Positions 1 through 64,000 of a DNA stretch of 64,000 nt are shown here, one piece after another; the first letter of the stretch is position 1; each line of letters begins with the position of its first letter. The stretch is taken from positions 3,729-67,728 of the forward strand of contig CAZFWM010000003.1 of NCBI GenBank assembly GCA_964522545.1, in the 5' to 3' direction. The position numbers were made by a program, and so were the translations under genes. The stretch comes from an uncultured Thermodesulfobacteriota bacterium. Its GTDB lineage: Bacteria > Desulfobacterota > DSWW01 > CAZFWM01. The notes beneath the pieces are model-generated. The model saw nothing but the letters and a program-made list of their open reading frames with translations. It ran no database searches and was not told where the DNA came from.

Positions 1-2
1 TC

Positions 3-2042
3 GAGGTCGACATGTTTCCCGATGTCGACTGGGACTACATTTACATCGATGCGGAGGCCCCCACCGGTACGGATGTGGACGTGACCGACAGTATTGCGCG
101 GCAGGTCGAGGAGGTGATCAGGGCCAACGTTCCCGAGGCGGTCCGGGTCGTGACCAGCGTCGGACGGAGGGGGGCGAGTGCCTACGAGGTCTTTGTCACA
201 GAGGCGATATACCCGCATTACGCAGAGGTGGTGGTGGAGCTCCTTGACGCCAAAGAGCACCGCAGGCCCAAGCACACGGAGATCATGAAGCGGATCAGGC
301 CCTACCTGGACGCCATACCGGGGGCCGAAATCAGCTTCCGGCCGGTCGAGTGGGGCCCGCCCAAGGATGCGCCCATCGCGGTCAAGATCGTCGGTGATGA
401 TATCCCGACGCTGCGGCGGATCTCCCAGATGGTGATACGAGAGCTGGAGGATATCGAGGGGAGCGCCGAGATCAAGGACGATTTTTCGGATGCCACCCCT
501 GAGCTGAGGCTCCACATCGACCGGGAAAAAGCCTCTTCACTCGGTGTTAGCCTCCAGTCGGCGGTGATGACCCTGCGGGCGGCCTTTGCCGGTTACGAGG
601 CCGTGGAGTTCCGCGACGAGGCCCATGAGAACGATGCATACGATGTGATCGTCCGGTACGACCGGTCCTATCGTCGCAGCATAGAGGACGTTAGCAGGCT
701 CAAGGTCCGTTCTCTTGCCGGGGAGCTGGTGCCGCTGCGCTCCCTGGTCGAGATGGAAACGGCCCAGGGACTCCACCGGATCCGGCGTATCGATCTGGAG
801 CGGGTGGTCCGAGTCACGGCCCAGAACAGGGGCCGCAGTGCCGTGGAGATCACCGAGGAACTCAGGGAACGGCTGGAGCGGAAGGTCGATCTTCCCGAGG
901 GATACCGGTTCAGCTACGCCGGGGACTTCGAGCAGACCGAGGAGTCCTTCGAGAGCCTGAAGGTGGCGTATATGGTGGCCTTCATCCTGATCCTGGCGAT
1001 TCTCGTCTCTCAGTTCAACAGCTTCATCCAGCCCTTTGCGATCCTCACCACGCTGCCCCTATCGCTAGTGGGCGCCATGATCGGGCTCTGGGTGACCGGA
1101 AACTCTTTTACCATCATGTCCTTCATCGGACTGGTCGGCCTGTCCGGGATCGTGGTGAACGGGGCGATCGTGTTGGTTGACTGGATCAACAATCGGCGTC
1201 AGGCGGGCGTGGAGATCGTGGATGCCATCGTCCAGGCCGGCCGCGACCGGCTCAGGCCGATCATGTCGACCACGGTGACCACCATAGGCGGGCTTCTCAC
1301 CCTCACCATCACCGATGAGCTGTGGGAGGGGCTCGGGGTGGTGATCATCTTCGGAATCGCCTTTGCCACTTTGCTCACCCTCGTGATGGTCCCGGTGATT
1401 TACTACATCCTCGAGGGGCTCGGCCAGCGGATGCGGGCGGCTGTCAAGCCGCCGGACGTGTTTCGGGAGTTCAGGCCGGGCATGTATTCGTGGAGCAGGC
1501 GACGATGGGTAAAACCTGTGGCCGCGATCGTGCTCGTCGGTCAGGTAGTGCTTCTCGCCTTCGGTGTTTCCGGATGGATATGGCCGATGGCGGTCGAGCG
1601 CTTCTCCACACCGATCCTGGCCTCTTCGGCGCTGAAACTCTTCCTCGAGGTGGGGATCAAGTACGCCATTTTCGCCATCAATGTGGCGGTGAAGCTGGTG
1701 GCCCTGCTAACTCCTTCCTGGTTGCTGCTGGCCTGGGTGGCCGCACGTCGGGGCGCCGAGCGAGAGTACCTCGTTGTCGGAGAGGAGGCTCTCACGATTC
1801 ATCGATTCGACGGGGCTTTGCGGCTGCCCTGGAGCCAGGTGGATTCGGTCAAAGCTGCCCGCTGGAGTAATCGGATCGTTATCTGGAGCGGGCGGCGGAG
1901 GCTCGTGGTCGGCCCACTTCTGAAGGGGCCGCCCGAGACCGGCCAGTCGCTCGCGCAATGGGTCAAGGCCGCGGCACCGCCTAGCGGGAAATTAAAGTCC
2001 GCAGTGGAGTCGTGCCTCTGGAAGATAGAGAGTAAGCAATAG
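3..2042 (+). CDS. RND (AcrB/HAE1-type) efflux permease, C-terminal part. The 5' end lies outside the window. It carries an extra C-terminal extension of about 200 aa.
   Basis: The frame is open to the window edge. It has a porter-domain-like soluble block followed by a TM7-12-like hydrophobic block (FNSFIQPFAILTTLPLSLVGA, GLSGIVVNGAIVLVD, VMVPVIYYIL). The extension adds three more hydrophobic helices and a small soluble tail. Confidence 0.8.
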   Translation, partial: EVDMFPDVDWDYIYIDAEAPTGTDVDVTDSIARQVEEVIRANVPEAVRVVTSVGRRGASAYEVFVTEAIYPHYAEVVVELLDAKEHRRPKHTEIMKRIRPYLDAIPGAEISFRPVEWGPPKDAPIAVKIVGDDIPTLRRISQMVIRELEDIEGSAEIKDDFSDATPELRLHIDREKASSLGVSLQSAVMTLRAAFAGYEAVEFRDEAHENDAYDVIVRYDRSYRRSIEDVSRLKVRSLAGELVPLRSLVEMETAQGLHRIRRIDLERVVRVTAQNRGRSAVEITEELRERLERKVDLPEGYRFSYAGDFEQTEESFESLKVAYMVAFILILAILVSQFNSFIQPFAILTTLPLSLVGAMIGLWVTGNSFTIMSFIGLVGLSGIVVNGAIVLVDWINNRRQAGVEIVDAIVQAGRDRLRPIMSTTVTTIGGLLTLTITDELWEGLGVVIIFGIAFATLLTLVMVPVIYYILEGLGQRMRAAVKPPDVFREFRPGMYSWSRRRWVKPVAAIVLVGQVVLLAFGVSGWIWPMAVERFSTPILASSALKLFLEVGIKYAIFAINVAVKLVALLTPSWLLLAWVAARRGAEREYLVVGEEALTIHRFDGALRLPWSQVDSVKAARWSNRIVIWSGRRRLVVGPLLKGPPETGQSLAQWVKAAAPPSGKLKSAVESCLWKIESKQ

Positions 2043-2069
2043 GGCGGGCCGTGCCCGCCGCATCTTTCT
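2043..2069 (+). terminator. Hairpin after the RND gene (GGCGGGC-cgt-GCCCGCC) with a weak T-rich tail
   Basis: A 7-bp GC stem starts 1 nt after the stop. The tail gcatctttct is only moderately U-rich. Confidence 0.45.
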
Positions 2070-2093
2070 AATCATTATTTTAAAGGTGAAACC

Positions 2094-2798
2094 ATGGCAA
2101 AATTCGTCATTCTAATCGAAGGGAATATTTGCGCGGGCAAGACGACGCTCGTAAAATACATCAATGAAAACCGGGACAGATTTGATGAGTTTCTGGATGA
2201 AGGCCAAGAGGTCAAGACCATCGTCGAGTTCATTGACCAGTCGTGGCTCCAGCTCTTTTACCAGGACAGGAAAAAATACTCGTCGTGGTTCGAAGAAAGC
2301 TGTCTTATCGGGCGCATAGGGAGGCACTTCGTCGCAAAGGCCCATGAAGGAGTCGTCTTTTTCGACAGGGGCATGCTCGGCGGGGCCATGACCTTTTGCA
2401 AGAACTCTTTCGATGAGGGCTATTTGCGATACGATCAATGGAGCGAGTATCAACAGATGCTGAGGAGCGGCCTCGATGATCTCGATCGCTCCGAGCAGAA
2501 CCAGTGGCTCGAGCAGCTCCTCGTCTACTTGAGGATAGAAGATATCGATAAGCTCAAGAAAAGAAACGAAATTCGAAACACCGAGGGCGAAACCATTCCG
2601 ACAGAATATCTCATCCGGATCAATTCATTGTACGACCGATTCATAGACAATATAGAAGAGATATATGACGGCTACGGTCTTGCCCCGCCGAATGTACTGA
2701 CCTTTGATGCCTCTGTCGAATTCCTGCAGGATGGGTCCTACCTTACATATATATTGGATTCGGTCATCAACAATATCCGGAGGAGGATTTCAAATTGA
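2094..2798 (+). CDS. Deoxynucleoside kinase family protein (dNK paralogue 1)
   Basis: P-loop IEGNICAGKTT. dNK-like motifs VEFIDQSW, FDRGMLGG, and a LID-like KKRNEIRNTEGE followed by YL..L..Y. The RBS is aaaggtg. The DNA is AT-richer than the surrounding sequence. Confidence 0.75.
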   Translation: MAKFVILIEGNICAGKTTLVKYINENRDRFDEFLDEGQEVKTIVEFIDQSWLQLFYQDRKKYSSWFEESCLIGRIGRHFVAKAHEGVVFFDRGMLGGAMTFCKNSFDEGYLRYDQWSEYQQMLRSGLDDLDRSEQNQWLEQLLVYLRIEDIDKLKKRNEIRNTEGETIPTEYLIRINSLYDRFIDNIEEIYDGYGLAPPNVLTFDASVEFLQDGSYLTYILDSVINNIRRRISN

Positions 2799-3619
2799 AT
2801 ACGGATGAGCGAATTGACAGCAAAGTGGCAGAAATTATTGATGAAATAAAACCGATGGATGAAAAGGAGGCGTTGAAGCGTATCTGGGACGAGGCCGAGG
2901 ACCTTCAGGAAGTGCTGAACAGAGACCGTGTCGTAATCATGGTGGCGGGAAATATAGGCCTCGGGAAGACGACGACGGCGAAGATAGTCAGTACATTCGG
3001 CAAGATAGCTATCGATATGGAAGATGTCGACAAAGAGATCCTGAAAATGTACTACGACGACATGCAGCTCTTTGCCGAACGACTTCAGATCGATTTGATC
3101 GCACAGCGATTGAATCAAATGATATTTAGCAGTCTGATCTATCCTCGAACTTCCATCATTTTTGACAGAACTCCTTATGAGGACCCTCTGATCTTTGCTG
3201 CCGCCCTGCATCATTATGATCAGATGAGCAAGGACAGCCTCGATTTTTGTAATGACTATTTTTTGATCAAGAAGCGGGAGCTGGCAAAGCGATTTCCTGC
3301 CGCTAAATTAGAGCCGGACCTTCTCATCCTGTTGAAAGCCAATCTCGAAAACGGTTGGAAAAGGGTTCATTTCAGGCAGAGAGCCATGGAGCTCAAGGCG
3401 GATACCCATAAAGGGCATGGTCTGACCATGGAGTTCTACACGTTGCTCAATGAATACTACAAGAAGTTTTCCTATGAATTGAGAGAGAGAAACTGGTACA
3501 GAGGCCCTATACTTATTCTCGAAGAAGATGAGCTGGAGGTTGCCGACGTAACCAACACGAAAGGCCAGCTGTACGTGATAAAGAGTGTAAAGGAGGCGCT
3601 GAAGATAATCTGTTCGTAG
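2795..3619 (+). CDS. Deoxynucleoside kinase family protein (dNK paralogue 2, with an N-terminal extension of about 45 aa)
   Basis: P-loop VAGNIGLGKTT and the motif FDRTPYEDPLIF. The TTG start overlaps the upstream stop (TTGA at 2795-2798). AGGAGG lies 9 nt upstream. Confidence 0.7.
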   Translation: MNTDERIDSKVAEIIDEIKPMDEKEALKRIWDEAEDLQEVLNRDRVVIMVAGNIGLGKTTTAKIVSTFGKIAIDMEDVDKEILKMYYDDMQLFAERLQIDLIAQRLNQMIFSSLIYPRTSIIFDRTPYEDPLIFAAALHHYDQMSKDSLDFCNDYFLIKKRELAKRFPAAKLEPDLLILLKANLENGWKRVHFRQRAMELKADTHKGHGLTMEFYTLLNEYYKKFSYELRERNWYRGPILILEEDELEVADVTNTKGQLYVIKSVKEALKIICS

Positions 3620-3620
3620 T

Positions 3621-3680
3621 CATTCTATAGGAAATCCGCTCAATTACACCATAGGAACCCATTTGATTTCCAATAGAATG
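3621..3680. repeat. Inverted repeat CATTCTATAGGAAATC / GATTTCCAATAGAATG directly after the dNK-2 stop
   Basis: 16-nt arms with a 28-nt loop. The ATAGGAAAT motif recurs at about 19087, 27612 and 32287. Confidence 0.7.
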
Positions 3681-3745
3681 ACAGGATAAGAAAGCTTCGC
3701 TTTCTTATGAGTAGAATTTTAACGCGGCGGAGCCGCGACCGAATC

Positions 3746-3866
3746 GCATAAGAAAAGGAGATGAGGGGATAGGGTGAGATAGGGAGATAATGGATATGAA
3801 TTGAACAATTCAATCTCTAATGAATCCCCCCGATCCCCTTTATCTCCATATCCCCTTTTCTTTTGC
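3746..3866. repeat. Word-built imperfect palindrome (GGGATAG/GAGATAG-type words)
   Basis: The left arm aagaaaaggagatgaggggatagggtgagatagggagat is mirrored by gatcccctttatctccatatccccttttctttt. Confidence 0.6.
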
Positions 3867-3935
3867 GAACATTTCTCCAACATCTACGAAAAAACGTAGA
3901 TGTTATGATAAAAGGCTTGAAGTAAAAGAAATCTC

Positions 3936-3970
3936 AAAATAAAGCGGGGATACGGCATGCCGTGCCCCGT
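3936..3970 (-). terminator. Rho-independent terminator of the CooT-like gene
   Basis: On the minus strand: ACGGGGCACGGCATGCCGTATCCCCGC followed by TTTATTTT, starting directly after the stop at 3972. Confidence 0.7.
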
Positions 3971-3971
3971 A

Positions 3972-4160
3972 TTATTTTGAGATAAGAATAATTTTGTGCT
4001 CCAGGAGATTGATCTCTCTGATCTCGGCACGCAAGGTCTTTTCCTCTCCAAAGATATTGCGGAGCCTCAGCATCTCCTCCTCGGGCCGGATGAAGGCCAC
4101 ATCCTCGAGCACCAGCTGTTCCTTATCGCCATCCACCAGAAACGCGTTCGATTCACACAT
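3972..4160 (-). CDS. CooT-family small nickel-binding protein (often annotated as a predicted RNA-binding protein)
   Basis: 62 aa. It starts MCESNAFL with Cys2 and shows the pattern ..VLEDV..I.PE...L.L.NIFGE.KT..A.I.EINL..HKIIL, which matches the CooT family as I remember it. Confidence 0.7.
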   Translation of the reverse strand: MCESNAFLVDGDKEQLVLEDVAFIRPEEEMLRLRNIFGEEKTLRAEIREINLLEHKIILISK

Positions 4161-4351
4161 GGAAACTCCTCACTATGTTTAGGTCTATCTTATTGTATGA
4201 GTTCTCTCAAAGAGGCGTCAATGGGAGACAGAGATTTTACAAGAAAATTTCCAATTGCGATCCTCCAACGGTTGCGGGTTCCCCGGTAAATGTAGTAAAA
4301 TAACCATAAGGTTCAAAGGATCCAAAAGAGAAAAAGAAGGAACAAAGAGTA

Positions 4352-5452
4352 GTGAAAATGAATTTGATTGGTAGAGTCACGCTCCCTACCCTTTTCCTGA
4401 TGGTCACCCTTTTTTCCGGACAAGCCCTCGGCGGAGTAATTCACCATGCGGAGGAGCCCCTGGAATGCTGGGACTACGATGGCGACGGCTTTCAGGACGA
4501 GGTCTGCGGCGGCACCGATTGCGACGACGGCAATCCCTACATAAACCCGTGCTCCCCCGAAGTCCCTTTAGACTGCGGTGACGGGATCGATCAGGACTGC
4601 ACCGGCATAAACGAGTTTCTCGAGGTGATCCTGGGTGTTCCCTTTGGCGACAATGACCTCGATTGCGGTGGGAGAAGTGAGATCGAGCCCAATGATGACC
4701 TAGAAGCCGGAGTTACCCATAATCTCGGCACCCTGTCCGAGGGGGTCCTCACGGTCTATGGTGAGCTCGACTCCGTGGGCTATGGTCCCTCCTTCTATAC
4801 GGGTGACCATGACTACTACAACTTCGAGATGCCGATGGAAGGGGTCATCTTCATTCAGATGATGTTCGACTGCTACAGCGACTACGACCTCTACCTGTTC
4901 GCCTATTATGATCCTGACGGGCTGGAGACAGCCTATAAGCTCGATTGGTACATCATTGCCGCAGACGCCTTGATATTCGTGCCTGAGATCGTGGGGTACG
5001 GGCTGGTCGAGGGAGGCGGGTGGAGCTTTCCGCTTCAACTGGCGGCCCTGGCGGTCGGTTACGATGGCTCCCCGGGCTACTACTATCTGGAAATCTACTA
5101 TGACTCGGCGTGCGCTGACTCCGACGGCGATGGATACTCAGGCGCCCGCGACCCTAATTTCGATCCGCTCTACGGCTTTTACGGGGCCTGCTATGACGAC
5201 TGCCTCGACACCAATCCGGCGGTCAATCCGGGGGCCAGAGAGGGGCCATTGGGCAGCCCGACCTGCGCCGACGGTCTCGATAACGACTGCGATGGTCTCG
5301 TCGATGCGATCGACACTCTAGACTGCTGGGATTATCCCGCTATCTGCGAAGTCCGGATCGTTCCCATCTCACACAGCCCGGGCCTTTTCTTCCTGATCCC
5401 GGTTTTTGCCTTGATCCTCGCCGGCCTGAAACCCCTGCGAAAAAAATCTTAA
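4352..5452 (+). CDS. Secreted Cys/Asp-rich protein with MopE-like putative metal-binding motifs, a central pre-peptidase-C-terminal (PPC)-like domain, and a C-terminal hydrophobic anchor
   Basis: N-terminal signal peptide. Repeated DGDG..DCDD.NP.I.P...E..DG.D.DC(D/T)G motifs. An EIEPNDD...DHDYYNF...DYDLYLF block resembles PPC. The tail is LFFLIPVFALILAGLKPLRKKS. The start could be GTG at 4352 or ATG at 4358. Confidence 0.6.
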   Translation: MKMNLIGRVTLPTLFLMVTLFSGQALGGVIHHAEEPLECWDYDGDGFQDEVCGGTDCDDGNPYINPCSPEVPLDCGDGIDQDCTGINEFLEVILGVPFGDNDLDCGGRSEIEPNDDLEAGVTHNLGTLSEGVLTVYGELDSVGYGPSFYTGDHDYYNFEMPMEGVIFIQMMFDCYSDYDLYLFAYYDPDGLETAYKLDWYIIAADALIFVPEIVGYGLVEGGGWSFPLQLAALAVGYDGSPGYYYLEIYYDSACADSDGDGYSGARDPNFDPLYGFYGACYDDCLDTNPAVNPGAREGPLGSPTCADGLDNDCDGLVDAIDTLDCWDYPAICEVRIVPISHSPGLFFLIPVFALILAGLKPLRKKS

Positions 5453-5529
5453 GTGAAGCATCGTAAGGCATTTCAAATCAATCGAACTGAACGGATCGTT
5501 CATGTTCATGCTAGTGGAGGGGAGAAACA

Positions 5530-7047
5530 ATGGGCGTGAAGGTGGGATTTGATAACGAGAAATACCTGACGGAACAGACGTCGGCCATCCTGGAGAGAGC
5601 GAAGCAGTTCAATAATAAATTGTACCTCGAGTTCGGCGGAAAGCTCCTCTTCGATTATCACGCATCGAGGGTCCTGCCGGGGTTTGCCCCCAATGTGAAA
5701 ATGAAACTTTTACAAAAATTAAAGGATAATGCCGATATTTTGCTCTGTATTTACGCAGGCGACATCGAAAGGAAAAAGATTAGGGCCGATTTCGGGATCA
5801 CCTATGATTCGGACGCCCTCAAGCTGATAGACGATTTAAGGGCCTGGGACATCGATGTGCTGGGGGTGGTCATAACCCGGTTTGAAGATCAGCCGTCGGC
5901 CAAGTTGTTCAAGACCCGGCTGGAACGCAGAAATGTAAAAGTCTACACGCACCACTACACGAAAGGCTATCCGACGGACGTGGATCTGATCGTGAGTGAT
6001 GAGGGCTACGGGGCCAATGATTTCATCGAGACCGATAAAAAACTGGTGGTTGTCACCGGCCCCGGTCCGGGCAGCGGCAAATTGGCCACATGCCTTTCCC
6101 AGCTGTATCATGATCATAAAAGGGGAACAGAGTCCGGCTACGCCAAGTTCGAAACCTTCCCGATATGGAATTTGCCGCTCAAGCATCCGGTAAATATGGC
6201 GTACGAGGCGGCCACGGCCGATATCAAGGATTTCAATCTGATCGATCCTTTTCACCTGGAGTCGTACGAAAAATCAGCCGTCAACTACAACCGCGACGTG
6301 GAGATATTTCCCGTATTGAAAAGAATACTGGAGAGAATTACCGGCGGCAGGACGCTCTACCAGTCTCCGACGGACATGGGGGTAAATCGGGCCGGGTTCG
6401 GGATTGTTGACGATGAGGTCGTCCGTGAGGCGGCGAAGCAGGAAATCATACGGAGATATTTCCGATACAGGTGTGAATATCTGATGGGGCTTGTAGACAA
6501 GGATACTATACAGAGGGTGGAGCGTCTTCTGGAGGAACTCAACGTCAAGCCGGAAGAGAGAAAGATTGTCGTGCCTGCGCGAGAAGCGGCGGTCGAAGCG
6601 GAGGAGAAGCAAAAAGGAAATGAGGGGATTTTTTGTGGCGCGGCGATCCAATTAGTAAACGGAACCATTGTGAATGGCAAGAATTCTCACCTCATGCATG
6701 CGGCATCGAGCCTCATCTTGAATGCCATCAAAGAGGCTGCCGATATACCCGACAAGATCCACCTGCTGTCGCCAAATATAATAGAGTCGATAGGATCTCT
6801 GAAAAAAAACACGTTGAACAAAAACTCGGTGAGTCTGGACCTGGAAGAGACTCTGATCGCTCTCAGTATAAGCGCGACGACCAACCCCACCGCCCAGCTG
6901 GCCATGGATAAATTGAAAGAGCTAAGAGGATGTGAGGTCCATATGACCCACATGCCCACGCCCGGTGACGAGACGGGCTTGAGAAGGCTGGGTGTGAATT
7001 TGACGACCGACCCCAATTTTTCCACCAAAAGTCTCTTTGTGTCCTGA
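5530..7047 (+). CDS. DUF1846 / UPF0371 family protein
   Basis: 505 aa. The N-terminus [10 protein letters not shown]...I..R......[19 protein letters not shown] is characteristic of UPF0371. RBS ggagggg. Confidence 0.75.
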
Positions 7048-7067
7048 TTCCTACAGCCAATTCCATC

Positions 7068-7098
7068 AAAAAAAAGGCCCCGGCACAAGACCGGGGCC
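7068..7098 (-). terminator. Rho-independent terminator of cspA (the stem also lies downstream of the convergent DUF1846 gene)
   Basis: GGCCCCGG-cacaaga-CCGGGGCC at 7076-7098, with an A8 run at 7068-7075, which reads as a U8 tail on the minus strand. Confidence 0.8.
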
Positions 7099-7122
7099 TA
7101 AGAGGTCAATCAATAAGATGGG

Positions 7123-7326
7123 CTAGAATACGCGCACCTTTGTCGCTTCAGGACCTTTCCTCCCCTGGCCTTCTTCGTACTCGACCGTGTCACCATCCTG
7201 AAGAGACTTGAAGCCTTCTCCATCGATATTCGAATGATGGATAAACAGATCATCTCCGCCATCGTCGGGAGCGATAAATCCGTAGCCCTTCTTGTCATCG
7301 AACCACTTTACTGTACCTCTTGGCAT
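7123..7326 (-). CDS. cspA: Cold-shock protein (CspA family)
   Basis: 67 aa. [15 protein letters not shown] (RNP1) and DLFIHHS (RNP2-like). RBS GGAGGAAAG. Confidence 0.95.
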
Positions 7327-7433
7327 AAACTTTCCTCCATTGCGAGGCTTCTCTTAAAGAGAGCCTCAAAACTGCCCTCGTCTTAGAAAAAGAATGTACC
7401 CCTGAGGGAAAAAAGTACATTCAAAAAGCGTAA
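7327..7433 (-). promoter_or_regulatory. Long structured cspA 5'UTR
   Basis: Two hairpins in RNA sense: GAAUGUAC...GUACAUUC (7392-7422) and GAGGCUCUCUUUAAGAGAAGCCUC (7344-7367). The second ends about 15 nt before the SD GGAGG (7333-7337). Confidence 0.45.
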
Positions 7434-7440
7434 CTCATTA

Positions 7441-7469
7441 ATTTAATCAGAGTTGGTAATAAAAGTCAA
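7441..7469 (-). promoter_or_regulatory. Candidate sigma70-type promoter of cspA
   Basis: Minus strand: TTGACT, 17 nt, then TTAAAT. It would give a 5'UTR of about 105 nt. Confidence 0.5.
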
Positions 7470-7617
7470 CATGCTCTGAGAAAATAATATTTACCCCTGA
7501 ATTTTTCGGGATGAAAATCTCACCTAGGGTTTTTGCGCTTCGCTACGGTTCCTACTGCATTTATCGGATTGCATAACCAACAGAGCGTATCGTGTTTGGG
7601 CAAGGTCAAGACTCTTC

Positions 7618-7684
7618 AACGGAGGGCGGACATTCCTGTCCGCCATTTCCAAGAGAAGGCGGGTTGGAAAACCCGCCCTCCGTT
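7618..7684. repeat. Twin-hairpin module E1
   Basis: Outer stem AACGGAGG/CCTCCGTT encloses GGCGGACA-ttcc-TGTCCGCC and GGCGGGTT-ggaa-AACCCGCC. It lies just downstream of argR and probably also acts as its terminator (T-rich tail on the minus strand). Confidence 0.75.
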
Positions 7685-7686
7685 TT

Positions 7687-8106
7687 CTAGCCGAGTTTTT
7701 CTTTTATCAGGTCCTGGGATTTTTTGTCTTTGCAGGCGATGAAGACGGTGTCGTCGCCGGCCACGGTGCCGACCAGCCCCTGTATATCTGTGTGATCGAG
7801 GGCCACGGCCACGCGTTGTGCGCCGCCGGGGGGTGTTTTCAGAACGAGCAGGTTCGGTCCGGCGGGCTGCATGTCGAGTATGAGTGGGAGCACTTCGGAC
7901 CATGAGGGGACGACTTCCCAGGCCGGGATGTAGCGGCCCCCCGCCTTGTAGAGGCCGAGAGCGGTAATGTCGCGGGAAACGGATGACTGGGTGACCTGGA
8001 AGTTTTCCTTTTTCAGCAGTTCGACCAGGGTCCTCTGGTCGGAGATCGGGTTTTTTCGAACCATCTCCAGTATTCGTCTTCTTCTGAGAGCGGTCTTCGA
8101 GTTCAT
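7687..8106 (-). CDS. argR: Arginine repressor ArgR
   Basis: Winged-helix N-terminus (RRRRILEMVRKNPISDQRTLVELL...VTQSSVSRDI) and a C-terminal GTVAGDDTVF motif. I chose the ATG at 8106 because it forms an ATGA overlap with the argH stop. The longer track ORF is an upstream extension. Confidence 0.9.
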   Translation of the reverse strand: MNSKTALRRRRILEMVRKNPISDQRTLVELLKKENFQVTQSSVSRDITALGLYKAGGRYIPAWEVVPSWSEVLPLILDMQPAGPNLLVLKTPPGGAQRVAVALDHTDIQGLVGTVAGDDTVFIACKDKKSQDLIKEKLG

Positions 8107-9476
8107 CGCTCTTCCCGTTGGTCTTCCCAAAGATTTTGCAGGGCGGTCTCGATGCGTTCGGCCCGCTCGGCCCATCGGTCGCCGATATCCTCGAGCTCAT
8201 CTGCCAGGCACTCCAGTCCCAGGTTCCCGGGTGCCCCGAGGCTGGATCTCTCCTTGATGAGGACGAGCGGATCTTCCGGCGAGAAATCCCTTCCCTCCGA
8301 GACCTGCCCGGCAACCTCGCGGTAGGCCTCTCTGAAGGGAGTGCCCCCTCTCACGCGGCGATACACTTCGTCCGTGGCAAAGAGCTCCCCTCGGCACGCG
8401 GCCCCGGCCCTCTGCTCGTCGACCTCCAGCCCCTCGACCAGCTTCGTGCAGATCTCCAGTCCCTGGGCGACCGTGTCCACGGCATCCATGCAGGGCCCTT
8501 TGAGGGTCTGCAGGTCCCGGTGATAGCCGGACGGGAGGGCCTGGACCGTGTTCGTCGCCTGCCCGAGGTAGCCAGCCACCTTTGCGGCCTTGGCCCGCAA
8601 TATCTCGAGTACGTCGGGGTTCTTTTTGTGGGGCATGATGGAGGAGCCGGTGGTGAAGGCATCGGGGATTTTTACAAAGCCCGTGAGCTCATCCGAGAAG
8701 GCGATCAGGTCCGCCGCGATCCGGGCGAGGTCCTGGGAATACATTGCGGTCACAGCCAGAAGGGCCACGGCATCCTTGCCGCGGCTCGCCTGGGTGGAGA
8801 GGACGTTGACCTGGAGGATGTCGAAGCCGAGGCGCTCGGCCGTCTCCTCTCGATCCAGCGGCAGGGGAACCCCGTAGCCCGCGCCCGCGCCAAGGGGACA
8901 TCGGTCCGCCATGGCAAAGGCCATCTCGGAGAAGCAGATCGACTCGAGCAGACCTTCCGCCTGGGCCCCGGCCCACAGGCCCCAGGTCGAGGGCATGGCC
9001 TGGCGGTGGTGGGTGTAGCCAGGAATCACGATCCCCTCCCCTTCTGCAGCCGCAGAGAGAAACAGGTCGGCCAGAGCGATGGCACGGTTCGCCAGGCAGA
9101 TCAGGGCGTCGCGCAAATAGAGCCGGATCATGGTGAGGGCCTGGTCGTTGCGCGAGCGCCCGGCATGGATAGTCTTACCGGTCTCTCCGGCCCGCGAGAC
9201 CAGGAACTCCTCCAGAGCGGTGTGGGCGTCCTCGGACTCGACGGTCACGGTCAGCTCTCCCGCCTCCCACGCGGTCTTCGCCTCCCAGAGGGCCGCCCGC
9301 AGGGCCTTGCGCTGCTCCCCGGTTATCACCCCCGCCTTGAAGATGGCCTCCAGGTGGGCCAGGCTGCCCATGATGTCGTAGATGAGCAGGGAGCTGTCCA
9401 GCACCGGGTCGTCGCCGGTGGTGAAGGCCAGCATGTCCGGATCGAGGGGCACGCCCTTTTCCCATAGCTTTGCCAT
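8103..9476 (-). CDS. argH: Argininosuccinate lyase
   Basis: 457 aa. Fumarate-lyase signature GSSIMPHKKNPD. N-terminus KLWEKG...D. Confidence 0.95.
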   Translation of the reverse strand: MAKLWEKGVPLDPDMLAFTTGDDPVLDSSLLIYDIMGSLAHLEAIFKAGVITGEQRKALRAALWEAKTAWEAGELTVTVESEDAHTALEEFLVSRAGETGKTIHAGRSRNDQALTMIRLYLRDALICLANRAIALADLFLSAAAEGEGIVIPGYTHHRQAMPSTWGLWAGAQAEGLLESICFSEMAFAMADRCPLGAGAGYGVPLPLDREETAERLGFDILQVNVLSTQASRGKDAVALLAVTAMYSQDLARIAADLIAFSDELTGFVKIPDAFTTGSSIMPHKKNPDVLEILRAKAAKVAGYLGQATNTVQALPSGYHRDLQTLKGPCMDAVDTVAQGLEICTKLVEGLEVDEQRAGAACRGELFATDEVYRRVRGGTPFREAYREVAGQVSEGRDFSPEDPLVLIKERSSLGAPGNLGLECLADELEDIGDRWAERAERIETALQNLWEDQREER

Positions 9477-9479
9477 GTC

Positions 9480-10544
9480 TCAGCCTCCGAGATAGTGTGT
9501 TGCGAGATGGGTGAACATTTCCACGGCCCGGGTCACTTCACCGACCTCGATGTATTCGTCGGGGCGGTGCGAGAGCAGCGGGTCGCCCGGGCCCATCTTC
9601 ACGGCCGGTAAATCGAGAAAGGCCCAGTCCGAAGCCGTGGGCGATCCGATGAGCTCTGCCCCGGGATTCGTCTGCACGGCGCTCCGGACGATCTCCTCGT
9701 TTTCATCCGTGGAGCAGGGCCGGTAGCGGCCGGAGTGGGGATGGATCTCCGAGCTCAGGGCCTTTTCCAGACGCCGAATCCACTCATCGTGAGAGCGGCT
9801 TGGAACGGTCCTGATGTCGATGGTGAACTCGCAAAGCTCAGGAATGATGTTGTGCGCGCTGCCCCCGCTGATCACGGTGGCCGCGGCCTTCGAAACGCCG
9901 AGAAAGGGATCCTCCGGGCCCGGGTCGATCTTTGAGAGGGCCAGGATGTCCGCGGCGGCCACTTCGATGGCGTTGACCGTGCCCTCTGGCCTGCCGGCGT
10001 GGCCGGTCTTTCCATTGGCCACGGCCGTGATCACCAGGAGGCCCCGCTGCCGAATACAGATCTCTAGCGAAGTGGGCTCTCCGACCACGGCCGCATCGAT
10101 CGGTCCGATGAGTTCGAGCAGATCTATCAAACCGCTCTTTCCCGTTTCTTCTCCGGAGGTAAGTGCAACTATGAGCCTGCCTGCCGGCGGCCGCATGCTC
10201 AATCCGCAGGCCGTGAATGCGGCGACACTCGCCTTGTCGTCGACTGCGCCCCGCCCGTAGAGCCTCCCTACCCTCTCCTCGGCGCCGAAGGGGTCCACGC
10301 TCCAGCCCTCTCCCGGCGCGACCGTGTCGATGTGGGCGGCCAGCAGCAGGGTCTTGCCCTGAGCGGCCCCCGCGCGTTCGAACCAGACGCTGTCGCCGCT
10401 CCTCTGCGGGGCGGCCCCGCGCTCCGAGAGGTAGTCGGACAGCCAGTCCGCGGCCGCTCGCTCCTCGCCGGAGACGCTCGGAAGGTGGATCAGCGATCGA
10501 AGCAGATCTACGGCGTCACAGTTCGGTTTCATTGATTCCTTCAC
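9480..10544 (-). CDS. argE: M20-family deacylase (ArgE/DapE type). The operon context suggests an acetylornithine or acetylcitrulline deacetylase.
   Basis: LIHLPSVSGEE, HIDTV, GRGAVDDK and SGEE metal-ligand motifs. It sits between argB and argH. The substrate is not determinable by eye. Confidence 0.7.
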   Translation of the reverse strand: MKESMKPNCDAVDLLRSLIHLPSVSGEERAAADWLSDYLSERGAAPQRSGDSVWFERAGAAQGKTLLLAAHIDTVAPGEGWSVDPFGAEERVGRLYGRGAVDDKASVAAFTACGLSMRPPAGRLIVALTSGEETGKSGLIDLLELIGPIDAAVVGEPTSLEICIRQRGLLVITAVANGKTGHAGRPEGTVNAIEVAAADILALSKIDPGPEDPFLGVSKAAATVISGGSAHNIIPELCEFTIDIRTVPSRSHDEWIRRLEKALSSEIHPHSGRYRPCSTDENEEIVRSAVQTNPGAELIGSPTASDWAFLDLPAVKMGPGDPLLSHRPDEYIEVGEVTRAVEMFTHLATHYLGG

Positions 10545-11427
10545 GGCGCGAGACGATCATGGTGCCGCTCCCCCGGTTGGTGAAGATCTCGCCCAGCAGG
10601 GCATCGGGCTTGGTGCCGTGGACCATGTGGGCCCGATCCACACCGCCGGTTACGGCCTTCACGCAGGCCTCCACCTTTGGAAGCATGCCTCCCTTGATGC
10701 CCCCCGCGCCGATCATCTCGTCGATGTCGGAGGGATCGGCGTAAGAGACCAGGGAGGAGGGATCGCCGGGATCTCTCAGCAGGCCGGGCACGTCCACCAG
10801 GTAGATCAGCTTGCCTGCCCCGAGCTCTACGGCAAGGGTCATCGAAAAAGTGTCGGCGTTCACATTGAGGGGCGATTCGTCCGGGTCCCCGGCAACGCAC
10901 GCCAGGACCGGTGTGTACCCGCCGTCGAGCATGTGGCGGATGAGGCCGGGGTCGATCGCCTCGACATCCCCGACCAGGCCGAAGTCCACGGTCTTTTCCC
11001 GGCCGTCCTCCTGGTCGACCAAGGTCACGGGGGGGCGCCGTGCGGCCGAGACGGTGGAGCCATCGAGACCGGTCAGGCCGACTGCGGCCAGGCCGTGCCG
11101 GGAGAGTGCGGACACAAGGTCCATGTTCAGCCTGCCTGCCACCACCATGATGAGGGCCTCCAGGGAAGCCTCATCGGTGATCCGGCGGCCGTTGACCTTG
11201 CGGATCTCGCCGCCCCGCTCTCGGATCAGGCTGTCCACCTGGGGGCCGCCGCCGTGGACGAGCACCGGGAGGATGCCCACGTGATAGAGCACGGCCACCT
11301 GCTCCGCGATCCGGTCGAGTGCTTCGGGCATGAACATCTCTCCGCCTAGCTTGATCACGAACACGGCACGCTGGTACCGGCGGATGTACGGAAGAGCGCT
11401 GCGCAGCTGCAAGATCGAGTCGTTCAT
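10516..11427 (-). CDS. argB: Acetylglutamate kinase
   Basis: FVIKLGG, VLVHGGGPQ, NVNAD and GGMLPK motifs. The ATG at 11427 forms an ATGA overlap with the argF' stop. 303 aa with no fused GNAT domain. Confidence 0.93.
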   Translation of the reverse strand: MNDSILQLRSALPYIRRYQRAVFVIKLGGEMFMPEALDRIAEQVAVLYHVGILPVLVHGGGPQVDSLIRERGGEIRKVNGRRITDEASLEALIMVVAGRLNMDLVSALSRHGLAAVGLTGLDGSTVSAARRPPVTLVDQEDGREKTVDFGLVGDVEAIDPGLIRHMLDGGYTPVLACVAGDPDESPLNVNADTFSMTLAVELGAGKLIYLVDVPGLLRDPGDPSSLVSYADPSDIDEMIGAGGIKGGMLPKVEACVKAVTGGVDRAHMVHGTKPDALLGEIFTNRGSGTMIVSRREGINETEL

Positions 11428-12419
11428 TTCTTGCCTCCCTTTAACAACATCTCTAGTAAAGCCATCTGGGCCCAGATTCGGTTCACCGCCTGCCCGGTGA
11501 CCGCATTCTGAGGGCCGTCGAGCACGCCGTCCGTGACCACCACATTCCTGCGGACCGGCAGGCAATGCATGAAGATGGCCGACTCGCTCTTCTCCATTCT
11601 CTCTTCATTTACGATCCAGTCGCTGAGTGACGGCGGTGTGAGCTGGCCGTAGTTGGAGACGGGGCTCCACGATTTGGCATAGACCGCTCGCTGGCCGCTG
11701 AAGGCCGCATCCGGGTCGTGGACGATCCGAAGCCGTCCACCGCGGCTATCCGCCAGCGCCCCCATCTCCTCCTGAAAGGCGGGGTCCATGTCGTAGCCTT
11801 CCGGGAAGGCGAGGGTGACGGAGAGCCCGAAGGAGGCCGCGGCGTGCAAGGCGCTTCGAGGCACGGCCTGGGGAAGGGGCTTCGGGTGATAGGCCCAGGT
11901 CAGCAGAAACGGGTCACCCGGGGAGCTCAGGCCGTGCTCTTTCAACGTCAGCATGTCCGCAAGCTCCTGGCAGGGGTGTGCGAGCGGTGATTCCAGATTG
12001 ACCACGGGGCAGGGTGCCTCGCGCGAGAAGATGGAGAGAAGCTCCTGCCTCCGGTCCTCCTCGAAATCCTCCATGGCCGGAAACGCACGGAGGCCGAGGG
12101 CGTCGAAATAGTTTCCCAGCACCCGTGCCTGTTCCTTGACGTGCTCGGCCTTGTCCCCGTCCATCACGGCCCCCTCGGCGGTCTCCACGGACCAGGCGCC
12201 CTTGCCCGGCTCGATCGTGACCGGCGTGATGCCGAGCTTGGCGCAGGCGATGTCGAAGGAGGCCCGCGTGCGGAGCGAAGGATTGAAATAGACGGACCCG
12301 AAGGTCTTCCTGCCGAGGTCGGCAGGGGCGGCCCCGGCCTTCAGGTCCGCGGCCCGCGCAAGAAGCCCCAGGATCTCTTCTTGAGAAAATACCGAGAGGT
12401 CTACAACGTCGCGTTTCAT
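11424..12419 (-). CDS. argF': N-acetyl (or N-succinyl) ornithine carbamoyltransferase, the Xanthomonas/Bacteroides-type ArgF'
   Basis: FNPSLRTRASF, PGKGAWSVE....VMDGD..EH, HPCQELAD, LTWAYHPKPL, VYAKSW (in place of the canonical D.W.SMG loop) and HCLPVRRN. Confidence 0.75.
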   Translation of the reverse strand: MKRDVVDLSVFSQEEILGLLARAADLKAGAAPADLGRKTFGSVYFNPSLRTRASFDIACAKLGITPVTIEPGKGAWSVETAEGAVMDGDKAEHVKEQARVLGNYFDALGLRAFPAMEDFEEDRRQELLSIFSREAPCPVVNLESPLAHPCQELADMLTLKEHGLSSPGDPFLLTWAYHPKPLPQAVPRSALHAAASFGLSVTLAFPEGYDMDPAFQEEMGALADSRGGRLRIVHDPDAAFSGQRAVYAKSWSPVSNYGQLTPPSLSDWIVNEERMEKSESAIFMHCLPVRRNVVVTDGVLDGPQNAVTGQAVNRIWAQMALLEMLLKGGKK

Positions 12420-12440
12420 GATTTCCTTCCTTGTTCGGCC

Positions 12441-12603
12441 TTCCCTCGTTCCGAGGCTCCGCCTCTTTTCCTCGTTCCGAGGCTCCGCCTCGGAACGGGC
12501 TCTATAGGGCCACTGCCCCGTCCGGCCAATATGTGTATTGTCCTCAATTATGGGAGGCGGAGCCTCCCGGATTGCGATCCCAGGAAGAGCCTGGGATCGA
12601 GGT
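12441..12603. repeat. Intercistronic repeat cluster between argF' and argD
   Basis: Direct duplication of CCTCGTTCCGAGGCTCCGCCTC (12444-12465 and 12470-12491). Also the hairpin GTTCCGAGG..CCTCGGAAC, the inverted partner GGGAGGCGGAGCCTCCC (12552-12568), and the hairpin GATCCCAGG-aagag-CCTGGGATC. Confidence 0.75.
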
Positions 12604-12628
12604 AGAGAACTATTGAATAGGCTCCCTA

Positions 12629-13774
12629 TTATTTTTTCAGTACGTCCCCTAGCTCTCCGGCAAATTTCTCCAGCTCTTGATGAGTGACGATCAGCGGCGG
12701 GGTGAGTCGGATGACTTTTTCATCAAAGGCGCTTCCCACCAGAATGCCTCTGTTTCTCAGCTCGAGGATCACAGGCCCGGCCTTTTCCTCCAGAACGATG
12801 CCGAGCAGCAAGCCCGCACCCTGGACGCGGACCACCCCGGGCAGACCACGCAGGAGCTCTCGAAGGAAGCGCTCGCAGTCTGATGCGTTCTGCGCCAGGT
12901 CCTCTTCGGCCACCACATCCAGGGTGGCCAGGGCCGCGGCACATGCAAGGGGACCTCCTCCGAAGGTTGTGCCCAGGTCCCCCGGCTTTACCTTCCCGGC
13001 AATATCTTCGTTGACCAGCAACGCCGAAATCGGAAATCCCGAGCCGAGACCCTTGGCCAATGTGATCATATCGGGGGTTACGCCGTACCTGGAGACACCG
13101 GTGAAAGCGCCGAGCCTGCCGACGCCGGTCTGGACTTCGTCCAAGACGAGCATGGCGCCCACGGCGCGCGTGAGCTCGGCCGCGGCGGTCCAGAATCCGT
13201 CCGGCGGAGACAGCGCGCCCGCCAGGCCCTGCACAGGCTCCCCGATCACCGCGGCCACCTCCGGAGAGAGGGCCGTCGCGAGGGCCTCAGCGCTGCCGAA
13301 GGGGAGGATCTCCACATCGGCCACCAGGGGGCGGCCGTCGACCACGGTCCTGGCGCGGTGCTTTTCCAATCCGCAGGCCGAAAGGACGCCGAGGGTTCTG
13401 CCGTGGAACCCACCGGCAAAGGCGATGATCTTTCGCCTTCCTGTGATCATCCGCGCCAGGGCGAGGGCGGCTTCGTTCGCCTCTGCCCCGGAATTGATGA
13501 AAAAAGCGGCGGCCGCGCCCGGCACGGCCTCGGTGAGCCTTTCGGTAAGCTCGCGCCGCACCTGAAAATCGACCATGTTCGAGTAAAAGAGGATCTTGTC
13601 GCACTGGTTCTTGATCGCCTCCATCACTTTAGGGTGGCAGTGACCGGTGCTCGCGACCGCGTGCCCGGCATAGAGGTCCAGGTAGCGCCGGCCCTCGCTG
13701 TCGGTCACGTAGCATCCCGAGCCGGACACCAGCTCGATCCCCCAACGCGAGTAAACGGTAAGCTCATGTTCCAC
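12629..13774 (-). CDS. argD: Acetylornithine aminotransferase (class III PLP)
   Basis: 381 aa. GHCHP, FF.NSGAEANE, DEVQTG.GR.G and TLAKGLG (PLP lysine). Confidence 0.9.
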   Translation of the reverse strand: MEHELTVYSRWGIELVSGSGCYVTDSEGRRYLDLYAGHAVASTGHCHPKVMEAIKNQCDKILFYSNMVDFQVRRELTERLTEAVPGAAAAFFINSGAEANEAALALARMITGRRKIIAFAGGFHGRTLGVLSACGLEKHRARTVVDGRPLVADVEILPFGSAEALATALSPEVAAVIGEPVQGLAGALSPPDGFWTAAAELTRAVGAMLVLDEVQTGVGRLGAFTGVSRYGVTPDMITLAKGLGSGFPISALLVNEDIAGKVKPGDLGTTFGGGPLACAAALATLDVVAEEDLAQNASDCERFLRELLRGLPGVVRVQGAGLLLGIVLEEKAGPVILELRNRGILVGSAFDEKVIRLTPPLIVTHQELEKFAGELGDVLKK

Positions 13775-13830
13775 TGATATAGCCTTTCTGTGACAACAAT
13801 GCTTTAGCTAAACGCTATGAGAAGAAAAAT

Positions 13831-13950
13831 TCTGAGGAACCCAGGAACCCAGGAAAAGAGAAAAAAGTATTGTAATCGTTGAGACCCAAATGGACTCGTT
13901 ATAGCATCCTTCTCATTTTTTCCTTTCTTGGGTTCCTGGGTTCCTCAGAG
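13831..13950. repeat. Family B palindrome, copy B1 (arms CTGAGGAACCCAGGAACCCAGG)
   Basis: Arms at 13831-13853 and 13927-13950. It lies between argC and argD. Confidence 0.85.
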
Positions 13951-13993
13951 GTATAATTACTATGCTTCCAGCTCGAAAATACAATCACAGACA

Positions 13994-15028
13994 CTAATAC
14001 GGATTGAACCCGACCGCCTTGAGCCCGGCCGTTTCTTCGAGGCCGAGGGCCAGATTCATTGCCTGGACCGCCTGGCCCGAGGCCCCCTTCACCAGATTAT
14101 CCAGAGCCGACATGAGAATGAGCTCCCCTTCCGAGACCGAGTGCCCGACGAGCGAGTGGTTCGTGCCCAGCACCGGGGTCAGGTTCGGTGATCCCTTCAC
14201 AAGGTGTATGAACGGATTTTCCTCGGCCCAGGCCTGCAGGGCCCCGGCCACGCGACGACCGTCCCAGTCCAGGGTCAGCTTCGTGTGCAGGGTCGTGAAG
14301 ATGCCGCGCACAAAGGGGCCGGAGTGTGTGATCAGCCTGTACCTGTTATTTTCACCCATACGATCGAGCTGCTGCCGGACCTCGGGCTCGTGCTGATGGG
14401 TGAAGATCTTGTAGGCGCACACATTGACGTTGCGCCGCGGGTGGTGGGTGCCCGGAATGGGCTGGGCGCCGGATCCGGACGACCCGGTCACCGCAAACGA
14501 TACGATCGGCCCGGCAATGGCGCCGGTCCCGGCCAGGGCCGAGAGCGCGACCAGGCTCCCCGTTGCGAAACACCCCGGGCAGCAGAGCCGACGCGCTCCC
14601 TGAATGGCGGCCCTGTTCGCCTCCGGAAATGCATACGTGAAGGTGGGAGTGAGGTCGAAGGCGAGGTGCTCACCGTAGTAATGCGCGTGGGTCCCCTGGT
14701 CCGTCAGCCTGAAATCCCCGGCCAGGTCTATGAACAAGACATCCGGGGCGGCCCGGAACACCCAAGGGGCGGCCGCAGAGCTCTCGCCGTGGGGGAGGCA
14801 GCTGAACACCACGTCCGCACCCGAGGCCGATTCCTCGGGCCCTCCTCCCAGGAGCTTCCGCTCTTCCCCGATGAGATTCGGGTGGGCCTCGGACCATGGT
14901 CTTCCGGGGGCGGACCGGCTGTAGGCCCGGATCGAGTCCACGGCCGGATGGGCCCGCAGGATCCTCAGAAGCTCCCCGCCCGTGTAGCCGGCGGCACCCA
15001 GGACTGCTACATCTACGGTCTTTTCCAC
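13994..15028 (-). CDS. argC: N-acetyl-gamma-glutamyl-phosphate reductase
   Basis: VLGAAGYTGGELLR N-terminus and the active-site block CCPGCFATG. Confidence 0.92.
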   Translation of the reverse strand: MEKTVDVAVLGAAGYTGGELLRILRAHPAVDSIRAYSRSAPGRPWSEAHPNLIGEERKLLGGGPEESASGADVVFSCLPHGESSAAAPWVFRAAPDVLFIDLAGDFRLTDQGTHAHYYGEHLAFDLTPTFTYAFPEANRAAIQGARRLCCPGCFATGSLVALSALAGTGAIAGPIVSFAVTGSSGSGAQPIPGTHHPRRNVNVCAYKIFTHQHEPEVRQQLDRMGENNRYRLITHSGPFVRGIFTTLHTKLTLDWDGRRVAGALQAWAEENPFIHLVKGSPNLTPVLGTNHSLVGHSVSEGELILMSALDNLVKGASGQAVQAMNLALGLEETAGLKAVGFNPY

Positions 15029-16074
15029 GACTTCACCTTTCCGATAAGGAACTCACTCAGTTCGCCCGGGTCCTGGAATGCGTTGATGGCCGGGAGATCG
15101 AGGATTTCCCGGATCTGTGCTCGGCCGACTTCGTTGTCCGTGACGGGCCCGGATATCACCGAGATCGTCTGAGAGAATCGGTCTTGAAAGAGGAGGGCAG
15201 CCCCGTAGGCACCGACCGGATCGGCCGCGCAGAGCACATGGGCCGCCGCCAGGGACATGAGCCGCCCCTCTTCGAGGATTTCGGCCACTCCGTACTGCCC
15301 AAGGAGGCCGTCGCCGAGCTCGGCCACGATCACGTCCGGTTTCTCCTTGATCAGCTTATCGATGATACCCATGGAGATCGCCGGCGCATCGGTCGAGTCC
15401 GTGACCGGGGCGCCCGCGTCGGTGAAATCGAAGGCCGCCATGGCGCCCGCATCGGTCATGGTCGCCGTATCCCTCATGAGCGAAACACCGGTGAGCTTGC
15501 AGGCCGCCACTGCCAGGCGGGAGCGGACGAGCTCGCGGATGATCTCGCATGCGGCCGTGGTCTTTCCCGAGTTCATGGAGGTGCCGCTTATGTAGATGAC
15601 CGGGGCGTGGCCCGAAAGCCTGTCTGCCGCCTTGATCGGCCCGCTAAGGATGTGGGCGGGCACGCCGACCCTCGCCTCCATGGAGGGGAAGGCGAGCACA
15701 GCGCCGAGCACTTCGACGTCGAAGGGCCGCCCCAGCTTGGGGTGGAAGGCGGTGCACGCGCCGCAGACCCCGCCCATGTTGAGGATCTGCAGGGTGTCGC
15801 CGGCCCGGACCGTCTCGGGGACGACCCCGGCGAATCCCTGCGAAGCGGAGCGCGATCCCAGGGTGACGGCCAGGACGTCGTCCCTGCGCACCTTCACGAA
15901 CCGTCCCGTGAGGATCTCCACGTGGTCGTAAGTGACCTTGTCGTTGAGGACCTTGACCGCCAGCACATAGCCGGGTCTGGCCGTGATCTCATAGCCGATC
16001 GTGACATTCCGGGTGATGCCTGCGTGCCGGGTCGAGCTCGTTACTTTGTCGAGGTGCAGTACAGAGGTGATCAT
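15013..16074 (-). CDS. Uncharacterised protein: an unrecognised N-terminal domain of about 150 aa plus a P-loop domain (DTBS/CobQ/MinD-like or DUF1611-like)
   Basis: 353 aa. Walker-A-like GTSMNSGKT (aa 164-172) and DVIVAELGDG (aa 247-256). It has an ATGA overlap with the argG stop (16071-16074) and a 16-nt overlap with the argC start. Confidence 0.6.
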   Translation of the reverse strand: MITSVLHLDKVTSSTRHAGITRNVTIGYEITARPGYVLAVKVLNDKVTYDHVEILTGRFVKVRRDDVLAVTLGSRSASQGFAGVVPETVRAGDTLQILNMGGVCGACTAFHPKLGRPFDVEVLGAVLAFPSMEARVGVPAHILSGPIKAADRLSGHAPVIYISGTSMNSGKTTAACEIIRELVRSRLAVAACKLTGVSLMRDTATMTDAGAMAAFDFTDAGAPVTDSTDAPAISMGIIDKLIKEKPDVIVAELGDGLLGQYGVAEILEEGRLMSLAAAHVLCAADPVGAYGAALLFQDRFSQTISVISGPVTDNEVGRAQIREILDLPAINAFQDPGELSEFLIGKVKSWKRP

Positions 16075-17306
16075 TCCTTACTCCTTCCCTGGGCCCTACT
16101 CCTTTCACCGGCGGTCCTGTGGAGCAGCGACGGGATGGAGAGCAGGGTCGAAAAGCCCCTGGCGTCGCGGCCGTCCCAGAGCGAATTCTCCTCTCCGTAC
16201 CGGGCGATATCTTCGTTGATCAGGCTGTGAGGGCTCTGGACGCCGACGACCGAGAAGCGGCCCGGCTCGAGTCGCACGCGGACCCGGCCGGTGACTCTCT
16301 GCTGACTGGATGCCAGTAGGGCCTCGATGTCCCGCAGGGCCGGCTCGAAGTAGAGCCCCTCGTGGACCCACTTGCCGTACCAGGCGGCGAGCTGGTCCTT
16401 GATGAGCATCTGGTTTCCGGTGAGCACCAGTTTTTCCAGCTCCCGGTGGGCGGAGACGACCATGAGCGGGCCGGGCGCCTCGAAGGCGATGCGTCCCTTG
16501 ATCCCGAGCACCGTGTCGCCCAGGTGGATTCCGCGGCCGACGCGCCACTTGCGCCCGATCCGATTCAGGCGGCGCAGGGATTCTACCCCGCCCATCCCCT
16601 CTACCCCGCCAACCCCCTCGGACTCGATGGAGACCGGGAGTCCCTCTTCAAAGCCGATGCTGATTTCGCCTGCCCCTTGAGGCTCAGGGCCGACGTCGAA
16701 GGAGGCAAAGGCATCCTCGTCCGGGCCGGTCCATGGGTCGTGGGTCCATCCTCCTCCGAGAGTGGTCCCCCAGATGCCCTCGTTGACCGATAGGTCGAGC
16801 CGCTGTTCCTCGACGGCATGGCCGCGCTCTTTGAGATATTCGATCTCGCGGCCGCGGGTCCAGCCCTCGTCGCGCACGGGGGCGATGATTTTGAGCGAGG
16901 GGGCGATGACCTGGAAGGCGACGTCGAAGCGCACCCCGTCGTTGCCCGCTCCGGTAGCCCCGTGAGCGACCGCCTCGGCGTTCAGGGCGATCGCCTGCTC
17001 CGCCACCTTGCCGGCCTGGATCGTCCTCTCCGCGGCCACACACAGGGGGTAGATTCCCCCCTTGAGCACGTTGCCCCGGATCAGGTGGCTCAGGTAGTCG
17101 TCAAAGAGCTCGTCCACGGCGTCGATGGTTATGTGCTGCACGGCCCCGAGCGACAGGGCCCGCTCCTCAATGGCGGCGAGGTCTTCGCTGTTGAAGCCCC
17201 CGGTGTTCACCGTTGCCGTCACCACGTCGGTCTGGTATTTTTCGGAGAGATAGGGCACAAGGAATGAAGTGTCCAGGCCGCCCGAAAAGGCGAGCACGAT
17301 TTTCAT
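16071..17306 (-). CDS. argG: Argininosuccinate synthase
   Basis: MKIVLAFSGGLDTS N-terminus, with GGAGGAACAACC immediately before the ATG at 17306. The track ORF carries a 16-codon upstream extension. Confidence 0.95.
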   Translation of the reverse strand: MKIVLAFSGGLDTSFLVPYLSEKYQTDVVTATVNTGGFNSEDLAAIEERALSLGAVQHITIDAVDELFDDYLSHLIRGNVLKGGIYPLCVAAERTIQAGKVAEQAIALNAEAVAHGATGAGNDGVRFDVAFQVIAPSLKIIAPVRDEGWTRGREIEYLKERGHAVEEQRLDLSVNEGIWGTTLGGGWTHDPWTGPDEDAFASFDVGPEPQGAGEISIGFEEGLPVSIESEGVGGVEGMGGVESLRRLNRIGRKWRVGRGIHLGDTVLGIKGRIAFEAPGPLMVVSAHRELEKLVLTGNQMLIKDQLAAWYGKWVHEGLYFEPALRDIEALLASSQQRVTGRVRVRLEPGRFSVVGVQSPHSLINEDIARYGEENSLWDGRDARGFSTLLSIPSLLHRTAGERSRAQGRSKE

Positions 17307-17325
17307 GGTTGTTCCTCCAATCATT

Positions 17326-17383
17326 CGATGCATATTTATGCAAAAATTATGCATATAATGCCACTAATGAAAAATGTTGTCAA
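17326..17383 (-). promoter_or_regulatory. argG operon promoter with tandem ARG-box-like operators
   Basis: Minus strand: TTGACA (17383-17378), 17 nt, then CATTAT (17360-17355). This is followed by and overlaps the palindromes TGCATAAATATGCA (17342-17329) and ATGCATAAT-type half-sites, about 20 nt upstream of the SD of argG. Confidence 0.6.
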
Positions 17384-17452
17384 GTAGGGGTTGACCGGCT
17401 GGTCGGTCCCGTTTTGAACGCGAATGAAATCCACTGCATTCCGTCCAAGGAA

Positions 17453-17602
17453 TTAAACGCAGAGACGCAGAGAGGGAAATCTGCGGAGGAGCTTATGAAA
17501 AGATTTTATCAACCACAGAGGACACAGAGGTCACAGAGAGGGAATAAATCCGATCAAACTATTATTTTCTCTGTGACCTCTGTGTCCTCTGTGGTGAATT
17601 TA
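17453..17602 (+). repeat. Family A element, copy A1
   Basis: TTAAACGCAGAGACGCAGAG...CCACAGAGGACACAGAGGTCACAGAGAG (17513-17540)...CTCTGTGACCTCTGTGTCCTCTGTGG (17569-17594) TGAATTTA. It lies in the argG/lysA divergent region. Confidence 0.85.
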
Positions 17603-17631
17603 CCCTATCCGATTAAAAGGACGAATAAAAG

Positions 17632-18969
17632 ATGACAACATCTGAAAGCGAGGTCTATGAAGCAGGCCCTGACGGGGTGATGCGGCTGGCCGGCCACGAT
17701 GTCCGAACCCTGCTGAACCGGTTCGGCAGCCCCCTGGTGGTCATGCTGGAGGAGGTGATCCGAGCAAACTGCCGCGCCTACATGCAGGAAATGCAGAAAT
17801 ATCCGCGCTTCAGGATTTACTATGCGGCCAAGGCGTTCCTGACCACAGGCTTCTGCAGCCTGATCGAGGAAGAGGGGCTGGGGCTCGACGTGGTCTCGGC
17901 GGGCGAGCTCTTCACCGCCCTGGAGGCCGGGTTCCCGCCTGAGAGGATCCTTTTTCACGGCAATGCAAAGACCCGCGACGAGCACGCCATGGCCCTGCGC
18001 GCCGGCGTGGGACGGATCGTGATCGACAACCTGGACGAGATCGGCCGGCTGGCCGGGGTCGCCGAAGAGCTCGACTGCCGCGCCGACGTTCTGATCCGGG
18101 TGACGCCTGGAGTAAAGCCCCACACCCACCGCTACGTTCAGACCGGTCAGGTGGACTCCAAGTTCGGCTTCAACCTAGAGGGCGGCGCGGCCGAGGAAGC
18201 GGTGCGGCGGGTCCTGTCGAGTGAGCAGCTCGAGCTGGTCGGGCTACACTGTCACATAGGATCCCAGATCTTCGCCATCAAGCCCTTCGCCATAGCGGCC
18301 AGGGCCATGATGGAGTTCTACGCCCATGCCAAGAAGGACCTGGGCGCCCCCCTCGACGAGCTCAATCTGGGGGGAGGGCTCGGTGTCCGGTACACGCCGG
18401 ACGACTATCCCCCCTCGGTAGAGGAGCACCTGTCCGCCATGCGGTCGGCCGTCCTGGAGGCGGCCGGGGAGATGGGCGTCGAGCCCCCGGTGCTCTGCGA
18501 TGAGCCTGGCAGATCGATCGTGGGCCGGGCCGGAGTGACCCTCTACACCGTCCAGAGCGTAAAGAGGATCGAGGGGCTTCGCAACTACGTGAGCGTGGAC
18601 GGCGGAATGACCGACAACCCGCGCTACGCCCTCTACGGCGCCCGTCACCAGGTGGTCGCCGCGGACCGACTCGACGAGCCGGCCCCTATGCTCTGGTCCG
18701 TCTCCGGCCGCTGCTGCGAGTCGGGCGACATGCTCCAGAGCGACGTCCCCCTGCCCGAGATGAAGTCCGGGGACATCCTGGCCGTGCTCTCCACCGGCGC
18801 GTACACCTATAGCATGGCGAGCCACTACAACCGGGTTCCGAAGCCGGCCGTGGTCCTCGTGGCGTCCGGCCGGGCCGATCTCCTGGCGGCCCGGGAAAGT
18901 ATCGAGGACCTGATCCGGCTGGACCGGATCCCCGGCCGGGCGGAGCGGTCGGGACAAGGAGACGCTTAA
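17632..18969 (+). CDS. lysA: Diaminopimelate decarboxylase
   Basis: 445 aa. YAAKAF (PLP lysine region), HCHIGSQ, GGGLGV, CESGD and GAY..SMAS.YN. Confidence 0.92.
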   Translation: MTTSESEVYEAGPDGVMRLAGHDVRTLLNRFGSPLVVMLEEVIRANCRAYMQEMQKYPRFRIYYAAKAFLTTGFCSLIEEEGLGLDVVSAGELFTALEAGFPPERILFHGNAKTRDEHAMALRAGVGRIVIDNLDEIGRLAGVAEELDCRADVLIRVTPGVKPHTHRYVQTGQVDSKFGFNLEGGAAEEAVRRVLSSEQLELVGLHCHIGSQIFAIKPFAIAARAMMEFYAHAKKDLGAPLDELNLGGGLGVRYTPDDYPPSVEEHLSAMRSAVLEAAGEMGVEPPVLCDEPGRSIVGRAGVTLYTVQSVKRIEGLRNYVSVDGGMTDNPRYALYGARHQVVAADRLDEPAPMLWSVSGRCCESGDMLQSDVPLPEMKSGDILAVLSTGAYTYSMASHYNRVPKPAVVLVASGRADLLAARESIEDLIRLDRIPGRAERSGQGDA

Positions 18970-19005
18970 CGCGGCCGAGCCGTACCCAGATATGAGAATT
19001 GATTT

Positions 19006-19371
19006 AGCCACGAATTGACACGAAAGAACACGAAAAAAGCACGAGACGTTTGTTGATCTTTTAACGAAAGCAGATAATTTAATTGCATAGAAAATCCAAT
19101 TTATTCCATTTAAAGATTTTAACGCAGAGACGCAGAAAAGGAAATCCGTGGAGCTTAGAAAAAGAATTTTCAACCACAGAGATCACAGAGGACACAGAGA
19201 GAGAATGAATGCAATCAAGCGCTTTTTTTCTCTGTGCTCTCTGTGTCCTCTGTGGTGAATTTATATAACGTAAGGCTTGAATTGTCAGAGATCAAAAGTT
19301 CGTCCGAAGGGCTAAAATATTATTATAAGTTTTTTGTGATATTTCGTGTCATTTCGTATTTTTTCGTGGCT
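19006..19371. repeat. Outer CACGAA-word palindrome whose arms flank family A copy A2
   Basis: The left arm AGCCACGAATTGACACGAAAGAACACGAAAAAAGCACGAG (19006-19045) is mirrored by ...TTCGTGTCATTTCGTATTTTTTCGTGGCT (19334-19371). Confidence 0.75.
19082..19310 (+). repeat. Family A element, copy A2 (longest copy, with both flanks)
   Basis: Same core as A1. The left flank ATTGCATAGAAAATCCAATTTATTCC is shared with 32282. The right flank TATATAACGTAAGGCTTGAATTGTCAGAGATCAAAAGT is shared with A4 and, more weakly, A3. Confidence 0.85.
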
Positions 19372-19403
19372 GAAATCAGTAGAAGTATAAAAGAAAGGCT
19401 CTC

Positions 19404-20780
19404 ATGAAACCTCGTGTGGTGATGAAGTTCGGTGGAACAAGCCTGGGTACCCCGGAGGCCGTGGAGCGGGCCGCCCGGCACATCGTCCGGGAGGAAGCGG
19501 CGCCGGTGGTGGTCGCCTCGGCGGTCGGCGGAGTGACCGATTTGCTTATCGAGGCCGGGGACCTGGCCCGGAGCGGAAAAGACTTCGGGCGGGTGCTCGG
19601 CGAGATCGCGGAGCGTCATCGCATCATTGCCGAGGCGGTTTGCCTCGAGGGGACGCAGCTCGCGGAGTTCGAGGGGGATCTGGAGAGGATGCTCCACGGC
19701 GTGGCCGCCCTCGGAGAGCTCAGCCCGCGCATCACGGATTCCCTCCTCTCCTTCGGCGAGAGGGCGAGCGTTCATCTCCTCGCGGCTGCGGTGAGCCGCC
19801 TCGGCCGCCCGGCCCGGGCCTTTGCGAGCTGGGAGCTGGGGCTCACCACCAACGGCGACCATGGACGGGCCGAGGCGTTGCCGGAGGCGCGAGCGGAGAT
19901 CGGGCAGGCGGTCAAGGCCCTGGCCCCGGGCGAGGTGCCGATCGTCACCGGCTATATCGGGCGGACCCGGGAGGGCGAGATCACCACCCTCGGGCGTGGC
20001 GGATCCGACCTCACCGCCTCCATCTTCGGCGCGGCCGTCGGCGCCGAGGAGATCCAGATCTGGACCGATGTCCAGGGCATCCTGCGGGCCGATCCGAAGG
20101 CGGTGCCCGAGGTCGAGGTGGTGCCGGAGCTGAGCTTCGAAGAGGCGGCCGAGTTGGCCTACTTCGGCGCCAAGGTGCTTCACCCGAGGACCATGGAGCC
20201 GGCCCGGGACCGGGGCATCCCGGTCCGCGTGCTCGGTACCTTCCACGTCGACTGCGATTCCCCGGAGCCGGTCTCGGGGCAGGGGACCCTGATCCACGCC
20301 CGGGCCCCGGAGGAGCCGATACGGGCCATGGCCCTTCAGCAGAAGGTGCAGTCCCTTCACGTGCACTCCATGAGGATGCTGGAGGCCCCGGGATTCCTCT
20401 CCCGCGTCTTCGAGATCCTCGCCCGCCATCGGATCTCGGTCGATGTGATCGCCACCAGCGAGGTGAGCATCTCCATGACCCTCGACCTGTACGAAGGGGA
20501 CCTGGACAAGGCGATCGAGGAGATCTCCTCCTTTGCCGAAGTGAAGCGCACTCCGGGCCGGAGCATACTCTGTCTGGTTGGGGCCGGCATTCGCAGGGAC
20601 ACAGGGCTTCTTGCCCGTATTTTCCGGATGCTGGCCGAAGAGGAAGTGCCGGTGCACGTGATCTCTCAGGGCGCCTCGCGGATCAACATCACCCTTGTGA
20701 CCGAGCCGCCCCACGGCGAGAAGGCGATGCGCAGGTTGTACGAGGGGCTGTTCGGGCGCTCCGAAAAAACACCACAATGA
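19404..20780 (+). CDS. lysC: Aspartate kinase
   Basis: VMKFGGTSLG N-terminus, GRGGSD, and a C-terminal pair of ACT-like domains. The long antisense ORF 19323-20777 is rejected. Confidence 0.9.
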   Translation: MKPRVVMKFGGTSLGTPEAVERAARHIVREEAAPVVVASAVGGVTDLLIEAGDLARSGKDFGRVLGEIAERHRIIAEAVCLEGTQLAEFEGDLERMLHGVAALGELSPRITDSLLSFGERASVHLLAAAVSRLGRPARAFASWELGLTTNGDHGRAEALPEARAEIGQAVKALAPGEVPIVTGYIGRTREGEITTLGRGGSDLTASIFGAAVGAEEIQIWTDVQGILRADPKAVPEVEVVPELSFEEAAELAYFGAKVLHPRTMEPARDRGIPVRVLGTFHVDCDSPEPVSGQGTLIHARAPEEPIRAMALQQKVQSLHVHSMRMLEAPGFLSRVFEILARHRISVDVIATSEVSISMTLDLYEGDLDKAIEEISSFAEVKRTPGRSILCLVGAGIRRDTGLLARIFRMLAEEEVPVHVISQGASRINITLVTEPPHGEKAMRRLYEGLFGRSEKTPQ

Positions 20781-20783
20781 TTA

Positions 20784-20812
20784 TTGACATGGTGCATCAT
20801 TCGTGACATAGT
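20784..20812 (+). promoter_or_regulatory. Candidate promoter upstream of the terminator that precedes hisG
   Basis: TTGACA (20784-20789), 17 nt, then CATAGT (20807-20812). Sequence-only prediction. Confidence 0.3.
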
Positions 20813-20920
20813 GAGCATCATGAATCCCGGACCTAAGCATTTGCATGTCATTATTCTCCTTCATCACACCATAGAGGGCCGGGCAATGGTGTAACCACAA
20901 AGAACATACAGCACACCAGA

Positions 20921-20952
20921 ACGCCGGCCCCGAAAAGGTCGGCGTTTTTTTT
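20921..20952 (+). terminator. Strong intrinsic terminator between the aspartate kinase gene and hisG
   Basis: ACGCCGGCC-ccgaaaa-GGTCGGCGT followed by T8. It lies 141 nt after the ask stop and 44 nt before the hisG start. Confidence 0.8.
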
Positions 20953-20995
20953 ATAGCCCGGGTTCTTGATGAGCGATCCGGGCCAGGGAGGCATT

Positions 20996-21874
20996 ATGAT
21001 GGAAGGAAAGACCGAGGCGCCGCTCATACGCCTGGCGCTTCCCAAAGGGCGCATGCAGAAAGGTGTGTTCACCCTGCTCTCCGATGCGGGCATCCGGGTG
21101 TCCGAGCAGGCCCGCGTATATCGGCCCACGGTATCGATGCCCGGGTTCGACACAAAGATCCTTAAGCCGCAGAATATCGTGGAGATGCTGCACTTCTGCT
21201 CGCGCGATATCGGTTTCGCCGGCGCGGACTGGGTGGCGGAGCTGAAGGCGGATGTGGTGGAGCTGCTCGACACGGGTCTGGACCCCGTTCGGCTTGTGGC
21301 GGCGGCGCCCGAGGCCCTGCTGGTGGATGGCGGTCTTCCGCAGCGCCCCCTGGTGGTAGCCTCGGAGTACGAGACCCTCACCCGGGCCTGGATCGATCGC
21401 AGCGGCCTCGACGCCACGTTCGTGCACTCCTACGGCGCCACCGAAGTCTTTCCGCCAGAGGACGCCGACTGCATCGTGGACAACACGGCCACGGGCTCGA
21501 CTTTGAGGGGAAACGGCCTGGCCGTGGTGGACGAGCTGATGACGTCGACGACCCGCCTGTACGCAAACTCCAGGGCCATGGACGACCTGGCCCGGAAGGA
21601 GTCCATCGGGAATTTCGTCATGTTGCTGAACTCTGTACTGGAGGCGCGCCACAGGGTGATGCTGGAGATCAACGTGTCGGTGGACAAGCTGGAATCGCTG
21701 GTGGAGATCCTGCCCTGCATGCGGGAGCCCACTATTTCCAAGCTGCACAACGACGTGGGCTTTGCGGTCAAGGTGGCGGTGCCCAGGAGCGAGCTGGCCC
21801 GCCTGATTCCGGCCATCAAGGCGTGTGGCGGCACGGACTTGGTCGTCACGGCCCTGGCTCAGCTCGTGCCGTGA
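20996..21874 (+). CDS. hisG: ATP phosphoribosyltransferase, long form with the HisG C-terminal regulatory domain
   Basis: LRLALPKGRM, DIVDNTATGSTL and a C-terminal alpha/beta domain. I chose the start at 20996 because AGGGAGG lies 4 nt upstream. The track start at 20966 is also possible. Confidence 0.88.
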   Translation: MMEGKTEAPLIRLALPKGRMQKGVFTLLSDAGIRVSEQARVYRPTVSMPGFDTKILKPQNIVEMLHFCSRDIGFAGADWVAELKADVVELLDTGLDPVRLVAAAPEALLVDGGLPQRPLVVASEYETLTRAWIDRSGLDATFVHSYGATEVFPPEDADCIVDNTATGSTLRGNGLAVVDELMTSTTRLYANSRAMDDLARKESIGNFVMLLNSVLEARHRVMLEINVSVDKLESLVEILPCMREPTISKLHNDVGFAVKVAVPRSELARLIPAIKACGGTDLVVTALAQLVP

Positions 21875-21910
21875 TTGCGCGACATGTAAAACTATTTCCG
21901 TTGAAGAGTA

Positions 21911-22103
21911 TTAACGCAGAGACGCAGAGAAGGAAATCAGCGGAGCTTATGAAAAGATTTTTTCAACCACAGAGGACACAGAGGTCACAGAGAGAGAATG
22001 AATGCGATCAAGATTTTCTTTTCTCTGTGCTCTCTGTGTCCTCTGTGGTGAATTTATTTAACGAAATATTTGAAATGGCTGAGTGAAAAAGTCCGCTCCA
22101 AGG
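21911..22103 (+). repeat. Family A element, copy A3
   Basis: Near-identical core to A1. It lies between hisG and hisC. Confidence 0.85.
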
Positions 22104-22110
22104 GCGATGC

Positions 22111-23889
22111 GTGCGAGAGAAAGGTGTCCGTATAGTGGGAAATAAACCTCCCATACGAATCAAGCCATCCCCCTTCCTGAAGGGCATAGCCCCCTACCGG
22201 GTACCCACGGCCGGCGCCCCCGTGGACCTGTGCCTGGACGCCAACGAAGGGGCCGTCCCGCCCGTCGGCGTGGTCCGGGCACTGGACCCGATCTCGCCCG
22301 GGGTGGTGCGGTCCTACCCGGACGCCCGCCCACTCGAAGAGTTGCTCGCGGGCCGGCTTGGCCTCGAGCCCGACCGCGTCCTGGTCACGGCCGGCGGCGA
22401 TGATGCCATCAACCGGCTCTGTCGGGCCGTGCTCTTCCCGGGGCGGGAGATGATCATCCCGGTGCCGACCTTCACGATGATCCACCACTTCGGCGCCCTG
22501 GCAGGTGCCACGGTGGTGACGGTGCCGTGGGCCGAGAGTGCTTACCCGGTCGAAGAGGTCGAGCGGGCCGTGGGGCCGGACACGGCGGTGATCACCGTGG
22601 TGAGCCCCAACAATCCCACCGGCGCCGTGATCGGGGCCGAGGACCTCGAGCGGCTCTCCCTGGCCGCGCCCGAAGCCGTGCTGCTGTGCGATTTTGCCTA
22701 TGTCGAATTCGCCGATGAGGATCTCACGGACCGGGCGCTGGGCCTGTCCAACGCAGTCGTGGTCAGGACCCTCTCCAAGGCGTACGGGCTCGCCGGACTG
22801 CGGGTGGGGTATGCCCTGGGTCCCGCGGAGATTATCGAGTGGATGCGCACCGCCGGCGGCCCTTACGGAGTTGCCAGGCCTTCCCTGGCCCTGGCCGAGG
22901 CGAGGCTGCGTGAGGGCGAGTCCGATGTGACCGCCTACATCCGGAAGGTGAAGGGGGAGCGTGGGAGGCTGGAGGACCAGTTGACCCGGCTGGGCGCCAG
23001 GGTGGAGCCTTCGCAGGGGAATTTTGTCTTTGCGCGGGTCACCGACGCCCTTTGGGCCCGGGACGCCCTGGCCGGGCAGGGCATCGCGGTGCGGGCCTTC
23101 CCGGGCGCCCCAGGGCTCGCCGACGCCCTTCGAATCACCTGTCCCGGCAACGAGAGGGATTTCGACCGTTTATGCGAGGCCCTCGCCACGGCTCTCAGGC
23201 CCGAGGCGCTGCTTTTCGATATGGACGGCGTGCTGGCCGACGTCTCGCAGTCGTACCGGCAGGCCATCCTCGCCACGGCCGAGAGCTACGGCGTGACCCT
23301 GCGGACGGCCGAGGTGACGGCGGCCAAGATAGCCGGCAAGTCCAACAACGACTGGCACCTCACCCGGCGTCTGCTGGCCGAGCGAGGAGTCGACGCCCCT
23401 CTGGACGAGGTGACCCGGCGCTTCGAGGTCCTGTATCAGGGAACGCCCGAGGCGCCCGGCCTGCGCGCAAAAGAGCGGCTGCTAATCGAAAAAGAGGTGC
23501 TCACGGCCCTTGCCTCGAAGGTGAAGCTCGGCGTGGTGACAGGCCGGCCCCGCAGCGATGCCGAGCGGTTTTTGAGGGAGAAGGGCATCGAGGAGCTCAT
23601 CCCGGCCGTGGTCTGCATGGAAGATGCACCGCTCAAGCCGAGCCCCGATCCGGTCAGGCTCGCCATGGAGCGCCTCGGCGTAAGATATGCCTGGATGGTG
23701 GGCGACACGGCCGACGACGTGGCCGCGGCCAGGGCCGCGGGCGTGGTGCCCCTGGGTGTAGTGGCGCCGGGCGACGAGGTCCAAAACATGTCCCAAAACA
23801 CGTCCGAAGACGCGGCCGAAAAACTAACCGCCGCCGGAGCAGCCCGAGTGCTCCGGCAGGCATCCGACGTGGAGGATCTGCTGCCATGA
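22111..23889 (+). CDS. hisC: Histidinol-phosphate aminotransferase fused to a C-terminal HAD-IA-type phosphatase domain
   Basis: N-terminal class-II aminotransferase (NEG..PP, SPNNPTG, RTLSKAYGLAGLRVGY). The C-terminal roughly 220 aa carry HAD motifs DMDGVL, VVTGR, LKPSPDP and GDTADD. The start is uncertain (GTG at 22111 or GTG at 22135). Confidence 0.85.
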   Translation: MREKGVRIVGNKPPIRIKPSPFLKGIAPYRVPTAGAPVDLCLDANEGAVPPVGVVRALDPISPGVVRSYPDARPLEELLAGRLGLEPDRVLVTAGGDDAINRLCRAVLFPGREMIIPVPTFTMIHHFGALAGATVVTVPWAESAYPVEEVERAVGPDTAVITVVSPNNPTGAVIGAEDLERLSLAAPEAVLLCDFAYVEFADEDLTDRALGLSNAVVVRTLSKAYGLAGLRVGYALGPAEIIEWMRTAGGPYGVARPSLALAEARLREGESDVTAYIRKVKGERGRLEDQLTRLGARVEPSQGNFVFARVTDALWARDALAGQGIAVRAFPGAPGLADALRITCPGNERDFDRLCEALATALRPEALLFDMDGVLADVSQSYRQAILATAESYGVTLRTAEVTAAKIAGKSNNDWHLTRRLLAERGVDAPLDEVTRRFEVLYQGTPEAPGLRAKERLLIEKEVLTALASKVKLGVVTGRPRSDAERFLREKGIEELIPAVVCMEDAPLKPSPDPVRLAMERLGVRYAWMVGDTADDVAAARAAGVVPLGVVAPGDEVQNMSQNTSEDAAEKLTAAGAARVLRQASDVEDLLP

Positions 23890-24473
23890 CGAAGCGGAAA
23901 GTCGATGTTGCGCGAAAAACGAAAGAGACCGAAATCACCGTGACCCTCTGCCTGGACGGCACGGGAGAGGCGGCCGTGAAGACCGGCCTGGGTTTTCTGG
24001 ATCACATGGTGGCCACCCTCGCCTTCCATGCCCGCTTCGATCTGGAGCTCACCTGCAAGGGCGACCTGCACACCGACGATCACCACACGGCCGAGGACTG
24101 CGGGCTCGCTCTCGGCACGGCCCTCGACCGGGCCCTGGGCGAAGAGCGCCGCATCGCGAGGTTCGGCTCGGCCCATGCCCCCATGGACGAGGCCCTGGCC
24201 AGGGCGGTGGTCGACCTTTCGGGCCGCCCCGCTGCCGTGGTGAATCTGGGGTTGAAGCGATACACCATCGGGGGCGTGGCCGGCGAGAACCTGGTCCACT
24301 TCATCCAGTCCCTGGCCACGGCGGCCCGGGCATCCCTGCACGTGGACGTATTGCGCGGCGAAAACGACCACCACCGGGCCGAGGCCGCCTTCAAGGCCCT
24401 GGCCATGGCGCTGAGGCAGGCCGTGGCCGCCGACGAATCGCGCCCCGCCCCGAGCACAAAGGGGGTACTGTGA
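23886..24473 (+). CDS. hisB: Imidazoleglycerol-phosphate dehydratase (monofunctional)
   Basis: RKTKETEI, GFLDHM, DDHHT.ED and ENDHH..EA.FKA. ATGA overlap with the hisC-HAD stop. Confidence 0.93.
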   Translation: MTKRKVDVARKTKETEITVTLCLDGTGEAAVKTGLGFLDHMVATLAFHARFDLELTCKGDLHTDDHHTAEDCGLALGTALDRALGEERRIARFGSAHAPMDEALARAVVDLSGRPAAVVNLGLKRYTIGGVAGENLVHFIQSLATAARASLHVDVLRGENDHHRAEAAFKALAMALRQAVAADESRPAPSTKGVL

Positions 24474-24543
24474 CGAGGGGACATTGCTAAGCCGCAATTC
24501 AATAACGGTGAAGACAAAATTAGACAAACCATCAGGAGATAAT

Positions 24544-24680
24544 CTCTGAGGAACCCAGGAACCCAGAAAGAAAAGCCATGATGGCATTAGAGATTATGAG
24601 GCCTTCGATGAAATAGTTATATTCGGGCATTTTCATATTCTCAATTTTTATTCCCCTTCATGGGTTCATGGGTTCCTCAG
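24544..24680. repeat. Family B palindrome, copy B2
   Basis: Arms at 24544-24566 and 24659-24680 (CATGGGTTCATGGGTTCCTCAG). It lies between hisB and hisH. Confidence 0.85.
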
Positions 24681-24698
24681 CGGAAAAATATTTTAAAA

Positions 24699-25310
24699 AT
24701 GAAACACTCCGAATCACCGAAAGTAGTCGTTGTACGCACCGGGACGGCCAATACCGCTTCGGTGCTCTCGGGCCTGTCCAAGGCCGGCGCCGAGGCCTGT
24801 CTGGTCTTCGACGCCGACGAAGTGGCCCATGCCGACCGCTTGGTGCTTCCCGGGGTGGGCGCCTTTGCGGCGGCCATGGAGGAGCTTCGCAAGTACGGTC
24901 TCGCGGAGGCCCTGGCCGGTCGCATCCGGCAGGGTCGCCCCACGCTGGGTGTCTGCCTGGGGCTCCAGCTCTTCTGCGAGGGGAGCGAGGAAGATCCCGG
25001 CGTGGAGGGGCTGGGCATCCTCCCTCACCGGGTGAAGCGCTATTCGGACGAGGTGCGGGTGCCGCAGCTTGGGTGGAATCGGATCGAGCCCGGCGATGGC
25101 TGCAGCCTGCTGCAGCCGGGGTACGCCTATTTTGCCAACTCGTACCGTCTGCAGGAGCGGCCCGAGGGATGGAGCGTGGCGATCACCGATTACGACGGTC
25201 CCTTTGTCTCTGCCTTCGAGCGCGGGCCGGTCATGGCCTGTCAGTTTCACCCCGAGCTCTCCGGGGCCTGGGGGATCGATTTGCTTCGGCGGTGGATAGA
25301 GGTCGGTTAG
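24699..25310 (+). CDS. hisH: Imidazole glycerol phosphate synthase, glutamine amidotransferase subunit
   Basis: LPGVGAF, GVCLGLQL (catalytic Cys) and QFHPE. The track start at 24660 (MGSWVPQR) lies inside repeat arm B2, so I use the ATG at 24699. Confidence 0.9.
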   Translation: MKHSESPKVVVVRTGTANTASVLSGLSKAGAEACLVFDADEVAHADRLVLPGVGAFAAAMEELRKYGLAEALAGRIRQGRPTLGVCLGLQLFCEGSEEDPGVEGLGILPHRVKRYSDEVRVPQLGWNRIEPGDGCSLLQPGYAYFANSYRLQERPEGWSVAITDYDGPFVSAFERGPVMACQFHPELSGAWGIDLLRRWIEVG

Positions 25311-25358
25311 ATTTATCTTTGAAATTAATTGATTGCAAATCGATTATCTGTTGATTTC

Positions 25359-25462
25359 ATCACGAAGAGCACGAAGGAGTCACGAAGAACGCGAAGAAAA
25401 AAACGGTTGTCTTATTCAATATCACTTTGTGATCTTCGTGACTCCTTCGAGTCCTTCGTGAT
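25359..25462. repeat. CACGAAG-word palindrome
   Basis: ATCACGAAGAGCACGAAGGAGTCACGAAGAACGCGAAG is mirrored by GATCTTCGTGACTCCTTCGAGTCCTTCGTGAT. It lies between hisH and hisF. Confidence 0.8.
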
Positions 25463-25555
25463 TCTATGCCCAATTTCGATTAGATGACCGTAAGGAAAAC
25501 CAAGACTGCTATTTTGTTGATGCTACGTCGAATCAGGAATCATGGAAGATAAGTC

Positions 25556-26311
25556 ATGCTCACGATTCGAATAATTCCGTGTTTGGACGTGCGCGACGGG
25601 CGCGTGGTTAAGGGCGTGAAGTTCCAGGGGCTCCGCGATGCGGGCTCACCGCCCGAGCTGGCCGCCCGTTACGAGGACGAGGGCGCCGACGAGATCGTTC
25701 TCCTGGACGTCTCAGCCACGCCCGAGGAGAGGGGGACCCAGGTGGAGACGGTGGAGCAGGTGCGCCGGGCCATCTCCATACCCCTGACCGTGGGCGGCGG
25801 CGTGCGTAATGTGGGCAACGCCCAGTCCCTGCTCGAGGCGGGTGCGGACAAGGTCTCGGTGAACACGGCCGCCGTGGAGAACCCCGGGCTCCTGGCTGAG
25901 ATGGCGGGGCGCTTCGGAAGCCAATGCACGGTGCTGGCCCTGGACGCCGCTTCGACAAGCGATGGGGCCTGGGAGGTGGTGACCCTCTCCGGCAGGCGGC
26001 GCCCCGGGATCGATGCCGTGGCGTGGGCCCGATCGGCGGTGGAGCACGGGGCCGGCGACATCCTGCTCACCAGCTGGGATCGGGACGGCACACGTATCGG
26101 CTACGACCTCGACCTGATCCATGCCATATCGCAGGAGGTCAACGTGCCGGTGATTGCCTCCGGCGGTGCGGATCACCCGGATCACCTGATCGAGGCGGTG
26201 AAGGCGGGCGCCGAGGCGGTGCTGGCGGCGTCCATTTTCCATTACGAGGAGTGGACGATCCGGGAGGTGAAGCAGGCCCTTGCGGCCGTCGATCTGGAGG
26301 TGCGGCTATGA
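25556..26311 (+). CDS. hisF: Imidazole glycerol phosphate synthase, cyclase subunit
   Basis: RIIPCLDV.DGRVVKGV.F, TVGGG and ASGG. Confidence 0.95.
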   Translation: MLTIRIIPCLDVRDGRVVKGVKFQGLRDAGSPPELAARYEDEGADEIVLLDVSATPEERGTQVETVEQVRRAISIPLTVGGGVRNVGNAQSLLEAGADKVSVNTAAVENPGLLAEMAGRFGSQCTVLALDAASTSDGAWEVVTLSGRRRPGIDAVAWARSAVEHGAGDILLTSWDRDGTRIGYDLDLIHAISQEVNVPVIASGGADHPDHLIEAVKAGAEAVLAASIFHYEEWTIREVKQALAAVDLEVRL

Positions 26312-27567
26312 TTGTTCCATCCATCGATATCATGGACGGCCAGGCCGTTCAGCTCGTAGGCGGCAAGACCAAGGTCCTGGACGCGGGCGATCCGGTTCCC
26401 CTGGCCGAACGCTTTCGCCTGGCCGGCGAGATTGCGGTCATCGATCTGGACGCCTCGCTGGGAAGGGGCTCCAACGCCGATGTTATTCGGGAACTCGTGA
26501 AGATCGCGCCCTGCCGCGTGGGCGGCGGCATCCGCGATGAGGACGCCGCCAGGCGATGGCTGGACGACGGCGCCGCCAGGATCATCCTGGGCACCGCGGC
26601 CGAGCCGGACCTGCTGGCCAAACTGCCGGCGGAGCGTGTCATCGCAGCCCTGGACGCCATGCATGGCGAGGTGGTCGTGGAGGGGTGGCAGAAGGCCACC
26701 GGCCGCGGTGTCCTGGAGCGCATGGAAGAGCTTCGGGGCCTGGTCGGAGGTTTCCTTGTAACCTTCGTGGAGCTCGAGGGGCGCCTGGAGGGGACCGCGC
26801 TGGACAGGGTAGAGGAGCTGGTCAGGACGGCCGGAGGGGCCCGAGTAACAGTGGCCGGGGGCATTACGACCACAGAGGAAATCGCCCGCCTTGATCGGCT
26901 CGGCGCAGACGGACAGGTGGGCATGGCCATCTACACGGGGAAGCTCCACCTGGCGGACGCCCTGGCCGCCCCCTTCTCGAGCGACCGCCCTGACGGCCTC
27001 TGGCCCACCGTGGTGTCCGATGAGCTCGGCGCGGCCCTGGGCTTGGCGTACTCCAGCCCCGAGAGCCTGCGCGAGGCGGTGGACACGCGGCGCGGGGTCT
27101 ACTATTCCCGCTCCCGCGGCGAACTCTGGCGCAAGGGAGACACCTCGGGCGCCGTGCAGGAGCTGCTGCGGATCGATGCGGACTGCGACCGCGACGCCCT
27201 CCGGTTCACGGTGCGCCAGCGAGGGGCCGGCTTCTGCCACGAGGACACGTGGACCTGCTGGGGCGAGGGATTCGGCCTCGGCGGGCTCGAACGCCGGCTG
27301 GCGCAACGCCTGCAGCATGCGCCGTCGGGATCATACACAGCCCGCCTGCACGGCGATCCCAGGCTCCTGGAGGCAAAGCTCCTCGAGGAGGCGGGCGAGC
27401 TGGCCCGGGCGGCCGGGAAGGAGGAGGTCCGCTGGGAGGCGGCCGACCTGATCTACTTCACGCTGGTCGCCATGGCCCGGGCGGGTGTTTCCCTCTCCGA
27501 CGTCGAGGACGAGCTCGAGCGCCGGAGCCTGCGAGTGACGCGTTCGAGAGGGGACGCAAAGAAGTGA
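26308..27567 (+). CDS. hisA-hisIE: Trifunctional fusion: HisA-like ProFAR isomerase, PR-AMP cyclohydrolase (HisI) and PR-ATP pyrophosphatase (HisE)
   Basis: IVPSIDIMDGQAVQLVGG...VIDLD...GGGIR...AGGI (HisA-like barrel), then YYSRSRGELWRKGDTSG...DCDRDAL...FCH (HisI), then SYTARL..DP.LL..K..EEA.EL (HisE). ATGA overlap with the hisF stop. Confidence 0.85.
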   Translation: MIVPSIDIMDGQAVQLVGGKTKVLDAGDPVPLAERFRLAGEIAVIDLDASLGRGSNADVIRELVKIAPCRVGGGIRDEDAARRWLDDGAARIILGTAAEPDLLAKLPAERVIAALDAMHGEVVVEGWQKATGRGVLERMEELRGLVGGFLVTFVELEGRLEGTALDRVEELVRTAGGARVTVAGGITTTEEIARLDRLGADGQVGMAIYTGKLHLADALAAPFSSDRPDGLWPTVVSDELGAALGLAYSSPESLREAVDTRRGVYYSRSRGELWRKGDTSGAVQELLRIDADCDRDALRFTVRQRGAGFCHEDTWTCWGEGFGLGGLERRLAQRLQHAPSGSYTARLHGDPRLLEAKLLEEAGELARAAGKEEVRWEAADLIYFTLVAMARAGVSLSDVEDELERRSLRVTRSRGDAKK

Positions 27568-27581
27568 CGGAGGCGTTATAA

Positions 27582-27600
27582 GGGCGACTGCCAGTCGCCC
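27582..27600 (+). terminator. Hairpin after hisA-hisIE (GGGCGACT-gcc-AGTCGCCC), with no U-tract
   Basis: 8-bp stem 15 nt after the stop. The lack of a T-run makes terminator function uncertain. Confidence 0.3.
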
Positions 27601-27637
27601 CCCTGGATTGCATAGGAAACTGTATTTACTCCCAAAC

Positions 27638-27708
27638 CGTCATCCCCGCGAAAGCGGGGATCCATTAAGTGAGCACAATCATGGGTTCCCGCTTTCGCGG
27701 GAACGACG
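27638..27708. repeat. Twin inverted hairpin units (GTCATCCCCGCGAAAGCGGGGAT / GTTCCCGCTTTCGCGGGAACGAC)
   Basis: Each unit is itself a hairpin, and the two units are inverted copies. It lies between hisA-hisIE and hisD. Confidence 0.75.
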
Positions 27709-27765
27709 TTGAGGTGGCGGAGACTAGTTTCCTGGCGAAGCTGGGATAGGTACAAGGTATACAAA

Positions 27766-29058
27766 ATGAAGCTCCGACGATTAACACCCGACCAGGTACC
27801 GGCCCTGCGGCGCGATCCCGTGGACGAGGAGACCCTCGCCCAGGCGGCCCGGATCGTCGAGGACGTCCGGCAGTGCGGATATGACGCCGTGGTCGAACAC
27901 GCCTGCCGCCTCGGGGATCTGAATGCGGGCGACCGGACGATCTTTGGCGGTCACGAGATGAACGAGGCGCTCGATGCACTCCCTTCAACTGACCGCGAGC
28001 TCCTGGAGCGGACCGCCGGGCGGATCGAGCGGTTCGCCGAGGCTCAGCTCTCGTCCCTGCAGGCGGTGACCGTGGATGTGCCGGGCGGCCGGGCGGGCCA
28101 CACGATCGATCCGGTGGAGCGGGCGGGCTGCTATGCTCCGGGCGGGCGCTTCCCGCTGCCATCGTCGGTCCTCATGACCGCCCTCACGGCCCGCGTGGCC
28201 GGGGTCAAAAGCGTGTGGGTCGCCTCGCCCAGGCCCGCGCCCATCACCCTGGCGGCGGCCGCCGTGTCGGGGGCCGAGGCGCTTCTCGCGGTGGGCGGGG
28301 CCCAGGCCATTGCGGCCCTGGCCTACGGCGCGGGCCATGTGCCTGCGTGCGATGTGGTGGTCGGCCCGGGGAACCGCTGGGTGGTCGCGGCGAAGCAGCT
28401 CGTGGCCGGGAGGGTCGGCATCGATATGCTGGCCGGGCCGTCCGAGATCGTTGTGCTGGCCGATGCCACGGCCGATCCCGCGGTGGTGGCCGCCGACCTG
28501 CTGGCCCAGGCCGAACATGACGTGGACGCCCTCCCGATCCTGGTCTCCCCGGATGCGGGCCTGGTCGATCGCGTCGATGAAGAGCTGGCGGCCCAGATCG
28601 AGACGCTGCCCACGGAACCGACCGCCTCGGCCGCCCTGGAAAAGGGATTTGCCGTCATCGTGCGGGACATGGAGGAAGCGGTCAACCTCTGCGACCAACT
28701 GGCGCCTGAGCATCTACAGCTCTGCGTGGCCGGGGCCCGGAAGCTCGCACCCCGGCTACGCCACTACGGTGCTCTCTTTATCGGGGCCGGCTCGGCCGAG
28801 GTCCTCTGCGACTACGGCGCCGGTCCGAACCACGTGCTCCCCACGGGCGGAACGGCCCGGTCCATGGGCGGCCTCAGCGTGGCCACCTTTCTCCGGGTGC
28901 GCACGTGGCTGGAGATCGACGATCCCGATGCGGCCGCTACTCTCGCCGAAGACGCAGCGGCCTTCGCCCGCTTTGAAGGGCTCGAAGGCCATGCGCGATC
29001 GGCGGAAAAGAGGCTGTTGAAAAAAAGTCGACAGTCGAGAGTCAAGAGTCGAGAGTGA
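27766..29058 (+). CDS. hisD: Histidinol dehydrogenase
   Basis: GGRFPLPSSVLM, GPGN.WV, AGPSE, QAEHD and APEHL motifs. The last roughly 10 codons (SRQSRVKSRE) are encoded by a repeat arm. Confidence 0.92.
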   Translation: MKLRRLTPDQVPALRRDPVDEETLAQAARIVEDVRQCGYDAVVEHACRLGDLNAGDRTIFGGHEMNEALDALPSTDRELLERTAGRIERFAEAQLSSLQAVTVDVPGGRAGHTIDPVERAGCYAPGGRFPLPSSVLMTALTARVAGVKSVWVASPRPAPITLAAAAVSGAEALLAVGGAQAIAALAYGAGHVPACDVVVGPGNRWVVAAKQLVAGRVGIDMLAGPSEIVVLADATADPAVVAADLLAQAEHDVDALPILVSPDAGLVDRVDEELAAQIETLPTEPTASAALEKGFAVIVRDMEEAVNLCDQLAPEHLQLCVAGARKLAPRLRHYGALFIGAGSAEVLCDYGAGPNHVLPTGGTARSMGGLSVATFLRVRTWLEIDDPDAAATLAEDAAAFARFEGLEGHARSAEKRLLKKSRQSRVKSRE

Positions 29059-29098
29059 GAAGCAGGTGACTCTCGACTCTGAACTGTTGACTGTCGAC
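29027..29098. repeat. TCGAGAG-heptad palindrome overlapping the 3' end of hisD
   Basis: The left arm at 29027-29056 is coding (hisD stop at 29056-29058). The right arm at 29069-29098 is its mirror. Confidence 0.8.
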
Positions 29099-29184
29099 CA
29101 AGGACTCAACTTCGTATTTGATATGTCATATTTTGTTACATTGGCTACGGTTTTGCCATTTAAAGATAAAAAAGGGGACAGATC

Positions 29185-30318
29185 ATGAAAAAGAAGAGAA
29201 AACAACCGGTACGCGGCCTGGAAGGGGTCGTGGCCGCTGAAACATCTCTTAGTTACGTGGACGGACAGAACGGCAAGCTCTACTACCGAGGGTATGACAT
29301 CGACGAGCTGGCCGGCCGTGTCCATTATGAAGAAGTCGTCTACCTTCTCTGGTTCGGGGAGCTGCCGAACAAGGTACAGCTCGAAGAGTTTCGATCGGAG
29401 CTCGTCTCCGAGATGCGGCTTCCCAGCCAAGTTCTGGAGCTACTGCGTCTTTCGCCTCCCAACGCGAATCCCATGGTCGTTCTGCGCACGGCCGTTTCGG
29501 CCATGGGCGTGTTCGATCCGGACGGCGGGAAGAACTCCGAAGCCTCCAATCTGCGAAAAGCGAGAAGAATTCTCGCTCAGGTCGCCACCATCGTCGCGTA
29601 CCTTTACCGGATGCGGACCGACCAGGCTCCGATCTCCGCGGATGCCCGCATGACTGTTGCGGAGAATTTCCTTTATATGTTCACCGGGAAAAAGCCGAAT
29701 GAGCTCGAGAGAGAGGTCTTCGACAGCCTCCTGGTTCTGCACGCCGATCACGGACTCGCCGCCTCCACCTTCGCCTCCAGGGTCACGGTGAGCACGCTGG
29801 CCGGAATGCACTCGGCCATAAGTTCGGCCCTGGCCAGCCTGAAGGGCCCGCTTCACGGCGGCGCCAATCGAAAGGTCATGGAAATGCTCGAGGAGATCGG
29901 CGGCCCCCAGAGCGTCAATGCCTACATCGAGGGCATGCTCGACTCGGGCCAGCGGATCATGGGCTTCGGGCACAGGGTGTACAAGACCGAGGATCCGCGC
30001 AGCCATCACCTGCGAAAGTACTCGGAGCGGCTCTCCCGCAGGGCCGGAACAGCCCATCTCTTCGAGATCTCTCACAGCATCGAAAAACTCGTCCTGGAGC
30101 GAAAAGGGATCCGGCCGAATGTCGACTTCTACTCGGCCACGGTCCAGGAGGCCCTGAAGATTCCCAAGGAGTATTTTACTTGTATATTCGCCGTGAGTCG
30201 CACCGCCGGGTGGATAGCCCACGTGATGGAGCAGTTCATGGACAATCGGCTCATCAGGCCCACATCCGAGTATGTTGGAGGATTCGACCGCAGGTTCGAG
30301 CAGCTGGAAAAGCGTTGA
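29185..30318 (+). CDS. gltA: Citrate synthase (small type, about 375 aa; also compatible with 2-methylcitrate synthase)
   Basis: GLEGVVA.ET..S.VDG..G.L.YRGY, HADHG..AST and GFGHRVYK..DPR. Confidence 0.88.
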   Translation: MKKKRKQPVRGLEGVVAAETSLSYVDGQNGKLYYRGYDIDELAGRVHYEEVVYLLWFGELPNKVQLEEFRSELVSEMRLPSQVLELLRLSPPNANPMVVLRTAVSAMGVFDPDGGKNSEASNLRKARRILAQVATIVAYLYRMRTDQAPISADARMTVAENFLYMFTGKKPNELEREVFDSLLVLHADHGLAASTFASRVTVSTLAGMHSAISSALASLKGPLHGGANRKVMEMLEEIGGPQSVNAYIEGMLDSGQRIMGFGHRVYKTEDPRSHHLRKYSERLSRRAGTAHLFEISHSIEKLVLERKGIRPNVDFYSATVQEALKIPKEYFTCIFAVSRTAGWIAHVMEQFMDNRLIRPTSEYVGGFDRRFEQLEKR

Positions 30319-30403
30319 AGAAGTCGATTCAATTCTTTCGTAACATCAGTGCAAAGCGCGTAGATAATGGCAAAAGGTTATAACTACACAATTCGTAAAA
30401 AGA

Positions 30404-30501
30404 AACTACGAAATACCCGAAAAGCGCGAAAATGGCCAATCCAACAGTCATGCTTTTCTGTTCGCGTCCTTTCGCGATTTTCGTAGTTAAAATTTTTTTT
30501 T
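30404..30501. repeat. CGAAA-word palindrome plus a T9 run (terminator-like) after the citrate synthase gene
   Basis: AACTACGAAATACCCGAAAAGCGCGAAAA is mirrored by TTCGCGTCCTTTCGCGATTTTCGTAGTT, followed by aaaattttttttt. Confidence 0.7.
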
Positions 30502-30528
30502 ACGGCTAGGCCACTTTATGAGACGGTC

Positions 30529-32277
30529 ATGACAAAGACCCTGGTTGAGACAAAAAGCATTCGACTCGAGCTCCCTGAGGGCGGGCTACGGCTCGAGCTG
30601 GGGGGAGTGCTCAAGCAGGTCGACGTCGCCTATGAGGCCTACGGCACTCTCGCGCCCGACCGGTCGAATGTCGTCTACGTCTGTCACGCCCTGACCGGGG
30701 ACGCCCACGCCGCTTTCTACCACACCGAGGAAGATGCCCAGCCGGGGTGGTGGGATTCCCTGATCGGCCCCGGCAGGGCCCTGGACACCGACAAGTTCTA
30801 CGTCGTCTGCTCGAATATACTGGGCGGCTGCAAGGGCACCACCGGGCCCGGCTCCATCGACCCGGACACGGGCCACCCCTATGGAGTGACCTTTCCCCAC
30901 ATCACGATTCGGGACGCGGTGCGGGTCGAAAAGATGCTGCTCGAGCAGCTCGGCATTCCCGAAGTCTACGGCGTGATCGGCTCCTCCATGGGCGGCATGC
31001 GCGCCCTCGAGTGGAGCGTCCGGTACCCGGACTATGTTCGTCGCTGCATCTGCATCTCCGCCGCCGTCAGCCTGTCGCCCCAGGCCCTGGCCTTCGATAT
31101 CATCGGCCGCCAGGAGATCGAGTCGGACGGGCAGTGGCACGGCGGCGATTACTACGGCCGGCCGGAGAAGCCGGACAAGGGGCTCTCCCTTGCGCGTCAG
31201 CTCGGGCACATCACCTACCTCTCCTCGGAGCTGATGCTCCAGAAGTTCGGCCGCGAGATGCACGACAGGCAGCCCCCCGCGGACGGCGACATGTTCAGCA
31301 CCAACTTTCAGATCGAGTCGTATCTACGCTATCAGGGCTGGAAGTTCGTCGACCGGTTCGATGCGAACTCCTACCTCTACATCAGCCGGATGATGGACCT
31401 GTACGACCTGGAGGAGGAGTTCGGCGGCATGGAGCGGATCTTCGAGGGCGTTTCCGCCGATTTCCTGGTCGTGTCCGTGCGCTCGGACTGGCTGTTTCCA
31501 CCGTCCCAGCAGCTGGACATCGTGAAGGCCCTGCTCGCCAACCGCAAGAGGGTGAGCTATTTCCAGATCGACTCGACCTTCGGGCACGACGCGTTTCTAC
31601 TGGAGATCGACACCCTCACACAGGGCGTCCGGGCATTTCTCAACGGGAAGACGCCTCAGCGTTCATACGAGAGCAAGCCCCTGCCCGACCTGGATAGCAT
31701 CAGCAGGAAGATCGTCGAGAAGACTCATGTCTTGGACGTGGGCAGCGGGGACGGAAGCCTCATGCTGGCCCTGCAGAGCAGGAAAGGGATCACAGGCATC
31801 TGCCTGGACCTCAACTTCGAAAAAATCGTGGCCTGCATGGCCAAGGGCCTTCCGGTGCTTCAGATCGATGCCGATACGGGCCTCGGCATCATCCCGGAGA
31901 ACGCGTTTGACTGTATCCTTCTCAACCAGACGATCCAGCAGCTCCACAGCGCACTCCAGACCGTAAAGCAGATGCTGCGCATCGCCCAAAACTGCGTGAT
32001 CGGATTTCCCAACTTTGCATACTATGTTTACCGCTGGTCCCTGGGCATCCTGGGCAGGCTTCCGGTGTCGGAGACCCTCCCGTTCCAGTGGTACAACACA
32101 CCCAACATACACCTGGCCACGCTGAAAGACTTTCGTGAGCTCTGCAGGAAGAGCAACATCGATATCGAGACGATAGAGTATATCTCCGACAGTGCTCTCG
32201 GCAGGCTCTTTATCACCCTGGGCCTGCCCGACCTGGGCGCAGAGCGAGTGCTGACCAGGATTTCGGCTGCGGATTGA
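30529..32277 (+). CDS. metXW: Homoserine O-acetyltransferase (MetX) fused to a MetW domain
   Basis: N-terminal alpha/beta hydrolase (HALTGD, GSSMGGM, DWLFP, GHDAFL). C-terminal VLDVGSGDG...FPNFAYY..R......GR.P....LP..WYNTPNIH matches MetW. Confidence 0.85.
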   Translation: MTKTLVETKSIRLELPEGGLRLELGGVLKQVDVAYEAYGTLAPDRSNVVYVCHALTGDAHAAFYHTEEDAQPGWWDSLIGPGRALDTDKFYVVCSNILGGCKGTTGPGSIDPDTGHPYGVTFPHITIRDAVRVEKMLLEQLGIPEVYGVIGSSMGGMRALEWSVRYPDYVRRCICISAAVSLSPQALAFDIIGRQEIESDGQWHGGDYYGRPEKPDKGLSLARQLGHITYLSSELMLQKFGREMHDRQPPADGDMFSTNFQIESYLRYQGWKFVDRFDANSYLYISRMMDLYDLEEEFGGMERIFEGVSADFLVVSVRSDWLFPPSQQLDIVKALLANRKRVSYFQIDSTFGHDAFLLEIDTLTQGVRAFLNGKTPQRSYESKPLPDLDSISRKIVEKTHVLDVGSGDGSLMLALQSRKGITGICLDLNFEKIVACMAKGLPVLQIDADTGLGIIPENAFDCILLNQTIQQLHSALQTVKQMLRIAQNCVIGFPNFAYYVYRWSLGILGRLPVSETLPFQWYNTPNIHLATLKDFRELCRKSNIDIETIEYISDSALGRLFITLGLPDLGAERVLTRISAAD

Positions 32278-32280
32278 CTT

Positions 32281-32580
32281 GATTACATAGGAGATCCAAT
32301 TTGTTCCGTTAAAGGATTTTTTAACGCAGAGACGCAGAGGAGAAGGAAACCTATGGCCTATGATTTTTTTCTTTTAGGTCCTTCGCATCGCACAGGATAA
32401 ACTCCGTTGAGAAATCTTACAGAGGGACCAATCTGAACAGATAAGATTTTTTCCTGCGGTCGAAATGACAGAAAAAGTGGTCGAAATAATATGTCTGGCT
32501 ATTATGAAATCAACAAGTGTTAAGCGTATAGGTTTGAATCAATATTTTAATAATCCTCTGCGTCTCTGCGACTCTGCGTT
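32281..32580. repeat. Mosaic: family A left end, whose CGCAGAG-word arm pairs with an inverted partner, enclosing a family C' half-site
   Basis: AACGCAGAGACGCAGAGGA (32323-32341) pairs with TCCTCTGCGTCTCTGCGACTCTGCGTT (32554-32580). GATTTTTTCCTGCGGTCGAAATGACA sits at 32445-32470. Confidence 0.7.
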
Positions 32581-32655
32581 GAAAAAACAAGAGAGTAATA
32601 GACCATCTAAAGGACGACAAGTGATCTCTTTGTTTTCCGCAAGGAGGCTCGAAGA

Positions 32656-33486
32656 ATGAAGTGTGCGTATCAGGGAATCAAGGGCTCTTACAGCGAAGCG
32701 GCTGTTTTCAGCCAGTTTCGGAACGGCGTCGAGGCCGTCGGGTACGAGTGGTCCGAAAACATGTTCGACGCCGTGAAGAACAGGGAGGTCGACTGTGCCC
32801 TCGTTGCGGCGGAAAACTCGATTGCCGGGAGCGTGACCGAGAATTATGACCTCCTGCTGAAGGAGAAGGTGTCCGTGGTCGCTGAGGTGTTTTTTTGTAT
32901 CCGTCACACCCTCATGGTAAACAGGGGAAACAGGCTGGAGGCTATTCGGTCGGCCTACTCTCATCCCCACGCCCTGAAGCAGTGCCGGGAATTCCTCCGC
33001 ACCCACGGCATAAAGCCTGTCCCGGAATATGACACGGCCGGTGCCGCCAAGCTCGTCAAGTCGAGAAACAGGCCGGACGAGGCGGCCATTGCATCCGCAT
33101 TCTGTGCCGACATCTACGATCTGGAGGTCATCGAGGAGAATATCGAGTCCAACCTTACCAATATCACGAAATTTTTCCTGGTCGTGATGAAAGAAGACGT
33201 TCCTGAAGATATCCTGAAGGAAAAGACCTCTGTCGCCTTCAAGACCAAGCATCATCCCGGTGCGCTGGTCAATTGTCTGTTGCCCTTTTCGGACAACAAT
33301 GTCAACCTCACGAAGCTCGAGTCCAGGCCCGTACCCGAGGACCCGTGGGAGTATGTGTTTTATGCGGATTTCGAAGGCGGCACGGAAGACCGAAACGTGA
33401 TGATCGCACTCGGTGAGATGAAGGCGTCGTCCTCTTTCATAAAGGTGCTGGGAAGCTATCCGAAGGGGATTCAACCCGGAGAGTGA
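32656..33486 (+). CDS. pheA: Prephenate dehydratase (PDT plus ACT domains, no chorismate mutase domain)
   Basis: AYQGIKGSYSE, TKF, and the ESRP motif in the ACT domain. RBS AGGAGG. Confidence 0.9.
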   Translation: MKCAYQGIKGSYSEAAVFSQFRNGVEAVGYEWSENMFDAVKNREVDCALVAAENSIAGSVTENYDLLLKEKVSVVAEVFFCIRHTLMVNRGNRLEAIRSAYSHPHALKQCREFLRTHGIKPVPEYDTAGAAKLVKSRNRPDEAAIASAFCADIYDLEVIEENIESNLTNITKFFLVVMKEDVPEDILKEKTSVAFKTKHHPGALVNCLLPFSDNNVNLTKLESRPVPEDPWEYVFYADFEGGTEDRNVMIALGEMKASSSFIKVLGSYPKGIQPGE

Positions 33487-33489
33487 ACC

Positions 33490-35172
33490 ATGAAAAGCGA
33501 TGTGGCGAAAAAGGGCGTGCACAGGGCCCCGCACAGAAGCCTTCTGAAGGCCTCCGGCTTTACCGACGAGGAGATCAGAAGGCCCTGGGTGGGGATCGTC
33601 AATTCCGTCAACGAAATTGTACCCGGTCACGTGCATCTCGACAGGATTGCCAAGGCGGCAAAGGCCGGGGTCTATTCGGCCGGCGGCACGCCCATGGAGT
33701 TCGGCTGTATCGGCATCTGCGACGGGATCGCCATGAACCACGAGGGCATGAAGTACTCACTGGCCAGCCGCGAGGTGATTGCCGATTCCATTGAGCTCAT
33801 GGCGCGGGCCCACGGGTTCGACGCCCTCGTTCTGATCCCGAGCTGCGACAAGATCGTCCCGGGCATGCTCATGGCGGCCCTCAGGCTGGACCTGCCGGCC
33901 ATCGTCGTGAGCGGCGGCCCCATGCTGGCGGGCCGGCACGGCGGCGGGGATGTCGATCTCATTTCGGTGTACGAGGCCGTGGGAGGGGTCGAGGCCGGCA
34001 CGGTCTCGAAATCCGAGCTGGCGGAGCTGGAGGCAAGCGCCTGTCCGGGATGCGGGAGCTGCTCGGGGCTGTTCACGGCGAACTCGATGAACTGTCTGAC
34101 CGAGGCCATCGGCATGGCGCTCCCGGGAAACGGCACCGTGCCCGCCGTGTATGCGGAGAGGATACGGCTGGCCAAAAGGTCGGGTCGAAGGATCATGGAT
34201 CTCCTGAAAAAGGACATCAGGCCGAACACCATCATGACTTTCGAGGCCCTCCGGAACGCGTTGGCCGTGGACATGGCCATCGGCGGTTCGTCCAACACGA
34301 TCCTGCACCTCTTCGCAATCGCGGCCGAGGGCGGCATGTTTCCGGACCTCGATCTGGTAAACAGGATATCGGGGGAAACACCCAATCTCGTCAGGCTCAG
34401 CCCGGCCGGGCATCACCACATGCAGGACCTCCACGAGGCGGGAGGGATACCGGCGGTGATGGCCGAGCTTGCCGGGCGAAAGCTGGTCAATACCGATCTT
34501 CCCACGGTGGCGGGGAAAACAGTGGGGGCGGTGATAAAGAGAGCGAAGATCAGAAACAAGGATGTGATCAGGAGCTCTTCTGCGCCCTACATGGAAACAG
34601 GCGGCCTGGTTGTGCTCAAGGGGAACCTCGCTCCGGAAGGGGCCGTGGTAAAACAGTCGGCCGTCCCTGAGGACCTGCTCGTTCACGAAGGCCCTGCACG
34701 GTGTTTCGATTCGGAGGAGGCCGCCTTCGCCTACATCACGAGCGGGAAGGTCAGGGCCGGCGAGGTCCTGATCATCCGCTACGAGGGGCCGAAGGGTGGA
34801 CCCGGCATGAGGGAGATGCTCTCTCCCACGTCGGCCATCGCCGGCATGGGCCTCGCCGACAAGGTGGTGCTCATAACGGACGGTCGTTTCTCGGGCGGCA
34901 CGAGGGGGGCTTCCATTGGGCATGTTTCCCCGGAGGCACAGGAGGGGGGGGCGATTGCACTGGTCCGGAACAGGGACAGGATACGAATCGACATACCCGC
35001 AAAGAGGATCGATCTCAGGGTCGACAAAAAGACCCTCGCGGCAAGAAGAAAGGCCTTCAGACCCCGGGCGGCGAAGATCCGGACCGGCTATCTGGCGCGA
35101 TATGCGGGGATGGTCTCCTCGGCCAGCTCAGGGGCCATCGTTAGTGCCGTTCATCGTAAAAGTTACACTTGA
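33490..35172 (+). CDS. ilvD: Dihydroxy-acid dehydratase
   Basis: 560 aa. [14 protein letters not shown] and ITDGRFSG. Confidence 0.95.
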
Positions 35173-35182
35173 TGCGTAGTTG

Positions 35183-35204
35183 TTGGTTCATTGTCATGAA
35201 CCAA
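35183..35204 (+). terminator. Hairpin after ilvD (TTGGTTCAT-tgtc-ATGAACCAA), with no U-tract
   Basis: 9-bp AT-rich stem 11 nt after the stop. Confidence 0.25.
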
Positions 35205-35225
35205 GTCGTTCAACAGTCAAGACAA

Positions 35226-35277
35226 TGGAGGGTCCGGTTCCACCCGGACCGTGGACGGCGTGGAAGCCGTCCCTCCA
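35226..35277. repeat. Twin-hairpin module E2
   Basis: Outer stem TGGAGGG/CCCTCCA encloses GGTCCGG-ttccac-CCGGACC and GGACGGC-gtggaa-GCCGTCC. It lies between ilvD and ilvB. Confidence 0.75.
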
Positions 35278-35303
35278 GATGACACAGTCGGGGAAAGGGT
35301 GGT

Positions 35304-35353
35304 GGAGCTGACGGCTGACAGCTGATCGCTGATAGCTTGCGGCTTTGCCGCAA
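35304..35353 (+). repeat. GCTGAnn heptad array plus a small hairpin, copy 1 (upstream of ilvB)
   Basis: GGAGCTGACGGCTGACAGCTGATCGCTGATAGCTTGCGGCTTTGCCGCAA, ending 30 nt before the ilvB ATG. Confidence 0.75.
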
Positions 35354-35383
35354 TCGGGTGAAAACAAAATAAGGACGGACCCG

Positions 35384-37081
35384 ATGAAAATGACATGTGC
35401 GAAGGCGCTCATAGAGAGCCTGAAGCGGGAGGAAGTGGAGGTCATCTTCGGTTACCCGGGTGGGGTGATGCTGCCCATCTACGACGAGCTGTACAACTCG
35501 GACATACGGCACATTCTCGTGCGCCACGAGCAGGGTGCGGCACACATGGCCGACGGGTACGCGAGGGTGTCCGGCAAGGTGGGCGTCTGCATGGCCACAT
35601 CCGGGCCCGGCGCCACGAACCTCGTCACCGGGATCGCCAACGCCAACATGGACTCGATCCCCATCGTGGCAATCACGGGACAGGTCGCCACCACCATGAT
35701 CGGAACAGATGCCTTTCAGGAGGCGGACATCACGGGGATCACGCTGCCCATCGTCAAGCACAGCTACCTGGTCAAGGAGCCCAGGGAGCTGCCCATGGTG
35801 GTCAAGGAGGCATTCCACATCGCGGCGGCCGGGAGACCGGGGCCGGTCCTCATCGACATTCCAGTGGATATTTCCAAGTCCGTCGTAATGTACCGAAAAC
35901 CGGAAAGGCTCCATCTCCCCGGCTACAAGCCCACCTACAAGGGGCACCCGAGGCAGATCAGAGGAGCGGCCGATATCGTCCGGAATGCAAAAAGGCCCAT
36001 ATTCTACATCGGGGGTGGTGTAACCCGGTCCGGGGCGCACAAGGAGATCTACAAGCTGGCCACGACCATGAACATCCCCGTGACGACGACACTCATGGGG
36101 CTGGGCTCGTTTCCCGAAACTCACAGGCTCTCCCTCGGGATGCTCGGCATGCACGGCACCTGGTATGCCAACACGGCCATCTCGAAGGCGGACCTGATCA
36201 TCGCCATCGGCGTGCGCTTCGACGACCGGGTTGTCGGAAAGCTGGGGACCTTCGCCCCGTCGGCCCAGATCATCCATATCGACATCGATCCGGCGGAGAT
36301 CGGCAAGATCGTCGTCCCTTATGTACCCATCGTCGGAAATGTCAAGGACGTCACCGCCGCACTCATGAGTGAGCTTGACAAGAACGGCAGGAAAGCCAAG
36401 CCTTCGCGGAAACGCTGGCTCAGCCAGATCGGCCAGTGGAAGAAGGACTATCCCATGAGCTACAAGACGGGAGGCGCCCTCAAGCCCCAGTATGTGGTGG
36501 AGAAGCTCTACGAGGTGACTGAAGGAAAGGCCATCATTGCCACGGACGTGGGCCAGAACCAGATGTGGGCCGCCCAGTTCTACAAGTTCACCAAGCCCAA
36601 CACCTTTGTCTCTTCCTGTGGCCTGGGCACCATGGGCTTCGGCCTTCCGTCCGCCATCGGGGCCCAGGTCGCCAGGCCGGATGCACTGGTCTTCGTCGTG
36701 GCCGGCGACGGCAGCTTTCAGATGACGGCCCAAGAGCTCGCCGTCGCCTTAATAGAGAAGATCCCCGTGAAGGTGGCCATCCTGAACAACGGGTACCTCG
36801 GAATGGTGAGGCAGTGGCAGCAGCTTTTCTACGGCAAGCGTTACTCCCATACCGACCTGAAGCGCGGCGTCAGCCCCGATTTCGTGAAGCTGGCAGAGGC
36901 TTACGGGGCCGGCGCGGCAAGAGTGGAGCGACCCAGAGACGTGGGGCCGGCCCTGAAGAAGGCGATCGAGGCCGACGGCCCCTATGTCATAGACTTCGTG
37001 GTGGAGGCCGAGGAGAACGTGTTTCCCATGGTCCCGCCCGGACAGCCGAGCTCCGAGATGATTCTGGAGGAAGGGAAATGA
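35384..37081 (+). CDS. ilvB: Acetolactate synthase, large subunit
   Basis: GYPGG..L, TSGPGATN, and the TPP motif GDGSF.M..QEL......P.K....NN..LGMV. I chose the ATG at 35384. The track start at 35345 is an extension. Confidence 0.93.
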   Translation: MKMTCAKALIESLKREEVEVIFGYPGGVMLPIYDELYNSDIRHILVRHEQGAAHMADGYARVSGKVGVCMATSGPGATNLVTGIANANMDSIPIVAITGQVATTMIGTDAFQEADITGITLPIVKHSYLVKEPRELPMVVKEAFHIAAAGRPGPVLIDIPVDISKSVVMYRKPERLHLPGYKPTYKGHPRQIRGAADIVRNAKRPIFYIGGGVTRSGAHKEIYKLATTMNIPVTTTLMGLGSFPETHRLSLGMLGMHGTWYANTAISKADLIIAIGVRFDDRVVGKLGTFAPSAQIIHIDIDPAEIGKIVVPYVPIVGNVKDVTAALMSELDKNGRKAKPSRKRWLSQIGQWKKDYPMSYKTGGALKPQYVVEKLYEVTEGKAIIATDVGQNQMWAAQFYKFTKPNTFVSSCGLGTMGFGLPSAIGAQVARPDALVFVVAGDGSFQMTAQELAVALIEKIPVKVAILNNGYLGMVRQWQQLFYGKRYSHTDLKRGVSPDFVKLAEAYGAGAARVERPRDVGPALKKAIEADGPYVIDFVVEAEENVFPMVPPGQPSSEMILEEGK

Positions 37082-37554
37082 AACATACCTTGTCGATTTC
37101 GGTGGAGAACAAACCCGGCGTGCTAACCCGGGTGGCGGGCCTCTTTTCAAGACGGGGCTTTAACATTGACAGCCTGGCTGTCGGCATATCGGAGAAACCG
37201 AACATATCCAGGATGACCGTGGTCGTGGATGTGGAGACCCAGCCCCTCGAGCAGGTGTCGAAGCAGCTCCACAAGCTCGTCAACGTCCTGAAGTTGATCC
37301 ACCTGGATCCCGACGACTCGGTCGAGAGGGAGCTCGTGCTGATAAAGGTCGGGGCCGAGCCAGGGCAGCGCACCGAGGTGAGGGAGATCGTGAACATATT
37401 CCGCGGAAAGATCGTCGACGTGGGCGCCCGGACGATCACCACGGAGATCACGGGAACCACGTCGAAGATCAAGGCCATTGAGGAACTCCTGGCTCCGTAT
37501 AAAATAATCGAGATCGCACGGACCGGAAAGATCGCCCTTGCGCGGGGGGAGTGA
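37078..37554 (+). CDS. ilvN: Acetolactate synthase, small (regulatory) subunit
   Basis: HTLSI.VENKPGVL.RV.GLFSRRGFNI.SL.V. ATGA overlap with the ilvB stop. Confidence 0.95.
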   Translation: MKHTLSISVENKPGVLTRVAGLFSRRGFNIDSLAVGISEKPNISRMTVVVDVETQPLEQVSKQLHKLVNVLKLIHLDPDDSVERELVLIKVGAEPGQRTEVREIVNIFRGKIVDVGARTITTEITGTTSKIKAIEELLAPYKIIEIARTGKIALARGE

Positions 37555-37567
37555 AGTTAATGGTACA

Positions 37568-37732
37568 GGAAATCCGCGGAGCTTATGAAAAAGAATTGAA
37601 CCACAGAGTTCACAGAGGACACAGAGAGAATGAAAATAATCAACCTCTTTCTTCCTCTGTGCTCTCTGTGTCCTCTGTGGTTAATTCTTAAACGTAACGG
37701 TTGAAATGTCAGAGATTAAAAGTCTGTCTGAA
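37568..37732 (+). repeat. Family A element, copy A4 (lacks the CGCAGAG left end)
   Basis: GGAAATCCGCGGAGCTTATGAAAAAG...CCACAGAGTTCACAGAGGACACAGAGAG...CTCTGTGCTCTCTGTGTCCTCTGTGG plus the shared right flank. It lies between ilvN and ilvC. Confidence 0.85.
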
Positions 37733-37767
37733 TAGCGATAAGTTCAGAAACTGAGGAGGAAATAGTA

Positions 37768-38760
37768 ATGGCCAATCTTTACTACGACAAGGACGCCTCT
37801 CTGGATCTCATCAAGGGCAGAAAGGTCGCCGTCATCGGATTCGGCAGCCAGGGGCACGCCCACGCGCAGAACCTGCACGAGAGCGGCGTTGACGTGACAG
37901 TCGCGCTCCGCCCGGGAAGCACTTCGGAGCGGCAAGTGAAAGAGGCGGGGCTCAGGGCGGCGCCGGTGGCGGAAGCGGCCGGGTGGGCCGACGTGCTGAT
38001 GTTCCTGATCCCGGACCTCCAGCAGAAAGACGTTTATTATGCGGACGTGCAGGGCAATCTCTCGGACGGAGACGCCCTGTTCTTCGCCCACGGGTTCAAC
38101 ATCCATTTCGGCCTGATCGAGCCGCCGCCCCATGTGGACGTCATCATGATCGCGCCCAAGGGGCCGGGGCACATGGTCCGGCGTACTTACACCGAGGGGA
38201 GCGGCGTCCCCTCGCTCATCGCGGTCGACCAGGACACGACCGGCAGCGCCATGGCCCTCGGCCTCTCCTACGCAAAGGCCCTCGGCGCCACCCGGGCGGG
38301 CGTGATCGAGACCACCTTTGCCGAGGAGACGGAGACCGACCTGTTCGGAGAGCAGGCGGTCCTCTGCGGAGGGCTATCGGAGCTGGTTCGGGCCGGCTTC
38401 GACACCTTGGTCGAGGCGGGCTATCAGCCGGAGATCGCCTATTTCGAGTGCCTCCACGAGCTCAAGCTCATCGTGGATCTGATCTATGAGAGCGGCATCT
38501 CGGGCATGCGAGACTCCATTTCCGAGACCGCGGAGTACGGCGACGTGGTCAAGGGCAAGAGGATCATCACAGGGGAAACAAGAGAGGAGATGAAGAAGCT
38601 CCTAGGCGAGATCCGCTCCGGTCGGTTCGCCAAGGAGTGGATACTCGAAAACATCGCGGGCAGACCACAGTACAGGGCCATGCTAAGGGCCGAGAAGGAC
38701 CACCCCATAGAGAAGGTGGGCAGAGAGCTCCGCAGCATGATGAGCTGGCTGAAAAAATGA
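37768..38760 (+). CDS. ilvC: Ketol-acid reductoisomerase (class I)
   Basis: [22 protein letters not shown] and [21 protein letters not shown]. Confidence 0.95.
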
Positions 38761-38779
38761 GAAACACGTTCATCGAGAT

Positions 38780-38818
38780 ATCTACGCGACTGCGTAGATC
38801 TTTTGAGGTTTTTTTTAG
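38780..38818 (+). terminator. Rho-independent terminator after ilvC
   Basis: ATCTACGC-gact-GCGTAGAT followed by cttttgaggtttttttt. Confidence 0.75.
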
Positions 38819-38830
38819 GGGAAGGCTGGG

Positions 38831-38879
38831 GGAGCTGATAGCTGAAGGCTGAAAGCTGATAGCTTGCGGCTCCGCCGCA
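38831..38879 (+). repeat. GCTGAnn heptad array plus a small hairpin, copy 2 (upstream of leuA)
   Basis: GGAGCTGATAGCTGAAGGCTGAAAGCTGATAGCTTGCGGCTCCGCCGCA. The SD AGGAGG follows within 4 nt. Confidence 0.75.
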
Positions 38880-38892
38880 TCAGGAGGCAAAC

Positions 38893-40410
38893 ATGTCAAA
38901 CAAAGTCCATATCTTCGACACGACACTGCGCGACGGCGAGCAGTCTCCCGGCATCGCTCTAAACATCCGGGAGAAGCTGGAGATCGCCGAGCAGCTGGCC
39001 CGGCTCAATGTGGATGTCATCGAGGCCGGGTTTCCCATCGCCTCCCAGGGCGATTTCGAGGCGGTGGAGGCGATTGCAAAGAAGGTCAAGGGCCCCATCA
39101 TCGCGGGCCTCGCCAGGACCGACGACGAGGACATCGACAGGGCCTACGAGGCGATCAAGGAGGCCGAGAGGCCCCGCATCCACACCTTTGTCTCCACCTC
39201 CGACATCCACCTCAAGCATCAGCTCAAGAAGACCAAGAGAGAGGTACTGGCCATGGCCAGGCGGGCGGTCCGCAGGGCCAAGCGCTACGTGGACGACGTG
39301 GAGTTCTCGGCCATGGACGCGACGCGCTCCGATCCGGACTACCTGTGTCGCATATTCGAGGTCGCCGTTAAAGAGGGGGCCACTGTGATCAACATACCCG
39401 ACACGGTCGGGTACGCCCTGCCCCACGAGTTCGCCGCACTCGTAAAGGACCTGATCAAGAACACCCCGGGGATGGACAAGGTGATCGTCTCCGTGCACTG
39501 CCACAACGATCTCGGCCTGGCCGTGGCCAATTCCTTTGCCGCCCTGCGGGTCGGGGCGAGACAGGTGGAGAGTGCGGTGAACGGCATAGGCGAGCGTGCC
39601 GGCAACGCCTCCCTGGAGGAGATGGCCATGATCATCGACACGAGGAAGGACCACATGGACCTTTCCACCGGGATCAATATTTCGGAGATCGCCAGGACCT
39701 CCAGGCTGGTGAGCATGCTCACCGGCTACCCGGTCCAGCCCAACAAGGCCATCGTCGGGGCCAATGCATTCGCCCACGAGTCGGGAATCCATCAGGACGG
39801 CGTGATCAAGGAGCGAAGCACCTACGAGATCATGAAGTCCGAGAGCATCGGAAACATCGAGTCCGAGATCGTGATGGGTAAACATTCGGGCCGGCACGCC
39901 TTCCGGTCGAAGATCGAGGAGCTCGGCCTGTTTCTCAAGCGCGACGGGATCGACCGTGCCTTCAAGCGCTTCAAGGATCTCGCGGACGCCAAGGGCAAGG
40001 TGAGCGCCAGAGACCTGGAGGCGCTGGTCCTGGACGAGATCGGGCAGATCCCGGATCAGCTCTACCTCGAATACTCCCAGTCCTCCAGCGGCACGAACTC
40101 CATACCGATCGCGTCGGTCCGGCTGAAAAAGGGAAACAGGAAGTACGAGGCCATTGCCTCCGGGGACGGCCAGGTGGACGCCCTGTGCAAGGCCATCAAG
40201 AAAGCCGCCCGGTTCAAGGGAGCTCTGGCCTCGTACAACGTCAAGGCGATCACGGGCGGCGTGGACGCCCTCGGTGACGTGACGATCAAATTGGAAGAGG
40301 GCGGCAGGCAGGTAACGGGCCGGGCCATCGGGATGGACATCGTGGAGGCCTCGGGTCGGGCTTATCTCAACGCCATTAACCGGATGCGCGTGGGGACCTC
40401 GGGCAAGTAG
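38893..40410 (+). CDS. leuA: 2-isopropylmalate synthase
   Basis: [26 protein letters not shown] and a C-terminal LeuA dimerisation/regulatory domain. RBS AGGAGG. Confidence 0.9.
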   Translation: MSNKVHIFDTTLRDGEQSPGIALNIREKLEIAEQLARLNVDVIEAGFPIASQGDFEAVEAIAKKVKGPIIAGLARTDDEDIDRAYEAIKEAERPRIHTFVSTSDIHLKHQLKKTKREVLAMARRAVRRAKRYVDDVEFSAMDATRSDPDYLCRIFEVAVKEGATVINIPDTVGYALPHEFAALVKDLIKNTPGMDKVIVSVHCHNDLGLAVANSFAALRVGARQVESAVNGIGERAGNASLEEMAMIIDTRKDHMDLSTGINISEIARTSRLVSMLTGYPVQPNKAIVGANAFAHESGIHQDGVIKERSTYEIMKSESIGNIESEIVMGKHSGRHAFRSKIEELGLFLKRDGIDRAFKRFKDLADAKGKVSARDLEALVLDEIGQIPDQLYLEYSQSSSGTNSIPIASVRLKKGNRKYEAIASGDGQVDALCKAIKKAARFKGALASYNVKAITGGVDALGDVTIKLEEGGRQVTGRAIGMDIVEASGRAYLNAINRMRVGTSGK

Positions 40411-40436
40411 GGGGAGATTTGTCGGGGAATGACGAG

Positions 40437-40502
40437 CCGGAGGGCCGACCTCTGTGTCGGCCGGGGGCCAATTGCGGACGCCACAGAGGGCGTCCCTCCG
40501 GA
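40437..40502. repeat. Twin-hairpin module E3
   Basis: Outer stem CCGGAGGG/CCCTCCGG encloses GGCCGAC-ctctgt-GTCGGCC and GGACGCC-acagag-GGCGTCC. It lies between leuA and leuC. Confidence 0.75.
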
Positions 40503-40522
40503 GATCGGGAAACGAGGTGATC

Positions 40523-41782
40523 ATGGGAATGACGATAACCCAGAAGATTCTGGCGAGGGCGGCCGGGGCAAAGAGCGTGGAGCCGGGTGAATTCGTCACT
40601 TGTAGGGTCGACTTCTGCCTGGCCAACGACATCACCGCGCCCCTCGCCATGGAGACCTTCGAGGCCATCGGGGCCGGCGAGGTCTTCGAGAGGGACAGGA
40701 TCGCGCTCATACCGGACCACTTCACGCCGAACCGGGACATCCGGGCGGCCGAGCAGTGCCGGCGCGTGAGGGACTTCGCCCGGGAAAAGGAGATCCGCCA
40801 TTACTACGAAGTCGGGAGGATGGGAATCGAGCATGTGATCCTTCCCGAATTCGGACTCGTGCTGCCGGGGGATGTGGTGATCGGCGCCGACTCGCACACG
40901 TGTACCTACGGGGCCCTCGGGGCCTTCTCCACCGGGGTCGGGAGCACGGACCTCGGTGCCGTGATGGCCCTGGGCGAGGTGTGGCTGCGGGTGCCGGAGA
41001 CGATCAAATTTATCTACACCGGCAAGCCCGGCAAGTGGGTATCGGGCAAGGATCTCATCCTCCACACCATCGGCCTCGTCGGCGTGGAAGGCGCGCTGTA
41101 CAAGTCGATGGAGTTTGTCGGCGAGGCCGTGGGCGAACTCTCCATGGACGGCCGGTTCACCATGGCCAATATGGCCATCGAGGCGGGCGCCAAGAACGGC
41201 ATCTTCCGGTACGACGCCAAGACCGCCGAGTATCTGAAGGGCAGAAGCGTCCGGGCCTTCGAGCCGGTCGACAGAGACCCCGACGCCAAATACGAGAAGG
41301 TCATCGAGATCGACGCCTCGGCGATCGAGCCGCAGGTTGCCCTGCCCCATCTCCCGTCGAATGTGGTGAGGGCCTGTGACGCGCCGGACGTGGAGATCGA
41401 CCAGGTGGTCATCGGGTCCTGCACGAACGGGCGCCTCGAAGATCTCACTGTGGCGGCCTCCATTCTCCGGGGGCGGCGTGTAAAGGAGGGCCTGAGGCTC
41501 ATCGTCATCCCGGGATCCCAGGGCGTGTATCTGGAGGCGCTCCGGCTCGGTGCCATAGAAACGTTCGTTAAGGCAGGGGCGGCCGTGAGCACCCCCACCT
41601 GCGGCCCCTGCCTCGGAGGCCACACGGGCATACTCGCCGCGGGCGAACGGGCCCTGGCCACGACCAACAGGAACTTTGCCGGACGCATGGGGCACGCCGA
41701 AAGCGAGGTCTACTTGTGCGGGCCGGCCGTGGCCGCTGCCGCGGCGGTGAGCGGCACGATCACTTCTCCGGAGGAGCTGTGA
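40523..41782 (+). CDS. leuC: 3-isopropylmalate dehydratase, large subunit (short, about 420-aa type)
   Basis: [21 protein letters not shown] and CGPCLG. The ATG at 40523 is chosen over the track extension. Confidence 0.9.
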
Positions 41783-41784
41783 CC

Positions 41785-42276
41785 ATGATCGAAGGGAGCG
41801 CCTGGAAGCTCGGCGACAATATCGACACGGATGCGATCATTGCGGCACGCTACCTGGACACCACCGATCCGCAGGAGCTCGCGAGGCACTGCCTGGAAGA
41901 CGTGCTGCCCGACTTCGCCGGCAAGGTCTCGGGCGGGGACGTGCTGGTGGCCGGCTCCAACTTCGGGTCCGGCTCGTCCCGGGAGCACGCGCCCCTGGCG
42001 ATCAAGGGGGCCGGAGTCTCGTGCGTGATCGCCGGGAGCTTTGCCAGGATCTTTTTTCGAAACGCCTTCAATGTGGGGCTCCCGCTCCTGGAGTGCGCCG
42101 AGGTCTTCGACGGGACCAAGGCCGGAGATCAACTGGAGGTCGATTTCGCCGCCGGCATGATCCGGAACCTCTCCACCGGCGCTCGGTACACGGCCCGCCC
42201 CCTGCCGCCCTTCATCCGGAAGCTGGTGGAGGCGGGCGGCCTGGTGAACTACGCGCGGGAGAGATTGGGGAAGTAA
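41785..42276 (+). CDS. leuD: 3-isopropylmalate dehydratase, small subunit
   Basis: GDNIDTD.II.ARYL and G.NFG.GSSREHAP.A. It starts 3 nt after the leuC stop. Confidence 0.9.
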   Translation: MIEGSAWKLGDNIDTDAIIAARYLDTTDPQELARHCLEDVLPDFAGKVSGGDVLVAGSNFGSGSSREHAPLAIKGAGVSCVIAGSFARIFFRNAFNVGLPLLECAEVFDGTKAGDQLEVDFAAGMIRNLSTGARYTARPLPPFIRKLVEAGGLVNYARERLGK

Positions 42277-42288
42277 TATAGAATTTAT

Positions 42289-42310
42289 TCTGAGGAACCC
42301 AGGAACCCAG
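42289..42310. repeat. Family B single arm (B3)
   Basis: TCTGAGGAACCCAGGAACCCAG, 13 nt after the leuD stop. I saw no mirrored arm nearby. Confidence 0.7.
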
Positions 42311-42312
42311 CT

Positions 42313-42398
42313 GTAGGGTGCGTTAGCGTCAGCGTAACGCACCAGAATATGCCCGGATCTCTAAATCACGGTGGGTTACGCTTCGCTAACCCACCCTA
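42313..42398. repeat. Twin-hairpin module E4
   Basis: GTAGGGTGCGTTA-n9-TAACGCACC and its inverted variant GGTGGGTTA-n8-TAACCCACCCTAC, with a compensated C/G change in the stems. Confidence 0.7.
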
Positions 42399-42409
42399 CT
42401 TCTACTGAA

Positions 42410-42538
42410 ACGAAAAAAGAATATCGAACCGCAGAACAAGGAACCGCAGAATATCGAAGTGAAGAATATGGCTTTTTTCTCTCTTTACTTCTGCTGTTCG
42501 AAATTCCTTGTTCGATATTCGATATTCTCTTTTTCTGT
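42410..42538. repeat. GAATATCGAA / CCGCAGAA-word imperfect palindrome upstream of leuB
   Basis: The left arm ...GAATATCGAACCGCAGAACAAGGAACCGCAGAATATCGAAG is mirrored by CTTCTGCTGTTCGAAATTCCTTGTTCGATATTCGATATTC. Confidence 0.65.
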
Positions 42539-42565
42539 TGCGGCCCGGCCGCATTAGGAGGCTCC

Positions 42566-43621
42566 ATGTACAAAATAGGCGTAATCCCGGGTGACGGGAC
42601 GGGCCCGGAGGTGGTCGACGAAGGGCTCAAGGTCCTCGACGCCCTGTCCAAGATCTTCGGTTTCTCCTGTGACTTCGTCTCCTACGACTACGGCGGAGAC
42701 AGGTACCTGAAGACCGGCGAGGTGCTGCCCGAAACGGCCATCGGGGAGCTCGAAAAACATGACGCCCTGTTTCTCGGGGCCATCGGCCACCCCGATGTGA
42801 GGCCGGGGATCCTGGAAAAGGGCATCCTCCTCAATATCCGGTTCGCCCTCGACCAGTACATCAACCTCAGGCCGGTGCAGCTCTACCCGGGTGTTGAGTG
42901 CCCCATCGCGGGCAAAGGGCCGGAGCAGGTGGACTTCGTCATCGTGCGCGAGAACACGGAGGGTCTCTACGCGGGGAGCGGAGGGTTTCTGAAAAAAGGA
43001 ACCGCGGACGAGGTAGCCGTCCAGGAGAGCGTCAACACGCGCAAGGGGGTGGAGCGCTGCATACGGTACGCCTTCGACTACTGCCGGAAGAGGGACCGGC
43101 GCAAGAAGCTGACCCTCTGCGGAAAGACCAATGTGCTCACCTACGCCCACGACCTCTGGGAGCGGACCTTCCACGAGGTCGGCCGGGAGTACCCGGACAT
43201 CGAGACCGACTACGCCCACGTGGACGCCATCTGCATGTGGTTCGTCAAGAACCCGGAGTGGTTCGACGTCATCGTCACCGACAACATGTTCGGCGACATC
43301 ATAACCGACCTGGGGGCTATGATCCAGGGCGGCATGGGCATCGCCGCCGGGGGTAACATCAATCCTCAGAGCACCTCCATGTTCGAGCCGATCGGCGGAT
43401 CGGCGCCGAAATACACGGGCCAGGGCGTGGTCAATCCCCTGGCGGCCATATGCGCCGCGAAGATGATGCTGGAATACCTGGGAGAGGCCGACGCAGCGAT
43501 GAAGCTGGACGACTCGATATCGAGGGCGCTCGTGAACGATATCAAGGACCTCGGTGCCGGAAAGATGGGCATGTCCACATCCGAGGTCGGCGATCTCATC
43601 GTGAGGTACGTGGAAGAATGA
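42566..43621 (+). CDS. leuB: 3-isopropylmalate dehydrogenase
   Basis: [21 protein letters not shown] and NMFGDI.TD. AGGAGG lies 5 nt before the ATG at 42566. The track's 65-codon N-terminal extension runs through repeats. Confidence 0.92.
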
Positions 43622-45201
43622 AAAGACGAATTGACAGGGTGCTGATCTTCGACACCACTCTCAGGGACGGGGCCGCCCGAGAGGGCCTCTCTCTCTCCGT
43701 GGAGGACAAGATCCGGATAGCCCACAAGCTCGACGAATTCGGCCTGCACATGATTGAGGCCGGCTTCCCTTCCTCGAACCCCAAGGAAGAGGAGCTCTTC
43801 AGACGTCTTACCACGGAGAAATTTCGCCACGCCGAGATCATCGCCTTCGGCAGCACCCGGGCCAAGAAGGTCGAGGCTCGCCGCGACCCGCACCTGAAGA
43901 AGCTGATCAATGCGAAGACCGAGACGGTCTGTATTTTCGGGAAGAGCTGGGATTTCAACGTGAAGGCCGCCCTCAAGACCTCCCTGGCCGAAAACCTGAG
44001 GATGATCGAGGAGACCATAGCTTACCTGAAGAAGAGGAAGCGCAGGGTCATCTTCGATGCCGAGCACTTCTTCGACGGCTTCAAGGAGAACCCGAAGTAC
44101 GCGCTCAAGACGGTCCAGGCGGCGGCCGAGGCCGGGGCGGACTGGGTCGTGCTCTGCGATACCAACGGAGGCGCCCTCCCCTTCGAGGTCCTCGGCATTG
44201 TGAGGGACATCCTCCCCAAGGTGGATGCCCCCCTGGGCATTCACGCCCACAACGACTCCGGATGTGCCGTGGCGAACAGCCTCTCGGCGGTTCGGGCCGG
44301 GGCGCAGATGGTCCAGGGCACCATCAACGGGTACGGGGAGCGGTGCGGCAATGCCGACCTGTGCGCCATCCTCCCGGCGCTCAAGCTCAAGATGGGGCTG
44401 GACTGTATCGACGATTCGAACCTTTCGAGACTCACCGAGCTCTCCCACTTCGTCAGCGAGCTGGCCAATGTGTCGCCCGACGCATTTCAGCCCTATGTCG
44501 GGGCCAGCGCCTTCGCCCACAAGGGCGGGGCCCACGCCAGCGGGGTCGCCAGGCAGTCGAGGACCTACGAGCACATCGACCCGGCCCTCGTGGGGAACCG
44601 CCAGCACATCGTCGTCTCGGAGATATCCGGGAGGACCGCCATCCTCCAGAAGGCCCTTCAGCTGGGCTGCAACATGGGCAAAGTGAAAAAGAAGGTGGGC
44701 GAGATCCTCAGGAAGGTCAAGGACCTGGAGCACGCCGGCTATCATTTCGAGGCGGCCGACGGCTCCTTCGACATCCTGATCAACAAGACCATCGGGGACT
44801 ACAAGCGTTTTTTCGAGCTGGAGAGCTTCCGGGTCATCGTGGACAAGCGCGAGACCGGAAAGATCGTCTCCGAGGCCACCATAAAGATCCACACGGGCGG
44901 CGAGCGGATCATAAGCACGGCCGAGGGCAACGGCCCGGTCAATGCGTTGGACCTCGCGCTGAGGGGCGCCCTGGCAAAGGCCTATCCCGATCTCGAGAAT
45001 ATGGTGCTCTCGGACTACAAGGTGCGCGTGCTGGACGAGTCGATGGGAACCAGCGCCGTGGTGCGCGTCTGGATCGAGACCAGCGACAGAGAGACGTCGT
45101 GGGGCACCGTGGGCGTGCACGAGAACATCATCGAGGCGAGCTGGAACGCCCTGGCCGAGAGCATCGAGTTTGGGCTGGGGCAGCGCAAGCGAAAAAAATA
45201 A
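43618..45201 (+). CDS. cimA: Citramalate synthase (LeuA-related, Geobacter/TIGR00977-like type)
   Basis: [27 protein letters not shown]...IEAGFP.SNPK, HAHND.G.AVANS and a C-terminal regulatory domain. ATGA overlap with the leuB stop. Confidence 0.75.
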
Positions 45202-45450
45202 TCTGAGGAACCCAGGACCCCAGGAAAAGAGATAGGATCTAATATGGGCTAGATCCTGTCCGGAAATGTCATTCCGAGGCGATAGCCGAGGAATCTGAAG
45301 TTGGCAAGGGATAGCCAATACAAGATTCCTCACTTCGTTCGGAATGACATACTGATTATTCGGAATGACATGCCGGTAAAACTGGCTGTTTTGGGACAGA
45401 TTCGAGCCAACCCTCCCTATTTCTTCCTGGGTTCCTGGGTTCCTCAGAGG
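45202..45450. repeat. Family B palindrome, copy B4, enclosing family C copy C1
   Basis: Arms at 45202-45224 (CTGAGGAACCCAGGACCCCAGG) and 45426-45450. It lies between cimA and the GOGAT genes. Confidence 0.85.
45258..45374. repeat. Family C palindrome, copy C1 (GTCCGGAAATGTCATTCCGAGGCGATAGCCGAGGAATCT ... AGATTCCTCACTTCGTTCGGAATGACATAC), plus an extra half-site
   Basis: Arms at 45258-45296 and 45323-45352. A duplicated TTCGGAATGACATGCC lies at 45359-45374. Confidence 0.8.
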
Positions 45451-45478
45451 AATTTTTTTATTTAGAAGGAGTGAGCTT

Positions 45479-46555
45479 ATGTGCGGAATCGTCGGGATCG
45501 TCAACACGGACGGCCGGAAGGTGAGCGGCAGGCAGGTGATGGACGCCATAAAGATGCAGCGGGAGAGGGGGAACGGCCTGGGCGCCGGCTTCGCCGGGTA
45601 CGGCATCCACCCCAACAACGCGGACGAATACGCCCTCTACATCATGTTCGAAGGGGGCAAGTATGCGCCTCCCCCCCACCTCCACCCCGCCATCAACAAG
45701 CTCGAGGACTGGCTCGCCCTCAGGCTGCGGATCCATCACACCGAAGAAGTGCCGCTCGATCCGGACAAGCAGCAGATGGTCGTGTCGGGGCCTTACTTCA
45801 AGCGGTACTTCTGTATACCCCTGGAGAACGAGTTCCGCGCGGGTCTCAATGAAGAGGAGGCCATGCGGAAGTTCGTGCTGGAGATCAACCGCATGCCCGG
45901 GATCTTCGTGCTTTCCTGCGGCAAGAATATGGGGGTCTTCAAGGGGGTCGGATACCCGGAGGACATCGCCAAGCTCTTCCGCCTGGAGAGCTACGAAGGC
46001 TGGATGTGGATCGCCCACTCCCGGTTTCCCACGAACACGCCCGGCTGGTGGGGCGGCGCTCACCCGTTCTCCATGCTCGGAACGGCGGTGGTCCACAACG
46101 GCGAGGTCACCAGCTACGGCACGAATGTGCGCTGGCTCGAACAGTATGGCTACCACTGCACCATGAAGACCGACACGGAGGTGGTCGCCTATGTCTACGA
46201 CAAGCTGAGGCGGGACGGCCTGAGCGAGGAAGAGGCCTGCAGCGTCATGGCCCCGCCCCTGTGGTCCGAGATCGACCGGCTGGACGACCAGAGCATGCGG
46301 CAGTTCCGGCAGTTCTACCGGGGGGCCGTCATCAACGGACCCTTCGGGATCATCATCAGCGACGAAACCGGCGCCATCGCCCTGTGCGACCGGGACAAGC
46401 TGAGGCCTCTTGTGATCGGCCGGAGAGAGGATACCTGGGTCATCGCATCTGAAGAGTGCAGCTTCGGAGCAGTCTGGGACGAGGGACCTGAAGTGATCGA
46501 CCGCCCGAGCGGAGGGGAGCCGGTTCTTATTAGGCGAAAGGAGCCGATACAATGA
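45479..46555 (+). CDS. Glutamate synthase, stand-alone class-II (Ntn) glutamine amidotransferase subunit (archaeal-type split GOGAT)
   Basis: MCGIVG start (Cys1 nucleophile), followed by HSRFPTNT and HNGE. RBS AAGGAG. Confidence 0.8.
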   Translation: MCGIVGIVNTDGRKVSGRQVMDAIKMQRERGNGLGAGFAGYGIHPNNADEYALYIMFEGGKYAPPPHLHPAINKLEDWLALRLRIHHTEEVPLDPDKQQMVVSGPYFKRYFCIPLENEFRAGLNEEEAMRKFVLEINRMPGIFVLSCGKNMGVFKGVGYPEDIAKLFRLESYEGWMWIAHSRFPTNTPGWWGGAHPFSMLGTAVVHNGEVTSYGTNVRWLEQYGYHCTMKTDTEVVAYVYDKLRRDGLSEEEACSVMAPPLWSEIDRLDDQSMRQFRQFYRGAVINGPFGIIISDETGAIALCDRDKLRPLVIGRREDTWVIASEECSFGAVWDEGPEVIDRPSGGEPVLIRRKEPIQ

Positions 46556-48072
46556 TCATGGAGCGAAATTGGGTGGTGAGGCCGCCCTGCCGCCCGCATT
46601 TCGATCTGGACCGCTGCCAGTACGAGGACGGGTGCGGCGAGTGCGCCAAGGAGTGCAGCTGGGGGGAGATCCGGCTGGAGCCGGTGAGGGTCGGCGAGGA
46701 GATCAAGCAGCGGCCGGTCGCCAACTGGAAGGCCTGCGGCGCCTGTTACCGGTGCGTCAAGTACTGCCCGGCCGGCGCCATCCACATCGAACAGCTCCCC
46801 ATGGAGCCCACCCACAGATACTGGTCGTCCGTCTTCACGACGCGTGTCTGGAGGCAGGCGGGCGACACCGGGGGAGTCCTCCTGACCGGGAGTGGGGCGG
46901 ACGGCCCGCAGACGCGCTACTTCGACCACCTCATGTTCGATGCCTGCCAGGTGACGAACCCCTCCATCGACCCTCTGCGCGAACCGATGGAGACCCGGGT
47001 CTGGGTGGGTAGTCGGCCCGAGTCGGTGAAGGAAATGGGGGCCCACCCGCTGCTGCAGCTCGAGATACCGATCCTGTTCGCGGCCATGAGCTTCGGCGCC
47101 CTGAACCTGCGGGTTCAGCAGGCCGCGGCCCGGGCGAGCCGGCAGGTCGGAACCTACTGGAACACCGGGGAGGGCGGAGTTCACGAAGACCTGAAAGGCT
47201 TCGCCGAAAACACCATCGTGCAGGTGGCCTCGGGTCGCTATGGCGTGGATGCGGGCTACCTGAGCGGCGCGGCCGCCATCGAGATCAAGATCGGTCAGGG
47301 CGCGAAGCCCGGCATCGGCGGCCACCTGCCGGGCGAAAAAGTGACCTCCTCCGTGGGCGAGACGCGAAGGATTCCATCCGGCACGGACGCCCTCTCTCCG
47401 GCGCCGCACCACGATATCTACAGCATCGAGGACCTCCGACAGCTCATCTTTGCCCTGAAGGAAACCATGGATTACAAGCTTCCCGTGGGGGTCAAGATTG
47501 CCGCGGTCCACAACGTGGCTCCCATCGTCAGCGGCATCGCCCAGGCGGGGGCCGACTTCATCACCATCGACGGCTTCCGGGGCGGGACCGGGGCCACGCC
47601 GCTGGTCATCCGGCAGGGGACCGGAATCTCAGTGGAGCTGGCCATCGCCGCCGCAGACCAGCGACTGAGTGAAGAGGGCATCCGAGAGCAGGTCAGCCTG
47701 ATCGCCTCGGGAGGCATACAGAGCGCGGCGGACGTACTGAAGCTCATCTGCCTCGGCGCCGATGCCTGCTATGTCGGCACGGCCATGCTCGTGGCCCTGG
47801 GTTGCGGCATGTGTCAGAAGTGCTTCGCAGGCAAGTGCGCTTACGGGATCACCACGAATCGGCCGGACCTGCTGGAGCGGGTGGACGTGGAAGAGGCGAC
47901 CGACGCCCTGGTCAATTTTCTTCATGCCTGGAGGGAAGAGATCCGGGAGCTCATGGGCTCCATGGGGATCTCCACGATCGAGGCTCTCCGGGGAAACCGG
48001 GACCGGTTGCGGGGCGTGGGATTGACCGAAAAAGAGCTCTCGGTGATGGGCATCAAGCACGCCGGCGAGTAG
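46552..48072 (+). CDS. Glutamate synthase FMN-binding (GltB domain 2-like) subunit with an N-terminal Cys-rich ferredoxin-like region
   Basis: N-terminal Cys clusters (C..C..C...C and CGACYRCVKYCP). EIKIGQGAKPG.GG.LPG.KV and GG.G..P motifs. ATGA overlap with the upstream stop. Confidence 0.8.
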   Translation: MIMERNWVVRPPCRPHFDLDRCQYEDGCGECAKECSWGEIRLEPVRVGEEIKQRPVANWKACGACYRCVKYCPAGAIHIEQLPMEPTHRYWSSVFTTRVWRQAGDTGGVLLTGSGADGPQTRYFDHLMFDACQVTNPSIDPLREPMETRVWVGSRPESVKEMGAHPLLQLEIPILFAAMSFGALNLRVQQAAARASRQVGTYWNTGEGGVHEDLKGFAENTIVQVASGRYGVDAGYLSGAAAIEIKIGQGAKPGIGGHLPGEKVTSSVGETRRIPSGTDALSPAPHHDIYSIEDLRQLIFALKETMDYKLPVGVKIAAVHNVAPIVSGIAQAGADFITIDGFRGGTGATPLVIRQGTGISVELAIAAADQRLSEEGIREQVSLIASGGIQSAADVLKLICLGADACYVGTAMLVALGCGMCQKCFAGKCAYGITTNRPDLLERVDVEEATDALVNFLHAWREEIRELMGSMGISTIEALRGNRDRLRGVGLTEKELSVMGIKHAGE

Positions 48073-48096
48073 AGCACAGGACCGGCGTTTCATGTT

Positions 48097-48274
48097 GTGT
48101 AAGCAAAGGAAAAGGGGGAAGGTGGAAAAATGGAAAAGGGATGAATTGTAAAAAAGGTTTGTTTATGACGGTTTTGTAAAAAGTAGGACATGTCATTTCG
48201 ACCGAAGGGAGAAATCGTAAAAATAAAAAAAATTTCCCTATTTTCCCTTTTCCCATTTTTCCCCTTACTTACAC
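48097..48274. repeat. GGAAAAGGG-word palindrome enclosing a family C' half-site
   Basis: GTGTAAGCAAAGGAAAAGGGGGAAGGTGGAAAAATGGAAAAGGG (48097-48140) is mirrored by CCCTATTTTCCCTTTTCCCATTTTTCCCCTTACTTACAC (48236-48274). It lies between the second and third GOGAT genes. Confidence 0.8.
48191..48216. repeat. Family C' half-site (TGTCATTTCGACCGAAGGGAGAAATC)
   Basis: Matches the left arm of the 52756-52835 palindrome. Confidence 0.65.
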
Positions 48275-48311
48275 ATCTTTTCGGTTGCGGCTCGGCCGCG
48301 TTGGGATCCAG

Positions 48312-50477
48312 ATGAAGAAAATCGAAGCCAGAGATGCTGCCGGCGACATCTATTACCGGATGCTGAACCGGCAGATTCGAGGCGCCATCGCGGGCGGCGA
48401 GACCGAGATCCACCTGGTCGACGTCCGCGGCCAGCGCTACATCGGGGCCGGCACGACCGGCCGGGACGTGGTCATCCACATCCACGGCATCCCCGGGCAG
48501 GACCTGGGCGCATTCCTGAACGGCACCACCCTGATCGTGCACGGAAACGGGCAGGACGGAGTTGCGAACACCATAAACGCGGGCAATGTCATAATCCACG
48601 GAAGCGCGGGCGAGATCCCCTGCTACTCAGCCCGCGGCGGTCGCGTGTTCGTGCGCGACGACGTCAGCTACCGGGCCGGAATCCACATGAAGCAGTACGG
48701 AGACGCGGTGCCGTGGCTCGTCATCGGCGGGACGGCGAAGAACTACCTGGGCGAGTACATGGCCGGCGGGGTCTGCGTGGTCCTCGATCTCCAGGGCGAT
48801 GGTTCCATGGCTTCGCCGGTGGGCTCCTCGCTGGCCACCGGGATTCACGGGGGCGCCGTCTACATCCGGGGGATGGTGGAGGAGTGGCAGCTCGGGGTCG
48901 GCGCCAAGATAGAGGAGCTCGAATCGTCAGACCATGAGCTGCTGCGCCGGATCGTCTCCGAATACTGCGGCCACTTCGGAGGGAACGCGGAACAGATCCT
49001 CGATGAAAAGCCCTTCGTCAAGGTAATCCCCGTCTCCAAGCGCCCCTTTGCCAAGCTCTACACGCCGGCCCACTCCGTGGGCGGCGGCCGGTCCGTACAC
49101 CGCAATCTTTCGCCTCCCTGTGCATTCAACTGCCCCACCGGCATCCCCACCCCCGTCTTTCTGACCATGGTGCGCAGCGGGGATGTGGACGACGCCCTCC
49201 GGATGCTGGACGACTACACGCCCTTCCGCCTGAGCTGCTGCGGAACCGTCTGCGATCAGCTCTGTGTTCAGGAGTGCAGCCGGCTAAGGGTGGACGGGCG
49301 CTCTGTGGACGTGCGCGCCCTGGCCCAATCGTATTATCCCGATTTTTCGCCGGAGCTCGTCGGGAAGAGGAAAAAAGAGCGCATCGCCGTGATCGGAGGA
49401 GGCCCGGCCGGTCTTTCGGTCGCCTTTCAGCTGGCACGCCGTCGTTACGAGGTGGCCCTCTTCGAAGCGGCGGACCGGATCGGCGGCAAAATGCGGGTGA
49501 TACCGACGGATCGCCTTCCGGAGAAGACGCTGAACCGCGATATCGAGAGGATCCTCTCTCTGGGAATCACCATACATACCGGTACCCGGGTCGGAACGAA
49601 CCTGTTCCGTGAGCTCTATGAGTCTTACGACGCCGTGGTCGTCTCCACCGGAGCGCACAAGCCGCGGGAGCTCGAATTTCCCGGCAGCGAACACGCCGTT
49701 TACGGGCTCGAATTTCTCAAGGCCGTCAGTGCGGGGCGTCCCATCAGGGTCCGGAAGAAACGCGTGGTCATCGTCGGGGCGGGAAACGTGGGCATGGACA
49801 TCGCCTGCGAGTGCTGGCGCCTGGGCGCCCGGGTCGTCACCGCCATGGACATACAGGAGCCCGCCTCATTTGGCGCGGAGCGCCTGAGGGCCGAAAAAGC
49901 TGGAACAAAGATCCTGTGGCCCGCGACGGTCGCATCCTTCTCGGCCGAGGAGCGGGAGGTTCGCTTCAAGGAGGGAAAGAGCCTGGAAGCCGATCTTCTC
50001 ATCATGGCCATCGGGGAGGTCCCGGACTACAGGGATTTTCTGCCGACCACGGTCCTCCAGACCCCCGACGGGCACATACGGATTCCGGGTGACAGCTTCC
50101 AGTCGACCGACTCCAAGATATACGTCATCGGCGATGCGATCACCATGGGCCTGATCACCCACTCCGTGGGCATGGGGCGCCTGGCCGCCATGGAGATCCA
50201 CGCGAAATTCCGGGGGGAGGAGTTTGTTTTCCCGCGCAGGGAGCTGGTGCCGAAGGCCCGGATTCGCACTCTCTACTTCCTGGAAGAGAAGGCGGAGAGC
50301 GAGGTCGGACGCTGCCTGAGCTGCGGTACCTGTCTCTACTGCGACACCTGCCTCCAGGCTTGCCCGCAGCAGGCCATAAGCCGGGAGGGGCAGGAGTTCC
50401 GGGTGGGTGATCACTGCACAGGCTGCGGCACCTGTGAATCGGTATGCCCCCGCGGGGCCGTGACCGTTGAGCTGTGA
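48312..50477 (+). CDS. Fusion of a GXGXG domain (GltB domain 3), a GltD-like FAD/NAD(P) oxidoreductase, and a C-terminal 2x[4Fe-4S] ferredoxin
   Basis: The G.RY.G.G......I...G..G...G..L.G..L.V.GN... repeat pattern, then VIGGGPAGL and IVGAGNVGMD dinucleotide folds, then CLSCGTCLYCDTC and CTGCGTCESVCP. I chose the ATG at 48312. Confidence 0.8.
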   Translation: MKKIEARDAAGDIYYRMLNRQIRGAIAGGETEIHLVDVRGQRYIGAGTTGRDVVIHIHGIPGQDLGAFLNGTTLIVHGNGQDGVANTINAGNVIIHGSAGEIPCYSARGGRVFVRDDVSYRAGIHMKQYGDAVPWLVIGGTAKNYLGEYMAGGVCVVLDLQGDGSMASPVGSSLATGIHGGAVYIRGMVEEWQLGVGAKIEELESSDHELLRRIVSEYCGHFGGNAEQILDEKPFVKVIPVSKRPFAKLYTPAHSVGGGRSVHRNLSPPCAFNCPTGIPTPVFLTMVRSGDVDDALRMLDDYTPFRLSCCGTVCDQLCVQECSRLRVDGRSVDVRALAQSYYPDFSPELVGKRKKERIAVIGGGPAGLSVAFQLARRRYEVALFEAADRIGGKMRVIPTDRLPEKTLNRDIERILSLGITIHTGTRVGTNLFRELYESYDAVVVSTGAHKPRELEFPGSEHAVYGLEFLKAVSAGRPIRVRKKRVVIVGAGNVGMDIACECWRLGARVVTAMDIQEPASFGAERLRAEKAGTKILWPATVASFSAEEREVRFKEGKSLEADLLIMAIGEVPDYRDFLPTTVLQTPDGHIRIPGDSFQSTDSKIYVIGDAITMGLITHSVGMGRLAAMEIHAKFRGEEFVFPRRELVPKARIRTLYFLEEKAESEVGRCLSCGTCLYCDTCLQACPQQAISREGQEFRVGDHCTGCGTCESVCPRGAVTVEL

Positions 50478-50554
50478 GACAGATCAGCGACCAGCGGCTC
50501 TATCGGAGGTCGTTGCTTTGCAGTATGTGGCGGAACGATTAACTCGAACGTATT

Positions 50555-50679
50555 GGAAATCCAAGGAGCTTATGGAATTGCTTTTTTCAACCACAGAGGA
50601 CACAGAGGTCACAGAGAGAGAATGAATGCATTCAAATTCTTGCTTTCTCTGTGTCCTCTGTGGTGAATTTATATAACGC
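50555..50679 (+). repeat. Family A element, copy A5 (short right arm)
   Basis: GGAAATCCAAGGAGCTTATGG...CCACAGAGGACACAGAGGTCACAGAGAG...CTCTGTGTCCTCTGTGGTGAATTTATATAACGC. It lies in the convergent gap after the GOGAT genes. Confidence 0.85.
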
Positions 50680-50734
50680 AACGTTTTGCTGCGTCCTCCC
50701 CAAACTCGGCTGCCGTGTGTTCCGGTTCTCGGTA

Positions 50735-51454
50735 TCAGCCAGGCGGGTTCGCGCCCCTCTTCCGGGCCAGGCGGGTACGTCGTGCGGCTGCCGCTTCCTT
50801 TCCCGCCGCGGCTTCGTCTGGATCGAGCCGCTCCTCGAGCGCGGCTAACGCCTCCTCGATCCGCCTTCGAAACTCCTCGAGTTCCTCCCCTTCGCCCAGC
50901 CGCAGGGGTGTGCCGAAGAAGATATCTATGGGCGTGAACGGTTTGGGGATCTGGAATCGGTCCCACGTTCGGCCCAGAATCCAGCGGCGTCGGGAAACGG
51001 GTACTGCGATCAGCACGGCCGCTCCGGTAGCGAAAGAGAGTTTGGCGATCCCACGATTCACGTAATTACGCGGCCCGCGCGGGCCGTCCACGGCCAGGTA
51101 TGCGGGGGCTCCTCCGCATACGTGCTCGATCAAGCGGTCGAGAGCGGCGGCGCCGCCCTTGTCCCGCCCCTTGACCCGGGTCGAGCCGCGGATCGGGACG
51201 ATCCCGTGGACCCGCAGGCTGGGGATCAAGAGATCGCCGTCTTCGGAGCGGGAGACCATGGCGCCGGTACCCGGTTCGCAGCCGATAACGGCGGCCACCT
51301 GGTGGCAGTGCAGAATGGCGTAGGCGTACGGGCTGCCTTCTTTGCGCAGGGCCGGCCGAGGGTCGTTGTGAAAGCGGACGCGACAGCTCCAGCGCAGCAG
51401 GAGCACCAGGATGGCGGCCAGCCAGGCGACGAGGAAGCGTAGGGCTTTTTTCAT
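50735..51454 (-). CDS. DUF374-family (lysophospholipid acyltransferase-like) protein
   Basis: N-terminal TM helix, then YAILHCHQ....SRS.DG......L...G...IRGS...GG..AL and VDGPRGP, as in DUF374. ATGA overlap with the upstream gene. Confidence 0.6.
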   Translation of the reverse strand: MKKALRFLVAWLAAILVLLLRWSCRVRFHNDPRPALRKEGSPYAYAILHCHQVAAVIGCEPGTGAMVSRSEDGDLLIPSLRVHGIVPIRGSTRVKGRDKGGAAALDRLIEHVCGGAPAYLAVDGPRGPRNYVNRGIAKLSFATGAAVLIAVPVSRRRWILGRTWDRFQIPKPFTPIDIFFGTPLRLGEGEELEEFRRRIEEALAALEERLDPDEAAAGKEAAAARRTRLARKRGANPPG

Positions 51455-52710
51455 GGGGCCCCTCCGGACGGACACGCCGCAGACCGACCGGCGACCCAGC
51501 CCGTAGAGAACGCGGCCTGAAGGTTGTATCCGCCGGTGTCGGCGTCCACGTCCAGCACCTCGCCGGCGAAATAAAGGCCCTCCACTCGTTGCGAAGCCAT
51601 CGTGCGCGGGTCGACTTCCCGCGTATCCACCCCGCCGGCGGTAATGATCGCCTCATCAATAGAGCGGTATCCGGTCACCTCCAGGCGAAAATCCTTCAGC
51701 CATGCACGCAGGCGCTTCCGCTCCCCGGCCGTTATATGGGGGGCGGCCTTGTCCGGGGGGATGCCGGTGGAATCCATACAGATAGGGATGAGCTTTTTCG
51801 GCAGCAATCCATTGAGTAGCATGCGGAACGACTGCTTGCCCTGCGCCTCCAGGTCTCTGATGAGGCGCGCGTCCAGCTTGCGCTCGTCCAGGGCGGGTTT
51901 GAGATCGATCGAGAGGACCACTCTCCGGCCTTGGCTCAGGGCATCCACGATCTGTCCGCTCAGGGAGAGGATGATCGGCCCGGTAAGAGTTGAGCGGGCG
52001 AAGAGCATCTCGCCGAACAGGGTGGCTTGTTTTCTTTCATCGACCCGCACCCGCACGGTCACATTACGCAGGTTCAGGCCTTCCAACTTCGTGGCAATGT
52101 CGCCGCCTGTTTCCAGGGGGACCAGTGCCGGTCGAATCGGCACGATGGTGTGGCCCGCCGATTCGGCCAGCCGGTAGCCGTCCCCGGTCGATCCGGTGGC
52201 GGGGTACGATGCCCCGCCGGTGGCGATGATCACGGCATCCCCACGATGAATTTGCCCCTGTGGCGCCTGCACGCCGACCACCCGCCCGCCCTCGACCGTC
52301 AGCTTTTCCACCGGGGATCGGGGTTGCATGGTCACCTGCTGCCCACCGGCCCACCGCACCAGCGCATCCACCACGTCCTGGGCCTGGCCGCTGGCCGGAA
52401 AGACCCGTCCCCCCCGCTCGGTCACGGTGGGAATCTTCACTTCATCGAAAAACGCCACGAGCTCGGAGGTGAAAAATCGGGAAAAAGTCTGGCGAAGAAA
52501 ACGTCCACCCGGGCCGAAGTGGGCGATGAATTCGGACAGGGGGGCCATATTGGTCAGGTTGCAGCGTCCCTTGCCGGCGATGCGCAGCTTGCGTCCCGGG
52601 CGATGCATTTTTTCGAGGAGCAGAGTTTCGGCGCCCAGCCGTGCGGCCTGCCCGGCGGCCATCAAACCGGCCGGACCTCCTCCGACAACGATCACCCGAC
52701 GTCGTGTCAT
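51451..52710 (-). CDS. HI0933/BaiN-family NAD(P)/FAD-dependent flavoprotein
   Basis: VIVVGGGPAGLMAA...LLEK....G.KL...G.GRCN.TN and the C-terminal GLYFAGE..D..A.TGGYN.Q.A..TG. Confidence 0.8.
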   Translation of the reverse strand: MTRRRVIVVGGGPAGLMAAGQAARLGAETLLLEKMHRPGRKLRIAGKGRCNLTNMAPLSEFIAHFGPGGRFLRQTFSRFFTSELVAFFDEVKIPTVTERGGRVFPASGQAQDVVDALVRWAGGQQVTMQPRSPVEKLTVEGGRVVGVQAPQGQIHRGDAVIIATGGASYPATGSTGDGYRLAESAGHTIVPIRPALVPLETGGDIATKLEGLNLRNVTVRVRVDERKQATLFGEMLFARSTLTGPIILSLSGQIVDALSQGRRVVLSIDLKPALDERKLDARLIRDLEAQGKQSFRMLLNGLLPKKLIPICMDSTGIPPDKAAPHITAGERKRLRAWLKDFRLEVTGYRSIDEAIITAGGVDTREVDPRTMASQRVEGLYFAGEVLDVDADTGGYNLQAAFSTGWVAGRSAACPSGGAP

Positions 52711-52755
52711 ATGCCCCTTAAGGCGCAGAGAAGTAAACCTGCGCGATAGATTGTC

Positions 52756-52835
52756 TGTCATTTCGAGCGAAGCGAGAAATCTTTCCGAGGGTACTGTATG
52801 AAAAGATTAGATTTCTCCCTGCGGTCGAAATGACA
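52756..52835. repeat. Family C' palindrome (TGTCATTTCGAGCGAAGCGAGAAATCT ... AGATTTCTCCCTGCGGTCGAAATGACA)
   Basis: Arms at 52756-52782 and 52809-52835. It lies between the HI0933-like and CYTH genes. Confidence 0.8.
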
Positions 52836-52849
52836 TATTCTACTTTCTG

Positions 52850-53368
52850 TCAGCCGGCACCGTCGATCAGCAAATCGATATAGGCCTTGTCCAGGAGAGC
52901 GCTGTCATCGATTTTCAGCCGCCCCATCAGATCCCGGGCGATGCGGGTCCCATCCGCGGCGGTCTGTCCGGGCTCGAGCACGACCTCCAGTTCGGCGAAC
53001 TGCCCCAGCCCCTCGACCTCGTCCAGGTGGATCCGGGTCTGGCCTGCGAGGTAGAGAAGGCGCCGCTTTTGTACGACCCCTCTGACCCCGAGGGAATTGC
53101 TCAAGATGTCGTGAAGCTCATCCGGCGCCGCCGTCGAAGTACGGATATAGTGACTTTCTTTTGGAGCCGTGCCGTCGGGTCGGTCGTAGTAGATGAGCTC
53201 GGCCTCTGAAGCGGAGAGCCGCCTCAGTTTGAGGCGCCCCTTGGGGCAGCGGAAGAATGTGTCCACCTGGTCGATGATGAAGGGGCCTTTGTCGGCAATC
53301 GCCTCGGCCCGCTTCGCAACGGATGTCAGGTCGGGCACCCGGGCCTTTATTTCAATGTTTCTATTCAT
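52850..53368 (-). CDS. CYTH-domain protein (CyaB-like class IV adenylate cyclase / triphosphate tunnel enzyme)
   Basis: EIEIK-type start (NIEIKARV), D.YF....G.LKLR, R..Y.......HLD.VEGLG.F.E.E. Confidence 0.7.
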   Translation of the reverse strand: MNRNIEIKARVPDLTSVAKRAEAIADKGPFIIDQVDTFFRCPKGRLKLRRLSASEAELIYYDRPDGTAPKESHYIRTSTAAPDELHDILSNSLGVRGVVQKRRLLYLAGQTRIHLDEVEGLGQFAELEVVLEPGQTAADGTRIARDLMGRLKIDDSALLDKAYIDLLIDGAG

Positions 53369-54869
53369 GCTCTATTTTTCGAATTTTGAACGTCAATCCG
53401 ATCTTGACGAGCCCGGTGGCTATTCCGACCCCTGCACTGATGACGAGCCAGTAGCCGACGCCCGGCATCTGGCGTATCATCACGGCCCAGGAGACGCCGA
53501 CGATCCGGGGCAGGCCGATCAAAATAAAAAGAGGCCAGACTATCCCGCCCGCAAGGCCCGGGACTGTTTTTCGTATCGAAGTGCTACCTTTTGAGACCTG
53601 CGCGACGAGTTGTTTGTACCAGCGGCCGATGAGCACATTCTCTTTGATCTGGCCGGCGGAAATCAGAATCACTCCCACCGTTATCAGAAGGTAGAGTGTT
53701 CCGAGGCTGAACCTGGAGCGGTCCGGATCCCGTCCCGTGAGGAGCGCGGCCACTCCGTTGGCCAGCCGGTGGCTTGTCCTTCCGCCGAACATGCTCGATA
53801 CGTTCGTCAGCACCACCACGCCCCACCGCTCTTCCGGCAGGATCACCAGCTTGCCGCGGAAGTGGGGCACGATCCCGCCGTGATGCAGTGCCGGTACACC
53901 GTGTATGGGGCCCACACGCCAGCCCATGGCATAGTCGAATCCCTCGCCTTTGGCGGCTGGGCGGTGTAGCTCGCTCATGCCATGGGGTGAGATGATCCCG
54001 GTCCCGCGAAACGTTCCTTCGTTGAGGTGGGCAATGAGGTAGTGGGCCATGTCTTCGGCACTGGAGATCAACGCTGCGGTCGGCAGCCGGTCGGTTTCGT
54101 GCCGCAGGTCGGCGGCCACGGGATGCCCGAACCAGAGCCGGTGCCCGCTGGCCATGCCGGCCCGGGTCGCATCCGCCATGGAGACGAAGCTGTGATCCAT
54201 CTCCAGGGGGGTGAAGATATACTGCTCCACATACTCGCCGAAAGGCTGTCCCGAGACGGTCTCCACGAGCAGACCGAGCACCTGGTAATTCGCGCTGGAA
54301 TACTGATGGCGGGTTCCCGGTGGATGTTCGACCGTCGCCGTCCGGAGGACCCGCACATGGTCTTCCAGCGTGCTGTCGTCGTCTTTTGCATAGGGTGCTT
54401 TTCGCGGCAGGCCGCTCGTGTGGTGGAGCAGGTGGCGGATCGTGATGATTTTCGATGCATCGGGAGAGGCGACGCAAAACCACGGAAGGTATTGCCGTAC
54501 AGGCGCGTCCAGGTCGATCTTGCCGGCCTCGTGAAGCTGCATGACGGCCAGGGCCGTGAAGGACTTGCTCATGGATCCCAGGACGAAGCCGGTCCGGGGC
54601 GTGATCCGGCGTCCCTCCGGTCCGTCTACACCGAAGCCGCGTGCGTGAACGATCCGATCTCCGCGCACGATCGCCAGGGCCGCACCCGGAACGCGGTCGG
54701 CCTCCAGCTCGGCTTCGATATAGGCATCGACGGCGGAAAAATCGGGCCCGCCGGGCTGTGTGGGATCAGACGATGACATTACCCTGCCGGCCGCGGCGAG
54801 GATGCCGCACGCCGTGAACAGGAGAAACAGGAGCGTCGCTGTTTTGCTGGATTTCAGGGACATGGGCAC
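53361..54869 (-). CDS. Beta-lactamase-family serine hydrolase with a C-terminal multi-TM region
   Basis: Signal or lipoprotein-like N-terminus, SxxK motif (GSMSKSF), YSSANY, and three or four C-terminal hydrophobic helices. Confidence 0.75.
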   Translation of the reverse strand: MPMSLKSSKTATLLFLLFTACGILAAAGRVMSSSDPTQPGGPDFSAVDAYIEAELEADRVPGAALAIVRGDRIVHARGFGVDGPEGRRITPRTGFVLGSMSKSFTALAVMQLHEAGKIDLDAPVRQYLPWFCVASPDASKIITIRHLLHHTSGLPRKAPYAKDDDSTLEDHVRVLRTATVEHPPGTRHQYSSANYQVLGLLVETVSGQPFGEYVEQYIFTPLEMDHSFVSMADATRAGMASGHRLWFGHPVAADLRHETDRLPTAALISSAEDMAHYLIAHLNEGTFRGTGIISPHGMSELHRPAAKGEGFDYAMGWRVGPIHGVPALHHGGIVPHFRGKLVILPEERWGVVVLTNVSSMFGGRTSHRLANGVAALLTGRDPDRSRFSLGTLYLLITVGVILISAGQIKENVLIGRWYKQLVAQVSKGSTSIRKTVPGLAGGIVWPLFILIGLPRIVGVSWAVMIRQMPGVGYWLVISAGVGIATGLVKIGLTFKIRKIEHE

Positions 54870-54887
54870 CGGTCCGTCGTGAACTCG

Positions 54888-55106
54888 CTATTTTTGTAAA
54901 AGGGCAAGGATTTCTTCTTCCTCGGGAAATCGACCGGTCCGGTGCTTGGAATAAATCAGGTTCCCGTCGGCAACCACGTCGAAAATGCCGTTGCTGCCTC
55001 GGATCAGCTCGGCTTCGATGCCGAGCTCCTTTGAGAGTCTGGCCGCCAGACTGGAGGCCTTTGGCTGGTAGTTTCAAGAGCCGCAATAAGTTATCGAGAT
55101 CTTCAT
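54888..55106 (-). CDS. SelW/Rdx-family selenoprotein with an in-frame TGA (Sec) at codon 11
   Basis: My own translation: MKISITYCGS-U-NYQPKASSLAARLSKELGIEAELIRGSNGIFDVVADGNLIYSKHRTGRFPEEEEILALLQK. The CxxU redox motif has its TGA at 55076-55074. AAGGAG RBS before the ATG at 55106, and a hairpin lies downstream of the TGA. Not in the ORF track. Confidence 0.75.
55026..55056 (-). promoter_or_regulatory. Candidate bacterial SECIS hairpin of the SelW-like gene
   Basis: RNA sense: CUCC-AGUCUGG-cgg-CCAGACU-cucaaa-GGAG, starting about 18-21 nt 3' of the UGA. The apical-loop features of a SECIS cannot be verified by eye. Confidence 0.4.
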
Positions 55107-55198
55107 CAGTTCTCCTTTTTAATTGATCCTGGGGTTTGCACCCCAGGCTACATGACCTGACCCCTTCGGGGTCAATTGGATTTCTTGCGTTGAACTTC

Positions 55199-55552
55199 TT
55201 ATTTTTTCATAAAGAGGTACGCGGCCAGACCGACGAGAATCACGGCGAAAATCTTCTTGAAATGCGCCGTGGAGACATGCTCCACCAGGCGCGCTCCGAA
55301 CTGGGCGCCGATGATCCCTCCGATGCCGAGCAGAAGGCCCAGCTTGTAGTCCACATTGGCAAACTTATTGTGGGCGATCAGGGCCGAGATGGATATGACG
55401 AGGATCGCGAGGAACGATGTCCCCACGGCCTTTTGCGCGGGGTGCCCCAGAAAGAGGAGAAACGGGACCAGCAGAAAGCCGCCTCCCAGTCCGGTGAAGG
55501 AGGCACCGATCCCCACGATGATTCCGCTACCCACCATGGCCAGCATGTTCAT
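55199..55552 (-). CDS. Half-size TauE/SafE (TSUP, DUF81) family membrane protein
   Basis: 117 aa with four hydrophobic helices. G.GGG.L.VP.L and AVGTS motifs typical of TSUP. Confidence 0.65.
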   Translation of the reverse strand: MNMLAMVGSGIIVGIGASFTGLGGGFLLVPFLLFLGHPAQKAVGTSFLAILVISISALIAHNKFANVDYKLGLLLGIGGIIGAQFGARLVEHVSTAHFKKIFAVILVGLAAYLFMKK

Positions 55553-55589
55553 TGTTGTTGAACTCCTTCCTTATTTTCGCAGCCGAGGA

Positions 55590-56570
55590 TTATATATCAA
55601 ACTTTTGTTTGACGCGCACCCACTGGTAAGTGAGAAAACGCGACGGTTGGCCTGTCGGCTCGAATGGGAGCGGCTCCATCAGCTGTTTTGCGTAGTTCTT
55701 CACCAGCTCGATTTTTCCATCGACGCGGAGGCCGTCGACCGCCTCCACCGCCTCCTTCACCCAGCCCTCCTCGATGAGTTTCGGATCCGCCTCGGCGATT
55801 CCTTCGAGCACGTCGATGAGGTGCGACCGGTAATCCCCGGCCAGGAAGAACTGGGTCATGTGGCGAAAGAGAGGGACATCTTTCTGACTTTTTTTGTAGA
55901 CCCGGTGAATCTTCAGGTATCGGAGCGCCGCCTTCAGGCGCTGGTCGATCGTCCGGGAGCGGTGTTCCGCGGGTACGGCGGCCAGGGCGCGAAACGTTGT
56001 CGCCACCCCGTGGTAGCAGCTCACCGACCACCAGCAGCCGCCGAAATTGTCCACGGCCTTGAAGGGCCATTTCTTCCTTCCGCCGGACCGGGTCTTCTTG
56101 TGGTCGAAGCGCTGATAGTCGACGATCCACTGAAGGGATGACCGGACCGCCGGGTCGTCATGGCCGGCCAGAGATATGAGCGCCCTGCAGAGAACGCCTA
56201 CGTAACAGGGGAGCACGCCCGAGCCCCCGGTGGTGCAGGAGAAGGTCCCTTCGATCGTATGCTTACGGCGCAGGAAAGAGAGGGCCCTGGCGACCGGCTC
56301 GTCGCGGATGTCCATGCCGCAGCGGTCCATGAGGCAGAGCGCAGCAAATGTGGTCCCTGCGGTAGGGGTCTTCTGAGTATAAGGAAAGCTGCCGTCATCC
56401 TTCTGCAGCGCCAGGAGCTGCTGGAGCGGCTCCCATGCGAATATCTCCCGGCGCAGCGATTTCAAGGCCCGCGCCGAGGGCCCGGGCCGGGTCAGGTGGC
56501 AGGCCGTGAGGTAGCGTACCGGTGGATTCTCCGGAGAGGAGAGCCAGTCGATGAGAGATTTATCGGTCAT
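55590..56570 (-). CDS. Hypothetical protein, possibly an alpha/alpha-toroid (prenyltransferase/terpene-cyclase repeat-like) fold
   Basis: 326 aa. QKDDGSF and EGTF repeat-like motifs. No catalytic motif recognised. Confidence 0.3.
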   Translation of the reverse strand: MTDKSLIDWLSSPENPPVRYLTACHLTRPGPSARALKSLRREIFAWEPLQQLLALQKDDGSFPYTQKTPTAGTTFAALCLMDRCGMDIRDEPVARALSFLRRKHTIEGTFSCTTGGSGVLPCYVGVLCRALISLAGHDDPAVRSSLQWIVDYQRFDHKKTRSGGRKKWPFKAVDNFGGCWWSVSCYHGVATTFRALAAVPAEHRSRTIDQRLKAALRYLKIHRVYKKSQKDVPLFRHMTQFFLAGDYRSHLIDVLEGIAEADPKLIEEGWVKEAVEAVDGLRVDGKIELVKNYAKQLMEPLPFEPTGQPSRFLTYQWVRVKQKFDI

Positions 56571-56579
56571 GGTTGCTCA

Positions 56580-57017
56580 TTATTTGGAGAAGTTGTCGAT
56601 GACGATGACAAAAACGCCCAGGCCGATGGTCACGACGCCGAACAATCGCACGAATAAGACGGACTTCGCAATTCCCATCAGCCGAACTGTCTCCGGTGTG
56701 CTGAATGGAAGTAGGATGCTCACGACACCCAGGAACAAGAGACTCAATCCTATGACGGTCGGCCCCGGATGCCCGCCCATGGCCGCGCTTAAGATAACAC
56801 CCACCAGGAGTATGATCAGGGATAATGCCACGAGGCCCAGAAAAAGACGACTGTATTTCACAGCACGGTCCAGGAACCGTCGGAAATCGTGCTCATATTC
56901 GGGAAGGACGAAGAAGGTTTTCTCTTGAGGATTCAGGCCGAAGCTGTCCGTGGCGAGGGCCGTAATTTCCTTTACGCGCTCGTCTTCCCTGTTGCTCCAG
57001 ATGCATTTTTGATTCAC
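56580..57017 (-). CDS. Hypothetical membrane protein (four predicted TM helices after a soluble N-terminus of about 55 aa)
   Basis: Hydrophobicity pattern only. It lies in line with the flanking minus-strand genes. Confidence 0.45.
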   Translation of the reverse strand: MNQKCIWSNREDERVKEITALATDSFGLNPQEKTFFVLPEYEHDFRRFLDRAVKYSRLFLGLVALSLIILLVGVILSAAMGGHPGPTVIGLSLLFLGVVSILLPFSTPETVRLMGIAKSVLFVRLFGVVTIGLGVFVIVIDNFSK

Positions 57018-57064
57018 GTGTTATTATCCTTCTTCAGGATACTGGCACCGACTGGACTCCGCGA

Positions 57065-57703
57065 CTACGACTTCCTTCGGATTCTGCTGCAAAGATCCAC
57101 CGCCCGATTTACTGCCTGTTGGGCCGCCAGGATTCCCACTACGTCCGAGGCGACCGCTTGTCGGTCATCCCTGTCGGCGTTGACGAGGATGGGGTTGCTG
57201 ATCCCGACTCCGCCGAAGATGGCGCCGCTGTGATGGTGGCTCACCGGGATCATCTCCAGGACCATGAAGCTCCAGATCAGGGAGAGGAGGGTCGTTTCGC
57301 TGCCCGAGTTTCTTCCCCAGCCAACCGTGAGCGCAACGCCCGGCTTATCCCGCATGCATCCCCTGTGGGGCTTGCTGAAGATGAGGGGGCGGGTCCGGTC
57401 CAGGAGGGAGGCCATCCGCCCGCTCATCCGTCCGTAGTAGGCAGGAGAGGCCAGTACCAGGACGTCCGCCTCCTTGATTTTGGTAAGGATGGGTTCCGCG
57501 TCATCCTTCTGCACGCAGATCCGCTCCGGATCCTCGTTATTCAGGCACCAATTGCAGTGTATGCAGTCTGACACCTTTGCCCGGGCCAGCTCGACGATCT
57601 CGATCTCGTGTGCCGTGCGGTCGAGCGCCTCGACAGCCTTTTCGATGTATGTGTACATGTTGCCGCTCTTTATCGGCGATCCGCAAAGAGAAAGCACTTT
57701 CAT
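57065..57703 (-). CDS. NADPH-dependent FMN reductase / iron-sulfur flavoprotein-like protein
   Basis: MKVLSLCGSP...., a Cys cluster C..C..C......C, and ASPAYYG..SG......DR. The ATG at 57703 is chosen over the track extension. Confidence 0.7.
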   Translation of the reverse strand: MKVLSLCGSPIKSGNMYTYIEKAVEALDRTAHEIEIVELARAKVSDCIHCNWCLNNEDPERICVQKDDAEPILTKIKEADVLVLASPAYYGRMSGRMASLLDRTRPLIFSKPHRGCMRDKPGVALTVGWGRNSGSETTLLSLIWSFMVLEMIPVSHHHSGAIFGGVGISNPILVNADRDDRQAVASDVVGILAAQQAVNRAVDLCSRIRRKS

Positions 57704-57768
57704 GCTGTTACCTTTCGTGCCCCAAGCCTCCGGGAACAAGGACAGGTGGTTTTGCCCGTCGACTTCGG

Positions 57769-58899
57769 TTACTCCAGGATATGGATGTTTTTCTTTTTAC
57801 AGATATCTTTGAGAATTTTAGGCCATACAGTCACACTGACCTCACCGATGTGTGCCTTCTTGAGAATATACATGTAGGTTCGGGATTGTCCGATTCCCCC
57901 CCCAATGCTCAGCGGAATATCGTCATGCATGATTGCCTTGTGGTACGGTAGTTCGAGGAAGTCAAGCTGCCCGCTCATTTCCAGCTGTTTCATGAGAGTA
58001 TCTTTGGTAACGCGGATACCCATGGAGGTCAGCTCGTGACGACGCTTCGTCACGGGGTTCCAGACGAGAATATCGCCATTGAGCCCATGCAGGGGCGTTC
58101 CATCTTCGGAGACCGTCTCCTCGACCCAATCGTCGTAATCCGCCGCACGCATTTCGTGGGGATAACCGTCCTTGAGGGGCCAGCCGATTCCGATGATAAA
58201 GAGTGCGGGGTATTTCTTTATGATCTCGGTCTCACGGGCCTTGCGCGGCAGGTCGGGATACATGTCGAGGATCTCTTCGGCGTGGAGGAAGGTCAGCTCC
58301 TCCGGTAAATCGGGATATTTGTCTGTTTTCAACTGTGGGAACATCTCCTGGACGTGTATCTCAGCCCCTCTCAGGACTTTCCAGATCTTTCGCACGACCT
58401 CCTTCAGGTACTCGAGGTTGCGATGTTCTTTTGTGATCACCTGTTCCCAGTCCCATTGGTCCACATAGGCGCTGTGGTCATGGTCGAGGAAGTAGTCCTT
58501 GCGCACGGCCCGCATGTCGGTGCAGATCCCTTCGCCCACCTTGCAATCGAACTGCTTGAGGGCGATACGCTTCCACTTCGTTGCGGCCTGTACGACCTGA
58601 GCATCCACAGGATTCTTGTCATAGTCATTTGAAATGTGAAACTGAATGGGGGTGCGCGAACCGTCACGGTCCAGCAGATCATTGACGCCGCTGTCGACGT
58701 CCACGATCAGAGGAACCGAGACCATCATCAGATAGAGTTCCTTGCAGAGATTCTCCTCGATGTAATTCTTTACTGCATAGACGGCGCTTTGCGTTTCCCT
58801 CGGTGTCAGGAGCGAGCTGTAGTCCTGTGGTAGAATTTTCTCCAGTTCGTCATAGTCTCCGATTCCCGGCCCTGCCAGGTCTGCTTTCTTGTCTGACAT
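57769..58899 (-). CDS. asnA: Aspartate-ammonia ligase (asparagine synthetase A)
   Basis: YVDQWDWE, LNGDILVWNP......ELSSMGIRV-like block (LTSMGIRV) and IGGGIGQSR. AT-richer than the core. Confidence 0.9.
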   Translation of the reverse strand: MSDKKADLAGPGIGDYDELEKILPQDYSSLLTPRETQSAVYAVKNYIEENLCKELYLMMVSVPLIVDVDSGVNDLLDRDGSRTPIQFHISNDYDKNPVDAQVVQAATKWKRIALKQFDCKVGEGICTDMRAVRKDYFLDHDHSAYVDQWDWEQVITKEHRNLEYLKEVVRKIWKVLRGAEIHVQEMFPQLKTDKYPDLPEELTFLHAEEILDMYPDLPRKARETEIIKKYPALFIIGIGWPLKDGYPHEMRAADYDDWVEETVSEDGTPLHGLNGDILVWNPVTKRRHELTSMGIRVTKDTLMKQLEMSGQLDFLELPYHKAIMHDDIPLSIGGGIGQSRTYMYILKKAHIGEVSVTVWPKILKDICKKKNIHILE

Positions 58900-59012
58900 T
58901 TCATTCCTCCTGGTTTTTTATGGATTGCCGATTCGTCGCGGTAAGGATCATACTCTAATACGAATAGCTAGATTCAGGCAACACAACGTCAATCTCCCCC
59001 GAACGAGCCTGT

Positions 59013-59669
59013 TTAGACATCAGAGAATTCCTGGACCATGTACTGTTGGTGTATGCGCGCGCCGTCCCGAGTCCGCATTCCCGGAATGGGCAGAGGGGAC
59101 CCAACGCGGCGAAAACCCATGCGTTCGAAGAATGAGAGGGCATCTTTATTCTCCGCCAGCATGGCGAGGTGACAGCCCGACGAACCCATGGTCGCGAGTC
59201 GACCGAACCATGCGTGCATGAGGGCGGCCCCGGCCCCTGCGCCGCGTGCCTCTGGCAGAAGGTTGATATGGAGGTGTGACGGCCAGCGAGCGTCGTCGAG
59301 CTCACCGGGCGGAAGCGGTGTGCCTCGCAGTACGTCTCGGAGGGAGCGACCCAAGAAGCTGGCGGTGCCACGCCGGAACAGTAGGAATCGGCTGATTATT
59401 TGGCGGGCGAAGGTGGATGCCAAGCTCGGCGACCGGGTCGTGTCGACGCAGCCGAGCAGGTACCCGACGACGAGGTCGGAGCGTACGGCCACGAATGACG
59501 ATTCAGGCTCCTGATCGGTGTAATAGGCCGACCAGATATTCGCGAAGCTGTCGAGATCGCGCCAGAACCAGTCCACCGGCTCGCCCATATAGCCGGTGAG
59601 ATAACAGATTTCGCGGATCCGTTGGCGATCGCTCGGACGATACGGTCGAATCGAGACTCCGGTATTCAT
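59013..59669 (-). CDS. GNAT-family N-acetyltransferase
   Basis: Acetyl-CoA-binding-like motif (LLPEARGAGAGAALM) and a C-terminal FFERMGF. Confidence 0.7.
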   Translation of the reverse strand: MNTGVSIRPYRPSDRQRIREICYLTGYMGEPVDWFWRDLDSFANIWSAYYTDQEPESSFVAVRSDLVVGYLLGCVDTTRSPSLASTFARQIISRFLLFRRGTASFLGRSLRDVLRGTPLPPGELDDARWPSHLHINLLPEARGAGAGAALMHAWFGRLATMGSSGCHLAMLAENKDALSFFERMGFRRVGSPLPIPGMRTRDGARIHQQYMVQEFSDV

Positions 59670-59691
59670 TTTTGTGCGGTAGCTAGTTCTT

Positions 59692-59786
59692 GTCCGGAAA
59701 TGTCATTCCAAGGCGGTAGCCGAGGAATCTGGAGTTGTCAACCGATTGCAATTGTGAGGATCCTCAGGACCTTCGGAATGACATAC
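59692..59786. repeat. Family C palindrome, copy C2
   Basis: GTCCGGAAATGTCATTCCAAGGCGGTAGCCGAGGAATCT (59692-59730) ... GAGGATCCTCAGGACCTTCGGAATGACATAC (59756-59786). It lies between the GNAT and DUF1080-like genes. Confidence 0.8.
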
Positions 59787-59801
59787 TTTCAATGTCGAAC
59801 C

Positions 59802-60476
59802 TCAATCGTCGGCGGATTCGACTTCAAAATCGTCGAATCCCGTGGTGGCATCCGCTTTCGTCCACAGTCCCACCATGCCCGCGTCCGGAAACGTATCGTC
59901 TCTGAGCTCGATGAGCTTTCTGCCGTCGAACTCCGCGACGAGCCTGTTTCCCTTGTGCTCGATTTTGATTTTGTGCCAGGCGGTGGGATCGGCCTTAATC
60001 GTGGCTGTGCCTATTTGTTTGCGACGACCGTTCTTCACGAAATAGACCCGGAAGTTGTCTTCCAGAGGATTCCAGCGGGAAATGTAATAGTTGTTTTCAT
60101 CCTTGGCCCGCCAGATCGGGCCCCCGCCCTGATCTTCCTTTCCTCCCAGGGCCTTCACCATTACTTCTATTTCGAGATCTTTGAATTGTGTCTTTTGAGC
60201 AATCAACAGATTGTACGTCTGTCCGGAGTTTTTGCTCTCGGTCAGGGCAACGATCTGTGATTTGCTTTGAGCCGAGACATCGGCAACGACCTTCCAGGTC
60301 GCCCTGGTCCCTGTTCCGGACGTTTCGGTCGCCCGAAATCCTTTAGGCAGGCCGCCAATCTGTTCCCCATCAAAAGTCCACTCAAATTCGCCGCCCTGGT
60401 CGCCTTTCTCGGCAGACAGTAGTCCGGCCGGCGCCAACAGAGCGACGGACAGCACCGTGGCAATAAATACACGCAT
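59802..60476 (-). CDS. Secreted DUF1080-like (LamG/jelly-roll, 3-keto-disaccharide-hydrolase family) protein
   Basis: Signal peptide. W.V.......AL........LL....F.D.E.E...K.......GG......D..NYY and GLWTK....FDDF are typical of DUF1080. Confidence 0.55.
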   Translation of the reverse strand: MRVFIATVLSVALLAPAGLLSAEKGDQGGEFEWTFDGEQIGGLPKGFRATETSGTGTRATWKVVADVSAQSKSQIVALTESKNSGQTYNLLIAQKTQFKDLEIEVMVKALGGKEDQGGGPIWRAKDENNYYISRWNPLEDNFRVYFVKNGRRKQIGTATIKADPTAWHKIKIEHKGNRLVAEFDGRKLIELRDDTFPDAGMVGLWTKADATTGFDDFEVESADD

Positions 60477-60512
60477 GATATTACCCCCTTTCATGTTTAA
60501 CTGTATTGTTGG

Positions 60513-60953
60513 CTATTGTATTTGCCCTGCAAGGAACCATAATGAGTATAGGATTACCCAAATGGCAATAATAAACATTATAGAAAAGAAAAATGCCGCG
60601 ACTTTCATATCCTTGGCGGTGCCGATCCTGACGCCTCCCTTGCTCAGGCTTATATATTTTGCCGCCTCCCTGCCCGCCCCATCCAGGTAGATCCCGCCGG
60701 CTATCAGCGATATGAAGGGCCACAGCTTGTTGTTGGTGAGCATCAGGAGGCCGGATGCCACAAGGGTCCAGAGTACGAAGGTATCCCATCTCGCTGCGTT
60801 CGCCTCGGCTCTCCGAAACAAAGGATCCGTACCTTCGCTCTTTTCCTGGAGGCCCAGCTTCTGCGCAAGGGAAAAGCTGGTGCCGGATATTAGCTGTCCG
60901 ATCCATCCAAACCCGCCAAACAGCACACAGATGATTCCTAATCCTATCCTCAT
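60513..60953 (-). CDS. Hypothetical membrane protein (four TM helices)
   Basis: Hydrophobicity only. I chose the ATG at 60953, just after the upstream stop at 60955. The track start at 61073 would overlap the upstream gene. Confidence 0.45.
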   Translation of the reverse strand: MRIGLGIICVLFGGFGWIGQLISGTSFSLAQKLGLQEKSEGTDPLFRRAEANAARWDTFVLWTLVASGLLMLTNNKLWPFISLIAGGIYLDGAGREAAKYISLSKGGVRIGTAKDMKVAAFFFSIMFIIAIWVILYSLWFLAGQIQ

Positions 60954-60954
60954 T

Positions 60955-61839
60955 TTATTTCCCCCGATGCGTCTGGTGGAACTCCAGAAGAATGGAAATC
61001 GATCGATCGAGATAGTCTTTGAAATTGCTCCGGTCGGACCAGACCGCCAGAAGTGCATCTTCGAGGGGCGCAAGCTGCGGATAGTTCGAGCGCGCGAAGT
61101 ACTCCCCGGGCCTGGCCAGGCCCGGCCAGAGCGGATGCAGTGACGCGTCGCTCAGGATGAAAACAGCGGTGATCTCGGAGAAGGCCCACACGCGCCAGTC
61201 GTCGAGCTCCGATCGGTCGTGCCGGGCACGAAAGAGCTGGAAGAGATGAGACAGGACGATCTCATGGGCCACGATACGTCGCTTCATCTCCGGCGACAGG
61301 TCGTACCGGGCCGCGATCCTGTTGCCGTGCCAGTCGCTCAACCCGGGGTGAAACGCCGATACCACGCAGATGTAGCCCCCGTGAAACCACCCGTGCTCTG
61401 TCAGGGTCGTCACTGTCCCGGAAAACGTCTCTACCATCGGCTGCCAGAGTGCAGAGTATTCCTGTCGTGCGCGTTCGAGTGACGTTGCCAGCTGGTCGTA
61501 CCGTTCATCCACAAGCTTTGAAAGGACCTGCGCCACTGCGTCATAGCTCTCGGCCTGGTGGATTCGCTCCGCCACATCGAGGGGGATTCCCATCGAGGCG
61601 GCACGCGAGGCCAGGCCTGCGGGGTCGTCAGTGTTCAGAATCCCGTATATGCGAGTGCGGTCGAACCCCTTGTCGATGATGAACTCGATGTCCAGGATGC
61701 GCGCGGCCTCTCGTGAAAGCGAAGAAGCCGTATCAATGGATTCGGCTCGCTCTACCTGAACTTGTGGGTTGCAGGCGACCAGTGCCAGAATCAGTAGTCC
61801 ACCGGTCAACGCGCAAGATGCATGACTGGATCGGGTCAT
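60955..61839 (-). CDS. Hypothetical lipoprotein
   Basis: Lipobox-like LILALVAC at the N-terminus. No catalytic motif is securely recognised (AHEIVLSH is not a clean HExxH). Confidence 0.5.
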   Translation of the reverse strand: MTRSSHASCALTGGLLILALVACNPQVQVERAESIDTASSLSREAARILDIEFIIDKGFDRTRIYGILNTDDPAGLASRAASMGIPLDVAERIHQAESYDAVAQVLSKLVDERYDQLATSLERARQEYSALWQPMVETFSGTVTTLTEHGWFHGGYICVVSAFHPGLSDWHGNRIAARYDLSPEMKRRIVAHEIVLSHLFQLFRARHDRSELDDWRVWAFSEITAVFILSDASLHPLWPGLARPGEYFARSNYPQLAPLEDALLAVWSDRSNFKDYLDRSISILLEFHQTHRGK

Positions 61840-61864
61840 CTGAGTTGCTCATTTTTGCCGCTGG

Positions 61865-62470
61865 TTATGGGAACTCCCTGTACGGACCGAATCCATAGTA
61901 TTTGGGCCGGCGGTCCAATCTTACATGCAACCAGGCGACTCCGCCACCTGCGGTGCTCAGCCAGACAGGCCGATTCGTGATTCTCTGCTGCATGGTTCGG
62001 CCGATGACCTGCCACAAAGCATGATTCTGTAGACCGGGACCGTCTCTCGTGAATGCCGCGAGATGGGCGTATGCGGAGTCGAGAGCCCGTGGAGAAGGAG
62101 CCACGAGCACGGCGTCTCTGCCGAGATTTTCGAAGACGACGATTCCGGAATCCGATTCGGCATCGGAGAAATATCTTGCGAACACCTCCGGCTCTGGGGG
62201 GAGGTCAAGGAATGGACTGTCGAGGAGCACGAATTCAAAGTCCCGGCTCACCGTGTCTAGGGTGACGGGCGGGGTTTCCCAGCGAAAAGCGGAAAAAGGG
62301 GCGTCGGCCAGGAGTGATATGAAAAAGGATCGAAACGATTCGTTGTGTTGCCACAAGTCCAATGCGTCGGCGTAGCACATCGAATCTGCGTTGTTGATAA
62401 TACGGAGCTTATGAACACGGCCGTTGTTCGAAATATCGAGTTTGCAGCTGAACATTTGCAGTTCGCCCAC
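61865..62470 (-). CDS. Hypothetical protein
   Basis: 201-aa ORF with protein-like composition. No motif recognised. Confidence 0.4.
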   Translation of the reverse strand: MGELQMFSCKLDISNNGRVHKLRIINNADSMCYADALDLWQHNESFRSFFISLLADAPFSAFRWETPPVTLDTVSRDFEFVLLDSPFLDLPPEPEVFARYFSDAESDSGIVVFENLGRDAVLVAPSPRALDSAYAHLAAFTRDGPGLQNHALWQVIGRTMQQRITNRPVWLSTAGGGVAWLHVRLDRRPKYYGFGPYREFP

Positions 62471-62471
62471 T

Positions 62472-63047
62472 TCATTTCATGCCGAGCTTCTTGCCGGCCG
62501 CCAGCAGGCCGAGAGATTCGCGAAGCCGTTTCTCCCTCGTCTCTTCCCGTTTGGCCGACTCGATCCACCCTATGTACGCCCGCTGATACGATGGTGCCAG
62601 CTCTTTGAAAAATTGCCAAGCGCGTGGAACGGTCTTCAACGTCTCTTCAATGTAGGACGGGAGCGCCGACACGGACGAACTCGGCAAATCGCCGCTACGA
62701 CCCGTCGGCGCACGCTTCAATCCGGGTGCCGCCAGCAACCCGCGCGATTTGAGATCCGCATATCGTCGTCGATTGATGGTCGACCACTTGCTGTTTGCCC
62801 TTCGCGGGGTGAACTTCCGCACGTACCGGGCGTCATCCATGCGCCTTATGGTGCTGTCGATCCACCCGAAGCACAGCGCCTCTTCGACGGCATCGTCGTA
62901 GCCGATGGAGGTTATGCCCGTGTGGCGCTTATGGAACACGAACTAGATCTCGGACTTCGAGTCGTAGTGTTCCTTGAGCCACTTCCTCCACTCCCGGCGG
63001 CTCCGCACGTCAAGCATCTCCATGGCCTTCGCTGCACTAAAACTCAT
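62472..63047 (-). pseudogene. YdeI/OmpD-associated family gene interrupted by an in-frame TAG at 62945-62943
   Basis: The upstream 34 codons (MSFSAAKAMEMLDVRSRREWRKWLKEHYDSKSEI) are in frame with the track ORF (FVFHKRHTG...EEALCFGWIDS....FTPRRANSKWS). The stop replaces the position where this family usually has W (TGG to TAG). Confidence 0.6.
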
Positions 63048-63060
63048 TCGACCTTAGCCG

Positions 63061-63399
63061 CTATCTCGGGTTGTAGCGAGCAGCGGCGTCGAAGAATGTG
63101 ACATCCGCGTACCCGGCGTGGATTTTTGCTGAATGAGGTACGCCTTCCGGAATGAAATATCGGTCTCCTCTTTGGAAGGTATGTTCTTTTCCATCGATCA
63201 CTAGATCGATTATCCCCTTGAGGACGACACCCCATTGTGCTTCATGAGAGTGCGCGGCCAATTCCGCGTCCTCTGAAAACTCCATGAACAAAATCTGATG
63301 AGTGTCCGCTTGAGACAATCGAGCGTGAACTCCATTAAGTGGGATATCCGCTGCCGCGAGCCTCAGAATCGGCTCAGGGAAAATGCTTTCGCTTTGCAT
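63061..63399 (-). CDS. Cupin-domain protein
   Basis: AHSHEAQWGVVL.G........G......GD.Y.IP.GV.H is a two-motif cupin signature. The ATG at 63399 is chosen. Confidence 0.7.
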   Translation of the reverse strand: MQSESIFPEPILRLAAADIPLNGVHARLSQADTHQILFMEFSEDAELAAHSHEAQWGVVLKGIIDLVIDGKEHTFQRGDRYFIPEGVPHSAKIHAGYADVTFFDAAARYNPR

Positions 63400-63404
63400 T
63401 TTTC

Positions 63405-63623
63405 TCACCTCCGGTAGCCTAAAGGTATTCCGATTTTGGCGATGTGGACGATACGCCGGGTGGTTCCCCAAAGGTCCTCCTCAGAGGCCCCTTCGGTCAA
63501 CAGGCGCTTTCGCTGCAACACCATTACAATGCACAGGATGTTGCTGGTGATAGCTCCTATCGCACACACAATCTTGAACCAATGAAGTCCCGAAAGCGGC
63601 CAAGACGAAAACCTGCAGGTCAC
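63405..63623 (-). CDS. Possible small membrane protein (72 aa)
   Basis: The GTG start overlaps the upstream stop (GTGA at 63620-63623), and there is one clear hydrophobic helix. Otherwise unsupported. Confidence 0.25.
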   Translation of the reverse strand: MTCRFSSWPLSGLHWFKIVCAIGAITSNILCIVMVLQRKRLLTEGASEEDLWGTTRRIVHIAKIGIPLGYRR

Positions 63624-63997
63624 TTGAAGTTAAGGTAATACCTCATGGACGTCGTTTCGTACTGGTAGCTCCATGTGTTACCTATGGCTCCATGGCGGTA
63701 AAGAAAGTACAGCGTTTTCCTGTCTCTGCTTTTGGAGCCTTCGGCCAGAGAATATACAACCTTGACCACGACATCCTTAGGTGTTGAAAAGTCCAGCAGC
63801 GGAGAACTTATCTGCACTGACTCTATCTTCGGTTTGGCGCCTGTAACAGAGTCGGCCACTTTCGAGATCCTGTCCCTGTCGCCAGAATCTACGGCCACCC
63901 GTAGCCTCTCCGTCTCTTTCGGCAGATAGTCCGATATGATCTGCGTTTCTAGATTTTGCATCAGTTCCCTGTCATCCGTTTTATCCTGGAACGTCAT
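63620..63997 (-). CDS. Hypothetical protein (the start lies at or beyond the window edge)
   Basis: 125-aa ORF. The ATG is 3 nt from the window end, so the true N-terminus is unknown. Confidence 0.35.
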   Translation of the reverse strand: MTFQDKTDDRELMQNLETQIISDYLPKETERLRVAVDSGDRDRISKVADSVTGAKPKIESVQISSPLLDFSTPKDVVVKVVYSLAEGSKSRDRKTLYFLYRHGAIGNTWSYQYETTSMRYYLNFK

Positions 63998-64000
63998 AAA

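Follow-up and report, generated by a model that had tools for sequence, protein, structure and literature searches.

The 64,000-nucleotide window (the whole stretch of DNA that was analysed) carries an arginine biosynthesis operon in the order argG-X-argC-argD-argF'-argB-M20 deacylase-argH-argR, where X is our label for the unnamed gene between argG and argC. The genes, with the evidence for each in brackets, are as follows:

16071..17354, minus strand: argG, argininosuccinate synthase (PF00764/PF20979; TIGR00032, 282 bits, above cutoff)
15013..16074, minus strand: X, ATG start, 353 aa (ORF and translation)
13994..15028, minus strand: argC, GTG start (TIGR01850, 299 bits against a cutoff of 233)
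12629..13774, minus strand: argD, N-acylornithine aminotransferase (PF00202; NCBIfam argD-type models)
11424..12419, minus strand: argF', acylornithine carbamoyltransferase (NF003384, 362 bits; SOTCase signature A91/P183/V294)
10516..11565, minus strand: argB, N-acylglutamate kinase, without a GNAT domain (TIGR00761, 207 bits against a cutoff of 151, domain at aa 69-313)
9480..10544, minus strand: deacylase of the M20 ArgE/DapE family (PF01546/PF07687; TIGR01910 match below its cutoff)
8103..9476, minus strand: argH, argininosuccinate lyase (TIGR00838, 295 bits, above cutoff)
7687..8175, minus strand: argR, arginine repressor, the last gene of the cluster, downstream of argH (PF01316 and PF02863)

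The third-position GC content of X (GC3 0.84) is typical for coding sequence of the window, and an AGGAG lies 6 nt 5' of its ATG. The argG stop and the X start overlap by 4 nt (ATGA), and the 3' end of X overlaps the argC start by 16 nt, with the argC GTG being the longest-ORF start, which is unproven; the coordinates thus bear out the tightly coupled 353-aa ORF described in the first-pass annotation. Its inventory of the operon (argB, C, D, F', a deacylase, G, H and R, without argA or argJ, and with an argB that is not of the ArgA/B-fused type) was likewise confirmed by Pfam/NCBIfam matches and by the lack of a GNAT domain on argB. Every dedicated arginine step except the first is encoded in the operon, and family scans detected no ArgA, ArgJ or GNAT gene within it. 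With its listed TTG start, argB would overlap argF' by 142 nt, and its translation probably begins further downstream. Gaps of ~210 bp occur in the window operon, and carAB is missing from it.

Several other candidates in and around the cluster were considered and set aside. An ORF upstream of argG (17605-18129, minus strand) was rejected as argR, having no family match and a low GC3 and shadowing a plus-strand gene; the gene opposite it, at 17632-18969 on the plus strand, belongs to the Orn/DAP-decarboxylases. The sole GNAT-domain ORF in the 64 kb (59013-59669, minus strand) was rejected as a hidden NAGS, with generic GNAT matches of 15-31 bits, no match to a NAGS model and a distance of ~43 kb from the operon. 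A regular expression for the ArgJ self-cleavage region (weak as evidence) found no instance in the window and 83 related loci, 1.48 Mb. Within the 64 kb of this genome that was covered, no gene for ArgA, ArgJ or another N-acylglutamate synthase was detected. A LysW-type carrier route also appears unlikely, as ArgB scores as a standard argB and the operons of relatives are packed so closely that a further small gene would not fit.

The 83 loci, retrieved through close homologues, span Gemmatimonadota, Myxococcota, Acidobacteriota, Planctomycetota and Bdellovibrionales-labelled MAGs and show two different gene orders, and in all 83 X is located directly upstream of argC, within an arg operon. 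Among more distant relatives (28-41% identity), arg clusters were present in four of the five contexts examined, the arrangements at 28-31% identity being argG-X-argH-M20-..-argF-carAB, argG-X-argF' and argG-argF'-X-argC. At least 1889 homologues were found, all named 'hypothetical', and the relatives of X, from at least 509 species genomes of several phyla, form at least 1257 clusters at 50% identity. The linkage of X orthologues to arg genes, raised earlier as a question for phylogenomics, is therefore near-universal across a very deep family. In one ORF (P0186), X is fused to an ArgB-like amino-acid kinase, and this rare fusion occurs in two independent metagenomes; it echoes the kinase plus acyltransferase architecture of classical NAGS. 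An apparent fusion of X with ArgC (P0250, 687 aa) was kept out of the evidence, because the same contig carries merged argR+argG and OTCase+kinase genes, so that frameshifts in the assembly or errors in gene calling probably account for the protein. An extra ORF between argD and argF' in one locus (L011) was considered as a GNAT gene and is not one, looking by eye alpha/beta hydrolase-like; the map of another locus (L018) has a gap of similar size between the same two genes.

The AlphaFold (AF2) model of X has a pLDDT of 93.7, and the features of the protein are:

15619..16074, minus strand: N-terminal all-beta domain, aa 1 to ~152 (domain model pLDDT 89.9; no recognisable fold relative)
15013..15612, minus strand: C-terminal SIMIBI-class P-loop domain, aa ~155-353, dethiobiotin-synthetase-like (Foldseek)
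15559..15585, minus strand: Walker-A-like loop GTSMNSGKT, aa 164-172, which aligns to the dethiobiotin synthetase (DTBS) P-loop GTDTEVGKT
15496..15498, minus strand: Lys193, conserved family-wide and aligned with Lys37 of dethiobiotin synthetase
15307..15336, minus strand: Walker-B-like strand DVIVAELGDG, aa 247-256, with the conserved Glu252 (translation and alignment)

Both motifs were located in the translation where the earlier reading had placed them, and its remark that the N-terminal half resembles nothing familiar also held, with Pfam and NCBIfam giving no match to aa 1-150. Foldseek found no PDB fold match for the N-terminal domain (best E 0.96, TM <0.3; 7XRJ included). An uncharacterised protein, PDB 2qtp, was matched by phmmer (aa 24-151, E 0.023), a match that neither a 42-sequence profile nor Foldseek on the domain model reproduced and that is therefore treated as chance. 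Within this domain, E53 and R75 are conserved family-wide, and closer relatives also keep D9, S13, K46, Y49, R58 and D66 without exception. For the C-terminal domain, the best Foldseek match was the dethiobiotin synthetase 3of5_B (E 2.4e-6, TMt 0.59), with 1dae, 1dts, HypB and SRP54/FtsY also being found. DgcN (PDB 7XRJ) ranked 48th (E 1.6e-4, rmsd 5.0, 226 columns), and dethiobiotin synthetase, HypB and SRP GTPases were better fold matches, so that structure prediction confirmed the P-loop domain as well as a remote similarity to DgcN. Conservation across 76 diverse representatives (to 28% identity) reaches at least 90% at G170, K171, T172, K193, D202, E252 and D285, and the Mg-NTP apparatus (K171/T172, K193, D202 and E252) is fully kept across the family, which counts against X as a pure acyl-CoA transferase, since such an enzyme would have no obvious use for it. 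The conserved columns of the 42-sequence X alignment include neither an NKxD guanine-specificity motif nor a conserved metal-binding Cys/His cluster, C107 being the only nearly invariant Cys/His residue.

No Pfam or NCBIfam family scored above threshold for X, and no NCBIfam family was found at E<=0.01. GNAT, amino-acid-kinase and ArgJ domains were not detected by Pfam/NCBIfam, nor did AAA_26 or CbiA match X, one relative giving a sub-threshold match. The DUF1611 model (PF07755) reached 16.4 bits (E 0.0062), short of the cutoff of 25, over 52 residues only (aa 155-207), and 18-21 bits on relatives of X. By sequence, DgcN 7XRJ was not matched at E<=10 when either the single sequence or the 42-sequence profile was searched against the PDB, and the sole match of the profile at E<=10 was the DTBS P-loop, which was not significant (E 1.2, 33 residues). 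Given these results, the relation of X to DUF1611/DgcN is at fold level only: of the kinship suggested in the first-pass annotation, the remote fold similarity stands, and membership does not, since PF07755 remains sub-threshold, the N-terminal domain differs and there is no sequence match.

A closer affiliation is provided by proteins from Steroidobacteraceae. X shares 43% identity over 338 aa (E 3e-83) with P0327, 'hypothetical protein [Steroidobacteraceae bacterium]', and matches a second protein of the same clade, P0127, at E 1.9e-69. These 43%-identical MAG proteins are situated in the argE-less operon described for Steroidobacter, in which ACG33_RS14135 was predicted, and only predicted, to be an N-succinylglutamate synthase, a proposal reached independently of ours (GapMind 2026 preprint). 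Within the preprint's genome set, homologues of ACG33_RS14135 and of ArgA never occur in one genome, and ACG33_RS14135 was matched to DgcN 7XRJ with an rmsd of 5.6 and an E of 1.4e-7. Like X, that family consists of family-less hypothetical proteins in operons with argB, C, D, F', (E), G, H and R, with a remote Foldseek match to 7XRJ and a linked ArgF' lacking Glu at position 92; unlike the ACG33_RS14135 operon, the window operon has an M20 deacylase, and X comes from a different, non-proteobacterial clade. These sequence relationships indirectly suggest that X belongs to the predicted alternative ArgA family, the link being made via the Steroidobacteraceae relatives rather than A0A127FCT3 itself.

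The nature of the acyl group is suggested by ArgF'. Acetyl-specific enzymes carry E92/N185/K302, specificity follows a rule at these positions, and the mutants E92A, S, V and P have been reported to switch the enzyme to succinylornithine (PMC4581275). Aligned with the X. campestris AOTCase and the E92/K302 mutants, the window ArgF' has A91/P183/V294 at these positions. A comparable signature is found in 63 of 63 linked ArgF' genes, in which position 92 is V (59 genes), T (2), I (1) or A (1) and never acidic. By this residue rule, the acyl group of the pathway is predicted to be succinyl, not acetyl. Thus, the glutamate N-acylation put forward in the first-pass annotation is supported as a first-step role, with the acyl group refined to succinyl, and the NCBIfam name of NF003384, N-acetylornithine carbamoyltransferase, may be wrong in these lineages.

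Taken together, the family, the arg context, the P-loop structure and the ArgF' signature make X most likely an N-succinyl-L-glutamate synthase. We put at roughly 0.55 the probability that X forms the first pathway intermediate by N-acylation of L-glutamate, the acyl group most likely being succinyl and the product N-succinyl-L-glutamate. The predicted role as a non-canonical first-step enzyme, first advanced from the sequence, is backed by synteny, the fusion to an ArgB-like kinase, the completeness of the operon, the fold similarity to DgcN and the GapMind 2026 preprint. The product would then be handled by ArgB, ArgC, ArgD, the succinylornithine carbamoyltransferase ArgF' and the M20 deacylase of the operon, a predicted N-succinylcitrulline desuccinylase. 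By analogy with DgcN, we infer that the C-terminal P-loop domain would bind the nucleotide/phosphate part of succinyl-CoA, and glutamate may be held at the domain interface by E53 and R75 of the N-terminal domain, plus K46, R58 and D66 in closer relatives.

The same step and product could be reached by other chemistry, X being a CoA-independent, ATP-dependent succinate (or acetate):L-glutamate ligase of the dethiobiotin-synthetase/CobQ type, which we regard as a tentative possibility. Such a ligase would phosphorylate free succinate, the glutamate alpha-amine attacking the acyl phosphate, and would, in a functional parallel to the acetyl cycle of ArgJ, reuse the succinate set free by the M20 desuccinylase, with substrate bound by the N-terminal domain, whose fold is not yet in the PDB. 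In BioD, CobB/CobQ, CTP synthase and PurA, a carbonyl or carboxyl oxygen is phosphorylated before nitrogen attack, which counts for a ligase. So do the best structural matches, i.e. the ATP-using dethiobiotin synthetases 3of5, 1dae and 1dts, the pairing of GTxxxxGKT and K193 with the DTBS P-loop and Lys37 in the only sequence-level PDB match, and the conservation of the Walker A K/T, K193, D202, E252 and D285. However, P-loop conservation alone cannot tell ATP binding from CoA binding, and among characterised P-loop enzymes DgcN alone works on the amine of glutamate, with the title of PDB 7XRJ calling it an N-acetyltransferase. That DgcN uses an acetyl group, and that NCBIfam calls ArgF' an N-acetylornithine carbamoyltransferase (NF003384, 362 bits), would agree with X making N-acetylglutamate from acetyl-CoA, as DgcN does, and with a pathway running through acetylated intermediates, but this seems unlikely in view of A/P/V in the window ArgF' where acetyl-specific enzymes have E92/N185/K302 and of the non-acidic residue at position 92 in all 63 linked genes. 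In a remote clade (L084), X occurs with a canonical ornithine carbamoyltransferase, carA and carB, so that ArgF' gives no clue to the acyl group there, which also counts for the acetyl route; an unannotated protein of 382 aa is a further neighbour in L084.

A non-catalytic X is very unlikely, whether as an accessory NTPase (e.g. a metallochaperone for the M20 deacylase, like HypB, UreG and CobW), a scaffold or a regulator. The high rank of HypB and SRP-type GTPases among the fold matches would suit an accessory NTPase, but the Steroidobacteraceae-type operon keeps X without an M20 gene, the fusion partner of X is an ArgB-like kinase rather than a deacylase, and the X alignment has neither NKxD nor a conserved metal-binding Cys/His cluster. 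The first step would moreover be left without a candidate, and the preprint reports anti-correlation with ArgA, so that the ATP-dependent accessory or regulator given as a second option in the first-pass annotation is less favoured than an enzyme. The idea that X fills another gap, e.g. as a deacylase (ArgE) or in carbamoyl phosphate supply, via DTBS-like CO2/carbamate chemistry, deserves hardly any credence: DTBS does handle carbamate and ATP, the window's operon lacks carAB, and Steroidobacter has been reported without ArgE too (GapMind 2026 preprint), but X is accompanied by an M20 deacylase both in the window and in all fetched loci of sufficient length, which rules X out as an ArgE substitute. 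Against a carbamoyl phosphate role, X coexists with carA and carB in L084, and Myxococcota-type X operons have no carbamoyltransferase gene nearby.

As a putative N-succinyl-L-glutamate synthase, X would differ from the enzymes it resembles in part. DgcN (PF07755 with an N-terminal companion domain) also has a P-loop (SIMIBI-like) domain and acylates the alpha-amine of glutamate, but the N-terminal domain of X has a different, all-beta fold, and its predicted substrate, acyl group and role (L-glutamate, succinyl, biosynthetic) differ from those of DgcN (D-glutamate, acetyl, catabolic). BioD has the GTxxxxGKT loop in common with X, along with a downstream Lys (K37/K193) and an acidic Walker B residue, whereas it has no N-terminal beta domain and acts in biotin synthesis, where it closes a ureido ring and does not form an amide. 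In Bacteroidota and Caldithrix, BT3761 and Cabys_1732 have the same predicted reaction in a pathway of succinylated intermediates with an SOTCase-type ArgF', and the operons are similarly laid out, but they are enzymes of the GNAT fold, which is unrelated to the beta domain plus P-loop of X; X and the BT3761-type synthase would thus be a case of non-orthologous displacement. With classical ArgA/NAGS (amino-acid kinase plus GNAT) and ArgJ, X shares its pathway position, with no relation in sequence or fold.

The idea that the X family supplies N-succinylglutamate synthase is supported here but is already in the GapMind 2026 preprint. The present analysis adds a view of how large and deep the family is, its naturally occurring fusion with an ArgB-like kinase, the lack of a known fold for the N-terminal domain, and the complete conservation of the NTP-binding apparatus. 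Because of this conservation, whether succinyl-CoA or ATP plus succinate serves as acyl donor becomes a real question. Metabolic reconstructions from genomes repeatedly leave the first step of arginine synthesis unfilled, a gap that, if the proposed function is true, would be closed for hundreds of mostly uncultured species from several phyla (509 or more species genomes, with at least 1257 clusters). The succinylated arginine pathway would then extend well beyond Bacteroidota, and glutamate N-acylation would have a third solution, neither GNAT nor ArgJ, as a clear non-orthologous displacement. Were X instead the ATP-dependent ligase, this would be a new reaction for the dethiobiotin-synthetase-like P-loop class, and much of Gemmatimonadota, Myxococcota, Acidobacteriota, Planctomycetota and Steroidobacteraceae would begin arginine synthesis with chemistry never described before.

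The window's arginine genes lie on the minus strand in the order argG-X-argC-argD-argF'-argB-M20-argH-argR, where X is a 353-aa predicted protein, argF' encodes an acylornithine carbamoyltransferase and M20 is an ArgE/DapE-family deacylase.

Arginine operon genes located by Pfam and NCBIfam scans, with X
16071-17354, minus strand: argG
15013-16074, minus strand: X, ATG start
13994-15028, minus strand: argC, GTG start
11424-12419, minus strand: argF', acylornithine carbamoyltransferase type
10516-11565, minus strand: argB, plain kinase without a GNAT domain
between argB and argH, minus strand: M20 ArgE/DapE-family deacylase
7687-8175, minus strand: argR

The reading frame of X is genuine, with AGGAG 6 nt 5' of its ATG and a GC3 of 0.84, as usual for coding sequence here (window GC 60%). 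Its ATG overlaps the argG stop in a common ATGA, its final 16 nt overlap argC, and the motifs GTSMNSGKT (aa 164-172) and DVIVAELGDG (aa 247-256) lie where the first-pass annotation, made from the sequence alone, had placed them. That annotation's account of the operon also held: the Pfam and NCBIfam scans found neither ArgA nor ArgJ in it, nor any GNAT gene, and argB is not of the fused type. A Pfam scan of the greater part of the window's larger ORFs found one GNAT domain, in 59013-59669 (-) (218 aa; Acetyltransf_7, 31 bits), which adjoins an AsnA-type asparagine synthetase gene; we rejected this ORF as a first-step enzyme, as it is a generic GNAT about 43 kb from the operon and matches no N-acetylglutamate synthase model.

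Some further features of the region were recorded. The ORF at 17605-18129 (-) (174 aa, 5' of argG) was discarded as an argR candidate, having no family match and a lower GC3, and it is a shadow ORF because it lies opposite an Orn/DAP-decarboxylase gene (17632-18969, +). The longest argB ORF has a TTG start and a 142-nt overlap with argF', its kinase domain runs from about aa 68, and translation probably begins further downstream. Two gaps, each about 210-220 bp, occur in the otherwise overlapping operon at 12420-12628 (argF'/argD) and 13775-13993 (argD/argC), where those of relatives are mostly much shorter, and beyond argR lies a DUF1846 protein of unknown function (505 aa, 5530-7047, +; 568 bits). 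The operon belongs to an unusually dense amino-acid biosynthesis supercluster (7687-50477), which also holds a lysA-like decarboxylase, aspartokinase, hisG, a hisC-like gene, hisH, hisA/F, hisD, citrate synthase, metX-metW, pheA, ilvD, ilvB, ilvC, leuA, leuC, leuD, leuB, a second HMGL-like (cimA/leuA-type) synthase and a split glutamate synthase. Three of its loci were noted for their domain arrangement:

22111-23889, plus strand: 592 aa, class I/II aminotransferase (aa 54-358; hisC-like position within the his cluster), followed at the C-terminus by a HAD hydrolase (aa 365-547); possibly a fusion of histidinol-phosphate aminotransferase with histidinol phosphatase
30529-32277, plus strand: 582 aa, alpha/beta-hydrolase (MetX-like) and MetW domain in one ORF, usually two adjacent genes
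45479-50477, plus strand: glutamate synthase in separate pieces (GATase_2; Glu_synthase/FMN; GXGXG with pyridine-nucleotide oxidoreductase and 4Fe-4S), an archaeal-type arrangement

The family to which X belongs is very large, and its linkage to arginine genes is close. Full-length relatives reach down to about 28% identity; at least 1257 clusters at 50% identity match X (exhaustive search, E<=1e-3), at least 1889 homologues occur among the scored candidates, every one named 'hypothetical protein', and relatives occur in at least 509 GTDB species genomes. Most of these genomes are labelled Gemmatimonadota; the other labels are Myxococcota, Acidobacteriota/Thermoanaerobaculia, Planctomycetota and Bdellovibrionales, and a large Steroidobacteraceae clade also falls within the family. 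Homologues about 45-55% identical to X led to 83 loci, on which the arg proteins of the window were placed; every one of the 83 has X immediately upstream of argC in the same orientation, either in the window's gene order or, in Myxococcota, as first gene of X-argC-argD-argB-M20-argR-argG-argH. These operons are closely packed, such that an additional acyltransferase gene would not fit. The Steroidobacteraceae clade (41% identity) has argR-argG-X-argC-argD-argF'-argB-argH, without an M20 gene, and at 28-31% identity we found argG-X-argH-M20-unknown-OTCase-carA-carB (locus L084), argG-X-argF' (L089) and argG-argF'-X-argC (L090). In P0186, a homologue of 626 aa, a single ORF holds X and an ArgB-like amino-acid kinase, with a linker of some 50 residues between them, and this fusion is present in two independent metagenomes, adjoining an arginase-fold gene.

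Both copies of the fusion (L086 8001-9881 and L087 6077-7957) stand alone outside an arg operon, divergent from the arginase-fold gene, and the called start is TTG and may be truncated. A second apparent fusion, P0250 (X+ArgC), is probably an assembly artefact. Adjacent genes of locus L088 (ERZ25039555:contig_55462) are called merged (argR+argG, X+argC, OTCase+kinase), which suggests frameshift errors of that assembly, and apparent fusions from it are therefore not trustworthy. In L084 the M20 and OTCase genes flank the gene of a 382-aa protein (11728-12876, +) for which neither NCBIfam nor, on record, Pfam gives a match, and which is unlike the window's arg proteins; it may be another arginine-pathway gene, not yet assigned. 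An additional ORF, alpha/beta hydrolase-like as judged by eye, lies between argD and argF' in L011 (13305-14078), and the tblastn map of L018 has a gap of similar size (~13243-14061).

The carbamoyltransferase bears on which acyl group the pathway uses. Three positions, 92, 185 and 302 in X. campestris numbering, tell N-acetylornithine (AOTCase) from N-succinylornithine carbamoyltransferases (SOTCase) (PMC4581275), and we aligned the window ArgF' to the Xanthomonas AOTCase and the structures of its E92A/S and K302A mutants.

Specificity positions in carbamoyltransferases
Position 92: AOTCase Glu; SOTCase A/S/P/V/Q; window ArgF' Ala91
Position 185: AOTCase Asn; SOTCase P; window ArgF' Pro183
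Position 302: AOTCase Lys; SOTCase V/I/E; window ArgF' Val294

The fetched loci contain 63 ArgF' genes linked to X, and all 63 carry V/T/I/A, then P, then E/V/I at these positions; L089, L090 and L091 have argF' genes of this type as well; the remote clade of L084 has a canonical ornithine carbamoyltransferase instead. Because the window ArgF' and its X-linked counterparts carry SOTCase residues, the pathway is predicted to run through N-succinylated intermediates, like that of Bacteroides. The automatic name of the window ArgF', 'N-acetylornithine carbamoyltransferase' (NF003384, over cutoff), is for the same reason probably wrong, both here and in related genomes.

An AlphaFold2 model of X (42-sequence alignment; pLDDT 93.7, pTM 0.91) consists of an N-terminal all-beta domain (aa 1 to ~150) and an alpha/beta C-terminal domain, to which Foldseek matches in the PDB were confined: dethiobiotin synthetase 3of5_B (E 2.4e-6, TMt 0.59), HypB, SRP54/FtsY NG domains and, as the 48th match, the 'N-acetyltransferase DgcN' 7XRJ (E 1.6e-4 over 226 columns, rmsd 5.0). 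The family profile gave a single match to PDB sequences, the dethiobiotin synthetase P-loop (E 1.2), pairing the GTxxxxGKT loops, and K193 of X with Lys37; a weak phmmer match to 2qtp was not reproduced and was dropped. Modelled alone (pLDDT 89.9), the N-terminal domain had no Foldseek match (best E 0.96, TM <0.3). On these model and profile results, X combines a novel beta domain with a P-loop domain that is of the SIMIBI class and dethiobiotin-synthetase-like. Among 76 diverse representatives, E53 and R75 in the N-terminal half and G170-K171-T172, K193, D202, D219, E252 and D285 in the C-terminal half are conserved at 90% or more. None of the tests applied placed X in DUF1611: PF07755, the sole Pfam match, scored 16.4 bits, below its gathering score of 25, over aa 155-207 in the P-loop region, and the NCBIfam scan of X gave no match.

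The proposal that X is a non-canonical enzyme of glutamate N-acylation is supported by operon, linkage, fusion, coexistence and fold, and we predict, with a probability of about 0.75, that X supplies the missing first step, the formation of N-succinyl-L-glutamate. The operon is otherwise complete, linkage to arg genes is near-universal and of great evolutionary depth, the ArgB fusion recalls the kinase-plus-transferase build of classical N-acetylglutamate synthases, and the fold resembles the sole P-loop enzyme known to acylate glutamate. X occurs alongside the M20 deacylase and, in one clade, alongside carAB, which argues against its being a substitute for either. As to mechanism, we lean modestly towards a succinyl-CoA-dependent transferase that would make N-succinyl-L-glutamate. 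An ATP-dependent succinate:glutamate ligase would fit the top fold matches, which are ATP-using dethiobiotin synthetases, and the invariance of the entire Mg-NTP apparatus, and we consider it less probable than the transferase, though of real weight; an accessory or regulatory protein is less likely than a first-step enzyme.

A first-step function for this type of protein has already been published as a prediction, for Steroidobacter protein ACG33_RS14135 (UniProt A0A127FCT3), on the grounds that the gene is almost always within arg operons, never shares a genome with ArgA homologues, encodes a protein with a remote Foldseek match to 7XRJ, and is linked to ArgF' with A/P/S/V at position 92 (GapMind 2026 preprint). 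X is with high probability a member of that family from a different lineage, judging from sequence and gene order: the clade of homologues P0127 and P0283 carries the NCBI name Steroidobacteraceae, its operon lacks argE as in Steroidobacter, and a member is 43% identical to X over 338 residues (E 3e-83). The finding is thus real and the first-pass reading supported, and the hypothesis itself is not new; that X is an enzyme is a sound and testable prediction, made earlier by others. What our analysis adds is how large and deep the family is, a conserved build of two domains of which the N-terminal one matches no known fold, a natural fusion of X to an ArgB-like kinase, all three succinyl-specificity positions of ArgF', the question of the acyl donor, and the pairing of remote clades with canonical OTCase and carAB.
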